A stretch of DNA of 63,961 nt, filler included, from Atractiella rhizophila (lineage: Eukaryota), in NCBI GenBank assembly GCA_021432655.1. It is 4 parts of 4 records of this genome, joined end to end, with 100 filler letters (N's around TTAATTAATTAA, not from the genome) between each part and the next. Parts side by side here need not be neighbours in the genome. Positions count along the whole stretch, not along the records: positions 29,038 to 53,429 come from MU271727.1; 3 more parts are not named here. The stretch is one strand, 5' to 3'. Within the stretch, counting starts at the first letter, position 1. The number at the start of each line of letters is the position of its first letter. The position numbers and the translations under genes are program-made. The notes below the pieces were generated by a model. It searched no databases. It was not told where the DNA came from and saw only the letters and a list, made by a program, of their open reading frames with translations. Positions 1-63,961 of this stretch are shown here, one piece after another.

Positions 1-3000
1 ACAAAGGAACCTCTGACTTCTTGTTCTTGATGAGCCAGCCGACCTGGCCTGGTTGACTAAAAAGATCCTACATAAATTGCACAGCTATAGAAATCTGGAG
101 CCACGTTAGGAGACGTGTTGGCGTACGAAGACGGGAACACTCCTTCAGGTCTGCCGCACGTCTTCCCGTCCCGTCAAAAATGCATGCGGTTTGAGACGTG
201 TTTCTGAGCTCTACGCACGCCAAAAAAGACGGGAACGAAGTACGGGTTCTGGACCCGCCACGTCCCGTTGTGCATCCTGGGGAGGAACGTTCATTCCGCC
301 CTCAAGCGTTGCATCTCGCTTTGTTCCCTCAACGAATCCCCTATCCATTATCATGCTCATTCTCATGCACATAACGAGGCAGTCGACAGTGTGTGCTTCT
401 CGCCCCTGTTCAGTGTCTCCGAGTGCTTTTGTGGGAATAGAATATGATTATGACTGGTGTTGGGTTGGTGCAATCTCATTCTTACTTCAGTGACTGAAAT
501 CAGCCCCCTACAAATGCTGCGCTTGTGCACCCGTCGTCAGTCGAGTGTTTCTCGCTAAAACATCTCGTATGCACTCGAGTAAGTCCCTGTCGCTACACGA
601 CGCCTACACTTCTTTCTCCACCAGCCCTCCGCCCCTTCCTAATCAGCCCTCCATCTGCCTGCCTAATGTCGTTGCCGTAGTTGTCGTCCCTCTGTAGCTC
701 CCGCTGTCGCAGCCGCTTATCAGGTCTCAAGCGGGAAAGTGGAAGTTGGTCATGTCGCGATAGAGGAACGTCCGTGAATCGGTGGGAGGGGAAGTGATTA
801 AGATTTTGATTGTGTCTCGGCGGATCCAAGGGATGGACGGTCGCTGTGTAACATGATTTGATGGATGTAAAGGTTTGTAATAGATTTGATTCGAAGTGTG
901 ACGGAACGTGGATTTAGGATTTTGATCCAAGTTGTTGAAGAGATCTGAGGTCGGCTTTGATGGAACCGATCAAGGAAAATGACTGAGGAAAGGGTTGGAT
1001 TTAGGATTTTGATCCAAATTGAAGAGATCGGAGGCAGATTTTTATGTTTGGATGCAGAAAATGAGGTGTCATTAAGTAACAGGGACAACGTGTTAAAGTT
1101 CAGGTGCCGACATATCTGGTAGTTACCACGATGCGACCGGCCATTTCAAAGAATAATTTGGATCAAACGATCAAAGAGGTTTTCCTCGGTCATTTTGCTG
1201 GGTGAGATGGATCAAACGCATACGAGTTCAAACTGTTATTTTCATGAAAGAACAGAACGGATGAAAGTGAGGTGACCGGAGCAATTACGCCTCCTACTTT
1301 AAATTTCGGGGAGCATTCACGTCCCCTAGTATCAATATCGTGGTGTATGCTGAAGTTTTCTTTTTACTTCCAATTACGCCTTCTCATTATTCAGCACCTT
1401 TCTCTGATCAAAGCGAATTGCCCTGCGAGTGCGAGACCACATTCTCATTGGTTGGTCTCGCACGTCGCAGCCTCGCTCCCATGCTGGCTTCCTCTGCGTC
1501 TGACGAACTGGACGCGATGGGGTGAAGAAGGATGATTCGGCAGGAGCGAGAACGTGGTGGGGTCCTAATGGCTCCGCCTCCGTCACCAAGGACGACTAAA
1601 CGCAATATGCTGGCAGGCGAATTTAGCCAAGTTCTGTGGCAGATTCTAATCACGGAGAGGCAGGCGAGGAGAAGAAATGGATCTTATAACCGGGGGGGAT
1701 TGGGCAGAGGCCATCAAGGGTACAATCTGCGTAAGCCCGAACAGTGCCTTGCAAGTGACGGCAATAACACTGAAGCGACTGTAGGAGACGTGAGCCAAAC
1801 TGAGATTTTGGGAACTACTGCCCCTACTCCTGGACAAGATATTAGAGACACCGAAGATCGATTAGATCCTGCTCGCGCCTGAACCGAAAAATCGTTCCTG
1901 TGGAATAGAGGGAGACGACTGACGGACATTTGATACAGAAAAATAGGAGTGCCGAACAAGCTGCAGTCATCACAGAGAAAGGAGTTAAGTTTGAGTATGA
2001 GTGGTTTGTAATCTCGGGACTTATCAATCATACTCTTAGACATCCCAACTCCATTACACCCTTCTGCCAACTCGTGAGGTTTGTTCCTTTCAGCGGCTCT
2101 CGTTCTTCCAGAAAACCAAGTTCTGTCCTAGTACTGAGTCGCGCGCGGCGATCACCAAACTCATCGACCAATCGCTCTCGCAAGCTCACTCAGAGCTCCC
2201 CTTTCAACACTCTTTGATCGCATCCTCTCTTCGCATACTCTCCTTTTCATCAACCCCACCAACCCAAGAACACATTCACTACCACAACCACACCTACTAA
2301 AGCCAATACATGACCTTCTTGAACTAGATGGAACCGGAGGGCGGTCAGATGAGTAACGACGCCTTGCTAGACATGAACTTGGGTCTCTCTATCTTTGTTC
2401 CTGAAACTCCCGATCGACACATCGTTTTCTCAACGAACTTTCAGTCTTGGCCAATGGCACCAACATCATTTTGAAGTTTGAGAGTAGCAATTGTGAGCAA
2501 CAGAATATATAAAGGATGAATGAGAACAGATGCTTCCTAAAAAAATGATCGTATGCGAGGGAAAGAAGGAGTTCGTGTGGCCACGACCTTGCTCTCATCG
2601 GAGCAGAAATAGAAAACTCCATTTTACACGCAGTAATAGGCGTACATCCTGCAGATGTATCAAGAATGACCGTTTTCATCCAAGCCTACCATGAGAACTT
2701 CCGTTTGAATTGGGGGTAGTTTCGTCCTCCACCGAAATAACCTTGTCCATCAGGTGATGACGGATCGATCCAACGTATCTCAATGGCCGATAACTCGCTG
2801 ACCCACTTTCTCATATAAGGCATAGGAAGTATGCTACAGCGTCGAAATTGCAAGCCATAACTCCTCAACGGGAATTAGTGGGAAAAAATGCATCGTGTTT
2901 ATCCTGGCTTCCAATTTATGTATACAGTGATGCCTTGTTAGCAAGGAAGGATTGCTCACATTTTTATCTTTGTCATGGATCTTGAGCCCCAAACAGATGA

Positions 3001-4185
3001 GAAAACTGCGGATGCACTCGAAAAGACCTTCACAGGTTTCCAACCTCCAGCATTCCAGTCTCCCTCAATAGCACTCTTTCCTCATGATGTCAATCAACCC
3101 CAAACTTCAGGGGAGAGAACTGAATGGGCTACTGGTATCTGGCATGCTAGATTGGAACCACTTGAGAGGGCTAAGGGAGAAGAAGTTCTGGGTATGATAA
3201 ATCTTGTCCCTGGAGTAGATGAGAGGGATTGGATCCTAGCTAAGGTATGTCTTGCAGTATCAAGATCGACAATGATTTATATTGGTGACCTAGAATGTCT
3301 GTCGTTGCATGTCAAATGAGCGATAACGTGAATGACAACAGAGCCTGTTGATGCTACCTGCTTGTGATTTGCAGATGTTACCACTTGTGTAATCGCCGAT
3401 TTCAGATCCAAGATGAAATACATTCTGGCCTATCTGGATCTATAACGTTGATCGGTGCTGGAAAAAGGATTGCTCGTCGAGTTTTTGGTTTGCGAATTAG
3501 AAAGGTGGAATGAGATGAATCTCGTGTTAGGATGGACAACTCACGCACCCACCTCACTTCAGCGTTCTATAGGCATCCATTGGAGTATTATTTACGTCGA
3601 TGGCCGATAATTGGGCCTGGCAATCTCGAGTGGGCGATGACGCACGCCGCAACAGAGCAAACTGATGTCAAGATCTTCGATCGACTACAATATGCTAGTC
3701 TATTCAACAATACGATAACTGCCCCAAAGTTGTTCTTTCGCACTAGCTTTTCCGCAGTACGGCCAAACCGTCCTACTGCGAAAATATGAAAGCATCCTGA
3801 TGCGCGATGAATTGAATCCTTCAAATGAACGACATCAACTTGCCTTCTTTTTTTTTCGAAAATGGATGTATGACCCCCGCCTATCCACAATGCAGACATC
3901 AGACGTTAAAGTTTACTTCTTTGTCCGCTGCTGTTTATTGGCCATTCAAGATCTGAATGATTCATATTACCGCTGATGTACATCGCGCATCAACCACGCA
4001 TGGATAAGGACCCCAGTAATCTAATTGAACAATGGCTGAGTATAAAAGACCATACCCTGGAGCTCGTCAAAAGCCGCCCTTCTTCCTCTAGGTCAGCTCT
4101 TCAGGTGGACAAACTGCCGCTGGTCTTTGGTTTGTTCGTCTCTCTTCACATTCAACGGCCGTCAGTCGTGTATTAACGACAGAAG

Positions 4186-4479
4186 ATGGCTAATATTAAT
4201 GGGGCATGCTTTTGCAGAGAAATGATCCCGTTCAGCATTGTTTCCATTCTGACGGTCATATTCAAAATCTCCGACTGGACCACGAGCCACATCACGCACC
4301 AACAAGAACAGCAGGAGCAAATGCTCAAAAAGCAAGAGCATCTGCTTCGAGAGCGGCTCAAGCAAGAACAACTGCTCAAGGCCTCCTACTGGATTCTACT
4401 AGTACTCCTTGCACTGCTGTTTTGTTTTCCTGGCGGCCGTGCTAAACCCTTTGACAGGTGGTATGCAGAGATATTGTAA
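4186..4479 (+). CDS. Small hypothetical membrane protein (hydrophobic segment, Q-rich coiled coil, hydrophobic segment), copy 1
   Basis: Open ORF of 97 aa; a close paralog with preserved reading frame lies inverted at 26280-26603. Confidence 0.5.
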   Translation: MANINGACFCREMIPFSIVSILTVIFKISDWTTSHITHQQEQQEQMLKKQEHLLRERLKQEQLLKASYWILLVLLALLFCFPGGRAKPFDRWYAEIL

Positions 4480-5230
4480 GGGGAGAATGGGTGTGTGGAG
4501 GATAGTGAGTTCCCTTATTATTCGATTTCTTCGACTTAACAGACGAGAATTTTAGAGGGTTGAGAAGCAGAAAGAGGAAGAGGAACCTGGGTTTTGGTCA
4601 AGCGTTACGCGTTAGGGCACGGGGTCTGTGTTGATTTTATGCATACACCAGATGTTAAAGTTTACTCCTTTGTTCTCCGCTGTTTATCGGTCATTCGAGG
4701 CTCTATTTAGGTCTTTACTCTATTTAGGTCTTTACGGAGGCGAAGGGCAATCGAGGTGGCCATGAGAGCGCTAATGGTAGTAACCGGTCAAAACCGGCGA
4801 TAAATTTTCAGTTGCACGCGAGTCACGTAGACTTCACGGCAATAAAAAGAAGTCATCTCAGTCTTTTGTTGCAGCAACAATGCAAGTTATCCAGGTCCTT
4901 GTTTTCTTTGTGGTGCTCGCTGGACGAATCTACGATGTCCACTACGATGCCCAATCTCACAAAAATGTGTGGGCGTCATATCCCATCCTGCTTGCCACCA
5001 AGATAATTGTGGCCACATCTATTTTGGCTTTGCGATTGTGGGCTCTGCGACATCCTGAACGACGCCAGTGGACTTTGGCTGTGTCCACCTTCGATTGTGC
5101 GAATATTCCTCACGGAGTGACTAACATCTGGATCCTCATTGTGTTTCTGCCCTTCTTTTTTTTCAATGACCCGATGTGAGTTTTTCTCTTGTTTTTGAGT
5201 GGGTATTGAACGCTAGTCGCCATCAGCACG

Positions 5231-5518
5231 TTGTCTCTGAAGGAAGGAGACATTCCAGGACGTTTCATCACATCCGAGACACATTTCAACGAAGTTGGAC
5301 AGGCGACGCTGGTGGAAGAAGAATTGCCTGAAGAGCTGTCCGAAGAAGAGGTGGGAGAGTCCGAAGAAGAGGTGGGAAAGATGTTGTCTCCGAAGAAGAC
5401 GAAGACGAAGAGGAGGCGAAAGCCACGCTGTAGTGAGTGTCATGGAAGCGGCCATAACAAGCGGGGATGTCCTAGTTTACGTGCTGCTGCTTCCAACTCC
5501 TCCCACGTCTCCACATAG
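5231..5518 (+). pseudogene. C-terminal CCHC zinc-knuckle fragment, probably a DNA-transposase remnant (pogo/Fot1- or MULE-like)
   Basis: Acidic tract, basic NLS-like stretch and RCSECHGSGHNKRGCP at the ORF end, as seen at transposase C-termini; no DDE domain visible. Confidence 0.4.
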
Positions 5519-5989
5519 AGAGCTTTTGTTACATCCATTTCAATACTTCTCGTTTTTCTTATGGGTATTGTCTAACCAACCAACCAATATCGTAGTTTAG
5601 TATTTAGAACAGTGGACCACTTTCCATAAAAAAAATGCAGCCTGTGTGGAAATCAATTTAAATTCTGACTGACTAGAATTCAGGCAAATTTATAGGCAGG
5701 TATAACCTTCCATCGACATCCATGATGGATTCTTTACAACAGTGTTCTTAGTAAGAGGAGCAATGGAGAGGTCGTTATCAGTGGCTGTCAGTCGATAAAC
5801 CTTCATTTTCTGGGAGCTCACATCTGATTGCGGCGCAAACATTTAGGCCTGGCGCTGACTTGCGATCCTAAATATGGTTGGGAACGCTGGAATAGTTGGC
5901 AGGTTTGTGCTTTCTAGAATTGATATCCTTCCTGAGGTTAGTTGGTCACTGTGCTTTGTAGACTTTCAACGATATTCTTTGATCATTCT

Positions 5990-8650
5990 CTTGACCTGAG
6001 AAGAGGATCCGTTTGGCTTGTTCATCTGACCCTCTTGATCACATCCTCTCCTCTCCTTCTACCCCCGTCCACTCCCTATTGTTGATCCATCAGACCATCC
6101 CCTCCTTCTATCGCAGCTTTCTCTCCATCTTAGCCCTCTCCCACGGACCCTGGACTTTCCCGCCCCTGCATCTCTAATATGGATATCCCCTTTGCGTCCG
6201 AGGTCCTTCTCTACGCATACGCGGAACTGTCTCAGGACGTTAAAATTCTTCTTCAACAAAGCTGGACCTTGGCTCGTTTGGCGGCAAGTATTGGAGAAGG
6301 TGACAAATTTCAGGCTATAGTGGATGATGCAGACTCGGCGGTCTTCACCGCTGTCGACGTAGTTGCTCGTTCGGTTCTAGGCGAATACAACGCTTCAGCT
6401 GTTCGGCTGAACCCCGACTTTGCTCTCGACGAAATCTCCCGCTCTCGCTCTCCTTTAGCCGCTATCCGCCTCTTCAAGAAATCCCGACGCAGTAGCCCAC
6501 GCCTCCTTGTCCCGTCTCCTTCTGGGGCTCAAAGCGGTCTCACTGCTGCTGATGAAGCGGTTCAGCTCTGGAGTGACATTTATGAAAGCATTCTGCCTCC
6601 TTCGATGGTCCTATCTTCGACGAACAGTGTTGGGGTCTAGGCCACCTCTTCACCTCTTCAGCGATTAGAAGTGCTCTCGCTCGCTATCCCAAGGGCAAGT
6701 CTCCCGGCATTGACGGTGTCCATACTCTCCTACTCGCCACTCTCTCATGCTCCTCTTCTGATGAGGAGAAGAAGAAATGCTCCCACCGGGTCCTTTTCTC
6801 TCGCTGACCACCTCTCCTCCCTATTTCGCCTGGTTGCTGCTACTCGTCGTACTCCTTCACGATGGGGTGAACAGGTCATGCCCTTCATCCCAAAAGGCAA
6901 GGATCGCCCTCCAACCGCTGCTGATAGCCGCCCCCTGTCCCTCTTTGTTATGTTTCGGTGTCTTTGGGAAATCCTTTTCCTTCCCGCCCTTTCCAGCGAG
7001 GATCCCTCAAGCTGGAATTTCACTCATATGGCCCAAGCTGGGTTCAAAAGAGGGTTCTCCTGCCTATCTAACCTCTTGATTGTCGACTCAGCCGCGAGAA
7101 CCCGTCAGCGACCCATAGCGATTTTCCTGGACTTTGAACGTGCCTTCCCGTCAGTCCGTCACGACATTGCCGACGCTAACTTGAAGTCCCGCGGTGCTCC
7201 TTCAGCTATCCGCGAACTCGTTTGGCAGCTCTGCACGCACAATGCGTCAGCAACGATCATCGTGAACGGCCAGCGCCAGCCTCCCATCGCCATTCACCGC
7301 GGGTACCCACAGGGCGGTCCGATCATCCCCATGCTCTTCGATCTCTTCATCGACCCGCTTGTCTGTCTTCTCAACCCACTCCTCCCCCGCTCTATGCCTT
7401 CCCTTCACCTTCCTTCTCAGCCAACACCCTCACACTCCCCTCCTGCTCTCCCCTCTAACGCGTCCTCCCTTGTCTCTGCCCCCACCTTCGCCGATGATAT
7501 TGCCTGCATTCCCGAAACCGTCGAGGAAGGCCAGGATCAGCTCGATTTGGTTAGCGACTGGTCTGATCGGAATGGAATGAAGCTCAACATCCCCAAATGC
7601 AAGGTTGTTGCTCCCTTCCCTGTCTCACTCATCGTCAATGGTCTTCAGCTCCAGCAGGTCACCTCTGCAAGGTACCTTGGCATGTCACGGGGTCCAGATG
7701 GTATTGATTTCGAAGGTTGGCTTTTGGAGAAGTCAGACAAGCAGGACAACTTCCTGAGGAGCCTCCAGGTTTGTGGAAATGCTTGGAATGAAGTGATCCG
7801 CCTTGCAATCTACCGCACCTTTATTCGGCCAATCTCAGACTATGGCGGCGGTCTTTTTCATTATTGGATTCTAGCCGACGAGCGCCGTCGCTCCTCATTC
7901 ACCTGCAATGCCGGCGGCGTCCCGTCACTTCAAATCGGCTGCTTCTTGGATTGTAGGGGTTTCACAGGACCGATGGAAACTGGCCTCGTCCATGACAGGC
8001 TTACTCCCGCCTCGTGAACGCTTTCGTCAACTCGGAGCAAGTCTTACTGCCCACCTCCGCTCCCTTTCTCGCTTCAATCCTGCCTTCCCTTCCCTCTCGT
8101 CATCTCTCCCTGGACGGCTCCTCCTTCAACCTTCTGCATTGTTCCTCACATTCAGTCCTGTGAGCTATATGCTCGCTTTCTGACCGTGCAAGCAGACGAG
8201 GAGGCTAGCAACGCTACGTTCTCTCCCTTCAAACCTTCCTTCGCCGCGAACGGCTCCGCCTCCTCGGCTCAGTCGAGCTCATTGGTGGCTTAGGTTCCCT
8301 TGTCTCACCGGCTCAGAGGACGGCGTCCTTGGTTGACAGGGTACTCCTCATCCCCGACATCAATCTACGACGTTTGGCCATCAAGTGGCGCGCTGGTCGC
8401 TTCGGATTCAGCGGAACCTGCTCCTGTGGTCTCCCAGGGCGGCCATGTTCAATGTTTGATTGCATCTCTCGGTTTCTTCTCTTCTGTTGACTGCCCTTTT
8501 ACGGATCTCTCCAAGTTCTCCTCAGTTCCTCTACTTTCTTTCCCCAATTCTTCAATCTTAGATTCTCTCATTGCTCATAGAGATAACTCATTTTCTTCCA
8601 TTGCTTATCAAACCCTCCTTGTTTGGTCCAACCAATTTAGTTCATAACTG
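5990..8650 (+). mobile_element. Degenerate non-LTR (LINE) retrotransposon ORF2: APE endonuclease remnant plus reverse transcriptase
   Basis: LDHIL and SDH endonuclease-like motifs near 6035-6100; KGKSPGIDG near 6690-6720 in a shifted frame; RT motifs AQAGFKRGFSC, FLDFERAFPSV, GYPQGG and FADD in 6671-8017; stop at 6638 and frameshifts near 6740 and 7900. Confidence 0.9.
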
Positions 8651-10699
8651 ATCCGTAGTCATTCCTGCAAATTCACTCTTAACCCCCCTTGAAGTAATCA
8701 AGGAAAGAAACGGACTGTGGTAAGTCCCCACATACACTGGTGTACCCGTGATTACCCACGGGCGAACCCGAAAAGTGTTCTAGGTATTTCTCAAATAAAT
8801 CGACATTGCCTGATACACTCTCGAGCACGCATAGTTCATTCGTATTACTTGGCAACTTTTCTAGAGATGAGGGTTCTTGTAGATCAACCTTTGTTGCTGC
8901 CGATGAGTCCAATCCAATCTGGGAAAACAGCATTGTCAACTCATCGAGTTCTTCGTCCGTCCTCTTCGTCTCCTGCTAGGCAATCAAAGTTTCTGGAAGC
9001 GGACAGAAATAGCAGGTCATTGATTCGGAATGTTGACTTTCAGCCACAGCCGCCTACACCCTTAAACCTACTCCTGGTGAGAGAGAAGCTTTAGAACATC
9101 CCCCCCATTTTCGTATCGTCTCTACAGCCCTAACCGCCACCACCTGGAATCTGCTAAAGGCGTTACAAAACTTGAAGTGTTGATAAGAGCATTAACACAC
9201 GACACTACACGGTCCCCAAACATAGAGCTCCATTGACTATAGTCTGTACGGTCTGAAATATGATCACCCGGTAACAAAGAATATTGCCCCTCATGAAGAA
9301 GCAATTTCAAACACTTGTCTGTTCTAAAGCTCCTTTAGAGCATATCCCACAGGGAGATAGTCCCTGTGGCAACACTTTAGATTTGGGACACTTGCTGTGA
9401 CTCAGTGGCCTGCACCGTATGACTTACAGGAAAGGGCATACTTGGACGATGCACCAGCAGCAGTAACCCTCCCTTTTTCGCTGTACTATACAATCCAAAG
9501 CAGTACTCCGTGCTCGCCTGAGTGACAACTCAGAATCGAGGGTAAACAAATTCATTTCACCATGAGCCTGAGGGCAAGCAAGGAGGCAAACGGACACGAG
9601 AAGCATGACGGAGATCAGGCTGTGCTCTGAAGCGACGCGCGTAGGCACACAGCAAGGGAGATGTGAAACTAAAGAGCATGGAACGAAGTAGAAATGGCTC
9701 AATCATGAAAATGAGGTCAAGAAAGCGCCAAGTCCATTTCCTGGCAGCGGTCATTGTGGCCCCCTTTCCTCTTCCCGTTTGAACTAGGGGCTGCATAGAT
9801 GCCCATTCTACCGTGAGCCTTCTCCAGCTCGAGCTTTCAGGACCAGGATTTGCTGGTCGCACCGGGAAGTGGTTGACAGTAAAGTTGGGGGAAATCGAAA
9901 GCTAATGGTTGACGCATCCATGGTCGAATCTTCAAGAAGGAGTTGGTCTTCGGTTGCATGTGGAGAAGAGTCGCCGGGAGATCTGTCGTCATCTGGAATG
10001 AGCTGGATACTTTTCGTTGCAGTGTACGATGGATTGGGACCAAGCGACTCCAGAAGCCGTCCTTCCGACAAAGATGGCTCTCTGCGTCAAGTCAAAGCAC
10101 CGGTAAGAGTGTTCTTGCCTTCGTCGTGGAGAACCTGAAGTCATGTGGCGAAAGCGTGTTTGCACTCCCTCTTCCGAATCACGTCTGGTTCGTTCACACT
10201 CTCGAGGTCATCCTTCACGTTGCTATTACATCAATCACAACGACATGCCTGCTCATCAGAGATTCATGTTCGTTTATCCCTCTTCTGGAAATGGTAAACT
10301 CACGGTGGATGCTTCTGGGAAGGTCCATATACTAGGGTAGGGGTGTGTGTAGGAGCTCATTGGTAGAATTATTTGACGGATCGTTGAGGCCCATAAGGGT
10401 TATTGCGATCCGCTGATCGAGAAATATCGTCAAACGGTGGTGGAGAACCAACAACTTTGTCGGGAAAACAATTATCTTGAAACGCAACTTTTGGAGCAAC
10501 AGGCTAAGAATGCTTTTGCTAAGGCGGCGGCGCAGCGTTCGATCACAATGTCCACCTCTCAGAAAACGGTAGTCCCTTCGTCTGGTGGGTGTTGTAGGGA
10601 GAGAACCATGATTTGACAGTGATTATCTTCAGGGTCTTCCGTTTCGATAACGTCATGCTTATGGCGGCGTTCAGTTCTCAACATCGGGCACCTCATCTC

Positions 10700-12400
10700 A
10701 TGGAGATAGTTTTGATGCAAGAAGAGCATAAGGCGACTCAGCAGGCGACGCAGAGCGGTGATGATACGGGCTATCTGCAACCTTTACCTCTAGGTCCGTT
10801 TTTTCTCCCCTCCTTCGCTTAACGCGACATAAAGCTAACATTGGAAGGCATTAATAGATTGTTGGGGAGTGTGCGCCTCATTCCTGCTCAATTCTCCAAC
10901 TACCTTACTTTGCTCATGCGGTGCTTGCGATATGGTGGATAGAATGGTGCCCACCAGCCAAACCATTTGCAGCCGCCCCATCCCTTTCAACCAGCCTCCG
11001 GCAGAGAAACTTACTATTGGAAGAGCAAAAAACAATTACGTTTGCTTGGACGCCAAGATTATTTCTAATTTCCATTGCGCGATTTGGATAGATCTCCATG
11101 GGGACGTTTGGTTGAAGGATATGTCGTCGAATGGAACGTATGTAAGGGAGAGTAAAGTCGGGAACGGAATACTTACAATAGTCAAGCACGGGGATAAGAT
11201 GACTGATGAGTACATAGATTAAACTCGGAAGTCACTCGGAAGGATATGGTGGACCTCCTTTTTACTTTCCCACCACTGCTGGTATTGACCATCTGCGATG
11301 TAGGTTTTCGTTGGCAAGACCCGAATGAACCTCTCCCTCAGGATCCCTTGGCATTCTGCGGAGCTATGTGGAGGAAGCATGATTTCATTAAGGCACTTGG
11401 AATGTCCGCAGCTCTCTTTCTTGCTATGTCGTCTCATATTTACTTTATTGTGACAGGGATTCTTTTGTGACAGGGATTCTTTTGTGAAGGTACATCGCGT
11501 GATCGAGCGTGGGACGAGCAATGTACGAGCCGTGAAGCACTTCAAGAAGTCGAGACTGAAGTCTGAAACGAGCAAAGGAATGTTTGAGAAAGAGATGGCG
11601 ATTCTCGACGAGATTAACCATCCAAACGTCGTCAAGCTTATCGAATGCTTTGACGATGACAATGACCTTTGTCTGGTCCTTGAATACGTCAATGGGGGAG
11701 ACCTCCTCAGTTATGTCTCAAAACGCGGAGGTTTATTGGAGGAAGACGCGAGGCAGATTGCCAAGATGCTCTTCCCAGCTATCGCTACCTTTCACTCCAA
11801 AAAGATTGTTCACCGGGATCTCAAGCCAGGTAGATTCTCATTACTCGTGGAATAAACCCTGTCGTGAAGATTGCAGATTTTGGCTTGTGAGGATGGTTCA
11901 GGAAAGCGAGTTGAGGACGACTTGGTACACCTCTCCTTGCTACCCTTTTTGACCCCGTTGCTGATAATGGATCTGTAAAGGTTGGCTCCAGAGGCCATCG
12001 CGAAGGAATTTGGTCAGTATACCGATAAATGTGATGCATGGGCTCTAGGCCTCGTCATCTTCTCCTGCATGATCAATGTCATTCCTTTCGACCGCGAAAA
12101 CTCGAAAGTACCTCTTGCCACGCGTCTTGAAAGGCGTGTTCTAAAGTGGAAGGATTTGTCGGAGGGTACTTCTCCCGAATGTATGACAGATCTCATTGAT
12201 ACCTGTGAGTGTTAAAGTGATGTACAGGTTGCAACTTCCTCCATCGGCTATGCAGACAAAGGGTAGAGGAGCGGATGAGCGTTACAGAAGCTTGTCAACA
12301 CCCCTGGATCCTGGAAGACGCGAATCTTCGAGTGTTGAAAACTGTACGACTAAACGTAATACATTACCTTCGGAGCGCTGGCTTCTGGTTGGGAAGCCTT
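10700..12400 (+). pseudogene. TQ-cluster + FHA + Ser/Thr kinase (Chk2/Rad53/Cds1-like), disrupted
   Basis: ATQQATQ; FHA motifs TIGR, ISNFHC and DMSSNGTYV; kinase motifs RAVK, HPNVVKL, LEYVNGGDL, HRDLKP, KIADFGL, APE and DAWALG; frameshifts after HRDLKP and DFGL; degenerate Gly-rich loop. Confidence 0.85.
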
Positions 12401-12787
12401 GGAGTATCAGAGGTTGGGCATAGATCTGTCTGTGCTACCCACGGGCGAACCCGTAAAGGCGGTTCCGAGTCGCTTACTGGTTTCTGAACATAGAATAGAA
12501 GAGCTTTGCGTCCGACCGAGAGCCCGGGTACGCGCTCTACAGAATCCTATATGTCGAAAGAACTTCCGGCGATCCTGATGCGCGTCACAGCAATGGCTAA
12601 TAGTTCGCCGCGCTTCTTTGAAGAAAGAAAAGGCAGATCCGCACATGATCCAGTGCGTCAAACCAAGTTTAGGTATGAAGCTGACACCCAATAAATCAAT
12701 CCCTAACCTTTCCTTGAGGTTGCATGGGTCCCATTGTCGTTTTCCCCGCGTCTACGCCTCGTCCACCCACCCAACAGAACTTCCAAC

Positions 12788-12946
12788 TGTTATCGCCTCA
12801 ATGTCCATCCAGAGGGAGCTCTTGCAAACACATGAGCAGCAGAAACACAAGAACAGGTGTTTATATACATGAGAGCTTGTGGCAAATAGAAACTTCCAGA
12901 ATGTTCCTGAAAGAAAGTATCACTAACATTTTACACATCTCCAACA
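12788..12946 (-). repeat. Solo-LTR-like element (about 159 bp) related to the Copia LTR at 24076
   Basis: On the minus strand it runs TGTTGG...GATAACA (TG..CA) with a TATATAAA box; near-identical over most of its length to 23800-23925; no clean TSD. Confidence 0.65.
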
Positions 12947-15259
12947 GAACCCATACTGTTCATGGACGAACCCATGCGAGGTATTCTCGACATAAGATGG
13001 ACCCTTCGGTGGACCCGAAAAGGACGATTTATGTTTTCGATTCGACTAAGAAGCTGGTCGTTTGCGAACTCTCTGCTCTTCTACTCCTCGGCGTCACGGA
13101 CTGGTCCGTTCTTTTCCCCTTCTTCGGTTGGCTTTGGACATTGCAGTTCGCGGAATCCAGATGAACTTCTGGAACCTTGATGTAACTCAGGGTAAACCTT
13201 GCGCAAATTTCTTAGGACTTCAACCTGTATGATCTCAGCAATTTCCGTAGCTCGAAGCTTTTGAGATCTTTGGTCGTGTCGGCTTCCAACTCCGCTAACA
13301 ACCTCTCCTTTCTACCCATGGACCACTTTCACCGTAACCTCAATTTATGTCTCTCTCTCGCCACTGATCCAGGCCCTCTCAACCCAACAACTCCAATTGC
13401 TCCCACCCAAAAGTGCCTCCATCATCCGCCTCCTGGAGTCATCCAGGTTAATTGGTCCTTCCCTTGAGTCTCCAATTAATTTTCTCTCAGTTCATCCATA
13501 ATGCATTTTGTATTGAAGTCGCAACCATCGTGACGGATGATATATCGTTCGGTGATCCGTCAATAATGCGACAGGATTGCACAAGAATCAATTCATCGAG
13601 AGGATTACCAAAACCAAGCCTTGCACACGGTTTAACCGGCAACGCAACGAGTATATTCCAAACCTCCACCACCGCTTCTTTGTGTACATCCACGCCTGGC
13701 GCCGTAGCCGCGAAGGCGAAGGAGCTGTGTTCGCTTTGCTTTTTGCTTTTGTCCTTGACGACACCGAGACCCAAAGCGAAGTTCAAGCCGGAGAAAAGCT
13801 TGAAAGTGACGACTTCCTCTCTTCACGGATGTGATGTCAAGTTTGATTCCTGCTGAATTCTGGTCAGAATCCGTCAGAATTAAACGATTTCCGCAGTCTG
13901 CGTTTCTCTGTTCTCCACTCCGCCAGAAGATCTTTTCGTTCCCCCCAACCACGGGCGAACCCGAAGAGAAGATGGGGCTAAAAGGAAGGAAGGTTTCCCC
14001 TCTCGGGCGGACCGGAATGGCGATGATTTGGTTGATCCAGCGTTCCAACAGGTTATAAGGAAGCGGAAAGAGGAAGGTTATCGTTTACCTGCGCTGGGAC
14101 CAAATGGTCATTTACTTGCGTTGGATCAAGCGGTCACTTTAGGGAACGCCGGATCAAACCATTTCTTGCGGCTACTGGATCAAACAGTCAGTTTCATAAT
14201 ACTCAGGATGGAAAGTCATTGTTGATGCGGATGCGCAGGATCAAACGCCGTTTGCTGACGGATGGCTGCATCAACGGCGACGGTCCGAAAACAGGGTCCT
14301 GAAAACACTGCCCTTAAGGGACGAGTGAACGTGCTCGAGGGTGACGTCCTCCTCAAAGTCGACAATAAATCCCTCAGGGTCGAAGTCATCTGCCTTAGCG
14401 GAAGAATGGAGAACCGGCAATTGCAGCTAGTGTTGCAAAGAGCCATGGTTGATTCTGGCGCGGATCAAGATGGAGTCGAGCAAACTGAGTCTGGAAGCGA
14501 CCGCGGTTTTATCAAGTCACCATTCTCACTCGGGGTCACATCATGATTCTCACCTGTCGTCATTGGTGCCTACAGAGCCTGTCCCAGAATCCTGCGATGC
14601 CCCAGGGACGATAATCGAGCAAATCATTCTTAGAAGTGCGGCGAATAATACTTCAGTCAAAACCCAAGATGTGTAACTTCCTGTACCAATTTATTCTTCT
14701 TTTCTCAGCATCGGCTCGACTCGACTGCCTTCTCTGCTTCTTCTTCGTTCTTGCTGTCAATCAGCAGAAAGTAGACAGTGATTTGTCTGTAAGTGCATTG
14801 ATGGAGCCCCCAGACTAACAACGATACCGGGCCTTTTCTGTCTACCCCACAAGAAACCTGCGTCATGCTCATGGTTGCGATAGTTAATTTATTCGCCATC
14901 GTGACAAGTGTTGTCACCGCTTCACTTCGCCTTGCTTGAACCCGATCTCTTTCTCGGTTATCTAGGCATCACATATGACATTGCGGGTACGTCCTCTATT
15001 CGTTATTGCTCGGCTTATTGATTTATATGAGATACTGCTCATTATTACCCCGAAAGTTTCTGTCAACGGGTAAGTATCAAGTATCAAACTTCTGTCGTGG
15101 GTGTCTCATTGAACCGCCACAGCATTCTTATCTCAATCGGCGGAGCCCGAGTTAATAAGCCGTCTTCCCAAACAACGTCGTCGGTGGGCATCCCTGATGA
15201 AATTAGACTGGAAGTAAGGCCTTTCTTTGCACGTGAACCAGGCTGAATGGAGTACCATT

Positions 15260-15860
15260 CTAGACGCCTGCAGCTCGAGACATCACATTGGCCAAGGTCA
15301 TTCTGGCAGCACTAATAGCAACTTCAGCAACTTGGACCTTGATCAGTCTTGGCGAAGAGCTTCATGGCTCTAGCGGTAAAAGCTCTATAATTGATCATAA
15401 CAAGAGGAACACCTTGATCAATGTGCTTGGATGGGATGGAGCAGGCAATGATTCACGAGTACTACTCAAGCCCATCTGACCACCACACCTGCGACAACAC
15501 ACTTTCTGGGACTGTTTCCGACAGTGAATGCGCTTCAGTGACCAGAACTTAAGCCCAGCATATCTGATGTAATTGATGAGACATTCACCATCAAAACACA
15601 ATCTCTTGTTCCCTCTGCTCCAACCCTCTCGAATAAGTCAGGTTGGATATAACCCGAGCTTGGACCTGGCACGAAACCACCATGTTCCCACCAGGTTATC
15701 GAATCACTCCCCTCTTCGAGTCTTCCCGCCACTATTCACACCACACCCTCACACATTCTCTCCCCAATCCATCAGATGCTTGTGCTACTCTCAACCGATA
15801 TCAAACAATAGCTAGCCAGGAATTCTTTCAGATGCTAAAGATCCGAAAATTGTAAGTATT
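15260..15860 (+). pseudogene. PIF/Harbinger (DDE_Tnp_4-like) transposase relic 1
   Basis: IIDHNKRNTLINVLGWDGAGNDSRVL fits the Harbinger VDHxxRF...GWxGSxxDxRV motif; downstream DACATLN resembles ACxxLHN; many stops. Confidence 0.55.
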
Positions 15861-16747
15861 CTTTAGGTTGGTGATGGTTGTGCAGTAGCCAACAAGCTGC
15901 TCGTATGTGATACAGTCACACTTCACATATAAAGTGGAGTAGACTTATGATTTTCAGGCACCAACCGTACAAATGTTAGACGAAGCACATTCATATCAAT
16001 AGGTCGCTGCTTGCTTCTGATTTCCGCTCTTTTGTGCTTTCTTTGTACATTGCTTTTGTACACATGGTTTCTGTTTGTTTTTACTTGATTCTTGTTTCCT
16101 ATCAGATGAAGGAGTTCTGACACAGCTTCGTGTTACCATGTAACCACACTGACTTCCGTCATTACATAAGACTGTAAGTTTTCTTATTGCTTTTCACAAT
16201 GTCTGATCACATGAGCTAGACCTTATATGCATTCTGAGCTTAGAAGCAGATTGAAGTTTTCCAGGTCGGTCTTGCCACTCGCTAACGTGCTCTTCGTATT
16301 AACAAAGGTTAATGGGGGTGACAGATTATTTAGTTTGCAGTTCGGACTAATTGGCTTGGTTAGTGGCTTCGACAGTGGTATGTTTACTTGCTGTTATTAT
16401 CGCTAACTTCTGATCCTTGCACGATTTGAGGCAGACAAAAAGTATTGAAAGTTGTGGGAAGCATGGTTAGTACTCTCTTTCTGATATGATGAGAGCGGAG
16501 AGCCCGAGATCTTATTTCAAAAGGTAAACTGCGGTATTGGTTTCGTGCGTAGCAGATTCCTCTGCATTCGAGATAACTTCTAGAAGAGGTATGGTCAAAA
16601 GGTGAGTTTGAGTGGTGTTGCTAGGTATTGAATATATATATTGCAATGCATTTTCATATCAAGAAAGTAAATAATTGTGACCTTGAGGCTGAATATGAAC
16701 TGAAAACAAGCTGAATAAATCCAGAAGCTAATAAAAAGCGGTGCGAG

Positions 16748-16950
16748 GTCTATAGAGTGTAGACTGAATTTTGACGGTAGTGAAAAACGCCGGACTGAAT
16801 TTTGACCGTGGTAGACTGAGTTGATTGTCCTTTCATTTGGCACCGACTGATCTAAAGTCAGTCAGAATCCGTCAAAACTCAGTGGCTGAATACTTACTGA
16901 CTAGTACTGACTTCTGACTGACAAAGGACTGAGTCCATTTTCATAGAGCC
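16748..16950. repeat. MITE-like imperfect palindromic repeat cluster
   Basis: ACTGAATTTTGAC occurs twice, with an inverted GTCAAAACTCAGT and multiple ACTGA/TCAGT words; termini only weakly inverted. Confidence 0.4.
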
Positions 16951-19139
16951 TGAAGAGTGCCCATTGGCATAAGTAAGATGTAAGAAAGTAAAAGGCTACT
17001 CACCTCGCACACTACAACACTGCGTAACGATTAAAAAGACCCTAAGAGTAAAAGACAGATGGTGGTTGTGTGCAAGGGAGAAATGACTGAGACAGATTGG
17101 AAATTGGACACGTAATCAGATAAGTACTTCAACATAGACATTGCACATTAACAATACTTCTAACCCGTATTACATTGGGCCTCATCTTCCAATGTCCCCC
17201 TCTCGACGCATGTGTGTGTGCACTCGCCCCCACTCCAGTTGTATGATTCGCGTTATTCGAACTTGATGTCGGACGCGGACCGGTCTCAAGTCATCTTCCT
17301 CCCCCTCCACCTCCCCACCACTTCACCATCCCCTTCACCTTCCTCGCCCGAATCCTCGGAGCACGTGGATTTGCGGAGGATGACCTTGACGCCTTGTTTG
17401 GCGAGTGCCTGTGCAGTTAAAAATACTACCAAGTCAGTGATTGGCTTCCAAAAAGCAATGGAGGAAGGAAGGGTAGGTACTTCGGTTAATGCGGTGCTGG
17501 TCTGCATGCTTGGGAAGGATTTGGGAGAGTATGCATGGAAGGGGTGAGAGAATTCTCTAGCGAGAGGAGGAGAGAGGGGTGAATCCATCTTCGAGATCAA
17601 GAACCGTGAAGCGGAGGGTACAGGTCCCCTCTGTTCTCACAGCAAGATCATTGCTGCGGTCATGGAACACATATCCATAGATCAGATATCCATAGATCAG
17701 CTTATTATCATGAAGAGAAGCACCAGAGAGACGCACAATATGAAAAGAACGCTAGCATTACCCCACTGATCCTCAACCTCCTGCCTGGGACTGAGATTGC
17801 CAAGTAAGTTCCTAACGACCTCCCTCTCACTCCAAACATGATTCCTCCGCTCCCTTTCTTGTCCCTCTTCCGCGTGCCACAACTCAGCATGACATAGCAT
17901 CGCCTCGCTCTCAAACGCGGAGTCTCTGACAAGGATTCCATTCTCGTCCCTCGCTTTCAAACGAACGTCAGGTGGCAGATCGAGACTGACGATCTGTCGA
18001 CCCGAATCCTGTCATTCGTGACCACGATGTGTGCTGAAGAACCTCTAGTTGGAAGCTGGATGACAATGACATACCTGACTTCAGTCAGAACCTTGGGTCG
18101 ATGCTCTCTGGCCAGAAGGAACACCTATGTGCGTCCCATACCTGCAAATTGACCAGCCTTGAAGTGGATGGTTGGCCCGTATGCTGAGGCGGTGGAGAGT
18201 GGCTGCATCCAATCCAATCTGTGTGAGCTCAAAAATGCCAGAAAAAAGTTATCTTGAAGTATAATATTTCGATCAATGAATTTGAATTCTACTATTTATT
18301 CTTCTAAGAGCGCAGGGTTTCGTTTTCTCTTAGATAAAGTCGTAGAAGTGTGGGATTGTCGATCCTGTCAGAGTTGAATCCTCATTCATTCAAGCGAGTA
18401 CGACGAGTAGTTGGTTTACTCGCTTTCCGACGCCTAAGAACCTCCATTGAATGTTTGTCTGGTCCCATCTTATTCCACTTTGTATTAAAATCGACAGAAA
18501 CCAATCGTATTCTTTTCATTCGACTGACAACTTGAGAAATCCCTTTGAGTTATTCATCTTGGAGACAGACTCAACCACAATAACCAGTGCTACTAGCTGG
18601 CTTTTGGAAAGGGAGCGCGAATACCACATTCCCGCAGTCTGAAGTGCCTGTAAATAGCAACCATGTAATCCAAAAGTCGAAAGTGCGAAAGATGCGGGCC
18701 TTGTAGCACTTCGCACTTTCGACTCTTGCAAACACGCGAAAACCATGCAAATCTGAGGTCTACAATCCTAACTCACATCCCAAGCTCTGTCCTATGACGT
18801 ATTTTAACAAGCAGTCTTGTCCTCCTCTCCTCAAGCGCTTTCGCACATCTTCCCTCTCCCTTACCACAGCCATAAGCATATCAGATCTCTATAATTCACA
18901 AGCTGAGGCCCTGATGAGCATGGTAGCTCTTCAGTTTACAATGCCATCAACTGCAGCCAAGCTTCTCCCTGTCCTTCTGCTTGCTGTTACCAGTCTCTAT
19001 CCTTAGCTGAAGAAGCTTCAGAAGACGGTGAAGATAGCGCTTACACACCTAGAGGCCCATACAAAATGCCTAAATCCCTTGACATATACCCTGTCTATAC
19101 AAATCATATGAGTGAGAGATAGTTGAGAGGGTATTTCAG

Positions 19140-19775
19140 GTGAGTCTCATGACATTTGCACTTGTATTGATGGTCATCAGGATCGGGAAGCCTTGCTTTG
19201 ATTTTATCTGCTCTTTACTTCAAGCCACCGAAACTTTTACTCCGAAGGGAGCAGGAAGGGTTCCTCGACCTGTCCAACATCAATTTGCCACCTTCCTTCG
19301 CTTTATGGGATCTAGTGATACAAACCGACATTTTAGGACGGCGGAATTGACCGCTATTGGCAATGGATCAGTCGGAAACTATGTCAAGCGGGTGATTGTG
19401 GCATTCAGAGAGATACAACATCAATATCTTGCCTGGCTGAATGCTGAACAGCGTAGGAAAACCGCCTTGGATTTTGAAATCCCTGGGTTAGTTGGTAGCA
19501 TTGATTGTTGTCTGTTCTGATTGAGTGAGATTCCCAAAGAAATGACAATGCATTATTACTGCCGAAAGAAGTTCTATGCTGTACGTGAAGTCTGTGGAAC
19601 CGGAAGACTATGGAGTAATATAACAGGTTTGGTTACAGCTCAGGCAGTTGTTGACGCTTCGGGAACGTTCATTAATGTTGAAAAACTGGATGGGGAGGAT
19701 CTCGCACAGACAGCTTCGTCTGGAAATGCTCAGACCTCTTCATGCATTACGAGGATTATCTCTCACCAGGGGAGG
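19140..19775 (+). pseudogene. PIF/Harbinger (HARBI1-like, DDE_Tnp_4) transposase relic 2, 3'-truncated
   Basis: QFATFLRFMG, GNGSV, LVGSIDC, YYCRKKFYA, AQAVVDASGTF and frameshifted GWGGSRTDSFVW; in-frame TGA at 19518. Confidence 0.85.
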
Positions 19776-20006
19776 CTCCGCGAACGGTACGGGTAACGAA
19801 TTTTGACGGACCATTCGGCGGGCTTGCAATCGTCCGAGATCATATTTCTGTCGGACGTGGTAATGCCAGATTATACTCCTTTCCCAACTTGCCTGCCACC
19901 ACTTCGCTCCAGTCCTGAGCTACCAAGAGTAACCAGAAAGTCTGATCTACCGGAGGCCCCATTCGGAGTGCGCCTTCCATCAGTCTTCTCGATCAATGAA
20001 TTCCAT

Positions 20007-20750
20007 CTATTCTCTTTCTCTTTCACCAGTGACATTCGGCGAGCCCGCAATGACCTCTGCCGCCTTCTCAACACTGACACTTTCGGTAAACTTCAGTTGT
20101 TCCCACAAACGTCCGGCACCGGGATAGAGTTTCAAGCGCCGATACCTTTCCGCCATCGAATCAGGTTCGCTCCAATAAGGCACTGAAACTTCCCTCCAGA
20201 GTTGGCAGACATGAGGGAGAATGGAAGAGTTGCCGCCGAAGAAATTGAAGATGAGAGAGAGGAGCTCGGTAGGGAAGCGCTGGATTGAGCATGGAATAAC
20301 CCCTGCAGGTGGAGGCGTCGAGAGTTGGACGATGCTGACTTTGTGGTCGGGAAGGAGTGGGAGGGATGACGATTCATTGTTGCTGATAGGGACGAACCAC
20401 GGAACGCCCCTGGAGTATGAGGCTATGTGGGCGAAGATGGTGTTCCCTGGCAAGACGTCAAAGGTGCCTGTATATGGATCGCAATATGGATCTAGTGAGT
20501 CGACATCTGCCTCACTTCCTTCTTCAGTATCTGATTTGATATCTCTTTCGACAGACGACGCGTGCCCCTCGACCTCCATGAAGGCTACCATAACACAATC
20601 GTAGGTGATGGTGACGCAAAGATTGGCCACAACGTCATTCTCTACCGCCTTTTCGGGATATTCGAGCGATAAATAGGACAATTTCGACGACATCCACGAA
20701 AGATCTCCGTACGTGAACCGACGAGGTAAGGCAAAAGTGATCCGTAGCAT
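20007..20750 (-). CDS. F-box domain protein (partial, possibly decayed)
   Basis: IQRFPTELLSLIFNFF...ILPHVCQLWREVS matches the fungal F-box pattern. Confidence 0.65.
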   Translation of the reverse strand: MLRITFALPRRFTYGDLSWMSSKLSYLSLEYPEKAVENDVVANLCVTITYDCVMVAFMEVEGHASSVERDIKSDTEEGSEADVDSLDPYCDPYTGTFDVLPGNTIFAHIASYSRGVPWFVPISNNESSSLPLLPDHKVSIVQLSTPPPAGVIPCSIQRFPTELLSLIFNFFGGNSSILPHVCQLWREVSVPYWSEPDSMAERYRRLKLYPGAGRLWEQLKFTESVSVEKAAEVIAGSPNVTGERERE

Positions 20751-21282
20751 TTGAATCGACGGAGGTAGGCGAGATAAGAAAGAGGGAAGAATGGAGAAGT
20801 GGGAGACTCGGAGCCATAGATAGAGTTGTATCGTGGGGTGATGATGTTGATTCCAAGGGTCGAAAGGAATGAATTACAATGAAGTTATAATGGGCTTTTT
20901 ATACCTTAAGGAACTCGGCAAAATGAGAGAAACTGCAAAGGGGAAAGAAAACTAGAGCCACAAATGACAGTGGCACGAATGCAGCTTAAAATGGTGCCAA
21001 ACTCTGACAGATGACATGGATGAGTGCCGTCAAGTTCGCTTCCTGGCATCGGATAGGTGTTTGGGCTTCAGCCATTTACGGGGGAATGACATCAAACAGT
21101 TCTGTTAGAGGAGGAGAAAGCCAAAGTCAGAGATCGCTTGTGCCTGAGTTGTATTGTCTGCCGACGAAACTGAATCCATCTCGAATTTCAAAGTGGGATG
21201 GGCGTGACGGAAAACAGAACGGTGAAAATGCACCGTTCCTTAGAAATTGTGATATGTATGCTGAAAGTGCATGTCTGAGGGA

Positions 21283-21622
21283 AGGGTCGGAGTCGGTCGG
21301 CGTTAAAACTGTCCAATGGGGGGTCAGACCTGCCCATTTAAGTCAAAATTGATTCAGACTTAGATTTTTTGGGTCCTCCAACTTCAGCAGACCTGTCGAC
21401 AAACTGGTCGCCCCAAGGGTTTTGCGCAGGCGGCCGTCGGCCGTGCGCTCAAAAGGGGTTTTGTGATCAATTTCGGGGCAAACTGGTCACCCAGGGGTTT
21501 GCGTAAGCGGTCGGAGGCTGCAAGCGAAAAATGGTTTTGCGCTTCAATTTTGAGAAAATTTGCAGCTAAAAAGCAGGTCAAAACTGGTCAACCAGTTTTA
21601 TCGCCGACCAACTCCAACCCCT
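21283..21622. mobile_element. MITE of about 340 bp with about 30-bp TIRs (Harbinger/Tourist-like)
   Basis: Left AAGGGTCGGAGTCGGTCGGCGTTAAAACTG versus reverse complement of the right end AGGGGTTGGAGTTGGTCGGCGATAAAACTG (26/30); internal AAACTGGTC three times; TTA at the right flank only. Confidence 0.7.
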
Positions 21623-21779
21623 TAGGCGACAGGTCTGCTGAAACAACCACGCTTTGCGTAAGTGGATGAAGTTTACAAATAGTAGATTTAGTTGATAGAT
21701 GTTGATAGCTGTTGATAGATGCCAACAAAAATTGCTGAACATGAGTGAGCAAAATCCTTATATAAAAAGCACGAAGGGT

Positions 21780-23030
21780 CTGACCATGACTCACACATGT
21801 ACTTTGGAGCTATTTTCCGCAGTGCAACATGCCTCCTTACTTTACAAGACTCCAACCCAGCAGGCTTGCTAGCTCGAGCTTGTCGGGAGTCATTCTTCTC
21901 TAAATTCTCTTCTCCGCTACATAAGATATTCCACCGCTCCAAAATTAGCTTCCCTCACTACCTTGAAACACTGGATCCTCTCCCCCTCCCACCTTCCTCC
22001 CTCCCTCTTTTCGCCGCTGGTATCCCAGACTTGACGCATACGACAGCATCTCGAATATTAGAACCGACCTCCACATATTTACGGATGGGTCCAGCACTTC
22101 AGATGGGGTAGCAGTGGCAGCAGTGGCCGGAGAAGGCGAGTGTAGAAGAGTGAGACTAGGCGAAGAAAGGATAAACTCAGTCTTTGAAGCTGAACTTGTG
22201 GGTAAGACTGGGATTGGCGTTAATATTCCAATACCAGGACCCTCCTCCCAACGTGGTCATTCTTACAGACAGCCAGAGTGCCATCCTGGCTCTTTCGAAC
22301 TGCCCAAAGTGTCGAGAGGGTCAACACATTGTGCTCGATATCCATTCTCACTTCGAAAAGCTCTTGAAAGCTTTCCCATATGTCTGTGTCAGACTACAGT
22401 GGATCCCGGGACACATGGAGCTTGAGGGAAACGAAATGGCAGACTTCCGAGCGCGAGAAGCAACAAAATGAGGAACATTCCTACCCCATATTCGTTCCCT
22501 TTCAGCCCCACCGCCTATGCGCAGATCATCTGTACTTCTATCGAACCTGCAGGAGATTATGACGACGACGTAGCCAAACATTACATCAAAGCGGAAGGAC
22601 TCTCATCCACCGAGACGTTCAACATGCTTGCCGAGCTCCCTCGACCGGTGACCTCAGTTTTGGTGCAGCTTAGATCAGGTCATATAGGATCGGGGGACTA
22701 CCTGCACAAAGGAAGGTCCAGGATTCCCCCTTGTGTGAGTTCTGTCGTTCCCGAGAGACGGTGCAGCATTATCCCCAGCAATGCAATAGGTACAAGCGCC
22801 AACGAGAAGTACTCAAGAAGGACCTTGCGAAGGAGTCTGCCTCACAAGCAATGCGGCCATTGCCAATCCGCGTGCCATACCAGCTCTGTGGCAATTCATA
22901 CGCACCTCACGACGATTCCCACACCATGCTCGTTCCACAGAGAGGGTTCTGTGCTTCAAGAAAAAGAAATACGAAGAAACCAAGTTGAAGACCATCCGAG
23001 TAGGAGTGGGGTAGTTGGCGCCCCGGATTA
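21780..23030 (+). mobile_element. 5'-truncated LINE relic (Tad-like) with RNase H and C-terminal zinc-knuckle-like motif
   Basis: HIFTDGS, VFEAEL, TDSQSAI, WIPGH..LEGNEMAD, LVQLRSGH and CEFCRSRETVQHYPQQC, spread over frameshifted frames. Confidence 0.85.
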
Positions 23031-23794
23031 AACTAGTCGACTAGTCGACCGACTTAAGTTGTGCCTTTCACAGCCTCACCTCCATCTTAATTACCCTTCG
23101 TAACTCTTTACACACTTCTATTTATTTTCACTCTTTTATTCCTTTCTAAAAAGATCCTATGCACACATTGACAAACACGATGACAGCATCCTTTTACGCA
23201 TTGCGACGTCTCATCCTTCCTGTGGGGATTGAACCTCAACTAGCCATCTACGAAGCCAGGCCACATCTTGCTGCCTCCGAATCGACAATTACTGGCACGG
23301 AAGAAATGTAGTGGGAAGGGGAATCAATAAAGGGGATGCAGGAGGAGGATTCCAGTGTCGCTACAAGTCTTGTAGAAGAATGATCGTAGAAAGCTCTGTA
23401 ATTTGATCACAACAACAACAACAACGGACAACGAAGAGACAGGGAGATAGGTTGTGGGAGGTGTCAACTAGGGTACAACAGGGAGGAAAAGAGGAGCTGT
23501 CATCTGTCGATGCTCCTCTCGCCTTTATGAGCAGTTTCATGACTTTATCAGTTGCAAAAAGATGGTATAATATGATTTCATCATCATTATTACGTCGACA
23601 ATCATAGCAGTCCCCAAAAACGCCTGGGATATGATTCGAAGCTAGAGAGATGATAGCCTTGATCTTGGACAGTGAACAGTGTGAACAGTAATCACACCGT
23701 GCTTAACGATTATCTGTTCAATATTAAGGCTGTCGATTCCCCTCAGTGCCCACCCTGTGGGGAACGGGACAGCATTCATCATTCATTCTTATTC

Positions 23795-23944
23795 TGTTGC
23801 TTGGAGATGTGTAAAATGTTAGTAATACTTCCTTCATGAACATTCTGGAAGTTTCTATTTGCCACAAGCTCTCATGTATATAAACACCTGTTCTTGTGTT
23901 TCTGCTGCTCATGCGTTTGCAAGGGCTCAGCCAAACGTAATACA
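23795..23944 (+). repeat. Solo-LTR-like element (about 150 bp)
   Basis: TG...CA ends; near-identical to the 12788-12946 copy in its 5' part; shares a 33/34 match (GCTCATGCGTTTGCAAG.GCTCAGCCAAACGTAA) with the adjacent Copia LTR. Confidence 0.65.
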
Positions 23945-24075
23945 TTTGTTTGAGGTTAACAAAGCAGCAGAGAAAAACAACATATTCTGCCCTTCATTAA
24001 GGCCTTTCTCGTATTTTTGAGAGAAACTGCACGTCTTCCGAATTACTTTCAGTGATCTATTTCGTTTAAAATACT

Positions 24076-25710
24076 TGTTGGATTTTGCAGTCTAGTTTCG
24101 TGCCACTCAGTGGCAAAGTCCTTTAGTTTTCGGGAATGTTCTACTATTTTCTAGTTGCCACTGCTGTAAGCTATATAAACACATAGAATTCCATTTCCTG
24201 GTGCTCATGCGTTTGCAAGAGCTCAGCCAAACGTAACCAAGTCGTACTTAGCTCCGCTCCTCAGCCCGTCGATTTACAACACAAACGCATCCGGTTAGAC
24301 CACCGTCACCAGTCCAGAAGAGCGGATCTGTACGACCCACGCGCCAGCCATGTCGACCCACACTGTTGGAATTCATTCACTCATCCGCGAAATTCCAAAG
24401 CTCGATGGAACGAACTATGCAGACTGGAAATTTGCTGTTACCCTCGTCCTGAAGAAATGCAATTGCTGGGATATCCTTACAAGCACGACAGATAGTGTCC
24501 AGACAAGGACTGCATCCGATGAAACGAAGAGACAGCTTGAAGACTCACTTACAATAATTGGACTCAGCCTCGATCCATCGCAGTTCATGTATGTTCGAAG
24601 CAGCACTACTGGTCCAGAAGCATGGAAAGCCCTGAAGGAGAAGTATGAGAAATCCTCAAAAGCGAACAGAATCACCTTGAAACGCGCATTTTACACGACA
24701 AAGCATGATTTCAGCGCCCCCATTGAACAATTCATCTCCCACGTCCTTGAATCAGCATCAAAAATGAAATCAATCGGCCTAACCCTGTCAGACCAAGATA
24801 TTACGGATGTCCTGACATTCAACCTTGCAGAAACATGGGGAAGCCTCGCCAGCACGCTCATGGCCACGAAAGGGGAGCAGACAATTGATGAAGTCGTTTC
24901 AGCACTCAGGGATGAAGAGAGGAGAAGAGGTGGAATACCAGGAGAGATAGAGATAGCTGCAATGGCTAGAGCAGCGCCTAAATGGGGAAGGAAGGAACAA
25001 CAGAGGGAGAATAGTCGAAGATTTGAACGATATTCAGAATCCCAGAATAACGGTACCTCACGAGCTTGTTGGATATGTGGCAATCCCACTCACATTGCTC
25101 GAGATTGCGACAGAAAAGCGAAGCCACAGGAGAGTACACACCTAGCTATCAATGAAGCCTTGATAGATGCAGCTTTTTAAAAGAAGAAAAGAAGATTGAG
25201 GGGAGTAATAGTTGAATGGTCTCAAGATCCGGTGAAATTTGGCGAATGGAGGCCGTGTATCATCTTCAGGCGTAGGAAGAAGATCTTTCATCGTTGCTGA
25301 AGCATCATGGGACAGCTATGACCTCGTATTGATGTGCCTTGAAGCTGGCAGAAGCAAGAAATCGGCGGAAGTTTTGATGAGTATTAAAGTTTGAGATCCC
25401 CTTGTTGAGAATTGAATTGACTCTTGTTTACCTTTTAATGACCTTATCGATTAACTTTACTTTCTATTGATTACCTCGTGGCACTCCACAAGCCTGGGCG
25501 GAAGTGTTGGATTTTGCAGTCTAGTTTCGTGTCACTCAGTGGCAAAGTCCTTTAGTTTTCGGGAATATTCTACTATTTTTTAGTTGCCACTGCTGTAAGC
25601 TATATAAACACATAGAATTCCATTTCCTGGTGCTCATGCGTTTGCAAGAGCTCAGCCAAACGTAACCAAGTCGTACTTAGCTCCGCTCCTCAGCCCGTCG
25701 ATTTACAACA
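24076..25710 (+). mobile_element. Non-autonomous gag-only Ty1/Copia LTR retrotransposon
   Basis: 206-bp LTRs at 24076-24281 and 25505-25710 (TGTTGG..ACAACA, 3 mismatches); 5-bp TSD ATACT on both sides; purine-rich tract GGGCGGAAG before the 3' LTR; no pol. Confidence 0.95.
24350..25180 (+). CDS. gag: Copia-type Gag (UBN2-like) with CCHC knuckle
   Basis: IPKLDGTNYADWKF, EAWKALKEKYE and CWICGNPTHIARDC; intact 276-aa ORF. Confidence 0.9.
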   Translation: MSTHTVGIHSLIREIPKLDGTNYADWKFAVTLVLKKCNCWDILTSTTDSVQTRTASDETKRQLEDSLTIIGLSLDPSQFMYVRSSTTGPEAWKALKEKYEKSSKANRITLKRAFYTTKHDFSAPIEQFISHVLESASKMKSIGLTLSDQDITDVLTFNLAETWGSLASTLMATKGEQTIDEVVSALRDEERRRGGIPGEIEIAAMARAAPKWGRKEQQRENSRRFERYSESQNNGTSRACWICGNPTHIARDCDRKAKPQESTHLAINEALIDAAF

Positions 25711-26279
25711 ATACTTTAGCATTCTCTGCAATCAGTCCTCATTTTACTATATTTCACCATTGTTTTTCCTGTCCTTAAAGTTACTCTTTTGAGTGCATCT
25801 TTGTCCGCAGTTTCTTTGCCCATTATATCTGTTCACCCCTGTTATAATCTTTGCGTTGCAGAGCTGCATAGTCTTGTATACACATTAGCTCCTTAACTGA
25901 CTCAACAACAACAGTAACAACATGCTGTTACTGTAAGATATATGCTTAAAATTTCCCGGAAAGTTTACGACATTCTGCAGCAGGTTTCATTCACAAATAA
26001 TGTAGTTTTGTTGCAGGTTGCGGCGATAGTAGGCACGTTCCGTCTTGAAGGGGCAAAAATGTGCTCCATGGGGTCGAACCACGCTCAACAAAAGACGGCA
26101 CTTCTCAAGTCCTTTTCCTTCTATCCTTTTGATGAGAAGGATTCCTGACAAAGCGGTGTTTACATGAAATGAACACAGACACGTGCACTAACGCGTAACG
26201 CTTGACCAAAACCCAGGTTCCTCTTTCTGCTTTTCAACCCTCTAAAAATTGTCGTCTGTCAAGTCGAAGAAATCGAATA

Positions 26280-26603
26280 TTAAGGGAACTCACTATCCTC
26301 CATGGTACACCTATTATGTAACTCCCCCCACAATACCTCTGCATACCAACTACCAAAGGGTTTAGTACGGCCGCCAGGAAAACATAGAAACATACAAAAA
26401 CAAAACAGCAGTGCAAGGAGTACTAGTAGAATCCAGTGGGACACTGTGAGCAGTTGTTCTTGCTTCAGCTGCTCTCGAAGCAGGTGCTCTTGCTTTTTGA
26501 GCATTTGCTCCTGCTGTTCTTGTTGGTGTGTGATGTGGCTTGTGGTCCAGTCAGAGATTTTGAATATGACCGTCAGAAGGGAAACAATGATGAACGGGAT
26601 CAT
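26280..26603 (-). CDS. Small hypothetical membrane protein, copy 2 (paralog of 4186-4479)
   Basis: About 500-bp inverted duplication (about 26155-26670 versus about 4155-4650); ORF preserved with an in-frame 6-aa insertion. Confidence 0.5.
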   Translation of the reverse strand: MIPFIIVSLLTVIFKISDWTTSHITHQQEQQEQMLKKQEHLLREQLKQEQLLTVSHWILLVLLALLFCFCMFLCFPGGRTKPFGSWYAEVLWGELHNRCTMEDSEFP

Positions 26604-28755
26604 TCCTTTGCAAAAGCAAGCCGCATTGATATTAGCCCTCTTTTGTAGTTACAACACGGCCGACGGCCTTTGACAGTGAATTCGATTTTTGAATCGGCAC
26701 AGGAAGTAGTCCCTCTCGCGCGAGAGGCCGCGTCATCGCGTGAGATCAGGGAAAAGCACGCGCAGTGAGACAAACAACACTCCAGGTTTCCACACTTCTG
26801 ATTTTTGGGCGGTAGTGTTTGAACTACCACAGGAACAACCGGACCGTGATGTCTGTCTCGCGCTAGACTTCAGTAAACATGTTCCACTTTCCAGAGGAAA
26901 GCAAGTCGCTTGTCTCCACTGCGCGTGGTTTCCTGATCTGGCGCGAGAGGTTGAGTCATTGCGTGAGAGCAGGAAGTCGCACGAGAGGGAGAGTCGCGCG
27001 GGAGGGTTAGCCCGTTTGTTGCGGAAATTGTGGAGGTTAGTCATTTTTATTTATTTATTTTCATAAAACAAGTTGCTAATGGTCGCAACAGTTACCTGAA
27101 GGATGAATGCGATATTCTGCACTGGAGTGATTCTGGCAGATTTGGGTTATCACGGATGAAAAGTTGTTGATGAAGCAAGTTGCGTCGAAAATTGTTGAAA
27201 CAGAAAGACTACGCCAGCTTTGTGAATATTTTCCCAACCAGCTCGAATAAACAAAGCTGATTTGAGACAATCTCAGGTAGGTCAGCTCAACGTTAGTTGT
27301 CTTAACATTGATTTGAAATTCAACTGATCACGAATTGGATCTCCAGAAGCGCCACAATCCAATTTGTGTGTGAGACGTTTCCTGGTAATTACAAGGTATG
27401 CTTTTTTGTTTTTGTTTCGTTGAAATATGTTACTGACTACCAGTTTTTCTACCAAATACTTCAGTATTTTCTCTTCTCGTGGCTTCGAAGCAGAATGAGG
27501 TACTTCTGAGGTGTTCGATTGAATGAATTTGAAGTATTGGCAAACTGACAGTGCTCGGTAAGAGTAAAAGTTCAAGATTGACCTATTCTTGAGACGGACC
27601 TAGATGATACCAATCTCACCTAAACAACAAAAGAGGACAATCAAAATGACGATGGGGCGAATGACTTGTACAATATCATTTGGAGCGAGAGCTGCCACCT
27701 TGAACATGATGATACGTTTCAGGGGGTGACGCTTCCAATATTACTAACTACTCGCCCTAAATACTCGATGATTTGCAACAGGTGGCAAGCTTCAGCTCAT
27801 AATTAGAAGACACGAAAACGTGTTTGTCATAGCTCTCGCGCGACTCAGCCTTTCGCCCGAGAGGTTGGTTATAGGCGAGAGGAAAGTTGGAGGTGATCGA
27901 GGTTCATTGGGTCGGGCTCAAAGGCTGGAAATGAACTCACTCGCGCGAGAGCAGGTTATTGATGGCGAAAAGGAAGGGAAGGGGGAGTTTGTGCGTCGCA
28001 GCGGTTGTTCAATGATCAGTGTCGAGTGCAGTGCCTCCGCCTCCACGGTGGAAGTAAGGTTTTGAACACCTTGGATTTTGGATCTTTGGTCGTGCGGCAT
28101 TTGCGGTAATTTGCTATTCAAACTCTCAAGAAATGGGACCTTCTATCGCGCGAGAGTAGACTTCAGTCAAGTCGGTGCAATGCCTAGATCGAACGAGGCG
28201 TTTTGAACGCCAGCCACCGTTCGTCCAGGTCCATGATCAACTAGCATTATCCTCTCATTATAAGAGGACTTTTGCAGAGTTGCAGAGAGGAGAAAGGATC
28301 ATGGAGCCTCCCAAAAAACCTAAAAGAGTTTTCAGACCCAGTCAAAGGTTCCTGTTTCCCGCTAGTCTCACTCCTGTACTGAAGTTGTGGCAGGTGCATG
28401 GTGTGTGGCATTGTGTTTCAAAACATCATACCAATTATCATCTAGGAGTGCACAATAAGGAGAGTAGCCTGTGATAAAGTATTTTGTTGGTCTTAAGAAA
28501 ACTTGGATACTACTGATTTTTTGAAGGAAATGCCTCGTTGTACAGGCTGCTTGGCATGAAGGACCTTCTCAATTCTTAACAATCCTAAGCAGGAGGTCAG
28601 TCGAGGCGACAAATGTTCACGGCAATCTGTCGAAGAACAAAAGCGGCTTTTTCAGCATGCAGTATCCGGCGCTGACCCCGGCCGGTTGATGCAAGGTATG
28701 GCATGACTTGTCACGGTAAACAGGGTTACTTACATCTGACAAAGACAAACAACAA

Positions 28756-28937
28756 TTGTTGGAAGAGAATCAAAACTTGAAGGAGAAGAATCGAGAACTG
28801 GAGGAGGAGAATGCGAAATTACGAAGAAGGGTGTTGGAGCTGGAGAATGAAAAATTGAAGAAGAAGAACCGAGAGCTGGAGGGCAAGAATTTGGAGTTAG
28901 AAGGAAAGGTGTTGCAGCTGGAGGAGCGCCGACTACC
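28756..28937 (+). CDS. Coiled-coil protein fragment, cut by the assembly gap
   Basis: Repeated LE(E/N)ENxKLxxKxxE heptads running into the Ns. Confidence 0.4.
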
Positions 28938-29037
28938 NNNNNNNNNNNNNNNNNNNNNNNNNNNNNNNNNNNNNNNNNNNNTTAATTAATTAANNNNNNN
29001 NNNNNNNNNNNNNNNNNNNNNNNNNNNNNNNNNNNNN
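28938..29037. other. Artificial assembly spacer
   Basis: Exactly 100 bp: Ns flanking TTAATTAATTAA (stop codons in all six frames). Confidence 0.98.
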
Positions 29038-29038
29038 T

Positions 29039-30909
29039 GGTGTTGTATCGGGTTCGCACGCGTCGGGACCCGGTGGCATGGAATCAGGAGCAGGAAATGC
29101 GGAAAACGCGTCGGATCGAGCTTTTTTCGACTCCCTACAACGCCTGGCTAAGGAAGGACGACTTCAAGGCATCCTGAACGCGTCGGGTTGGGTGAATACT
29201 TCAGAATCGGCATCGCAGGTAGCCACCACCAAGTTCCTCGATTCTATTGGCAATCTTGTTCAAAATCTCACCAGCTCGGTTACGAAGGAGAAAGAAAAGG
29301 AGGGAGGAATGTCTGTGATAGATGGGACAGCAAGATTTTCAGGCGCGTGTCCTCCAGTGAGTGTTTCGTTTGTCGTCGGGAAAATGATGCTTGGAGTTTT
29401 GGGCGTCCGCCAGTTAGCTGGCGTTGTGCGTGCAGTACTGGTTAGCTGGGTTGCAGAAGCTGTTCTGGCAGCTTGCGTTGCGTTTTGCGTTAGAGCATTT
29501 AGCTCAGTTAAGAAGTATACAACTGTGTAGGCAGTTGTAAAGCGTCGCGTCACTGGTTAGCCAGTTCTTGCAGCGGTCTTGGCAGCTGCATTGCGTTGCA
29601 GTACTGGTCAGCCAGTTTTCTCGCGCAGTTGTGTTGACAACTGCATTCTTTGCGTTACTGGTTAGCCAGTTAGTGCAGCTGTGTTGGCAGCTGTCATGCG
29701 TTGCGTCACTGGTTAGCAGGTTAATAGAGCTGTGTGGGTACCTGCCTGCGTTGCGTTACAGGTAGCGGGATTGTTGGGAGACTGCATTATGTTCCAGTTT
29801 CTTGTCTTAATACAGTTGTGTTGTAGACTGTCATGGTGTGCTGTGTTTCACACCAAGTTTTAGGGGATTGTGATTGAGAATGGAGCTGATGAAATGTGCG
29901 GTGAGACAGTGGCTGCATGTCAAGTTGTATGAACATGCGAAGAAGAATCCGCACGCATTCCTCGAAATGGCCGCCTATTCGCCAGGATTCAACAAAACGC
30001 GTACCCCCAACATGTCAGACAAAGTCGCAATCGATCTCAACCTCGGCACCACAGTTTACGCCACCAACTCGGTGGAACATATCCTGAAGAACTTCAAAGG
30101 GAAGGACAAGCTGCTCTCCTTCGATGAATGGTACGGGGCGGCGAAGGTCCTGTTGAGAATTTTTCGAGAGGCAGAGGACAAGCACGAAGGAGCGGCGGTG
30201 TGTTGGGAAAGATACATTGATTTGGTGGAAGGTATCTACTACGGCGAGGGGAGAGGATCGGCAGAGAACTGGCCGGTCATCCGCGACGCAGATATTCGCC
30301 ACAGGAATCAACACGCAGTTTCAGGCAAGGATCTGGGGAATGGGTCGAGAGCGTGGCCCGATATCAGCAACTCGGCTGTGTTCGAGTCGCTGTATCAGTC
30401 GGTGGTACGAGAATCGCTGCATTCGATCGTCTCAAGACCAACTGCGACGCCTTTTCCCTCACCCTCAAATCGCGCGCCTTCTCAGAGAAACGGCCAGCCC
30501 TTTCGGAGCGGCTCCACGTCTCCCTACGAGAGACGTCAATCGGCGGCAGGTAGCGTCGCCTTTAGCTGTTGCATCCAGTGTGGAAAGGATAAAGCGGTCT
30601 GCGGTAGTAGGACATGTAGGTCGATTGTAGTGTGCAGCGGTTATCTGGCTGAGCTCAAGAATAGGGCAGTGGTGCAAGGAGTCAACCACAGTGGCGGGTA
30701 AGCCCATCAAGAAGCAGTCCCTCCCTCGTTCCGCCCTCCTCGACCCCCAAGGACGCGTCGCATGTTCTCAGTTCAACATCAACCATTGCAACTTCAACAC
30801 AAACTGCAAGTACAACCATTCGTGCACTATCTGTGGAGAAGCCCATTCAGCCAGACAATGCCCATCCGTCGAAACTAGACGCGGCAGCGCCACTTCCTCC
30901 TCGTCCTGA
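29039..30909 (+). CDS. ORF1 Gag-like protein, spliced (predicted introns 29357-29909 and about 30616-30664)
   Basis: Frame open from the gap; GTGAGT donor at 29357 and GCTGAT..ACAG acceptor join in frame; CIQCG and CSQFNINHC..C.Y.H.C..CG..H....C zinc fingers typical of Ngaro ORF1. Confidence 0.7.
29410..29860 (+). repeat. Tandem array (about 51-54 nt period) of twin-hairpin units
   Basis: Units start at 29437, 29552, 29603, 29657, 29708 and 29758; consensus ACTGG-TTAG-CCAGT, spacer, GCAGCTGT-GTTG-GCAGCTGC, then TGCGTTGCGT. Confidence 0.85.
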
Positions 30910-32815
30910 ACGAATTCTTCCTTCGCCGCCGCCGACACTTTCTAGCAAAGATTTCGTGCGAGCGAAGGAATTGGTGACGCCTCTTAATACGCCGGTGTGG
31001 ATCAATGGTTTAACGGTTTCAGGACTCCTGGACCAGTTCCAGGATGTGGTTTCTATTCTGGCTCACGGTTTCAAAGTGGACGGACTCAACTCCCCCCCTT
31101 CCTTCACCTTCACTCCCGACAACCACCCCTCAGCTGCGCAATACCAATCATTCTTAGATGAGTACGCAGCGGAGGAAGTGCTTTTAGAGCGGTATGCGGG
31201 TCCGTTTACAAAGGAGCAGGTTGAGGAACTGCTAGGCTCCCCTTTTCAGTCATCGCCTTTGGCAGTCGTTCCCAAGTCGGAGCCAGGAGAATTTCGTTTG
31301 ATACAAGATTTATCTTTCCCCAAGGACAGGAAAGTCCCTTGGTGGTTGTGGAAAAGGTGGAAGAAAGATAGGAGGGATTACTATGCAAGAAAGAAAATGG
31401 TGTTGAAGAGGGAAGGGAAGTTGTTCGGGAAAGTGGTAGATTGGGCGGAGCTGGTGGATAAAGAGCGGTTGGATGAGGGAGAGGAGCGAGCGATAGGGGC
31501 AGGACAAGACGGCGGGCCTCTGTCGGTGAATGCAAGGGCGGAAACGGAGAAGTACGAGTGCGGATGGGATTCATTCAAGGACATGGCGGCAGCGGTTTTG
31601 GAGGCTCCACCTGGCGCTCAGGCGGCGGTCGTGGATGTCAAGTCTGCCTTTCGCCTCATCCCCTCTCATCCATCCGTTCGATGCTGGCTCGTCGTTCAGA
31701 TCCGACCGGGACATTTCTACATCGACAAGTGCGGTTGCTTCGGTTTGGCACCAATGCCGATGATCTACGGTCGAGTAGGGGATGCGTTGGTGGCGCTCGC
31801 AGAGTTCCACGGTTACGGCCCCATCAAGAAGTGGGTGGACGACAAGGCGATTTTTCGTTTCCCGCCTTACAAATATGACCTGGCAGGCTTCTTCAGCGGC
31901 ATGGTCTCTTATGGCGTGGCGTGGAAAGAGGCAAAATGCAAGGATTTCGCGTTTCGTTGCCCGTACGTCGGGTTCGAATGGGATCTTTCGTTGAAGACGG
32001 TAGAGCTGAAGCGGGAGAAGGATGACAAAATCTTAGGAATGGTGCGAGAATGGTTGGGGGACGGGTTTGTGTGCACGGCCAAGGACGTAGAACGCATGCA
32101 CGGGCGCCTGGTTCACCTCACGTACATCATTCCTCAAGGCAAACCATACTTGGCCAGCTTGATCGCATTCCAGAAGGAATGGGGCTTCCAGCCTTCAGTA
32201 CCCCGTTCGCTCAACAACTCAGTCCGCGCGGATTTGGAAGTCTGGTTTTTCTTCCTCACTCACGCCCCCATTCGCCAGCTAATCCCTTCTGTTGCTCCGG
32301 TCGACATCTCTTGGATCGGAGACGCGTCTACATCGTTCGGGATGGCGGCTATTATTGGCGATTATGCGGCGCTTTGGGTATGGAAGGGGGGACCTGTGGA
32401 AAATACGTGGATTGGATGGGGTGAAATGCTCGCGGTGGAATTGGGGTTGAGATTACTGGATTGGATGCTGGACAAGGGCTTTCTTCGTTTAGGACCGCAC
32501 GAACGAACAATTCTCGTCAGATCAGACAATTCGGGAGTTGTAGGCGCCGTCAATCGAGGAAGGTCGCAAAACGTTCCGATCAACGAGTCGCTGAAGCGAG
32601 TGTACGAGCTGCAATTCGCCAGGGGTCTGACAGTGCACTCGCAGCATTTAGCGGGTAAGGAGAATCGCTCAGATGCTCTATCCCGAGGTTCCTTTTCGCG
32701 TTTTCGCCGCGATTTTCCTCATTGCAAGGTAGTAGAGATTATGGTCCCTCACGAAATTTCGAAATTTGTGGGTTTATGGCCAAAGCCATATGAGGCGTCA
32801 TTCGATTTCATGTAA
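30833..32815 (+). CDS. ORF2 reverse transcriptase-RNase H of the YR retrotransposon
   Basis: SSPLAVVPK, RLIQDLSFP, DVKSAFRLIP, FGL, KWVDD and YVGFEW; RNase H DASTSFG, EMLAV, RSDNSGVV and NRSDALSR; open for 660 aa. Confidence 0.95.
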   Translation: MEKPIQPDNAHPSKLDAAAPLPPRPERILPSPPPTLSSKDFVRAKELVTPLNTPVWINGLTVSGLLDQFQDVVSILAHGFKVDGLNSPPSFTFTPDNHPSAAQYQSFLDEYAAEEVLLERYAGPFTKEQVEELLGSPFQSSPLAVVPKSEPGEFRLIQDLSFPKDRKVPWWLWKRWKKDRRDYYARKKMVLKREGKLFGKVVDWAELVDKERLDEGEERAIGAGQDGGPLSVNARAETEKYECGWDSFKDMAAAVLEAPPGAQAAVVDVKSAFRLIPSHPSVRCWLVVQIRPGHFYIDKCGCFGLAPMPMIYGRVGDALVALAEFHGYGPIKKWVDDKAIFRFPPYKYDLAGFFSGMVSYGVAWKEAKCKDFAFRCPYVGFEWDLSLKTVELKREKDDKILGMVREWLGDGFVCTAKDVERMHGRLVHLTYIIPQGKPYLASLIAFQKEWGFQPSVPRSLNNSVRADLEVWFFFLTHAPIRQLIPSVAPVDISWIGDASTSFGMAAIIGDYAALWVWKGGPVENTWIGWGEMLAVELGLRLLDWMLDKGFLRLGPHERTILVRSDNSGVVGAVNRGRSQNVPINESLKRVYELQFARGLTVHSQHLAGKENRSDALSRGSFSRFRRDFPHCKVVEIMVPHEISKFVGLWPKPYEASFDFM

Positions 32816-33079
32816 CCAACAGCATGTCGTAGCAAATTAGTTTTTTCCTTTTTCAGTTTTCAGTTCATTGGTTCACTGCATGGGCACTTGGGCTTTCATC
32901 AAATTATCACCAGCAAGGCGTATTAGCAGATGTTTTTGTACTTAGTGACGACGTGCAAATATCCCAATTATCAAGGTTGTTTGACTTATATACAAACTGT
33001 CTGTTGGAGGAAGAGAGGCAAGTACATTGAAGCTTGATGGTGCGTATTGGAACGCAAGGTTACCAGAACCATCACCATC

Positions 33080-34269
33080 ATGTCTCGTTACCAGGACCTT
33101 GTACAACAGGCACAACAATCGGCTTATCGTCGACTATTGGCTTATGATCCACAGCTTTTGTTTCCAAAGGTCAAAGCGCAAGATAGAATTTACAGTGGAA
33201 ACCAGAGTAACACGTCCAAGCGGTCTACAGCCACCCTCGACTTCAAAACCTGGTTGCCCTCGCGTCTGCAGCTTCCCTGGATGAATCGACGCGTAAATCA
33301 TACGGTTCAGGATTAGCGAAGTACCTAGAATACTGCGGGAAGATGAATTTGCCTCAAAGCGAAATCTTCCCGGCCTCGAAAGGCATGATTTTAGGTTTTG
33401 GTTTATGGACGTGCTTAAAAGAAGATGGAGGAGTGGAAGGAGAAGGGCCTAAGAAGTTGGTTACGCCGCAGACAGCACAGAAGTACGTCACGGCACTTCA
33501 TTCGTGGCATACACACCATGGATTGCCATTCGCACTCTCCTCAAAGGAGGATTGGGATTATTTTCATTACCTCATGCGCGGCGCAAAGAAGTTGCGAGGA
33601 GAAGAGCTTAAGGCTCCTCGCCCTCCAGTTACGCTACACATGCTCCGCGCCTTACACACTGGGCTGGACTTTCGCAACTCATTCGACTCCTGTTGTTGGG
33701 CGGTCGCAACATCTACCTTTTTTGGTTTGATGAGATTGGGAGAAGCTACCGTGCCCAGCAAACCGGAGCATGCACGACACCCAGAGAAATACATCCCTCT
33801 TCGTAACGCGACTTGGAATTCCGACAATTCAGGCGTCGGGTTTCTGAAACTATCCCTTCCGCACGATAAGACGAAGAATCGCGTTTTGCGACCGGGAGAG
33901 AACCCAAACGTTTTTCTGCCGCGACAAGCAGACCTGAAATTGTGTCCTGTGGAAGCTTTAGCCCACCACCGATCAATTACCCCGTTGCAACCAGACAACT
34001 TTCTGTTTTCATACATTGACCGCAAGACCCTTCATATGCAACCAATGACGAGACAAGCCTTTCTGAAACGCGTCAACGAAATTTGGGAAGCCGCAGGTTT
34101 GGAACGTGATGTATCAGGACACAGTTTTCGAATTGGAGGAGCCTCCTTTTTCCTGGGACAAGGGATCTCTCCCCTCACCGTACAATGGGCAGGCAGGTGG
34201 AAATCACTGGCATTCACCTTTTATATTCGAGCTTATGAGGACATCATTCCTAAGTCGTTGGCAATTTGA
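33080..34269 (+). CDS. ORF3 tyrosine recombinase; catalytic domain intact (33343-34269), N-terminus apparently disrupted
   Basis: STRKSYGSG (N-terminal SAM-like domain), FFGLMRLGE, HDKTK, GHSFRIGGAS and GRWKS.AF..YIR; apparent frameshift near 33190 and in-frame TAA at 33208. Confidence 0.9.
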
Positions 34270-34619
34270 GTAGGTAGGATCACTTAACTCACGTCTGAGG
34301 TACCTACTGATTAGGTGTGGTAACACGCTTAGAATGTGGTTATTTATGTTCACTGATCAATGAAATGTTTTCTCCTACCGCCAGGTTGTGGGGCGTGCCG
34401 CAAGCAGCAGGCTGTCGGTTCGTCGAACCCTTAGTGGGGTGCGCCTGCTTTCCTTGCGTCCCCCTTCAGGTAGCGTAGCTTAGCGTTCGGAGCTCGTTTT
34501 TGTGCAGGTTTCGTGCTTGCTTTGCAGCGCTTAGCTTGCATTCCGCGCGCCTCTTCACGTCGTACGAGGCACGTGCTACCGACCTCCGACCGCCCGGCTC
34601 CGCTCCACCCAACTTGGCC

Positions 34620-35001
34620 GAAGAGTAATGTGCGTCTCAGGAGTCAGAGTGAGCTGAAGAACAGATTTGTTGGAGGCAACGAGCAATCCGTGCAGTTGAA
34701 AGAGCACAGATTTCGCCCACATGTGATGAGATTCATTGTCCCAGTCCCTGATATCTTCCCAATCAGCAAAACCTGCGGCGATGCCTTCACCATCAGAACC
34801 AACTTCGCGCCAAGTGTTAAGACACAGGTGAAAAAGTGTCAGAACCTGATGTGTTTGAACACAGGTCGAGAAAGGAGTAACGAGATAGAATGCCTTCCAG
34901 GCTTCGTCCCATCGTTTTAGATCAGATCCGATGGATGAAAAGGTCGTCCCTAACTGTTTGACTAACTTGCTGTGATTGTGAATGGATTCTGGGTCGGCCA
35001 T
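34620..35001 (-). pseudogene. Truncated paralog of the first exon of the 42173 gene
   Basis: SIHNH..LVK.LGTTFSSIGSDLKRWDEAWKAFYL.TPFSTC...DGEG.AAGFADWE shared with ORF 41637-42173; similarity stops near the retrotransposon. Confidence 0.85.
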
Positions 35002-35549
35002 GAAGCTTCGAGAGTATTAGGTTAGCTATTAGTGCAAGGGTTGGAGTAAAGGGGGGCTTACATATCTGCTTCCTAGATAAAGGGACAGAAACAAAGGGGA
35101 CACTTGTCTCCACAGCCTGACACGACAGTTGAAATACTTTGTCATTCCTTTGGGGACAGGAGCGCACAGGAAGAAGGGTCTTCTCATTTCAATTCGACGA
35201 CAATCGCAGCAGAATGACAGAATGTATCAAGAAATGGAACGAACGGGAAAATCTTTTGCGATAAATATTTTTGTTCTCCCTTTGTATCCTAGGCGCCCTA
35301 GCTCTATATGTGTGATTTGTAACCATCCTTTGGGAGATTGACATTCATCTGGCTCGTTTGAGTGAATAATATGCATTTAAATACATGTAAGCTGAAACGA
35401 AGAAAACACAGAAACCAGGGCATGTTGAAGTAGACTTTGCTCTCTAGTATACTGTTTATACGCACTGCAACGTTAAGAGGAGGTTCTGGATAAGAGCAGG
35501 ATCTCCTTTCATTAGCACGAGGATACTTGCTTCCAGGCCACTTCCTGGT

Positions 35550-35970
35550 CTGAGGCATGCCTCGAACGCCATCATCCCCTCAAGTTCCATCACACAACTA
35601 ATACGAGGAATGCAGGGCATGTTTCTAAATGTTCTACAATTCTTGCAAACCTTCAGGCCACTTCGACAATCTCGGCACCGACTTCTTCTCGACTCTGAAG
35701 ACTATCGTCTTAGCTGTCGACGTTTCTCATAGCCTTCAGGAGGCCGCAACAATGCGTTATGACCGACGTTCAATGCGCTTCCGACTTTGCTGCAGAGCAG
35801 AATAAGGCATTTTTACAGAATGTCTCTTTGCCAGTTGGATTCCGTGAGGTCATCTCTATCGACGTCCAGACGTCTGCGTGACCTGGCGGTTAACACAGCT
35901 GCAATCGGAGTTTAAGGGGCTGCATGATCGAAGGGATAGTCACTTTCCTTTCCTTTGAGTAGGACTAATA
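35550..35970 (+). pseudogene. Decayed paralog of the 5' exons of the 42587 patatin gene
   Basis: GCACCGACTTCTTCTC and GCTGCATGA.C.AAG.GATAGT.ACTTT..T match about 42855 and about 43140, in the same order. Confidence 0.65.
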
Positions 35971-37592
35971 GTATGTGCGTTAGTCGATAACGAAAACAAA
36001 CCGACTAGATAAAAGCCCAGAAATTGGTTCAAAGTCCAAAGCACGTGAGTAAGCGAATGAGTCTCGCATTGATCACCGAACGCCCCGACCTGGCACAGCG
36101 TGAAGGGGGGTCAAATCAGGAACACGACCCTAACCCAGCGTTGAATGGAAGGTGAACAAAAGCACCTCTGCTCTCACACCTTCCGACTCCCTTTGCCTTC
36201 GTGTCCTTTTCTTCGCCCAACGCTCCCTCCGCTGCAGAGTTCAAACTGTCGAGGAGGTGGCTCATCTTGCTTACCACCTCGTTTGGGGTCTTTCCAAAGC
36301 TCACAAACTCTCGTGAGGGTTCAGAGTGTTGGAAAAGACAAAACGCGTTCAAATTTCATCTATACCTCGACCACACCTTCGAACGTGTCTCTGATAAATG
36401 TTACGAGCGTGATCGAGGGCTGCAAGGTGCGAGACAAAGTAAAGCAGAAAGCTTGTGTTAACATTGAGTCTATATGAAGGTAGAGAAATACATTACCTGC
36501 AAGGTGCGAGACAAAGTAAAGCAGAAAGCTTGTGGTCTCGCACTTGCAGGAGATCTTGTTTTATAGCAGAGAAGATGAATAATAAGGAAAGAGACTAAGG
36601 AAAACCAACAGCGCGCCAGCGTGCGAAAGGAGGGTGCGTAAATGGTACCGTGGCCCCATCAGTCTCTCTATCAGGTCGGTCCCAGAACTGAATCAGCGTG
36701 CTTGGAACAACCTTATGAGGAAACTTAGACGTCTCTTCCTCAAACCTGGTGAGGAAGCCGGTAAGAAAAGGTTGACAACTCTTTGTATCGACTGTTGAAC
36801 GTGCTGGATGGAACACTTCTTTCTGCCTTTCTTTCAAAGTTTGATGTCACTATGTGGTGAGAATCACCATGTCATTAGCAATCTGGGTATGAGAACCCGA
36901 GGTGAATTTGACAATGCTACGGCCATGACACCGACCGCGTTCCTACCACGCTTTGTCCAATCAATTTAGGGGCCGAAACGGGCAAAGAAAGAGAGAAGAT
37001 ATCACGCCCACTTCTCAGCGCCCTCTCATTCTCAAGCCATAACTACCGAAGAGTCTCCCGAAGGCTCCAAAAGGGCTATGGCCGGCGAACTGCATTGAAG
37101 CGCCACTTCCACCACTCCCCGAAGTGCCTGTGAGGGAGGGTGTGCCTTGAGGTTACGCGTTCATGGGAATAATTACTGAACGTTGATATTTTGAGTTGGA
37201 GCGGAATCACTCCCTTCCGAGGGACGTTGGTTCCCGCGTCCCGTCTTCGCGCCATTTCGTCGCCTTTCCTTGTGTTCACGACCTATCTGGTTGCAGTGAT
37301 TACATTCAGCCCACACGAATGTGACGAGATACGTCTGGAATGCTTGATCAGCCGTCGTGAGGGGTTATCGATGGTCCTCATCCGCGGTTGCCTTTCTCGG
37401 TACACACCGTGCTCTCCGAAAGATTCACTGGGAGCAAGTGAGTTCTGCCGCATTCCTTCAGGCACTTACCAACCAGCAGAGCATCGTCCGTGCTCTCCGC
37501 TTTGCTTCCAGGTATAAAATGAGGTACGAAGATCCGTTCCTAACTCAGAAGCCAATCAAATCAAAATAACACAAGAGAAATCCTCATCTACC

Positions 37593-38523
37593 ATGTCAAC
37601 CAAAGTTTTCGTCATCACCGGCACCTCTCGCGGCATTGGGCTCGAGCTCGTCAAACAACTATCCGCCGTGTCCTCGAATCTCATTTTTGCACTCGTTCGC
37701 AACCCCTCCAAGGCGGTCGAACTGGCCACCCTGGCGAGCCAGAGGAAGAACGTAGTCATCGTTCAAGCGGACACGAGCGTAACGGCAGAGATCACAAAAG
37801 CTGTTCAGCAAGTCGAAAAGGAACTAACAGGCAGAGGTCTGAAGGGAGTCGATGTACTGATCAACAAGTAGCCCTATTCTCTACTCTCTTCTAACGACAA
37901 GTTCTCACGTTGGTTTGGTTACAGCGCCGGCATCGGTGGCCCTCGCGATTTCTGGACCACCGTCATAAGCAAAGCGACGTCTTGGGAGCCGGAGGATTTC
38001 CTCGAACTCTTCCGAGTGAACGTCGTAGGAGTAGTGGAGACGACCAAGGGGTTCCTCCCTCTTCTCCATGCCGGAAACGACAAGAAGATCTTGATGGCGT
38101 CCAGCACAGTTGAATTGATCAGCCCTGTTGGAACTGACAAAGATATCCTTGGGTCTGGGAACCTCGGAGGATCTCCCCGTACGCCGTTAGCAAAACTGGT
38201 GCGTCCGTCCTTCGAGTACGAGGGTGGCCTATCCCTGACGTTCAGTAGGACTAAACATGGTTTCGAGGAAGCTGGCGGCTGAGCTTAAACCTGAAGGATT
38301 TACGGTTATTCTGGTACAGGTGCGTGCCTTCCTCTTCAGTATTGTTTCGTCTTTTGCTCATGTGGGATGATAGCCTGGGTGGGTAAAGACGGATATGGGA
38401 GGTGAACAGGCGATGTTGACCACTGAAGAGAGTGTTACCGGGTTGGTGAAAAGGATCGAGGAGATTAAGCCTGAAGAGTCAGGCCATATCGGGGCACCTG
38501 GAGAAAAGTGGGAAGGCTTCTGA
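37593..38523 (+). CDS. Short-chain dehydrogenase/reductase (CsgA/C-factor-like), multi-exon
   Basis: ITGTSRGIG, DVLIN/NAG split by an intron, VNVVG, YAVSK and PGWVKTDMGG; splicing near 38095-38190 is ambiguous. Confidence 0.85.
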
Positions 38524-38830
38524 AGCGAGAGTCTTAATGTTATCGCGAATGAATGTCAGGTGTAAGCTAGGTATTGCACGGTAGACATAACAGAATAGTG
38601 TTGGTGAAAGGATCGAAAGATCGAAAGCGTGCACAGGATTTATACCTGCCGGCTAACACATAGATAGTTTCTTCCGTGACGTAGTATCGGAATGGTAGAA
38701 GCTGGAACGTTGATTTCATGAGGCAAAGAACATTTACGGGAATATTTTTTTATCATTGCTTCATGGCGCTTTCAAGATGCTAGCTTCAAAACCTGTCGGG
38801 TTATCATGGGATATTTTATGGCACATATTG

Positions 38831-40030
38831 TTACGTAAACCTGAGTGGTCGATGTAAAGTCATCCCTCGAGACAGTCGCCATGTAACCTCTTTTGCCTCT
38901 GTTTCCTGGTTCGCCATGTATGCCCTAGCTGCACCAATAATGTCCGTTTTATCTCGCCATCGTTCGACAGACATCTCAAGTCCCCCATCCTCGTCGAAAC
39001 GAAAGTAACGATGTTCTTTTTCCATGACCGTCAGGCGTAGTTTCACGGAATTCGAGATCCGAGTGGACCGCAACGTAGCTGTTGCTAATGTTTCCACCAC
39101 ATCAACAGACGTCTGGGTGCTGGTGCCAAGTTTGACTCGTGGTTCTCGACCACTACCAATGGAAACCAGGCATGAGAAATCAGCGTGAGGTCCCCAAATA
39201 CGTTTGATCTCGGCTAACGCGAGAATAGTGGGATTGCTATTATCGTTGACACCTGCGAGGTATTCAGTGTGATCTATCTCGACGGGTTCGAAAAGCCCTG
39301 GAAAAGCTGCCGTTGCCATGCAAGCTTGTAGGAAGGTACATTTAGGGCTGGAAAAGCCTGCTGCTTTGTAAGTGCGAAAAAGCTCGTCGTCCACCCAAGA
39401 AGCATTGTAAGAAGCGGTAACAAAGACTCGGCAACGGTCTTCAAAGCGGTGATCCGAATCTCGAAGAAGAAGCGATTTAGGGTCCATTGATAAATCAGTA
39501 GAATTGGCGCTCAAAATTCTGAGAATGGCTTGTTCCATCGCACCGGAGGCTTTTTTGCGGTTGGCATCATTCATCGCTTCGATTGCTTTTAAGGGTGGAC
39601 CTGTATCAGGAAACATGGCTAGGCCATATTCGGAGTAGACGTCCAGAGCTTGTTTGGCGGTTAACCCTAGCCTCCCGAGCAAAAGGGCAATGAATCCTCC
39701 ACCGGAACTCCCACAAATCAGGTCAAAGAAGTCGCAAGGTCGACAAGTCCCAGCTGGGCGATATCCACAAGCACGGCATTTTCCATCAGAGTCAAATGAA
39801 CAGATCTGAGGTAGGGAGCAGGGTGTGATGGTCACATCACTTATGAGCGAAGTTTGAAGCATTTTCATGATATGATTGAGAATAACGAGCTCAGAGAGGC
39901 AGCGAATGCCCCCTCCATCCAAGCATAACACGCGAAGTTCTCTAGGATTTGGCGGCTTCGTAAAAGGTTGTGGCGCATGGATCTTGTCAGCCATGGCAAC
40001 GTTGCAACAGGGTGGGCTTTCTGCTTCCAA
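38831..40030 (-). CDS. Patatin-like phospholipase domain protein A (first ATG at 39994; link to the upstream exons unresolved)
   Basis: VLCLDGGGIR, FDLICGSSGGG, ATAAFPGLF, NP, VSIGSG and YFRF; the DGG position reads AGV. Confidence 0.9.
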   Translation of the reverse strand: MEAESPPCCNVAMADKIHAPQPFTKPPNPRELRVLCLDGGGIRCLSELVILNHIMKMLQTSLISDVTITPCSLPQICSFDSDGKCRACGYRPAGTCRPCDFFDLICGSSGGGFIALLLGRLGLTAKQALDVYSEYGLAMFPDTGPPLKAIEAMNDANRKKASGAMEQAILRILSANSTDLSMDPKSLLLRDSDHRFEDRCRVFVTASYNASWVDDELFRTYKAAGFSSPKCTFLQACMATAAFPGLFEPVEIDHTEYLAGVNDNSNPTILALAEIKRIWGPHADFSCLVSIGSGREPRVKLGTSTQTSVDVVETLATATLRSTRISNSVKLRLTVMEKEHRYFRFDEDGGLEMSVERWRDKTDIIGAARAYMANQETEAKEVTWRLSRGMTLHRPLRFT

Positions 40031-40309
40031 AACACATTTAATCCGGTTCCAATGTCAGCTTGGGTCCTTACCAGAAGGATCAAGAGTGCAGTAGTCTAGT
40101 GAGATGAACTAGGATTTCGCTGTTTCTGAGATCTTCCTCATACTGACTTTCAGGTTGCGGGGAAGATGTGTACTAGTACTAGTCGAACGCTAACTGCTGA
40201 GATTGAGGTTTGCATTTCCCTTATTTATGGTTCCTCCACCACCTGATCCGGAGACCTTGGACTAATTCGGTTTAGAAATTTCCTATTGGAGCTATATTGA
40301 CGTTTCACG

Positions 40310-42173
40310 GTGAGAACAGGTAATTGTTCATCTTCATCAGCAGTTCCATTACATCAGGCACCATATTCTCCAAAATCTCCAACAATATCACCAGCGCCGC
40401 ACCCTTTGAATCTCAGGTCGCGTTCGGCTCCAATTGACGTGTACAGTTGGATTGTATTCGCCTCTGAGGAAGTCTGCATCCTTCTCGAAGTTTTCTCGAA
40501 AAGCGACAAGATCTCCAACCTGGATCCTGAGTGCTTCGGCATTCTCCTGAAAGACAACTCGAATGTGAGAAGATCCAGCATCACCATTCTCAGCACTTTG
40601 TACCATCTCCTGCAGAGTCTGGTTGATATGCATCATAACGGCGCTAGTTAGCGACCACAATCGATCTCGGCTTTGACGGAGATCCCTCTTCCACCTCGTC
40701 ATCCTGTCCTTCGCTAATTCGTCCTGTGGAAGAGTAGTTGTTCCGAATGATAAGGGCAAGACGCGATCGGTGAAATAAACGGAATAAGCCGTAGGTTGAA
40801 GAGACCCTGCTGAAGATCAATTCCAATCCCTTCATGGGAAGGCATACATACAAAACTGATACCATTGCAATCTGAGCCAAGTTAGGATTCCAAGCAATCC
40901 ACCAGCGCTGCTTTCGGCGCGCTCCAACTGGCAAGTAATTGAATGCGACAGAAGCTCGCTCGCTGGTTCGAGAAAGACGAAAAAGGAGCTCAGCATGATG
41001 GAAGTTCGGGAAAAGGAATGGTGAAGCTTGGAAACTGAGTCTTTGGCCTTCTCATCATTTAGATTCTTTCCCAACAGGAGCTTTTCGAAGACAATGAGGA
41101 AGTCATTCACGAAACATTCGTAGTCGTGGATCATCAAAAGCAAAATAAATCGCAAGTCTTCTTGGACCAGCCGGACTTCTGCAGGCGGAACAAACCAGCG
41201 AGCTTCGACTGCAGCGTTGGCCCATTTTAAAGAGAGAACGAGATATTCAAGCTCCCGGTTGCAGAGAATGCCGATGCTCGAGAGGGTCATGGCATAAAGA
41301 TCGCTATCCGAGGGTAGCGGTCGCGGGGCTACAGGTGGATGTGGGGTCTGGTGTAGATTATTGGAAGACGCTGGGGGGTGCTGTCGAAACTTTGGTGAAA
41401 GCTGAAGGAAATCGACGGAAAGTTTCAAAGCGCGACCATGCAAAAAGTGATCTGGGACAACGTCCCCGTACACATTGCTGCAATCTAGCCATGCCGACGT
41501 TGAGACAAGGATCAAAGATCGTTGAAGGTGCAATCTCCCAGCTCGGAGACCTTGAAGGTAGGCTTCGACTTCCTTCCAGAAGCCAAGGAGACCTTTTGAG
41601 CAAGATTTGATGACCAGGAACTGTTGATGAAGATTATCACTCAAATAGTCTATTTCGAGCGTCAGACGAGAGAGAGCAAAAATGTTGATGCTGACCAAAG
41701 TCCCGCCTTTTGTACAACTGTGCTGGTCGACGCCAAAACCAAAGATATGATGCAGCATTCACAAAACGAAGGTGGTCATGACAATTACGGAGTAGCTCAG
41801 TCTGCAAACTGGACATCCTTGTCGCCAAGTGCAATTGAGACTCTGCGGCAACAAGCAATTGCTGCAGTTGGAAGAGAACAGACTGTGCCCAAATATGATG
41901 AGATTCGGTGTCCCAATCGCTGTTACCTTCCCAATCAGCGAAGCCTGCTGCAAGACCTTCGCCATCGGAACGTAAGCTACGCCAAGTCTGGAGACAAATG
42001 TCAAAAAGAGTGAGAATTTGATGTGCTTGAATGCATGTTGAGAAAGGGGTGAGCAGATAAAATGCCTTCCAGGCTTCGTCCCATCGTTTTAGATCTGATC
42101 CGATGGATGAAAAAGTCGTCCCTAACAGTTTGACTAACTGGGCGTGATTGTGAATAGATTGGAGGTCCGTCAT
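40310..42173 (-). CDS. Large hypothetical helical protein, multi-exon, directly upstream of patatin A
   Basis: ORFs 41637-42173, 40832-41758 and 40388-40759 join in frame through short GT-AG introns (for example 41650-41695, GTCAGC..CTGAC..TAG); paralog at 34620-35001. Confidence 0.7.
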
Positions 42174-42586
42174 TGATGAACGTGTCCAGAGGGAGGGTAT
42201 TTTTCACTATGCCAGCCACTGAGATGCTGTTGAATAGCGCACGACGATAGCGAGCTGGCTGGTGAAAGGTTGACGAGGTCTGCTTTCACTTCGGAGCGGA
42301 GCTTCTTACCTTGTTCGAGAGACAAAGGAAAAGAGGGTTTGGAAAGCCCATGCAACCTAATCGGCTTTAACTTGTTTGAAATGAATTTTAGTTCTGACCG
42401 ATAATTGATCGGTTGTCAATCTTTCCACAATGATGGAACTCAATCCGGTTTCATTAGGCTGATTGATTGGTCGAGATCCAAGGATTCAAGCTGTCAATGA
42501 CAAATATTAAGTGAAGAGAGTTGCCTTTTAAATGACCGTCAGGATGCCAGTGTAGAGCTTTGTAACCCTTTGCACTCTCTTTCAGC

Positions 42587-45143
42587 ATGTCTGTGCCTTT
42601 CTCCTCTTCAATGGAGGTTGGTTCAGGACAATCTGAGGATCGCAAGTTACTCAACATGTTAGGGGCGCTCACAATGCAGAAACCTGTAGATATTGATCCG
42701 ATCTGGCCTCGAATGAGAGCGATTGTATCCTGGGGGGAGCAGGAGTGAATGATTATTCCTACAACTCTTCCACCTGGCTAACTGAGGAACAGTGCCTTGC
42801 TTATAAAAGATTCCACACCTCTCAGGCAGTTACAGGATACTTTCAACGAGGTCAGCACCGACTTCTTCTCATGTACGAAGAATATTTTCTTCGCCGTCTG
42901 GGTCTCAAGACGGTTGTTTCAACGATTGCATCGCGATGGTTCTACGAATGAAAGCGTGCTCGCTGATGTAACATGTGCATCCTACTTCGCGGTTACGATC
43001 AACCAGTTATTTCTACAAGGAGTCTCGAGCAAGATTTTTCAATTGAGTCATCAGCTCGATTCAGTGAGCTCGTCTCTTTTCTCATGCAGGATGTCGTCTT
43101 GATGTGCTGGCCATTATAGCTTAGTCAAGAGTTCAAGTTGCTGCATGAACAAAGCGATAGTTACTTTTCCTCTACAGTGAGTAGCAACAAACCCTATTCA
43201 ATAGTTAATGAGACGCTGCAGAACGACCTCATGAGCAAATTTAGTCGTCTGTTCTTCACATTCAGTACCAACGTTGGTGAGGAAAGGTTGAATATACGCC
43301 AGGGTTGACCGTTGAACGCCTCAGACAGAGCTTACCAAACTGGACCGTGCGGCCTTGAAGATTCACTGCGAACACCTGGAAGACATGACACTGAGCCTCT
43401 CTTCAGCTCTCCGACAATGGGCAGATCAATGCAAATTCCTAGAGTCCATTCTGCAAGCAATCAAGCAACAGAGTGTTGTCTTTGCGAGGAGAAACCCGGC
43501 GAACCCCAGATTTCCTGTCGGATGGCATCGCAAGTGTCTTGAGTTGTGGGAGAAAGTCAAAATTCGCACAGCTGAGGATGCTTTCAAGGTATGTCTTGCA
43601 TGTCATCCTAACGTCTCCGAGCTGAATGCACTTAGGCGATACGATGTGAAGTATTGCAAGATATGTATAATAACCCGAAATCTTCCATTGTCAAGGTATT
43701 TAGACGATGTGAGTACAGACGACTGTTTAAGAGTCTCTTATAACTTCGACAGTGCACGATGTCGACTGCGATCTACAGACAGTTAAGTCCTTACACCTCC
43801 TCTGGGAAACAAGCGGCGAGGAGTGCGATCTGAATTTCAAACATCGTTTTCATAAGGAGAAAACTGAGGTTGAGAGAGACTTTTCTGACGCGTACCGAAG
43901 CTTTCGAGGACTGAAGCAATGGGACATGAAGAAGCAAAGCAGCTTTCTACCTAATGCATTGAACGGCAAGGACGTCAGTTCCAAGGGATTTTTGTCTCGA
44001 TATCTCGCGACCGAATCGGGCTTGTTTGACATCGACATACCCCTTGTGACGCCAGGGAACACACCAACCAAGGCATCCTTTGATATCGATGCACGCCGGG
44101 TTGCGCGGCGGCTGAGCTCTCTGACACTTGTGACTCCTTCGAATCTTTCGCGGATAAGGATTTTGTCACTGGACGGCAGTGGAACATGGGCATTCGCTGA
44201 AGTATTCTTTTTGCGAGAGATTCTACGGCAACTCTGCTCGGAACTTTCAGAAGAAGAAAAACGAAAGTACAATCTTGGATGTCATCCTGATGACCTTCAG
44301 CCTCACAAATTCTTTGATCTGATTATCGGTTCCTCGACGGGTGGACTTCTTGCGTTGATGTTCGGCTCTCTAAAGATGTCTGTGAACCAAGCCATTGCTG
44401 CTTTTCGGTATCTTTGTGAGAAGGCTTTCGCCGCAGATCTGGCCGAGGCTTCGGCTGCATTTTCATCTCGCTTCGAAACTTCGTTCAAGGAGGTGATTTC
44501 GAAGGCTGGCCTCAGCAAGGATCAACTCTTTTGCCCTGTTCACGATGGGTGCAGAGTAGCCGTTACCGCGGCTTACGAATCCTCCATAACCGATCTGAAG
44601 GTCTTTCGCTCTCATGAGATTTGGGATGAGGTGAAACTTTGGGAAGTGGCTCGCGCCACCATTGCGATGCCACGCCTCTTTCTCCCAATCACGATTGATG
44701 ACACCGAATATGTGGATGCCAGCGGCGCTGGACACCTGAATCCCATCATGGCCGCAGTCACTGAAGCACACTCCATTTGGAGGGATGATAACTTTAAGTA
44801 CGGCTGTGTCATTTCTTTGGGCGGAGGTGAAAGACCTCCAGTACAGCGAAACACAAATTTGTCGGCGGACGCTCTCTTAGCGGCAGTCGTCGACGCAGGA
44901 CAGCATGGATCTAGAGAAGCTACACAGGCGGATAACTACTTCTGCGATAGCGATTTCTACTTTCGATTTGAGGCCAAGCGTCCGGCTTACACTCATGCGG
45001 TTGAAGACTTTGACCCGGAGAAGTTACGGGAGGCGGCTGGGTTAGCAAAAGCTGAATTGAACAAACCTCGGCGGCAGAAGGAAATTGAACGAGCAGCTCA
45101 GCGTTTATGGACTCTTAGTAAACAGAACGGTGTAGAACTCTGA
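42587..45143 (+). CDS. Protein B: unrecognised N-terminal helical domain plus C-terminal patatin-like domain (about 6 introns)
   Basis: In-frame splice path using GTGAAT, GTGAGC, GTGAGT, GTGAGG, GTATGT and GTGAGT donors into ORF 43752-45143; ILSLDGSG, FDLIIGSSTGG, ARAT.A.P.LF, YVDASG..NP, ISLGGG and YFRF. Confidence 0.85.
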
Positions 45144-45487
45144 TTCGATTCCTGAGCCATTCCTCCAAACAATCCAAGTATGTGTAGCCTCGAGAAGTTC
45201 TTGATTCAGTTTATCATATTTTGTAGTGTGGGTTTGGGTGCGGTTTTCATCTTGTCACTCTCGTGTACGATGACTTCAGTACAATGTAGCCTCAGTCTGA
45301 ACCGTGTAACATTCGCTGAATCGATCGCCATTGATACTTGCAAACAACCTGCTGCTAGCTTGTTCTGGTTATTGGTAACATGTAAATTATGGAGAAGCTG
45401 CTCCCATGAATATTCATGCCAACTTCATGGAAGACAGGAGGCGCAGTAATGAAATAGCGCTGTCGTAAGTCTGCTCAAAGAAGCAGC

Positions 45488-46987
45488 TCACATGAATCCA
45501 ATGTTAATCATATGCTTCGCAAACAGAGGTCGGGAAACTGACAACCCAGCAACACACTCAACATCGGCCCTCCAGCTCTTCCACACTGCATGGTCCGTGC
45601 TGAATCCGAAAGAGGATTCATGGCCCTGCTTGGACAAGAGCTCACCGTACTTCGAGGCAACATGAACGTACTCAAGGTTTGGCAAACGTGCTCTATTACC
45701 TTCCAGCACTGACAGAAATCTTTCGAGAACGTTAAGGTCTAACTCGCGAACGAATAGGTATCGAATGGTCGATGCGAGGCGCTTTAACTCGTTCTCCGGG
45801 AAAGCCTTCTCGATCGTAAGAGAGACAAGACCGGTGCAGTGAGAAATGGCTTCTCGAACTTGAGCTGCGCCGGTAAGGGTTCGAATGGAAAGGTTCCTCA
45901 GGCTCGATTTGGCGCGGAGAATCAGATTGTACCCCTCGTTGAGACTGTAGAATTGCCGTTCGCGCCAGGTTGGTTCAGTTGCGTGGATTTCCAGACTGCG
46001 TAAGCAATTTTCTTCGATAGAGTTGCTGAAGGCAGTCGTGATCACTCCACAGTCCGTTAGTGATAAGTGCTGTAGTCGAAGCTTCCACGGCACCTCTTGA
46101 AAGTCTTCAAGGGAAATGAGAGATAAGTCTAGAACGACTAGATCGACGGAAGCGCCGACGTTGGGTATCAATGGAGCGAAACCGACTGCATGGGAACTGA
46201 AATTCGAAACGGATAAGTGTACAAGCTTCGGTAAAGGAGGCAAATGGCCCATGGAAATGTGCTCAAATCTAAGAAATTCCAATTGCTTCGAGCAGGCGGC
46301 AATAAACTCGTATGCCTGCGCATTAGGCTGCAGCAGTATTGCAGGGAGGGAGAGATGTCGAAGGCTACTGATACTCCGCTCAAAAAAATAACTGAGGTGC
46401 TGAGGGATTTCGCCGCCTGTGTCGCCATAAATGCCTATTTCGCATGTGATGTCGAGACTGATAAGGCTTGATGATAGCTGGTGCGAGTTGGGAATCCAGA
46501 CGGACTCGAAGTTCAGGGACAGATGTCGCAGGCCAACCAGGGTTGACAGCACGCCGATGGCGTAATTCGTTCCATCGGTTTGGAGGATATTGAGCGTTAG
46601 AGCGACAAGGCCATTAGCAAGAGGCTGAGGGAAAGAAAACGTGCTCCAGAACTGCCGGTCGTCTTCGTTTTCGGTATCGCAGTCAATATCTAACGCCTTG
46701 AGGTTCGGTGACATCCTGAGTACTTCGGAGGAATGCTCGATTTTGCATCTCCAATCCACGAGCAAATTTCGAAGTTGAAGACATATTCGTGGACGCTGTT
46801 TGAAGAACGAAGCTGATTTCGACGTCAACGCGATGCGTCGTCGGAAGAGGACGTCGGACAATGCTTCATGGAAAATGCGAGAAACAGTTCGAAGGGAAGC
46901 AAGGTAAGAGTTTGAGATGTCTTGATCAAGGCAGAGCTGTGTTAGAATGTAGATGAGGAGCTCCGGAGGAAGACAGTTCATAGTCAC
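45488..46987 (-). CDS. F-box / leucine-rich-repeat-like protein
   Basis: N-terminal LPPELLIYIL...LRTVSRIF F-box; repeated LxxLxL motifs; 499 aa. Confidence 0.8.
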   Translation of the reverse strand: MTMNCLPPELLIYILTQLCLDQDISNSYLASLRTVSRIFHEALSDVLFRRRIALTSKSASFFKQRPRICLQLRNLLVDWRCKIEHSSEVLRMSPNLKALDIDCDTENEDDRQFWSTFSFPQPLANGLVALTLNILQTDGTNYAIGVLSTLVGLRHLSLNFESVWIPNSHQLSSSLISLDITCEIGIYGDTGGEIPQHLSYFFERSISSLRHLSLPAILLQPNAQAYEFIAACSKQLEFLRFEHISMGHLPPLPKLVHLSVSNFSSHAVGFAPLIPNVGASVDLVVLDLSLISLEDFQEVPWKLRLQHLSLTDCGVITTAFSNSIEENCLRSLEIHATEPTWRERQFYSLNEGYNLILRAKSSLRNLSIRTLTGAAQVREAISHCTGLVSLTIEKAFPENELKRLASTIRYLFVRELDLNVLERFLSVLEGNRARLPNLEYVHVASKYGELLSKQGHESSFGFSTDHAVWKSWRADVECVAGLSVSRPLFAKHMINIGFM

Positions 46988-47402
46988 CTGGAAGGAAACA
47001 GCAGATCTATCAGTTCGACGTTCAACGATGGGATCGGCAGTGTTCGAAGGTTCTACACAATGAATTGTAATTTTCGCACTGTTATATTTATGACAGACCC
47101 ATTTGCCAGCTGCATGTGTCGCCCATATTGCCGCTTTGTCATGCAGGCTCTAAATCTACGTGAAGAACTTGATTGATGCGCCGAAACACTGCGAACTCAC
47201 GTTGTTTCCCATCGCTAACAATAACTTTCATGCATTTCCAATGCTGTCGTGGAAAGATCAAAGGGGCAGGCCTCCTGGTCGTACATGCCATCGGAGAGCC
47301 TTCGGCGACCTGCTGAGTGGTACTCCTTGTTCTTACGCAGCACAATCTTACTTACAATTACAACGCCGGTGTAACCTCTACAAAGCACAATCTCAGAACA
47401 CG

Positions 47403-47834
47403 ATGGAAGAGAACGGCACCATCACCAAAGAGCCCAACCATCTCTCCCTCCTACGCAATTTTCTTCTCACTTCAACAGTCGTGTCCTCATCCATTCCGTC
47501 CGCCAAATTCTCCCCCGAAACGTTGATAAACCTACGAGCGCAGAGGAGGGAGGTTCGACGTCACGTTGAGGAAGAGTTGGAGGAGTGGGCTGCAGAAAGA
47601 CGACTGACTGGCGCAGAGCTGAGATTGGTTGAGGATGAGAAAGTGGAAGCGTGTTTAGAGATGGAAGGGAAACTTTTGAAGCGAGACTTGGTGGAGCTAG
47701 AAGAGCGGGTCGAAGAACTTCGTCAACAGTTAGAGAGGTACGTTCTTCATTTTCAAGATGAAACTAGAGCTTATGAAGAAACAGTGTTAAAGTATCCCTT
47801 GCCAGTGGTGACTAGGAGCAGCCTGTTAGGGTAA
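47403..47834 (+). CDS. Small coiled-coil hypothetical protein
   Basis: ATG at 47403; E/R/L-rich heptads; possible terminal intron. Confidence 0.45.
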   Translation: MEENGTITKEPNHLSLLRNFLLTSTVVSSSIPSAKFSPETLINLRAQRREVRRHVEEELEEWAAERRLTGAELRLVEDEKVEACLEMEGKLLKRDLVELEERVEELRQQLERYVLHFQDETRAYEETVLKYPLPVVTRSSLLG

Positions 47835-48243
47835 TGTGCAACAGTCTGCCGTCACCTCTTGTATTTAGCCCAATCCATTGCGTTCTGCAAAGACAGTGTC
47901 AGATTCGGCCTTGTTGTACTTCTATTCCTGAAGGAAAGACGATCAAATTGAGGTCTCGGATTGGGGCTGTCGCTGACGAGACGGCTCAGATAACCCTGAG
48001 CGGATACATAATTGAAGAGCGAGAAACAACATAAGCCGTTCTAGTCCACTTCACCACACTCCCAAACCCAAACACTTGAACGGGTATCTATGAGCCAGAA
48101 ATGTGGGCCGCAGCATTCACATCTATGTTTACAAAGCCAAAATAATGGCATGAAAACATTTCGGGCCGAATTAGCAAGCAAAAAACCGACTTTGGTGACG
48201 TCGACTCGCTCCGATTTTGTTCCACCAACATTGCACACTGAGC

Positions 48244-49280
48244 ATGTCCCTCTTCGCACGCACCCCCTCCGCCCTCCGCCAGGCGCCCCTCCGTCTCGCC
48301 GTGCGGCCATCCACTGCCGCTCTCCGCGTGCGCCACTATGCAGCTCCGAGCAGCGAGCCGTCTATCCACACCCAGCTGCACGAGAAATACGACTCGCTGA
48401 CGCCAGCCTCTGAGATTTTGAAGGCGGCGAAGGGATGGTCCAAGTCGCCGGCTATGGATAGGCTCATTAAGGACTTGGAGGCCATTCCGGACTCTGAGAG
48501 GGCTCATTCGAAGGACGCGATGAGGCTCCTGCAGGAGATAGTGGAGCTTCATAACAAGGATGGAGAGCCGAGAGCGGATAGGATTGGACATATTGGCGAG
48601 ACATTCAAGAGAGGAGACTTGAGTGCGCATTTTTTTCTTCGAAAAGGGATGAAATAGCGCTGAGTATGACGACATAGTCTGGCTCATCGGCGCTCTCGCC
48701 GTGTTCGTACCAACAGCTGGTGCGTCTGCCTCTCTTCCTCTCTCTTCTCTTATCCAGTGTTCTTGTAATTAGGTTACCTCCTAAGCGCTCCCTCTGGTGC
48801 CCAACACCACCCCGCCGGCGTCGCCGAGTCCGAGAAAACCTTAGGGGACGTCCCAGAGCCAACGACTGACGTCGAGAAGGCTGCTGCACACGACGGCGAG
48901 GTGGAGGCGGCGGCGGGTAGGGGAGAACTGAAGAAGGGGACTGTACGTGTTTCCTAACCTCTGACGTTCTAGTCTACGAATGTTGACATATTTCGTTTGG
49001 TTACAGGAGGACGAGAAAGATACTCCTCCTCCGACCAGCGGAGAGAAGAAGGATACGCCTAAAATGGAGGAGAAGTCGCTTGCGAAGCAGAGCGACGAAG
49101 GACATTCCACCCCGAATACCAAGGAAGAGTCTAAGCAGCCTGGGTTTGTCTTTTATCTTCCTTTTTGTATTGCATCGACTGAAACGGATTTGTGTGGGCA
49201 GCGAGACGCAGCCTAAAGAACAGCTGAGGGAAAAGGAAGCGGAGAGGAAGGACAAAATCGCAGACAACAAGTCCAAGTAG
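48244..49280 (+). CDS. Hypothetical protein with a probable mitochondrial presequence, multi-exon
   Basis: MSLFARTPSALRQAPLRLAVRPSTAALRVRHYAA is Arg-rich and acid-free with an R-x-Y-A cleavage-like site; GTGCGT, GTACGT and GTTTGT donors. Confidence 0.55.
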
Positions 49281-49546
49281 CCATCCTTCGAAAAGGACAC
49301 TTAAAATATCTCTCTCTCGTCGGCTTTAAAGCTGTCTGGACCAATGATGAATCAAAATACATTGTTTCACATGCTTTATATCAACAGATTGTCTCCCGCC
49401 TCCATTCCTCCAGATAGTACATGAAGAACCAAACTATCTAATCCTCTCAGATCCGCAACCTATCTCTAGAAATACAGCGAACGTCAGAGACAACATGCTA
49501 CAAGTCCGTCTACACCATTCACCATTTCCCACAAGGTTAAAAACGA

Positions 49547-52500
49547 TCACTCCAACAACTCTCTCAACGCCTCATCAAACGGAGGCAGCTTGGACTTCAA
49601 GCTGTCCCTCCTACCACTCTCACTCTTCACGATAGGCTCCGGAGCGGAGCCTGCTCGACGACGTAGAGTTTGGGAGGTAGACATAGGGGAGGTACCGACG
49701 TCCTTCTCTTCGCCTCTCCGTCGGTCGTACGTCTCGATGATGGAGCGGAAAGTGAGGAAGAGGACTTCGGCGCGTGCGAGGAGGGGTTCGGGATCCATGG
49801 TCATTGCAAGCTCGTTGCAATACTGCCCAAGCGAAGCACAAAGCATCAGCTCAGCCCTTGAACGCCACGCCGAAAGAAAAAAAAAGAGCGCACCTTGAGA
49901 ATCTCGTCGAATTCGGTCAGATAGCGCATGATCACGTCCCTCTGACTCTCAATGATCGCGAGCGCAAAGAAGATGTGAAACTGTTTGGAATAATGGTCCG
50001 TCCAACACACCTCCCAGATCCTCTGCACCTGTAACCATTCGAACTCCCTCTTGAACAGGCAGAGCATCCACCGGAAGACGAAGAAGAGGTTGAGGGCACC
50101 GACGCGCTCCAGGAATCGGTAAAGTTGCGGATCCATCAGAGCGATGAGCGATTGGAGGAGCGTGAGCTGCTTCTTCATCCCACTTTGATCGCGTAGGAAG
50201 TTGGGCTTCGCTCGCTGCATGAGACCGACGAAACACCAGAAAGCGAGGGCTTCATCTCCTTCTACCACTACGTAGATGGGTGACAGGAGGTCGGACATTC
50301 CTTGAACATACCCTACACCAGTTCGTCATCAATATTGAATTTTCATCACATCACCAAGCGGGTGGAACAAAAAAGCATACCCAATTCGTCCTCATAGTAG
50401 TTGTAGGTCATCAATATCTCCTGCATCTTCCTCACATGGAAATTCGAAGTGGGATGGGCATCGGACACGCTCTCGGACCAATATTCCTTATCCTCCCCAT
50501 CATTTCCACCGTATTCTTTCGACAGCTCTTCTTCCTCCTTCGCATCGTCATCCGCCAGAAACATAGGTTGCGTGCGATCTGTACGCCTACAGTCGATCTC
50601 TACAATGGAACCATTAACTTCATTGGCGAGGAATAGGAGAAGTGGACAAACCGATTCGATGACTCTCTTCTTCAAACCTCTGGCTCTTCCTCACCTCCCT
50701 CGCAGCCTCACTATCCCCCCTCCAAACCTTCTTCAAGCGTGCATACTCTTCCCTCTTCTTCGCCAACTCCTCCGCTCTCTTCTCTCCACTCCATTCCCAC
50801 TCCCAAACACCAAGTAACGCAGGCCACACCTCCTTCCTAACCCCATCCTCGGCGTTCAAACCACGCTGGAAGATGCGCTTCCGAATCTCGGGACCTGAGA
50901 GCAGGAGGGTATGCGTCGTGCTATCTGAGAGGGAGCGGGTGTACTCAGTCAGAGAAATGGGTGTGTTGGACGCGCGAGAGGAATGATGCGGTGTGAGTTT
51001 ATAGGTCGACTGCACCACAGCCAACATCAATCGTCAGCCTGTCCATCCACAAAGGATGGGGTAGAACATGGGGGAACATACAACAAGGACTTCCCAACTC
51101 CCAACCTCTTCCTCTTCCCCCTCTCCTCCGCCTCTAACTTCCACTTCCGCCCTTCTCGCCCGCTCTCCCTCCTCCGCGACCACCCTTGCCCATTTAGCAA
51201 GATATACTTTGGCGCTATCGTAGCCGCCGACACCTGCGGTCTCCGTCCATCGACTGTATAGCTCAGGTTTGGCATGTGTCGCTGCAAGTATGGGTGGAGG
51301 GATGTGTCGCAAAACTGGTTGTGCGAGCGGGTGAGACAGCACCTGTTGTGCGGCAGACTGGGCTGCGGATCTCGCACTGTTTATCCATCCCACAATCAGT
51401 TCAGTTCCATGTCATAATTGTAATGATAAGGAGACCATACGTACTTCTTTGTGATCTTGGAGAATCCGCTCAGGACACCGAAGGTGAGCTGTCCCATGCT
51501 AGGACTTCTAATTCCACCCTCGCCCTCGCCTTCCGTCTCAGTCCCACTTTCCTCCCCACCATTCCTCCTCCTCCCCTGCCCCAAACTCTCATGCAAGATA
51601 CTAAGACTCTTCCCCTTCCTCCTCCTTACCGTCCCCGCACCCGCTGAGGTTCCAGGAACAGGCAAATCAATAGCGTCGTCTTCGAAAACCGGCACAGAAT
51701 GCACTTCTACATCCGCACGAGAAGGATTGACTAGGTAGAGGGAGGAGTCGAGTGCAGAGCGGAGGAGGGAGGTGCAATGTGGTCTGAGATGTGCGAGGAA
51801 CTCAGAGATCGGAGAATGGGGTTTTGCGAATGGTGACGAGCTCGAGGGACCCGATGAGGATATGGGGATCCGACTGTCTTTGGTTCCACCGGGAGTATTG
51901 GCCGTTGTTGTGGACGCTGGTCGATCGTCATGAAAGTATAAAGTTGGGAGCTCGCGTTGAGAGGAGGTGGCGGAGGGAGAAGGAGGATAGGAGTAGATGT
52001 TGCATGATGCGAACCAACTTGAGAGAGTCGGCGGGCGTAGTTGAATCGAATATACCTGAGAAAGAGGCAGGGAAAAGGCAGGTGAATTGGGACTTGAGGA
52101 TGGTGGGAGGGAGACCAGGATCGAGTTGCTGTCGATGGTCTCGGATGTAGAGAGTGTGCCAGACTGAGAAAGATCGACTGATACGTAGGTTTTGTGGTCG
52201 GATGATTGGGAAAGGAGCGACGACGGTATCCAGGATAGGAGGATGGATTCCGTCGTTCCTTCTTTCGCATCTCCCTTCAAGAAACAATCAAACACCATCC
52301 TATTTTTGCATGCCACATTGCGGAAGCAGAGAGACTCACACGTTGCACGATAGCCAACCAACCCTCGACGTTGTCCTTTAGATATGACGTTGGATGAACA
52401 AACACCGCACTCTTCGCATACAATAGCTTGCACGTCTCTTTCGGTACATTCTCGCTCTCACTCCTTTTTACCTTCCCACTGGTTTCCCCTGGTCCACCAG

Positions 52501-52657
52501 CTCCTTCTCCTTCGACGAGATTAATGTGTTCGTAAGTCTTAGAGAGAAGCGGAGAGTCGGAGGGAGAGATGGAACGACCCTTTGTGCCCCTCCGAGCTAA
52601 ACTGGGCGGAGTGGAACTCGAACTCTGATTTGAAGGAAAGCCAGTCGTTTGCTGCAT
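49547..52657 (-). CDS. GYP7: Rab GTPase-activating protein, TBC domain (Gyp7/TBC1D15-like), multi-exon
   Basis: N-terminal LLYAKSAVFVHPT...DNVEGW; VRKEVWPALLG, IDCRRTDRT (IxxDxxR), YVQGMSDL, AFWCF and FRWMLCLFKREF. Confidence 0.92.
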
Positions 52658-53429
52658 CACCGACGGTCAGAGCTCTTCTTGTTACGTGTTAAGCGGCCAA
52701 GGGAAAGGACGCACTGAACACTCATTCGATGGTCTGCCGTCTACTTTCAAGTAATCGTTCTCGCTGTCAGAATCCATTTTGCCTCCTCCCATTTCTTGTT
52801 CTGCCGGAGTCTTGTATATCTTCGTATCTTCCTCTTCCCCTTGTTAAAAGGCAACCGACTTATATCCCTCGCTCGTGGCAAGGCTGTCGGTCGTTTCGAT
52901 CCGCGAGTCAGTCTCGCTCTCCTGCGCAATCTTGGATGCGCTCGCAACAAAACGACCACGATCGAAGGGAGTTCATGCCGCGAGATTACGATGGAGATAA
53001 TTAGTGCGAAGATATTGACGTTACTGTAGTGCTAGTAGATAATGGGATGCTGAACTGGGTGCGTTATCATTGGCATTCAATATTCAACGTTCAGCTCGAG
53101 AAAGCTGTACAAAGCTGGTTGTACTTTCATGCAGGAAGATGCTGCACATGGGGTAGTGATGGATGGAAGCATCTTCAAGTACTGTACACTAGTCGTTGAG
53201 AATTTGTAGGGCGGAAGTGAATGACTTCTACTTGCTTACTCGCGGTTTTGCTTGCTATGGGACCTATCAGATTCAGGAATCGATGTAACTTCGGAGCATC
53301 CATTCAACCTGTCAACGTGGTTCTGTAGTGATCATAACCCCTTCCGTTTCTGGATTCCGAGTAGGAGGGCTTACAATAAATTTTGTGATCGCATGGACTT
53401 CTTATGTCGCCTGACTGAAAGACAAACAA

Positions 53430-53529
53430 NNNNNNNNNNNNNNNNNNNNNNNNNNNNNNNNNNNNNNNNNNNNTTAATTAATTAANNNNNNNNNNNNNNN
53501 NNNNNNNNNNNNNNNNNNNNNNNNNNNNN
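53430..53529. other. Artificial assembly spacer
   Basis: 100-bp N/TTAATTAATTAA linker. Confidence 0.98.
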
Positions 53530-56500
53530 ATCTCCTTCCATCGTGATCATGGATGTGGATGCCTCCTCGAACGCCTCCAAATAGTCATCAACTCACCAAA
53601 CCGTACCGCTCGAATGATCCAATGTAATGTACTATACACCGAACAGGCACACGTATCAATCTCGGATCTAGTCTAATGTGCCGTTCATCCCCTTCCCCTT
53701 CTTTTCTTCCTTCCTCCGTCTGATATGAGGTGATCAGACGTTATCGAGAGGACCTCAGATGTCGTAAAGCGTTCGTTAATTGGCAGACGATGACCTCAAC
53801 AAACACAAAGTGGGAACATGATACAGGCTGGCTGAGGGTGAGAACGTCGAGGGAGGTGGAAGAAGATGTGGATGTGGAAGTGGATTGCATTCACTTTTCA
53901 CAAAGCAAGATTACTCGGTAGTCACAACTCAATTGCTATCCCGTCCTATGCATACTCCTATTCTTCTTCCATTCCACCCACAACCTAGGTACAGCAATCT
54001 CACAAAAAGCAAACAGAAAAGCATAGCATCAGCACGTCCCTTTCAAACGTCAAACTCAGTCTACATGTCACCCACAAAACCGTGTCAAAATTGAAGCCAT
54101 GTCGGTTTGGTTTGTTGAGCCGAACAAGGTTGAACGCTTTTGGGCACCCACGCGTGTCTCTCACGTGTATTAGGATTTCGACGCTTTGGGACATTCAATT
54201 GAGCCATCCGAAGGGAGCAGATTTGAGCAGATCGCCTACCGGTGCCCCAATTCTTTCCTTCCTTCGCATACCTGGCATATATGAAATGAAGCAGTCTGGC
54301 GTGTCCTCCAATTACTTGCACGATATGGGCCTCAGGACGTAGCGAGGATGGAGAGGTGAGATTCACAATTGGCAGAGCAAACGTAGGCTGAGATGATGAT
54401 GATTGAAGTCCCGTCACGTGTGAGTCAGTTCTCATATTGGACCTAGGACCGGGGTGAAGTGAAGCGAGAGGAAGGATTCAAACTGGCCGTTCTCATTCCC
54501 TATTACAGTCACGGAAGCAGCAAGAAAGGGGGTAGGGGTGCTGCTCTATAATCGATACCGTCCGAGTACCACACTCCTACTTCTTAGAGCTTCGTTCTTC
54601 ATTCTTCAAGCCAAACTTCAGGTTCCAGCCGCAACGTGTGACGGATGAGTTGCAAGCTCTAGCTGCTCTGAAGTTGCGAAGCATGCAGCCCCTTCCCTTC
54701 ATGCTTCGATTCGAGCTTAGTTGTAAAGGGATCAACGTTGTTTTTCACTACGATGGTTACCGAAGCCTTTTCTTGACTTTGATTGTCTGTATTGATGGCT
54801 GTAGAGGAGGGATCGATGTGGGGTTGGAAAAGTACTGTGGAGCTCAATACTTTGGATGTCCCCTCCCAAATTTAAAAGTTGACTCGCCAGCTGTACCGAA
54901 GTGATTGCGGTAATTCCGCCCATATCAAGCTACATATCAAGGACAAGTTTCTTCCTGGTGTGACATGGGAACACGATGTTGAGAAATTCTGCCTTGTCAT
55001 TTTGATTTGGCAAGGTCAGAGATATATGATCGAAGTTATCCTTGTTGCGTCGACATCTGAGCAGTTTATCTGTTGATGCTGAAATTCATCTTCGAAATTT
55101 CGAAGTTTAGTTCTGATGTGAGATAGATGCGAGTCCTCCATTCGCGATAGACTTGTAAAGTATCGAAACTGAAGCGCCATCTGCTGCCTTATGTAACAAC
55201 ATACTGCGTGATTTAACTGGTAGGGAGATACTTTCAACTACCATCCTGTCCCTTTTTCGAATTTCGGGTCAAATTAATTCTCTTGCGGGGCCATAGAAGC
55301 AATTTCTCACACAAGTGAAGGTGAAATCGGTTGTTGACGATTATCAGATGCCTGGTTGTCTACATCTCGATCAGCCCTTGTATCTTGTTGCGTTTGCTTG
55401 TGATCAAAACAACACTGCGATAATCAAGCCGAATCTAATGAGCGTGGTATTTGGCTTTACTTCTAGCGTGAAGACCCTTGTACAATTATTAGTCTCGTTG
55501 CCCAATTTTCGTGTTCTCGGATTCCAGCGGGCGGTCGGATCTCACCTCCGCGCCACGTTTTCCTCGATCATCCAACATTCCAATTGAATCATTGTGTTTT
55601 CAAGGTTATTCCGTGAACCCAGCTTGCGGAAGAAGGCTCTGTTTGCAGCAGCCTTCGAAGAAGCATAAAAGGCGCTGACTCCGTTCTGTCCTCCCATCTT
55701 TCCCTCACTTTTGTAAGCCCTAACATTCAAGCACATCTTTCGTACCTTTACAACATCTGTTACGATACTATGTCTTTCGTCACTTTCGTCCCCAAATGTG
55801 GATCGAGCATCACCAGCTCTCCAAGGGATTATATCTACGATGGGTCGCAGAACCCTCAAATGTATCGCAAAGAAACACTCGGGCAAACATTCAAGAAGTT
55901 CATGGTACTTACTCCTGTTCTCCTTTTTCCCGCACTAAGTGATTGGGTTTGCTCTAGAGCACAAAATCTTCGCCACAGCCGAATTGGCAGAGCGCAGACT
56001 TTTATCCTCAATTGGACGAACAGCTGAGGGCCTTCTCATTCGATGAGGATGAGAAGACGTCGATGGGGAGGGGACGAGACGCGAGTTCGTCTCTGAAGAA
56101 GTAATTATTGGTGCGTTTTGTCAATTGCCCTTTGGGATGGGAAGGTTGACGCGCTTTCCCTTTGTCACAGCCGACGCACACTTTCGTCGTTCATACGCAG
56201 CGGTGGTTCACACCGTCTGCTTGATTTGAAGATAGAGTTGGGTTCAGAATGGTTCTCTCAAGCCTCGCATTCGTACCTTGTTGGCAGTCGCATCGCATCT
56301 CGTTCTTCGTTCCTCGTTCTTCAAACCTCATGTTCTCCATGCATGTCATGTCTCTATATCCTTCATAATGAGTGTACCTCATATATCCTCGCGCAATGCC
56401 TATGATATTCTGTCATCACCTCGTCCAGTTCCAGGTACCTTTGTCTCTTTCGCCGACTTAGCACCATTTGCTTACGTCCAATCGCACAAGCAAATGTTTC

Positions 56501-56876
56501 GCACTTCCTGCGGACAAGCTGTTTTACCTCTCCTTTCCTTCGGCGTCTTCGACGTTCCCTGCCGCCGTCGTGATGCGCCAAGGGTTCTCCTGAATTGCTG
56601 CAGCCTGCGGCAAATGTTGTACAGACCGTCTGACCTTTCCCTCCCTTCAATCGTGAGTGTGAGTGCTACGACACCTGCGCCGCTGCTCGCAGGCGAAATG
56701 CCGCTTCTAGGTCCATCGAATGAAGAGCCTGTGATTGGACGACAGCCGATGATCGACAGTGCGTGTGCGCGTAGTCGAGGAGAGGATGGCGTATAAAGAG
56801 AGCGTAGCTGAGGATGGATCCAAAAAAAGCTGTTTTACGCTGAAGTACACACAAGAGAGAGGTTTCGACATCCAAA

Positions 56877-58582
56877 ATGGTCAAAGCAACTTTGTTTCTG
56901 CCTATCTTTGTCATTTCACTCGCTTCTCGAGCTTTCGGTAAGTGCTGTTGCTGTCTGAGTTGTACGGGACGAACGCTGATTCTATTTTCTACCTGCTAGC
57001 CCATCCGGGAGAAGAACACGATGAGCAGTCGGAGGAGTATTTGATGCGAAGAAGCCTGTCCGTTCTCAAAGCGAGAAATTGCGATGTGCATGTCGCAAAG
57101 TTCCTGGCCGCTAGGAAGGCGAAGAGATCTTTGGACAACCTTCAAAAACGCCAAGCTACATCTACGTCTTCTGCTGCTGCTCCTCACTACACTTCTATTC
57201 AAAACGTGAGCATTCATCAAACTTGCACCCACCAGATTGCCTGAATGAGCTATCCCGATGACAGACTACTTGCATCACTTCACCAGAAGTCACAGAAGGG
57301 CCGTATTACATCAATGATGAGGTGACTGAGCTTGCTCGTTTGTAGGCTCGGGATCTGATCAGAAATATTCTTTCACCATAGCTCGTCCGTCAAGATGTGA
57401 GGGATGGTCAGGAAGGAAACGCCCTTATACTCGACATCGGAATCCTGTCTGTCGCTTCAATATCGTGGGTAGTCGGCAAAGCTGACTGAAGCCAAAGGGA
57501 CACATCGACGTGCAAGCCACTCAGCAATGCCTACGTCGAAATATGGTCCGCAAACGCTACGGGGTCATATGCTGGTAAGCAGCACTATCCCAACTCTCGC
57601 CATCTTGGATGTTGAAATGCGGCGTCAGGCTTCACTTCTGCGAATGCTGCTGGATCAGGAGGAGACGGAACACCGACTGGAGTGAATATGACGACTCCAG
57701 ACGCTGGCACGGGGACGAATACAACGGTTCCTACAAATGGCACTGCTGGAGGAGGAGCTGGTATGAGCGGATCAATGTCTGACTTCCTCACTTTTGGAAG
57801 AGGAGGATGGTTTACGGGAGAAGGAGGGGTCGTTGAAATGAGTTCGTCATTTCGCTCTTGCTCTCCACCATTGAGCTAACGGACAGTCGTGCAGCAACGA
57901 ACTTTCCTGGGTTTTATACGGGTCGAACCACGCATATCCATCTCATGGTTCGAACAGATTATGAAGTCAACGCTAATGGAACGATCAGCTCTAGAGCTGG
58001 TGCGTTATATTCTGAACTCTAGATTTCGCAACTGACTGAGAATGAGACAGGCTCGTTACACCACATTGGGCAAATGTTCTTCGACCAGACGCTTCAAGAA
58101 CAAGTGCAGTCGGAATATCCGTACAACACGACCACGCAAACTCGTACCACAAATGACAATGATAGTATCATGGCACAAGAGCAGGTGAGTTTGAAATCCA
58201 ATCGCTCACAGCACAATTAAATGCGGATGTGTATTCAGGAAAACGGTTACTCTGCTATTATTCAGACAGAATTCATTAACGGCGTGGATATCTCTGATGG
58301 CTTGTACGGCTATATAAGTAAGTCACGTCGTCTATCCATCTCCGAAATTGTGTTGATGTATGGATGCGAAAAGCTGTGGGAGTCGACTCCACGAGCGAAT
58401 ACACTGTCACTTCCAACAACTTTGCGTCCATCATTGACTCAGAAGAGCTTTCATCCGCTTCTGCCGCTTGGAACTCCATAAGTTCTGGCGTCTCGCAGGG
58501 GTCGTCGGCTCAGGAAACGAGCGGCGCAACTTCTAATTCGGCTGGCTCTCAGCGATTCGCGAAATGGTGGGATCTTCTCTAG
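56877..58582 (+). CDS. Secreted intradiol ring-cleavage dioxygenase-like protein, multi-exon
   Basis: Signal-peptide-like MVKATLFLPIFVISLASRAF, then HPGE; PEVTEGPYY, DGQEG, TSTCKPL, EIWSANATGSY, FPGFYTGRTTHIH and GQMFFDQ. Confidence 0.85.
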
Positions 58583-59314
58583 TGAAGTGAGATTGCGTCC
58601 AACGGATACACGATTGGTTGCAACGTATTTGTTATCGCAGAGTAGTGGACAATCAATGTATGAGATTGTATGTTAGGCTCAGGTTTTACGATGCTATACC
58701 GTTGAATAATTCCAAATGTCCAAAGCCTCAACGCCGTAGCGTTGCAAGCTTGACAGAGTCCGGTGCCATTCGCACTGGCCACCTCGATCGTTTGGTCTGC
58801 GCTCGTATCCTTCGCGAGTTCGACGATCGAATAGTGAAAATCTAGAAAGGAAAAGGCAACAGACGTTCAAGTCTAATCTCTTTGCAGTCCACGAGCTGGC
58901 TGTATTCATACACAACTCTCCTCTCCTCTCTCGAGCCGACACAAAGAATGGCACAGCGAAGACACCTTCTGGGAAATAGGTATAAAACTTATCATTCACA
59001 ACAAAGCAGAGAATTGTAAATCTGAAGTATCGGAGAAGCAAATCGAAGTCGAAGACGTAACAAAATGAATGACTCGGATTGGATATGGGATATGAATCTG
59101 AAATCTTCCCGTGGTATACGGGCGGATAACGGCTATATGTGGGGGTGATGGATGAGGAGTTGTGAATGGGACGTGATTACGGTGTGCTGAGAGCCGTTGG
59201 CCGGGCGAGATAAGGAGGAAAGTACACAGAGGGGATCCATAGGATCTTAACTATTGATAAAGTCATACATAAGTATTTTAAATGTTGGTAGAGCTGGAAT
59301 TATACCTCACGCGA

Positions 59315-60259
59315 TCAGAGTGTCCTGACGGGAGTAAAGGCCGATGTGAGCGCTGATGCGCCCACAGGCTGAAGATTTGTTGGAGAACCCGTGTTGGTTG
59401 TTGGGCTAGCGACTGGACCTGTTGCGAAACAGATGGTTTGCGGACAGGAAGAGCTGGCAGCTGGTCCAGCGGTGTTTGTCGAACTTTTATTGTCGTTCGA
59501 CTTTGACTGTGTGATTGCGACTGGAACTGCGACGGCGACGGCAACAATGAGGAGACCGGCGACGATGGCCAGGATGATGAGAGGGCGTTTGAACCATGGC
59601 TTTCTCCGTGATCCTGATTCCAGAATGGTTCCATCTACATCACGCGGCCTCCGCGTTTTGGGAGGGCCAGGCACCTTCTCCGAGAAAGAAGAAACTCTCT
59701 CCCCGTTACTGCCCGGAAACTGAGCGTACCCCTCTGGAGTGACCCGTCCGCCTAACGAAGAGTAAACTCCTCTGCCATCTCCTAGGTGAGCGCTACCTCT
59801 CTGGGAGTGTCCACTTAGGTCCCCTGATCCAGCTAGCTTGTCTGTCGAACTTCCACGCGAAGGATGCGGATGATGGGACATTCCCGTTGGGTGCCGGGGT
59901 GGTGCTGCACCAGGAGGCATCGAAGCAGCTACACCAGCAACGGCAGAAGAATAGTTGGAACCGGTGGGAGACGCAACACGCATTCCAGGGAGGGGAGGAG
60001 CGGGACCACCGTGAGGGTAGTCATTGGAGGAGTGTTCTGTATGGGAGTGCGAGGCTTCGGTTTTGGTTGTGCGATGTCGATGGAGGAGCGATTCGTCGTA
60101 CCCAGCTTGGCGCTGTTCGTTCGAGACCTCTGGAGCTCTCGCCAATAGATCCGCATCGAATTCTCCCCCGCCACCAAGCGGACGTGTGGAAGAATAGCCA
60201 GACTCCATTGTGGATTGGGGTGATGGAGTGACACCAGCGGGAAGGGGTCGAGGAGGCAT
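59315..60259 (-). CDS. Single-pass membrane protein with a disordered N-terminus and a Ser/Thr-rich ectodomain
   Basis: KPWFKRPLIILAIVAGLLIVAVAVAVPVAI transmembrane segment. Confidence 0.7.
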   Translation of the reverse strand: MPPRPLPAGVTPSPQSTMESGYSSTRPLGGGGEFDADLLARAPEVSNEQRQAGYDESLLHRHRTTKTEASHSHTEHSSNDYPHGGPAPPLPGMRVASPTGSNYSSAVAGVAASMPPGAAPPRHPTGMSHHPHPSRGSSTDKLAGSGDLSGHSQRGSAHLGDGRGVYSSLGGRVTPEGYAQFPGSNGERVSSFSEKVPGPPKTRRPRDVDGTILESGSRRKPWFKRPLIILAIVAGLLIVAVAVAVPVAITQSKSNDNKSSTNTAGPAASSSCPQTICFATGPVASPTTNTGSPTNLQPVGASALTSAFTPVRTL

Positions 60260-60780
60260 GATGAGCTGAAGTGGTCGAAGTGGGCGACGGGGTAGAAATG
60301 GACGCAAGTGGGTCTGAGGGTAGAAAAATGGATTAAGAGGTTCCCTCTCGGGAAATGTTCAAGCAATCAACGAGGAAGGCTATGCACCGCATCCAGTCCA
60401 CGACCGTTCAGCTGGAAAATTCAGAGACGCACCTGTGGGACTTATCAGCACATTTAGGCTACTCTGAAGGCTCCTGGCTTCTCTAAATGTCGTCTCAGGC
60501 TGAAGGGGAGGTCGTTGTTGAGATTTGGCAATTTGTCGTGCTAAAAGCTGGAGGCATGCTTGGATCGGATATATCTAATCCGAGGAGATCGAAGGCCGGG
60601 CAGGTTCGGACTAACATCGCAAACAGCAGTGAACACACACCCATCCTGCTCACTCCATGTCCGAATTGTTTTCCCACTGTTGGTTCATGTACTTCCCTCA
60701 TGTGAATTGGGCTTTCAAAACGAGCAGGATCTTATTATTGAAGGGGCAATTTTTACAAATACGACATCCGTTTAAGTTGT

Positions 60781-61910
60781 TTACACATATTTCTTGAACC
60801 AATCGACAGTTTGCTGCAATGCCTTCTCAAATCCCTTCTTTTGCTCTTCATCGCTCAAGTCTGGTCTCGCAGCAAAACCTGTTAATAATACGTCAGGCTT
60901 GCATCAGTTACGAAAGAGAGAGCAACAACAGACCATGATTGCAACCGTCATAGATCTTCAACTCCGACTCCACATCGAGCGACTTTAAGACTTCCTGAAT
61001 GGCATCCCTCTCCTTATTCGACAGAACGTAGTCCTCTTCTCCGCAAGCAAAGCTCAGAGGGACCTTAGCCTTCTTTATCATCTCCGCTGACACCTTCCCT
61101 CCCGGATGGCACAGCACAGCGCATTTTATAAGGTTTGGATCCTGGGCAGCGAGACCACAGAAGTGGGCTCCTAAGCAGTAACCGACGATGCCCACTGTTT
61201 GGACCCCTCGCTTCTCCTTGATTTCTTTTATGGTCTGCAGAAGGATCAGGTTCACCACTTGAAGTCGCACTGTAAGACCAGGGAGAAGAGACTCACGTCT
61301 TCGTATCGCTTGAACATCACGTCGTAGTCCATCCTACTCATAACACCGATGGCGCCGGCAGAAACGAGTTTATAAACGTTCGCCGTCGTTCCCTTGATGG
61401 AAGAGACCAGTCCATGTTTCTTGTAAGGTTTCGGAGCAGGCTCCATCGACTTGACATAGTCGCCTAACAGGGCATCAGGGACGAAGACTTGCATCCCCGT
61501 TTCTCTCGAGAGGATGTCAGCGATGATCTTCGGGTTCACGACGTAGAAACCTGGTCGGTAAATTGAGCTTGGTCCTGGATCGACATGTGCATAAGGAAGT
61601 ACGGACCAAAAATGTCGTAGCCGCTACACACACAATCGCTTCAGCGTTAGCTAACCGAAAGGAGAAAGTTACGCACACGATAATCGCCTTGGTGGTTTGT
61701 GGTGCCGCTGGTGCGACATAACAGTCGATCCCAGCGATCTTCTCCATCGTACCTACACCTCCTATGTGAGCTAGGATCATGGATAGACGAAGGAGGTACC
61801 TTCGGGTTCTCCAGAGATCACTCCACCCTTGAAACCTAACACCGCAGTAGATCTCAATATATAATCTACAGCGGAAAGAACTGCTCACAATCAGCACAAA
61901 ATTCGACCAT
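60781..61910 (-). CDS. Dienelactone hydrolase family protein, multi-exon
   Basis: MVEFCAD start, VFVPD, GIVGYCLG nucleophile elbow, HPG, ACGEED and HG/FAARPD split by an intron. Confidence 0.88.
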
Positions 61911-62530
61911 ATCGCTCTACCTAGTAATTATCACGGATCCTGAAGAGGTGAGAATGGGAAGAAGGGCAAATCCCTCCCATCCTTTTATTGTGACACCCGT
62001 GCGGAGCTGGCGGGGAGTTGGTTTCTGTCCAGGAGCTAAATTGGGACATTGGATTGGAGGCAGCGGGTACGCAGTTTTGGGCGGCTGCTGCGACGCAAAG
62101 TGGCTTGGCGGTTCGAAAAGACGAGTTGGGACTGACAGAACAGTTGTTAAACCTAGTTGGACAGCTAAACCTCCCTTCGCTGATTCTGGCTTGTGACTCG
62201 TGTCGCCCAGTTCAGAAATGTATGGTGAATGGTGTGGCGACTTAAGCTGCTTTAGTACGACCTCTTCATCCCAAATGCCCTTAAAATGCTTGAAATGACG
62301 CCGTCCAAAAGAAACATCTTTTATTCCGTCATGACTGTCAGAACAAACTTTCAAGAACGCAATTCACTACCCATTTAGGTCGTTCCCAGAATTTATATAC
62401 CTGTAAAATGGAATTTTATGCAGTGGTATCTGGTATCTTATTATAAACGCGTTTTGCTCGTCCTCCGTCGTTCTTCTCCAATGATTCACTGGGATCGATC
62501 CGAAAGTGACCAAAGTCCTCCGCAATCCCC

Positions 62531-62630
62531 NNNNNNNNNNNNNNNNNNNNNNNNNNNNNNNNNNNNNNNNNNNNTTAATTAATTAANNNNNNNNNNNNNN
62601 NNNNNNNNNNNNNNNNNNNNNNNNNNNNNN
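62531..62630. other. Artificial assembly spacer
   Basis: 100-bp N/TTAATTAATTAA linker. Confidence 0.98.
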
Positions 62631-63961
62631 TCCCCCATGGCTTTGAGGCAGTTTGCTCTCCCCTGTGGACCTCCCATCGCAATGTACAGCTCCTCTGCCT
62701 CCTTGAATCGCTCCAGCGCTTCCTCATTCCTCCCACATTGAAAATCAATCTTCCCGATGGCTTGGACACAATCTGCTCGGTTTGAAATGGTTATACTGTT
62801 CTTAACAGAGTCACACAGCTCTGTTAAGGCTTCCTTAGTATAGCCTTGAAAATAAAGCTCCTGTCCAAGGTAGAACCGCAAGCGACTCATCACTTGGATG
62901 GACAGCTCCGTTCTCGACAACATTCTCTGCAGCAATTGCATGGTATTGAACCTCTTGCGATAGAGAATGTTTGAGTTTTTCAACACGAATTCTTCAATGA
63001 TTTTGTTCATTTCTGGAAGGTGCAGTAGGCTGTCAAAAACTACTTGTTGAAGGTTCACATATTCATCTCTGAACTCTAGTAAGGCATCTTGCTTCGTTGC
63101 CCCGTCAAATTTGTTGATTCTTTCTTGTGCTTTGATCAACAGGCAATTGGCAAGAGGCTGAAGAGAATCCGTGACTGGCAAAAGGAATGGGTTGATTTGC
63201 CTCAGAACGAGTTCGTTCACATATTTTCGAACTGGTGCGAGCATACGCAAGCGTCTCTTCAGCCCAGGAACCTCGTCCGCAAGACCAACATCCAGAATGG
63301 CGACTAGTGGCCGATAATCACCATCAAGTAAGCCTTCCAAGTCAAGGAGCAGGAGACCATCTGGAGACCAGGACAGAAATGACAGGGCGAGGGAACTGCC
63401 TGGCAGTTCTTGGAGAACGGGAGACATGAGAGAGAACCCAAGTGATATCTCTAGAGTGGGAGTGCCATCTCTGCCATCCGCGTTTTGTGATAGAACTGCA
63501 CTGGCTTGGTGCTGCCACTTTTCTAGAAGGACTGCTGCACTCGAGAAAGGATCGTGACGCGCTCTCAGAGCAAAAAGGCGGATCGACAGTGGATGGTAAT
63601 CCAAGCACGATAAAATGTCTTGCGTGACTGCCACATGTTGTGGGTCACGGCCATTCTCATAGAAGTGACAAAAGGTATTGGTTGCTGCTTCCTTATCCTC
63701 TTTCAGTGTGCCAATGCTAACTTGCACAAAGGTAGTGCTATTCACGTCGATACGTGGCGCATGATGCCCGCGCATAGCAAGGACGAGAATAGAACCTACT
63801 CCAGGTTCCGCGACAAAGGCCTGAAAGAACTGTTGCATCCTTTTCGAATCCGAATGTGCAGGTGTCTCAAAATTGTCCAGGATAAGCAGACATTTATTGC
63901 TTCGAAAAAAATCAGCGACGGCCGTCAAATCTGTGGTATCCAACTGGCGAGATAGAGTGAA
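62631..63961 (-). CDS. Fungal NLR-like protein (STAND/NB-ARC ATPase plus TPR repeats), partial at both ends
   Basis: Walker B LLILDNFET, sensor AMRG, LDYHPLSIRLFA, LEISLGFS, LSWSPDGL and LRMLAPVR; TPR-like NRADCVQAIG and GRANCLKAMG. Confidence 0.85.

Follow-up and report, generated by a model that had tools for sequence, protein, structure and literature searches.

In murine leukaemia virus, the Psi region carries paired stem-loops located downstream of the major splice donor. Intron-containing RNA is served by the Rev-response element (RRE) of HIV and by other retroviral and retrotransposon export elements. Non-coding tandem repeats are also found within retrotransposons, such as the repeats in the untranslated regions (UTRs) of plant LTR elements and the 5′ monomers of mouse L1.

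For DIRS-1, itself a tyrosine-recombinase retrotransposon, even the primer of reverse transcription is stated to be unknown in the available text of PMC7192593. The available parts of three descriptions of Ngaro-type elements (PMC3783388, PMC8547959 and PMC13465315) report a gag-like ORF1, an RT/RNase H ORF and a tyrosine recombinase (YR) ORF in this order. The element described here shares this order and the basidiomycete host, and Pfam shows no extra domain between its RT/RH and YR regions; it differs in having an RT ORF without a Pfam match. Neither ORF1 introns nor a hairpin array are mentioned in the available text of these sources, and the words intron, tandem repeat and hairpin have zero occurrences in PMC3783388; the original Ngaro descriptions may mention ORF1 introns. 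This agrees with the first-pass annotation, which knew of no description of such an array, as far as the literature searched is concerned. An array filling most of the first ORF1 intron is an obvious candidate for a template-selection signal, and the question is now testable.

The window analysed is a stretch of 63,961 nucleotides, filler included, from the fungus Atractiella rhizophila (features in Table 1). The contig of the element itself begins at 29038, within ORF1, and for this reason A1 is missing from the split direct repeats that mark a Ngaro-type element (A1-[ORFs]-B1A2B2). The ORF1 protein is encoded by three exons. An AlphaFold2 model of the exon-2 protein, computed with no alignment, has a mean pLDDT of 37.9, below what is of use for a fold search. 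The frame of exon 3 is read only once intron 2 has been spliced out, and only then are the CCHC knuckle and the CCCH finger gained. The zf-CCCH match of ORF1 has an E-value of 6.7e-4 (19.9 bits), and judged by their sequence the zinc-finger modules could be candidate RNA binders.

The RT/RNase H-like ORF (P0003) matches no Pfam family even at E 10 and has no PDB sequence match. Its five relatives include two with a PF00078 match (E 6.3e-18 and 6.2e-8), its nearest named Atlas clusters are RVT_1 (score 0.95), and VDD and DAS-type motifs are visible by eye. The YR ORF (P0004) follows after approximately 400 nt (32815 to 33211) and matches Phage_integrase with E 4.4e-6 and 27.0 bits, marginally below the cut-off of 27.1. 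A methyltransferase-like domain, which is a DIRS-like trait, has no Pfam match in P0003 or P0004, a weak blank in that Pfam missed the RT too. On the 3′ side, the only repeat is a perfect one of 38 nt, in direct orientation at 36420 and 36497. The host is a multicopy Ngaro-like tyrosine-recombinase retrotransposon in a fungus, and the single protein relative that has a name points to the Atractiella kind.

Table 1. Coordinates of the element, its ORF1 introns and the units of the array, counted along the whole window.
Feature	Position	Strand	Remarks
Artificial contig join	28938..29037		44 N, TTAATTAATTAA, 44 N
ORF1 exon 1	29039..29356	+	5′ end cut by contig start
Intron 1 of ORF1	29357..29909	+	553 nt, GTGAGT...ACAG, phase 0
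Whole array	29404..29860	+	8-9 units of 50-60 nt each, by eye; end units degenerate
U0	29404-29436	+	hairpin 1 and linker only
U0 hairpin 1 variant	29409..29422	+	GCCAG-TTAG-CTGGC; 6 bp with C29408/G29423
U1	29437..29491	+	hairpin 1 pairs via G-U alone (CTGG/CTGG); hairpin 2 AAGCTG/CAGCTT; long linker
U2	29492..29551	+	GAGC/GCTC stem in shifted register; hairpin 2 TACAACTG/CAGTTGTA
TRF core	29523..29756	+	period 51, 4.6 copies, 72% matches, 10% indels, score 184
U3	29552..29602	+	hairpin 1 canonical; hairpin 2 with one internal G-A mismatch
U4	29603..29656	+	hairpin 1 loop TCAG; hairpin 2 GCAGTTGT-GTTG-ACAACTGC, 8 Watson-Crick pairs
U5	29657..29707	+	hairpin 1 canonical; hairpin 2 GCAGCTG/CAGCTGT
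U6	29708..29757	+	both hairpins damaged in this copy
U7	29758-	+	truncated/degenerate; hairpin 2 left arm lost
U8	29796-	+	hairpin 2 at 29812-29831, 6/8 pairs
Separate terminal hairpin	29835-29854	+	GGTGTG/CACACC
ORF1 exon 2	29910..30615	+	gag-like body, without Pfam family
Intron 2 of ORF1	30616..30664	+	49 nt, GTAGGT...ATAG
ORF1 exon 3	30665..30909	+	C-x7-C-x5-C-x3-H finger and C-x2-C-x4-H-x4-C knuckle
RT/RNase H-like ORF (P0003)	30665..32815	+	overlaps exon 3 in another frame; first ATG after 244 codons
Tyrosine recombinase ORF (P0004)	33211..34269	+	Phage_integrase match, downstream of RT/RH

The placement of the array in an ORF1 intron, as proposed by the first-pass annotation, is borne out by two lines of evidence. 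In run X3, a run of unrecorded kind that behaves like RNA, one contig joins 29356 directly to 29910 (GT..AG, in frame) at a depth of 144 with 78 letters on its shorter side. The NCBI gene model P0006, a paralog of 91-92% identity, omits the same 29357-29909 stretch. The array lies wholly inside this stretch and is thus carried only by unspliced RNA, as had also been claimed. A CTGAT branch-like motif is found at 29885-29889; the ttttAG at 29862-63 was rejected as the acceptor of intron 1 in favour of 29908-09 on contig evidence. At 553 nt the intron is long for a basidiomycete, and its G+T content is 64.7%, compared with approximately 50% in the exons. A coding array was also rejected, as reading through from exon 1 gives a Val/Gly/Ala/Cys-rich tail that stops at 29530; the array is noncoding, because its copies differ by 1- and 2-nt indels. 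An upstream coiled-coil ORF at 28720-28937 was dismissed as a part of ORF1, since it lies on another contig beyond the artificial linker and a loose end of run X2 at 29048 and P0006 give a different N-terminus.

Summed depth in X3 is 283 over exon 1, 0-2.6 over intron 1 and 67-250 over exon 2, and the spliced form is seemingly far more abundant than the unspliced form. Runs X1 and X2, which are DNA-like, contain numerous variants of the element, with the array kept in those seen. Contigs from both span exon and array sequence (records 1 and 7; depth 547-792). The 29356->29910 joint is present in none of the 51 X1 contigs and 19 X2 contigs placed on the region, a count from which absence is not provable. 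Since these contigs retain intron 1, unspliced RNA was the source of the copies seen. The full gag-like protein requires the removal of two introns, yet the genomic copies seen keep intron 1; therefore, something must discriminate between unspliced and spliced RNA. In the available text of PMC7192593, the DIRS-1 RT is reported to work in trans, with a spliced marker being readily reverse-transcribed, and intron retention therefore needs a reason.

The array is a fast-evolving minisatellite whose unit, approximately 51 nt long, combines a conserved linker rich in TGCGTT with two short inverted repeats. It occupies some 80% of intron 1, at the place given by the first-pass annotation, and its units recur at offsets of 105 and 156 nt in a repeat search and self-BLAST. 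The order within a unit is hairpin 1, spacer, hairpin 2 and a TGCGTTGCGT-type linker. The hairpin-1 sequence quoted earlier, ACTGG-TTAG-CCAGT, occurs without mismatch at 29552 and 29657, with one mismatch at 29603 and with two to three at 29708 and 29437, and the five arm pairs quoted for hairpin 2 are all present. When up to three mismatches are allowed, the hairpin-1 motif has 13 matches in the window compared with 3.76 expected, a number reached by none of 100 shuffles, and nine of them fall within the array. The ACTGG-like matches at 21482-21596 belong to an unrelated local repeat. Perfect copies of the linker GCGTTGCG lie at 29475, 29698 and 29748; across the window this 8-mer is not enriched (39 matches vs 37 expected).

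The units differ in their state of preservation. Clean twin hairpins are confined to U3-U5 in this copy, with U6-U8 decayed, and the letters that restore hairpin 2 of U6 are present in paralog contigs (29736, 29738, 29739 and 29741). The arms of U0 hairpin 1 carry CA/TG where those of other units carry TG/CA, and the GAGC/GCTC "hairpin 1" of U2 has a weaker counterpart in one variant copy. When six whole units are aligned, RNAalifold predicts both hairpins unprompted.

The reading put forward here, at a probability of roughly 40%, is that the array works in cis as a structured element found solely on template RNA that retains the intron. Doubly spliced RNA would function as the messenger for the full ORF1 protein, ending in the CCCH finger and CCHC knuckle, and unspliced RNA would be the sole carrier of the array. 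The array may then single out the unspliced RNA as the reverse-transcription template: it would present the ORF1 protein with numerous binding sites, hold back splicing, or do both. It is presupposed that the pairing is selected, that RNA is the relevant molecule and that a binding partner exists. A more specific scheme, in which a switch resembles both Rev/RRE and Psi, appears rather unlikely: ORF1 protein from doubly spliced RNA would bind the array, block the removal of intron 1 and channel unspliced RNA to the RT.

The argument for selected pairing comes from hairpin 2. The comparison is between units within one copy of the element, with U7 left out of both hairpin alignments and U2 out of that of hairpin 1, both being ambiguous in register. 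Hairpin 2 is paired in 87.5% of its 56 cells, and changes on both sides occur in four of the eight pairs, amounting to six cells. Neither this cell count nor the covariation score is reached in any of 500 shuffles; the number of pairs with both-side change is reached by 9 of 500 and that of further pair types by 218 of 500. Under neutral decay from the consensus, the mean expectation is 0.98 compensated cells compared with the six observed (P = 7e-5 for at least six, 0.0098 for at least four). If complementarity is ignored, at least four double-hit cells have a probability of 0.155. Pairs 4-17 and 5-16 show three complete doubles, single hits being absent (P = 0.00097; 0.0044 with U4 and U8 counted as one event). 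For the six whole units, the RNAalifold covariation term is +0.31, which is no bonus. Pairing in hairpin 2 thus appears to have been kept beyond neutral decay, and from these letters we infer that it is selected.

Hairpin 1 behaves differently, and the covariation claimed for both hairpins is favoured within this copy for hairpin 2 and confounded by CpG decay for hairpin 1. CG/CG decay has four possible outcomes, two of them perfectly compensated without selection, and the paired dinucleotides of hairpin 1 (TG/CA, CA/TG and TG/TG) are three of the four. All of its double changes occur in one unit and are reached by 24 of 500 shuffles. Its apparent covariation, as judged from the letters, fits symmetric CpG decay of a palindrome. 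This forms part of the main rival explanation, a neutral minisatellite, which is a serious possibility falling short of even odds. A palindrome-bearing segment of ORF1 would have been amplified by slippage or template jumping, which stalling hairpins promote, and tolerated since the flanking splice sites take the array out of the messenger. Pairing would then be kept by symmetric CpG decay, by template switching between arms (quasi-palindrome correction) and by duplication of already paired units. CpG decay is also consistent with the C still found in paralog contigs at 29447 and 29692 (CCGG and CCG), with ACGG in a hairpin-2 arm of a contig from run X5, and with a CpG observed/expected ratio of 0.74-0.78 in the array and intron, lower than the 1.05-1.12 of the exons.

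The neutral explanation draws further on the variation between copies. One variant contig has 57 nt in place of 109, a net change of -52 nt that corresponds to a whole-unit change in copy number, and the edge units and U6 are decayed in this copy. Among the 20 array substitutions listed between this copy and the paralog contigs, 10 fall in stems, where 39% are expected by length; those listed therefore show no purifying signal in the stems. T29473C and T29692C would produce A-C mismatches in the main paralog, barring partner changes beyond those listed. It had also been claimed that U-G pairs favour the plus strand. The count itself agrees, with 11 G-U cells compared with one A-C cell on this strand. 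A single inherited closing pair accounts for five of the 11, and those at 29447, 29694, 29710 and 29739 are private C>T changes, as the main paralog contig has G-C there. The count is therefore weak evidence for the plus strand, being explained in large part by these private changes.

Run X5 covers only 29452-29763, at a depth of 2.5-5.5, with the exons uncovered and one contig continuing into a further array-like unit. The array could also occur apart from ORF1, and the uncovered part proves nothing in this respect. A depth excess in X1 over U3-U4 was not taken as copy number.

According to the available text of PMC8794818, hairpins arise and persist through template switching. The hairpins described there resemble the array in being short-loop inverted repeats whose arms change together. 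Such switching is a mutational mechanism and no functional class, and a role for it in the array is conjectural. U4 has U-A at both consensus U-G pairs (5-16 and 8-13), as a single arm-copying event would yield. What the neutral explanation accommodates poorly are pairs 4-17, 5-16 and 2-19 of hairpin 2, whose compensated changes lie outside any CpG context and exceed the expectation for independent hits. It also leaves unexplained why a 553-nt intron is kept in the DNA contigs seen despite the seeming excess of spliced RNA. If the array is neutral, it provides a clear case of CpG decay and arm-to-arm copying in palindromes mimicking RNA covariation, which is relevant to genome screens for structured RNAs.

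The cis-acting RNA element favoured here also has to be judged by how the array folds. Local hairpins on the plus-strand RNA, as the first-pass annotation envisaged them, mostly do not hold in the predicted equilibrium. For the plus-strand intron RNA, the ensemble gives hairpin 1 p<=0.01 in five of six units and hairpin 2 a value close to 0 in four of seven, as inter-unit pairing outcompetes the local hairpins. The robust plus-strand hairpins (p ~0.99) are hairpin 1 of U0, which has a base-pair probability of 0.99 on either strand, and hairpin 2 of U2 and U4. These are exactly the ones with unit-specific stems, which would be the expected product of selection against inter-unit pairing. Both the minimum free energy (MFE) and centroid structures contain nested inter-unit helices centred on hairpin 2 of U4 (~29552-29720, z -4.78). 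Such helices could constitute a long imperfect hairpin that feeds the small-RNA machinery, as a silencing trigger or decoy, or compacts a long intron for splicing, and the length of intron 1 is in keeping with the latter. The helices are short and interrupted, however, and local hairpins should win in co-transcriptional folding, making this an improbable account.

Local twin hairpins prevail in the minus-strand ensemble, where hairpin 1 reaches 0.97-1.0 in four of six units (60-nt span limit) and hairpin 2 reaches 0.64-0.98 in five of seven, with per-unit z-scores equal to or better than those of the plus strand. With DNA parameters, either strand folds into consecutive hairpins (z -3.84 and -4.05). 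The local hairpins are predicted at equilibrium on the minus strand or on single-stranded DNA, and folding energy by itself does not single out a strand. The hairpins may act on the minus-strand cDNA of the unspliced RNA, with possible roles in priming or organising synthesis of the second strand, or in stabilising a single-stranded intermediate before recombination. DIRS-1 amplification is described as proceeding via linear single-stranded cDNA in the available text of PMC7192593, which adds to this case. The U-G pair that closes the consensus, like the intermediates, would be a mismatch on the minus strand, and energy models are blind to the distinction between function and a mere palindrome. 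We consider this reading quite improbable. To our knowledge, no role for hairpins at an internal position is known in these elements.

The array might also act as double-stranded DNA, with repeated palindromic protein sites (CANNTG and CTGG-N4-CCAG) that would provide an internal enhancer, an internal promoter or sites for a recombinase. Tandem promoter monomers occur in other retroelements, and CAGCTG, CAGTTG and CAACTG all fit CANNTG. Such sites give no reason for the two sites of a unit to change together as reverse complements, yet pairs 4-17 and 5-16 do so. Furthermore, the AAGCTG/CAGCTT of U1 loses the CANNTG box and retains its pairing. This explanation is accordingly very hard to credit.

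Should the switch resembling both Rev/RRE and Psi prove correct, DIRS/Ngaro elements would gain their first defined template-selection signal. Engineered arrays of non-identical stem-loops already serve for RNA tagging, and the switch would be their natural counterpart.

Searches for relatives of the array gave no counterpart within their scope. Rfam, which the first-pass annotation had proposed as a check, yields no match at E<=1 on either strand of 27000-36000. A metagenome scan with P0006 gave 597 pattern stretches, none of which was confirmed by tblastn. Three metagenome loci with the 19-nt linker and hairpin-1 pattern (L001-L003) were discarded as chance, being single matches in apparent coding DNA with no array. 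A protein search with P0007, an 83-aa minus-strand ORF within the array, found no candidate; therefore, no look-alike array is recorded by gene callers in that length range.

The array resembles the minisatellites of other retroelements in its head-to-tail noncoding units, the number of which varies between copies. It differs from them in having two inverted repeats per unit with compensated changes, and in its location within the intron of a gag-like gene of a YR element. Retroviral Psi is likewise a set of short stem-loops present on unspliced RNA only, being intronic, and the element shares with retroviruses a Gag-like protein with a CCHC knuckle and the logic of unspliced RNA as genome. 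Psi is a unique folded domain, whereas the array is a tandem repeat of variable copy number with a putative packaging role. Unlike the situation with Psi, messenger and template would be different molecules here, because Gag needs the intron removed. The array has no sequence or Rfam similarity to the HIV RRE, and a Rev-like protein or export role is hypothetical in this element. By analogy, the two are alike as intronic, multivalent, structured RNAs, and the candidate binder in both would be translated from the fully spliced messenger, which may allow feedback from spliced to unspliced RNA.

The first intron of ORF1, the gag-like gene of a tyrosine-recombinase (Ngaro-like) retrotransposon, carries a degenerate tandem repeat. 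Its successive units, U0 to U8, were parsed by eye in the order hairpin 1, a spacer of 3-8 nt, hairpin 2 and linker. Over 29523-29756, TRF reports a period of 51 with 4.6 copies, 72% matches and 10% indels, and offsets of 105 and 156 nt between units are recovered by repeat search and self-BLAST. With up to three mismatches allowed, the window contains 13 matches to the hairpin-1 motif where 3.76 are expected; 0/100 shuffles reach this count, and nine of the matches lie within the array. The linker 8-mer is not enriched window-wide (39 vs 37 expected). RNAalifold, applied to six whole units, returns both hairpins as the consensus structure. The tandem twin-hairpin array proposed in the first-pass annotation is thus borne out, and its anatomy is solid. 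Rfam gave no match at E<=1 across 27000-36000. Segments of the type AAACTGG(T)C...GGGTTTTGCG form a separate local repeat whose likeness to hairpin 1 is fortuitous; it has no relation to the array.

Features of the array, of ORF1 and of the surrounding sequence
Feature	Position	Strand	Remarks
Array	29404-29860		units U0 to U8
Hairpin 1	each unit		ACTGG-TTAG-CCAGT; by eye
Hairpin 2	each unit		consensus GCAGCTGT-GTTG-GCAGCTGC
Linker	each unit		CAT/TGCGTTGCGT-type; by eye
U0			hairpin 1 and linker only
U1, U2			variant units
U3, U4, U5			clean units
U6-U8			decayed in present copy
Terminal hairpin			GGTGTG/CACACC; separate from units, closes array region
Intron 1 of ORF1	29357-29909		GTGAGT...ACAG
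Gag-like ORF body	29910-30615	+	3' of array
Intron 2 of ORF1	30616-30664		49 nt, GT..AG
RT/RNase H-like ORF	30665-32815	+	3' of array
Tyrosine recombinase ORF	33211-34269	+	Phage_integrase E 4.4e-6
Two patatin-like genes, one F-box gene	beyond recombinase ORF		host-type genes
327-nt direct repeat	34675-35001; 41847-42173		80% identity, 7.2 kb apart
Perfect 38-nt direct repeat	36420-36457; 36497-36534		3' of element; spacing 77 nt
Short inverted match to start of 38-nt repeat	36535-36549		after 38-nt repeat
Local repeat resembling hairpin 1	21380-21600		chance resemblance
Copia-type gag ORF	24299-25177		contig preceding element's
Coiled-coil-type ORF	28720-28937		end of preceding contig
78-nt tandem duplication	28765-28923		2 copies, 80% matches; inside coiled-coil-type ORF
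Artificial linkers, three identical	28938-29037; 53430-53529; 62531-62630		100 nt: 44 N, TTAATTAATTAA, 44 N

The intronic position of the array, also proposed earlier, is confirmed by a spliced joint and a protein alignment. Contigs from four public sequencing runs were compared with 29040-30700. In X3, a run of unrecorded kind, a contig of depth 144 joins 29356 to 29910 (shorter side 78 letters). The 553 nt skipped are bounded by GT..AG, the joint is phase 0 and in frame, and a CTGAT motif lies 20 nt upstream of the acceptor. Summed X3 depth is 283 over exon 1, 0-2.6 over the intron and 67-250 over exon 2, the spliced form being roughly 100 times as deep as the contig that bears the array. 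The alignment of the NCBI protein P0006, an ORF1 paralog of 91-92% identity, covers 29042-29353 and resumes at 29907-30056, leaving the array out. A second intron is removed by an X3 contig that joins 30615 to 30665. With both introns out, ORF1 is open to 30909 and its C-terminus carries a C-x7-C-x5-C-x3-H finger and a C-x2-C-x4-H-x4-C knuckle, zinc modules that are gained only once intron 2 is removed; the Pfam zf-CCCH match (E 6.7e-4, 19.9 bits) falls slightly below the 20.5 cut-off. Translation stops at 29530 if intron 1 is unspliced and at 30701 if intron 2 is retained.

The runs X1 and X2, listed tentatively as DNA, cover the whole of 29040-30700 with many variant contigs, and contigs of these DNA-like runs span exon 1, array and exon 2. 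The 51 aligned X1 contigs comprise 14 at >=99% identity, 20 at 95-99%, 11 at 90-95% and six below 90%. An intron-less joint occurs in neither X1 nor X2 contigs, which cannot prove intron-less copies to be absent. The element is therefore present as a multicopy family, with intron 1 kept in those copies that were seen. Contigs of X1, X2 and X3 continue unlike the window beyond 30680, 30692 and 30698, respectively; the other copies are strongly diverged from the present one at the ORF1/RT junction.

As the window strings together separate contigs, features read across its linkers are artefacts. The element's contig begins at 29038, within ORF1. The coiled-coil ORF was ruled out as part of ORF1, as it lies on another contig beyond an artificial linker; the N-terminus of ORF1 differs in an X2 loose end at 29048 and in P0006. 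The gene order fits the Ngaro type as set out in PMC8547959 and PMC13465315; the defining split direct repeats are not visible, the 5' end of the element being off the contig. For the RT/RNase H-like ORF, Pfam gave no match even at E 10 and PDB no matching sequence. Only five relatives were found in a large protein collection, two of them with PF00078, and its Atlas neighbours are Basidiomycota clusters followed by RVT_1 clusters. This ORF overlaps exon 3 of ORF1 in a different frame, runs for 244 codons without an ATG and is probably expressed via frameshifting or as a fusion. ORF1 has a single relative among 5.8 billion clusters, a protein in NCBI whose source assigns it to Atractiella rhizophila. 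The 327-nt repeat has its first copy directly 3' of the recombinase ORF and its second amid the patatin-like genes; the repeat may be a fragment of another element copy or of a terminal repeat.

The two hairpins differ in what their covariation implies. Hairpin 1 pairs in 92% of cells across six aligned units (U2 and U7 excluded). Its three double changes all fall in U0, a result reached by 24/500 shuffles. The paired dinucleotides are CA/TG in U0, TG/TG in U1 and TG/CA in U3-U5. When a CG/CG palindrome decays by C>T on one strand or the other, four products are expected; these are three of them, and two of the four are perfectly compensated without selection. Paralog contigs retain C at 29447 and 29692, a contig of the public run X5 has ACGG in a hairpin-2 arm, and CpG observed/expected is 0.74-0.78 in array and intron vs 1.05-1.12 in the exons. 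Given these product states, the retained C and the low CpG, hairpin-1 covariation is regarded as explicable by mutation alone.

Hairpin 2 was aligned over seven units (U7, missing its left arm, excluded). Pairing holds in 87.5% of 56 cells, and both sides have changed at four of eight pairs, in six cells. Shuffles reached the observed cell count and covariation score in 0/500 cases each, the pair count in 9/500 and the pair types in 218/500, although related rows can exceed shuffles without any structure. Neutral decay simulated from the consensus with the observed substitution numbers gave a mean of 0.98 compensated cells against the six observed (P(>=6)=7e-5; P(>=4)=0.0098 with the U4/U8 and U2/U8 states each counted once), and P(>=49 of 56 paired)=0.008. 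With complementarity ignored (23 hits on 112 stem sites), at least six double-hit cells have P=0.006 and at least four P=0.155. Pairs 4-17 and 5-16 hold three complete doubles and zero single hits (P=0.00097; 0.0044 for two events). Covariation at these non-CpG pairs is real correlated change, and to this extent the covariation claimed in the first-pass annotation stands. The change may stem from selected pairing, as that annotation held, or from template switching between hairpin arms, a process treated in PMC8794818. Hairpin 2 of U4 is compatible with a single arm-copying event because both consensus U-G pairs are now U-A there. A neutral minisatellite with palindromes maintained by mutation, a reading in keeping with hairpin 1 and faced with the correlated change in hairpin 2, is a possibility to be taken seriously. 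Double-stranded DNA binding sites are highly improbable, since the paired arms within a unit vary jointly and end up reverse-complementary.

Among the listed array substitutions between the present copy and paralog contigs, 10 of 20 fall in stems, where stem length predicts 39%. Five of the listed in-stem substitutions are G-U/G-C or U-G/U-A exchanges and three make or break a pair; at 29473 and 29692 the main paralog would carry A-C mismatches if there are no partner changes beyond those listed. These substitutions give no hint of purifying selection acting on the stems, nor would one be expected from old dead copies. Hairpin 2 of U6 is intact in paralogs, so its decay belongs to the present copy. 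One variant copy has a unit fewer (57 nt in place of 109). A coding role for the array is excluded by 1-2-nt indels among copies.

At the listed array sites, the present copy has T for C of the main paralog at 11 and A for G at one, which suggests a strand-biased C>T process with decay of the plus (non-template) strand. About five of the 11 T-for-C sites are in CpG context. The C>T process explains four of 11 G-U cells and one inherited closing pair accounts for five more, so the earlier argument from G-U pairs for a plus-strand RNA is weak.

When the whole of intron 1 is folded by partition function, inter-unit helices in plus-strand RNA are predicted to outcompete the local hairpins. Hairpin 1 has p<=0.01 in five of six units, with U0 alone holding (~0.99); hairpin 2 is near 0 in four of seven and 0.36 in U1, with U2 and U4 alone holding (~0.99). 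On the minus strand, hairpin 1 reaches 0.97-1.0 in four of six units (60-nt span limit) and hairpin 2 reaches 0.64-0.98 in five of seven. Whole-region RNA z-scores are -4.78 (plus) and -2.89 (minus), those of good units are -2 to -3 (plus) and -2 to -4.3 (minus), and DNA parameters give a string of local hairpins on both strands (z -3.84, -4.05). Folding energy, as modelled, leaves the strand unsettled. The inter-unit helices would suit a long hairpin serving as a small-RNA source or in intron compaction, which is unlikely; co-transcriptional folding would favour local hairpins. Hairpins acting on minus-strand cDNA agree with the minus-strand values and are quite unlikely. The predicted plus-strand survivors are hairpins with unit-specific stems, as selection against array misfolding would produce.

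For DIRS-1, PMC7192593 describes a trans-acting reverse transcriptase and the copying of a spliced marker into new insertions. With such an enzyme, a family that keeps its intron while spliced RNA appears to predominate would have to pick unspliced RNA as template, and a cis signal for this choice would be expected inside the intron. A cis-acting role of the array on intron-retaining RNA is the main reading, held tentatively at a probability of about 0.4; it is favoured because intron 2 is so short and the array makes up ~80% of the G+T-rich (64.7%) intron 1. The array might then act as a multivalent platform for ORF1 protein, as a splicing brake, or both. Both selection on it and a function for it are unproven, and some of the apparent covariation can be put down to mutation.

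As the first-pass annotation had supposed, no account of DIRS/Ngaro introns that carry hairpin arrays was found in the literature searched, the original Ngaro papers lying outside it; in the fungal survey PMC3783388 the terms intron, tandem repeat and hairpin occur 0 times. The solid anatomy of the array makes a concrete question testable. Internal tandem repeats are common in retroelements and are the nearest known systems by structure, while by function retroviral Psi and RRE-type intronic signals come nearest.

Follow-up and report, generated by a model that had tools for sequence, protein, structure and literature searches.

Three transcribed genes, comprising a patatin-like gene, an all-helical gene and a helical-patatin fusion, probably make up one locus of the basidiomycete Atractiella rhizophila

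The window, that is, the whole stretch of DNA analysed here, is 63,961 nucleotides long, filler included, and comes from the basidiomycete Atractiella rhizophila. As shown in Table 1, the region under study is best read, with fair probability, as three independently transcribed genes: the patatin-like A2, the all-helical A1 and the helical-patatin fusion B. The sequence-only reading had described it as two patatin-linked loci lying head to head. The start codons it gave, at 42173 on the minus strand and 42587 on the plus strand, and the 413-bp divergent spacer between them were both verified on the sequence. Its locus A, taken for a helical region with a patatin domain behind it, was divided into A1 and A2 by the transcript contigs, the C-termini of paralogs and the leader of A2. 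Because locus A is two genes, the divergent pair consists of A1 and B, and the gene facing B has no patatin domain.

Table 1. Positions of the genes and features in the window
Feature	Position	Strand	Basis or detail
A2 CDS, single exon, 387 aa	38834..39994	-	stop 38831-38833; translation and X10 contig
Pfam Patatin (PF01734) stretch of A2	39224..39928	-	residues 43-277 of ORF 38831-40054, E 9.3e-15
A2 5' leader intron, 51 nt, GT..AG	~40021..40071	-	sequence and loose end of X2 contig; X10 contig stops at the boundary
A1 transcript	40288..42259	-	RNA contigs; CDS exons 42173-41696, 41649-40851, 40805-40388; stop 40388-40390
A1 introns	41650-41695 and 40806-40850	-	joints in transcript contigs
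Spacer, 413 bp, start codon of A1 to start codon of B	42174..42586	.	sequence and reading frames
B CDS, 754 aa	42587..45143	+	stop 45141-45143; frame check; X10 joints for 5 of 6 introns
B exons	42587-42744, 42793-43063, 43120-43176, 43222-43275, 43328-43586, 43634-43708, 43753-45143	+	
B patatin/CBASS-effector-like module	44148..45092	+	PADLOC PDLC00758 profile positions 4-317 of 331
Pfam Patatin stretch of B	44163-44720	+	within ORF 43731-45143
Truncated A1-family copy, N-terminal 114 codons	34660..35001	-	identity to P0005 and to A1 exon 1

The spliced A1 contig of run X10 (1881 nt) corresponded to 40288-42259 with 0 differences to the window, and it passed the in-frame stop by 100 nt with no further joint. 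Both A1 joints were also present in the transcript contigs of X1 and X2, and one of them in X6. The A2 contig of X10 (1287 nt) corresponded to 38737-40021, again with 0 differences. At the loose end of the X2 contig, 22 of 25 letters matched the spliced A2 leader, compared with 8 of 25 for the unspliced DNA. The leader exon upstream of the intron includes ~40072-40096, contains no ATG and has an in-frame stop upstream. Across the 40030-40310 junction, where a damaged fusion had been considered, the RNA contigs showed that A1 ends past its own stop and that A2 has its own leader, so no fusion was found.

A1 sits between the two patatin genes, divergent from B over the spacer and separated by less than ~200 bp from the A2 leader, which lies downstream of it. 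A1 contigs extend to 42259-42274, so that ~200-300 bp of upstream DNA is common to A1 and B, and A1 is most simply a neighbour with an upstream region shared with B. No evidence was found for the proposed co-regulated pair; word depth in X10, a poor measure of expression, was 260 for A1 and 2-30 for B.

B was confirmed as one spliced protein, since its six GT..AG introns leave an open frame of 754 aa. Five of them were seen as joints in X10 contigs (42745-42792, 43177-43221 with a shorter side of just 24 letters, 43276-43327, 43587-43633 and 43709-43752), and the intron at 43064-43119 is predicted only. B is a true fusion of a helical region followed by a patatin module: residues 1-426 are mainly helical and the module runs from ~427 to 740. 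The N-terminal 426 aa gave no recognisable family, as the earlier reading had it, and sequence comparison found no homology between A1 and this N-terminal region. An origin of A and B by inverted duplication was considered and rejected, as the patatin domains of A2 and B are only 29% identical and A1 has no similarity to the N-terminus of B. With the gene model corrected to three genes in place of two fusions, a symmetric patatin/patatin pair can no longer serve as the starting point.

The two patatin domains themselves were well supported, with PF01734 scores of 55.8 bits for A2 and 48.3 bits for B (E 1.8e-12, ORF 43731-45143) against a cut-off of 27.7. Their best scores were obtained against models of CBASS phospholipase effectors; they are not of the housekeeping-lipase kind, which supports the earlier reading in part. 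PADLOC PDLC00758 matched A2 at E 2.5e-26 (profile positions 4-274 of 331) and B at E 1.1e-18 with almost the whole profile covered; NCBIfam CBASS_lipase (NF041079) matched A2 at E 1.3e-19 (70.6 bits) and B at E 1.6e-10 (40.8 bits), both far under the 200-bit cut-off of this equivalog. The sole PDB sequence relatives were CapV. Superposed on the patatin domains found in fungal Patatin+NB-ARC+TPR, NB-ARC/Patatin and NACHT/Patatin clusters, the Atlas model of A2 (pTM 0.78) gave TM scores of 0.73-0.83. By language-model features, A2 was nearest (0.94-0.95) to three clusters of stand-alone fungal PNPLA proteins of 333-377 aa with 61-67 members each. Foldseek on the model of the last exon of B, which is of low confidence (pLDDT 48), placed CapE and CapV at the top, with iPLA2-beta, potato patatin and PlpD lower in the list.

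Patatins use a catalytic Ser-Asp dyad, whose Asp belongs to a DG[GA] motif, and their oxyanion motif is the Gly-rich GGGxR/K. The column of the GxSxG nucleophile elbow was invariant in an alignment of five sequences, and GGGxR/K was seen in P0001, P0002 and CapV. A2 has GGGIR (aa 27-31) and GSSGG (aa 95-99, Ser97), with a Cys-rich insert carrying two CxxC motifs (aa 73 and 84) between them. At the column of the catalytic Asp, A2 has a gap or Ala in both the HMMER alignment to CapV and the MAFFT alignment, and the canonical DG[GA] position reads YL-AGVNDNSNP with no Asp. In B, DGSGTW (aa 432-437) replaces DGGGxR/K, GSSTG carries Ser486, and Asp613 stands in a non-canonical D-A-S context, placed at the catalytic Asp column by MAFFT, whereas HMMER puts Ser there. 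The patatin part of B is 93% identical over 390 aa to the paralog P0003, in which the motifs are kept, DGSGTW in place of GGGxR included, and the N-terminus differs from that of B. A2 is a patatin-like phospholipase module standing by itself, with GGGxR and GxSxG kept, and because its catalytic Asp is lost it is probably a non-catalytic or altered paralog. B keeps the Ser nucleophile and, in the MAFFT alignment, an Asp, with GSGTW in place of the oxyanion GGGxR. Neither module carries the complete canonical catalytic set, and either A2 or B may be inactive.

The earlier statement that no NTPase is visible was upheld: Walker A is absent from A1, A2 and B, and no NB-ARC or NACHT was found in 55 further ORFs of the window. 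A Pfam scan of 65 window ORFs, which outside the locus took in exons of 110 aa or more, gave no NB-ARC, NACHT or nucleotidyltransferase, and TPR, WD and ANK repeats had no Pfam match in A1, A2 or B. No hydrophobic 19-residue window in the three proteins exceeded a Kyte-Doolittle mean of 1.57.

The 564-aa protein encoded by A1 shows 100% identity to P0004, annotated as an A. rhizophila hypothetical protein, and the same ...RRW C-terminus was found in 4/4 full-length members of its family. A1 is predicted to be a soluble, all-helical protein, although at low confidence (model pLDDT 36). It had no match in Pfam, PADLOC, NCBIfam or the PDB; for SNARE/syntaxin in particular there was no Pfam match, and the syntaxin rows of the Atlas search had TM by query of 0.19-0.27, below the bar for naming. 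A search of 1.84 billion proteins returned 5 representatives, all from the A1 family itself, and no relatives outside this group. The family is small (4 full-length paralogs plus fragments), lineage-restricted and found nowhere else in that search. The first 111 codons of the truncated copy are 96% identical to aa 1-111 of the paralog P0005, and its nucleotide identity to A1 exon 1 is 81%, with a dN/dS of 0.23 between A1 and this copy. Compared with contigs of three other runs, A1 showed 6 coding differences (4 synonymous, 2 residue-changing) and 1 UTR site; the run search recovers near-identical sequence only, so divergent A1 alleles could not appear in it. Judged from these substitutions, A1 evolves under purifying selection.

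The B-like P0003 and the A1 paralogs P0005-P0007 are each listed on a single contig, and for all four the longest contig is given as 100,820 bp. A contig of this kind may stem from a paralogous part of the genome or from a divergent haplotype. Transposon ORFs (RVT_1, copia gag and a tyrosine recombinase) were found within 35 kb upstream of the locus, and the truncated A1 copy adjoins the recombinase ORF. Genes of housekeeping type for an SDR, a RabGAP-TBC protein and a dienelactone hydrolase are also nearby.

In bacterial CBASS (CapV/CapE) and, in N-terminal position, in fungal NLRs such as PLP-1, the patatin-like phospholipase module is a cell-death effector that attacks membranes. CapV and CapE are cyclic-dinucleotide-activated, filament-forming phospholipases. 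PLP-1 of Neurospora is a patatin-NB-ARC-TPR protein with the SNARE partner SEC-9; HET-Z1 in Podospora and vic2 in Cryphonectria are further cases. The locus resembles PLP-1/SEC-9 in the class of its patatin module, judged from the TM scores of the A2 model, and in that a lipase gene adjoins the gene for a non-enzymatic helical protein, here A1. It differs in that NB-ARC/NACHT, Walker A and TPR/WD/ANK repeats are lacking from all three proteins, that the patatin is C-terminal in B and alone in A2 but N-terminal in PLP-1, that the catalytic motifs of A2 and B are degenerate, and that A1, unlike SEC-9, is not a SNARE/syntaxin by Pfam or by the low Atlas scores. The likeness to CapV/CapE lies in the PDLC00758 and NF041079 matches over nearly the whole effector length (CapV by sequence, CapE and CapV by Foldseek) and in the GxSxG nucleophile kept in A2 and B. 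In contrast to CBASS, no CD-NTase or other nucleotidyltransferase occurs among the 65 window ORFs scanned, the genes are eukaryotic and contain introns, the scores stay below the equivalog cut-off, and B bears a 426-aa N-terminal extension that CapV does not have. A2, at 387 aa, is similar to the stand-alone fungal PNPLA proteins of Basidiomycota and Ascomycota (~330-380 aa), except that it lacks the catalytic Asp and has the Cys-rich insert, the cluster members having been compared by language-model features. In the literature collection searched, no paper united patatin, CBASS, fungal and NLR; for CapV, patatin and fungi they returned only bacterial work and cyclic-nucleotide signalling.

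Because B has no NB-ARC/TPR part, control of the lipase module would fall to its N-terminal region, through self-association or ligand sensing. Such a role is modelled on the filaments of CapV/CapE and on the activation of the fungal NLR PLP-1 via oligomerisation (background on PLP-1: PMC12881547, PMC4986451). As to activity, regulation and biological role of the region, we infer that B would be a regulated membrane-lipid hydrolase in a non-self or stress response.

Three other readings were weighed against that of three independent genes. It is unlikely that the A1 family works together with the patatin genes in a functional module without an NTPase that was duplicated as a unit, with A1 as the abundant partner (inhibitor or antidote, guardee, or sensor) of a low-abundance B and/or A2; this is the two-component idea of the earlier reading with the partners changed. 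The position of A1, flanked by two patatin genes and divergent from one of them over 413 bp, is consistent with this, and a second association is indicated by P0003 and P0005-P0007 on the 100,820-bp contig. Recurrence of the A1 family with a B-like patatin would be unexpected if A1 were a mere neighbour, but the linkage is inferred indirectly from the equal contig figure, and one segmental duplication would account for it without any function. Both families are lineage-restricted or divergent and lie beside transposon remains with truncated copies, and the word depth of A1 in X10 was 260 versus 12 for A2, a poor expression measure here too. The lipase-NLR/SNARE pairs PLP-1/SEC-9 (patatin) and Bcvic1 (serine esterase domain) are known adjacent two-gene cell-death systems. 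Against the module, neither a SNARE nor any other recognisable domain occurs in A1, A2 has no catalytic Asp, and A1 varies little (the 6 coding differences noted above, a weak point as the search covers near-identical sequence). A further step, by which the A1 family would be the cognate partner (sensor, guardee or antidote) of NTPase-free CapV/PLP-1-class patatins, kept through duplication both here and on a second contig with three A1 paralogs and a B-like patatin, while B swapped NB-ARC/TPR control for an unrelated helical N-terminal region, appears somewhat more doubtful still.

It is similarly improbable that A2 and B serve as ordinary lipases of metabolism or membrane remodelling, unrelated to cell death or non-self. 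The Patatin fold is common to storage, lipid-droplet and membrane-homeostasis lipases, iPLA2-beta, potato patatin and PlpD appear in the Foldseek list, A2 and B are transcribed in culture-type runs, and the housekeeping genes are close by. However, the highest-ranking matches, by profile and by structure, are the patatin modules of CBASS effectors and fungal NLRs, with the match reaching past the Pfam domain into the C-terminal part, the catalytic motifs are degenerate, and the N-terminus of B is an orphan that its 93% paralog does not share. Least probable of all is that the patatin genes are decaying duplicates, functionless pseudo-enzymes in a repeat-rich region of fast turnover, with the B fusion as a recent accident of exon capture. 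The loss of canonical catalytic residues in A2 and B, the transposon ORFs upstream with a truncated A1 copy beside the recombinase, and the low contig depth over B would fit such decay, but the reading frames are all intact, the six introns of B restore its long frame, correctly spliced transcripts of the genes are seen, and the motifs are kept between B and P0003.

On the reading of three independent genes, the patatin module responsible for cell killing in the CBASS defence of bacteria and in NLR allorecognition of fungi occurs here in two unusual forms, one free-standing without the catalytic Asp and one behind an orphan helical region without an NTPase. If B is active and controlled by its N-terminus, this would be a second, NLR-independent regulation of a patatin effector in fungi, with a bearing on the immune repertoire of a plant-root endophyte. 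A cognate partnership of A1 with the patatins, if true, would amount to a new wiring of a conserved cell-death lipase in fungi.

Patatin-like (PLP) genes are cargo of Starship elements in Pezizomycotina (PMC9156397). The locus is similar in that patatin genes lie a few kb from a tyrosine-recombinase ORF in a repeat-rich setting; it differs in that the host is a basidiomycete and that Phage_integrase (27.0 bits) is the sole match of the recombinase ORF, with the captain family DUF3435 at E 0.29.

Contigs from four public sequencing runs were aligned to 38700-45300, a eukaryotic region whose introns are short and of the GT..AG type. The sequence-only reading had the two ATGs, 42173 on the minus strand and 42587 on the plus strand, diverging across a 413-bp spacer, and this arrangement was confirmed. 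The same reading took the minus-strand side, "locus A", as a patatin-linked locus, either two genes or a damaged fusion, head to head with a second one, B. We found two genes there, A1 encoding a helical protein and A2 encoding a patatin, as indicated by their separate contigs, the stop codon of A1 and the identity of the A1 product to an annotated protein. The contigs that match the two genes exactly came from X10, a run which behaves as a transcript assembly from the same strain. Runs X1 and X2 each showed both A1 joints, and the root metatranscriptome X6 showed one. Joining the A1 exons gave a single 564-codon frame with its stop at 40388-40390, and the contig extended 100 nt past this stop with no more joints. 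The A1 product was identical (100%) to the annotated A. rhizophila protein P0004, and its ...RRW C-terminus was common to all four full-length members of the A1 family. Together with the paralogs from that species, this identity places the window in the same basidiomycete or in a strain nearly identical to it. The A1 contigs of X10 and X1 ended at 40288 and 40291, a weak hint that the 3' end lies there. RNA contigs were absent over 40026-40246 in all four runs; this gap carries no evidential weight and was not used.

In X2, a run from a related organism, a contig carried on 25 letters beyond the A2 intron acceptor; 22 of these matched the window with 40021-40071 spliced out, versus 8 of 25 unspliced. 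With no ATG in the leader exon and a stop in frame upstream, A2 starts at 39994 and encodes 387 aa. Both the transcript contig and the position of the first ATG past the leader intron favour this longer product. The public Atlas model of A2 begins at Met45 and so is without the GGGIR motif.

Coordinates of the genes, transcripts and neighbouring features along the window
Feature	Position	Strand	Detail
RVT_1 ORF	6641-8017	plus	retrotransposon remain
Copia-type gag ORF	24299-25180	plus	flanked by 206-nt direct repeats, 99% identical (24076-25710)
Truncated A1-family copy	34660-35001	minus	N-terminal 114 codons only; direct-repeat partner
Short-chain dehydrogenase (SDR) exons	37518-38282	plus	beside the locus
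A2 transcript	38737-40021	minus	separate X10 contig, 0 differences; ends at intron acceptor
A2 patatin ORF	38831-40054	minus	Pfam PF01734, E 9.3e-15
A1 transcript	40288-42259	minus	single X10 contig, 1881 nt, 0 differences
A1 introns	40806-40850, 41650-41695	minus	skipped in X10 contig; CT..AC on plus strand, GT..AG on minus
B introns	42745-42792, 43177-43221, 43276-43327, 43587-43633, 43709-43752	plus	GT..AG joints in X10
B sixth intron	43064-43119	plus	predicted, 56 nt, GT..AG
B patatin ORF	43731-45143	plus	Pfam PF01734, E 1.8e-12
F-box-like gene	45488-47149	minus	553-aa ORF, F-box-like domain E 2e-5, leucine-rich remainder
RabGAP-TBC exon	49846-50325	minus	E 1.7e-32
Dienelactone-hydrolase exon	60908-61333	minus	E 8.5e-16

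The claim that B splices into one protein held, with seven exons forming a single 754-aa frame once the predicted sixth intron is included. Among the five introns supported by X10, one joint was short on one side, with just 24 letters there. Over B, some contigs of this run, including ones over the N-terminal exon 2, diverged 5-8% from the window, and at least one close paralog is therefore also transcribed.

The presence of two patatin domains, proposed in the same reading, was borne out by stop-to-stop ORFs and Pfam. For both modules, models of bacterial anti-phage phospholipase effectors outscored the generic Patatin model. PADLOC PDLC00758 matched A2 with E 2.5e-26 and B with E 1.1e-18, in the latter case over positions 4-317 of the 331 in the profile. 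NCBIfam CBASS_lipase matched A2 with E 1.3e-19 (70.6 bits) and B with E 1.6e-10 (40.8 bits), scores so far under the equivalog cut-off of 200 bits that A2 and B are not CapV orthologs. The PDB sequence relatives of the two patatin parts were CapV chains only. The Atlas model of A2 (residue 45 onward, pTM 0.78) aligned to the patatin parts of fungal NB-ARC/TPR or NACHT clusters with TM 0.73-0.83, and also to patatin-only clusters; by features it lay nearest to clusters of fungal PNPLA proteins that stand alone and are 333-377 aa long. An AlphaFold2 model of the last B exon with five sequences was weak (pLDDT 48.4), and Foldseek placed CapE and CapV at the top with TM 0.3-0.5 and an rmsd of about 8 Å, matches that only echo the sequence result. 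When proteins were searched with the patatin ORF of B, two canonical ascomycete relatives (P0001, P0002) and a B-like paralog (P0003) alone were returned among 8000 word-ranked candidates; the family of A2 itself was absent, so these searches say little on the rarity of the family.

The catalytic motifs were compared in an alignment of A2, B, the two ascomycete relatives and CapV. A2 retained GGGIR and GSSGG (Ser97), and at the DGG position it had a gap or Ala (YL-AGVNDNSNP), in agreement with the transcript contig. B and P0003 retained GSSTG (Ser486), with DGSGTW in place of GGGxR/K and D-A-S in place of DG[GA]; Asp613 of B was placed at the catalytic Asp by MAFFT and not by HMMER. Because of these departures, either protein may be inactive or altered, which counts against a simple picture of two active lipases. 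In A2, a Cys-rich insert (39730-39830, minus; residues about 57-87) separates the oxyanion motif from the nucleophile elbow. It contains six Cys, among them those of CRAC and CRPC, which lie 8 residues apart, and could form a small zinc-binding knuckle. The insert that B carries at the same site is unrelated to that of A2.

The remaining parts of the locus were orphan regions. Three A1 paralogs of the same species showed 57-68% identity over the query exon and 63-74% over the full-length alignment, and a four-paralog HMMER profile run against 1.84 billion representatives returned five proteins, all of the A1 family and four of them fragments. The A1 family had no match in Pfam, PADLOC, NCBIfam or PDB, the PDB search with the profile giving 0 matches up to E 1. 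The N-terminal 426 residues of B likewise had no match in Pfam, or in PDB with exons 2 and 5, where nothing fell under E 0.1 (best E 0.92 for exon 2 and 0.13 for exon 5). Metagenome scans with the A1 alignment and the B/P0003 alignment gave no tblastn relative among 162 and 208 pattern matches. The A1 family is not junk, given a dN/dS of 0.23 between its two copies in the window, synonymous changes at four of the six coding differences in other runs, and spliced A1 RNA in four runs. In X6, three spliced A1 contigs, at least 99% identical, covered 40872-42178, so in root samples A1 is transcribed, either by this fungus itself or by one very closely related to it. AlphaFold2 with a four-sequence alignment predicted A1 to be all-helical, at pLDDT 36.1 and pTM 0.21, too poor for a fold search. 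By features (0.94), A1 came close to DHC_N1- and WASH-like helical clusters of the Atlas, with TM by query 0.31 or less in all structure rows; we take this likeness, a lead only, as a generic long-helix resemblance. Dopey_N on the ORF at 43316-43786 (E 0.0011, under the Pfam cut-off) was discarded. Neither a PP-type amyloid motif (N.G.Q.G) nor a 19-residue hydrophobic window above 1.57 (Kyte-Doolittle mean) was found in A1, A2 or B. The absence of a visible NTPase was also upheld, with no NB-ARC or NACHT among the 65 window ORFs scanned and no Walker A motif in the three proteins; the same 65 ORFs held no SNARE or nucleotidyltransferase family.

The patatin parts of A2 and B were 29% identical over 283 aa (E 1e-25). 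No such relation linked A1 to the N-terminus of B by BLASTP (best E 0.81), hmmsearch of B with the A1 profile (-2.4 bits) or hhalign (probability 0.1%), and no inverted repeat linking the two sides of the locus was found. The sole repeat touching the locus was direct, 34675-34974 against 41847-42146 at 81% identity, and its partner is a truncated A1-family copy. To the A1 paralog P0005 this copy was 96% identical over the initial 111 residues, versus 74% to the neighbouring A1, which suggests recent duplication or exchange with the other A1-family locus. P0003 was 93% identical to the B patatin over 390 aa and differed in its N-terminus. It and the three A1 paralogs are each listed on one contig, and the same 100,820 bp was given as the longest contig for all four, which suggests, and does not prove, a second site where the A1 family and a B-like patatin lie together. 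Such a site may reflect segmental duplication or the retention of a functional module as a unit, or else be a highly divergent haplotype. A complex prediction pairing A1 with residues 392-754 of B was uninformative, with ipSAE 0.00 each of the two times and without controls. The two-component immune or killer system proposed in the sequence-only reading survives in altered form only, as the A1 family plus a patatin, and we consider it improbable.

The best-supported reading is a locus of three genes: A2, a free-standing and probably non-catalytic patatin of the effector type; A1, an orphan helical protein; and B, an orphan helical region fused to an effector-type patatin. Published work describes patatin as an N-terminal effector domain of fungal NLRs, nearly always with NB-ARC, and reports that killing by PLP-1 requires an active patatin domain and the NB-ARC ATP-binding motif and that PLP-1 self-associates during cell death (PMC12881547, PMC4986451, PMC10197012). 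In B, the orphan N-terminus would fill the regulatory role that NB-ARC/TPR has in PLP-1. The patatin effector domain class and its stand-alone copies are already known. New in B is the combination of an orphan N-terminal region and a C-terminal patatin whose oxyanion motif is degenerate, in a protein that lacks an NTPase. A literature search found no paper joining patatin, CBASS, fungal and NLR, and supplementary tables (PMC4986451, PMC9156397) might list such architectures. The papers found on CapV, patatin and fungi dealt with bacteria or with cyclic-nucleotide signalling, and among the matches listed for the A. rhizophila genome, no title or abstract opening concerned this locus.

Upstream of the locus, from 1 to 35 kb, lay transposon remains (RVT_1, copia gag and a tyrosine-recombinase ORF). 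Each filler joint (28938-29037, 53430-53529, 62531-62630) consisted of two runs of exactly 44 N with 12 bases between, and none touched A1, A2 or B. Long inverted repeats were seen at 4145-4428 and 26397-26680. At 29874-34269 (plus), three long ORFs of 275, 716 and 352 aa stood in a row, the 352-aa one matching Phage_integrase slightly below cut-off (E 4.4e-6, 27.0 bits), and 29547-29722 held two 71-nt direct repeats. Together these probably form a tyrosine-recombinase element of a Crypton- or DIRS-like kind; a Starship link was not supported, DUF3435 reaching only E 0.29 on the recombinase ORF. The element adjoins the truncated A1-like copy. The SDR, RabGAP-TBC and dienelactone-hydrolase exons belong to ordinary genes flanking the locus, the last two at a greater distance. 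On the other side of the locus, the F-box-like ORF is convergent with B, with 345 bp between the stop codons.
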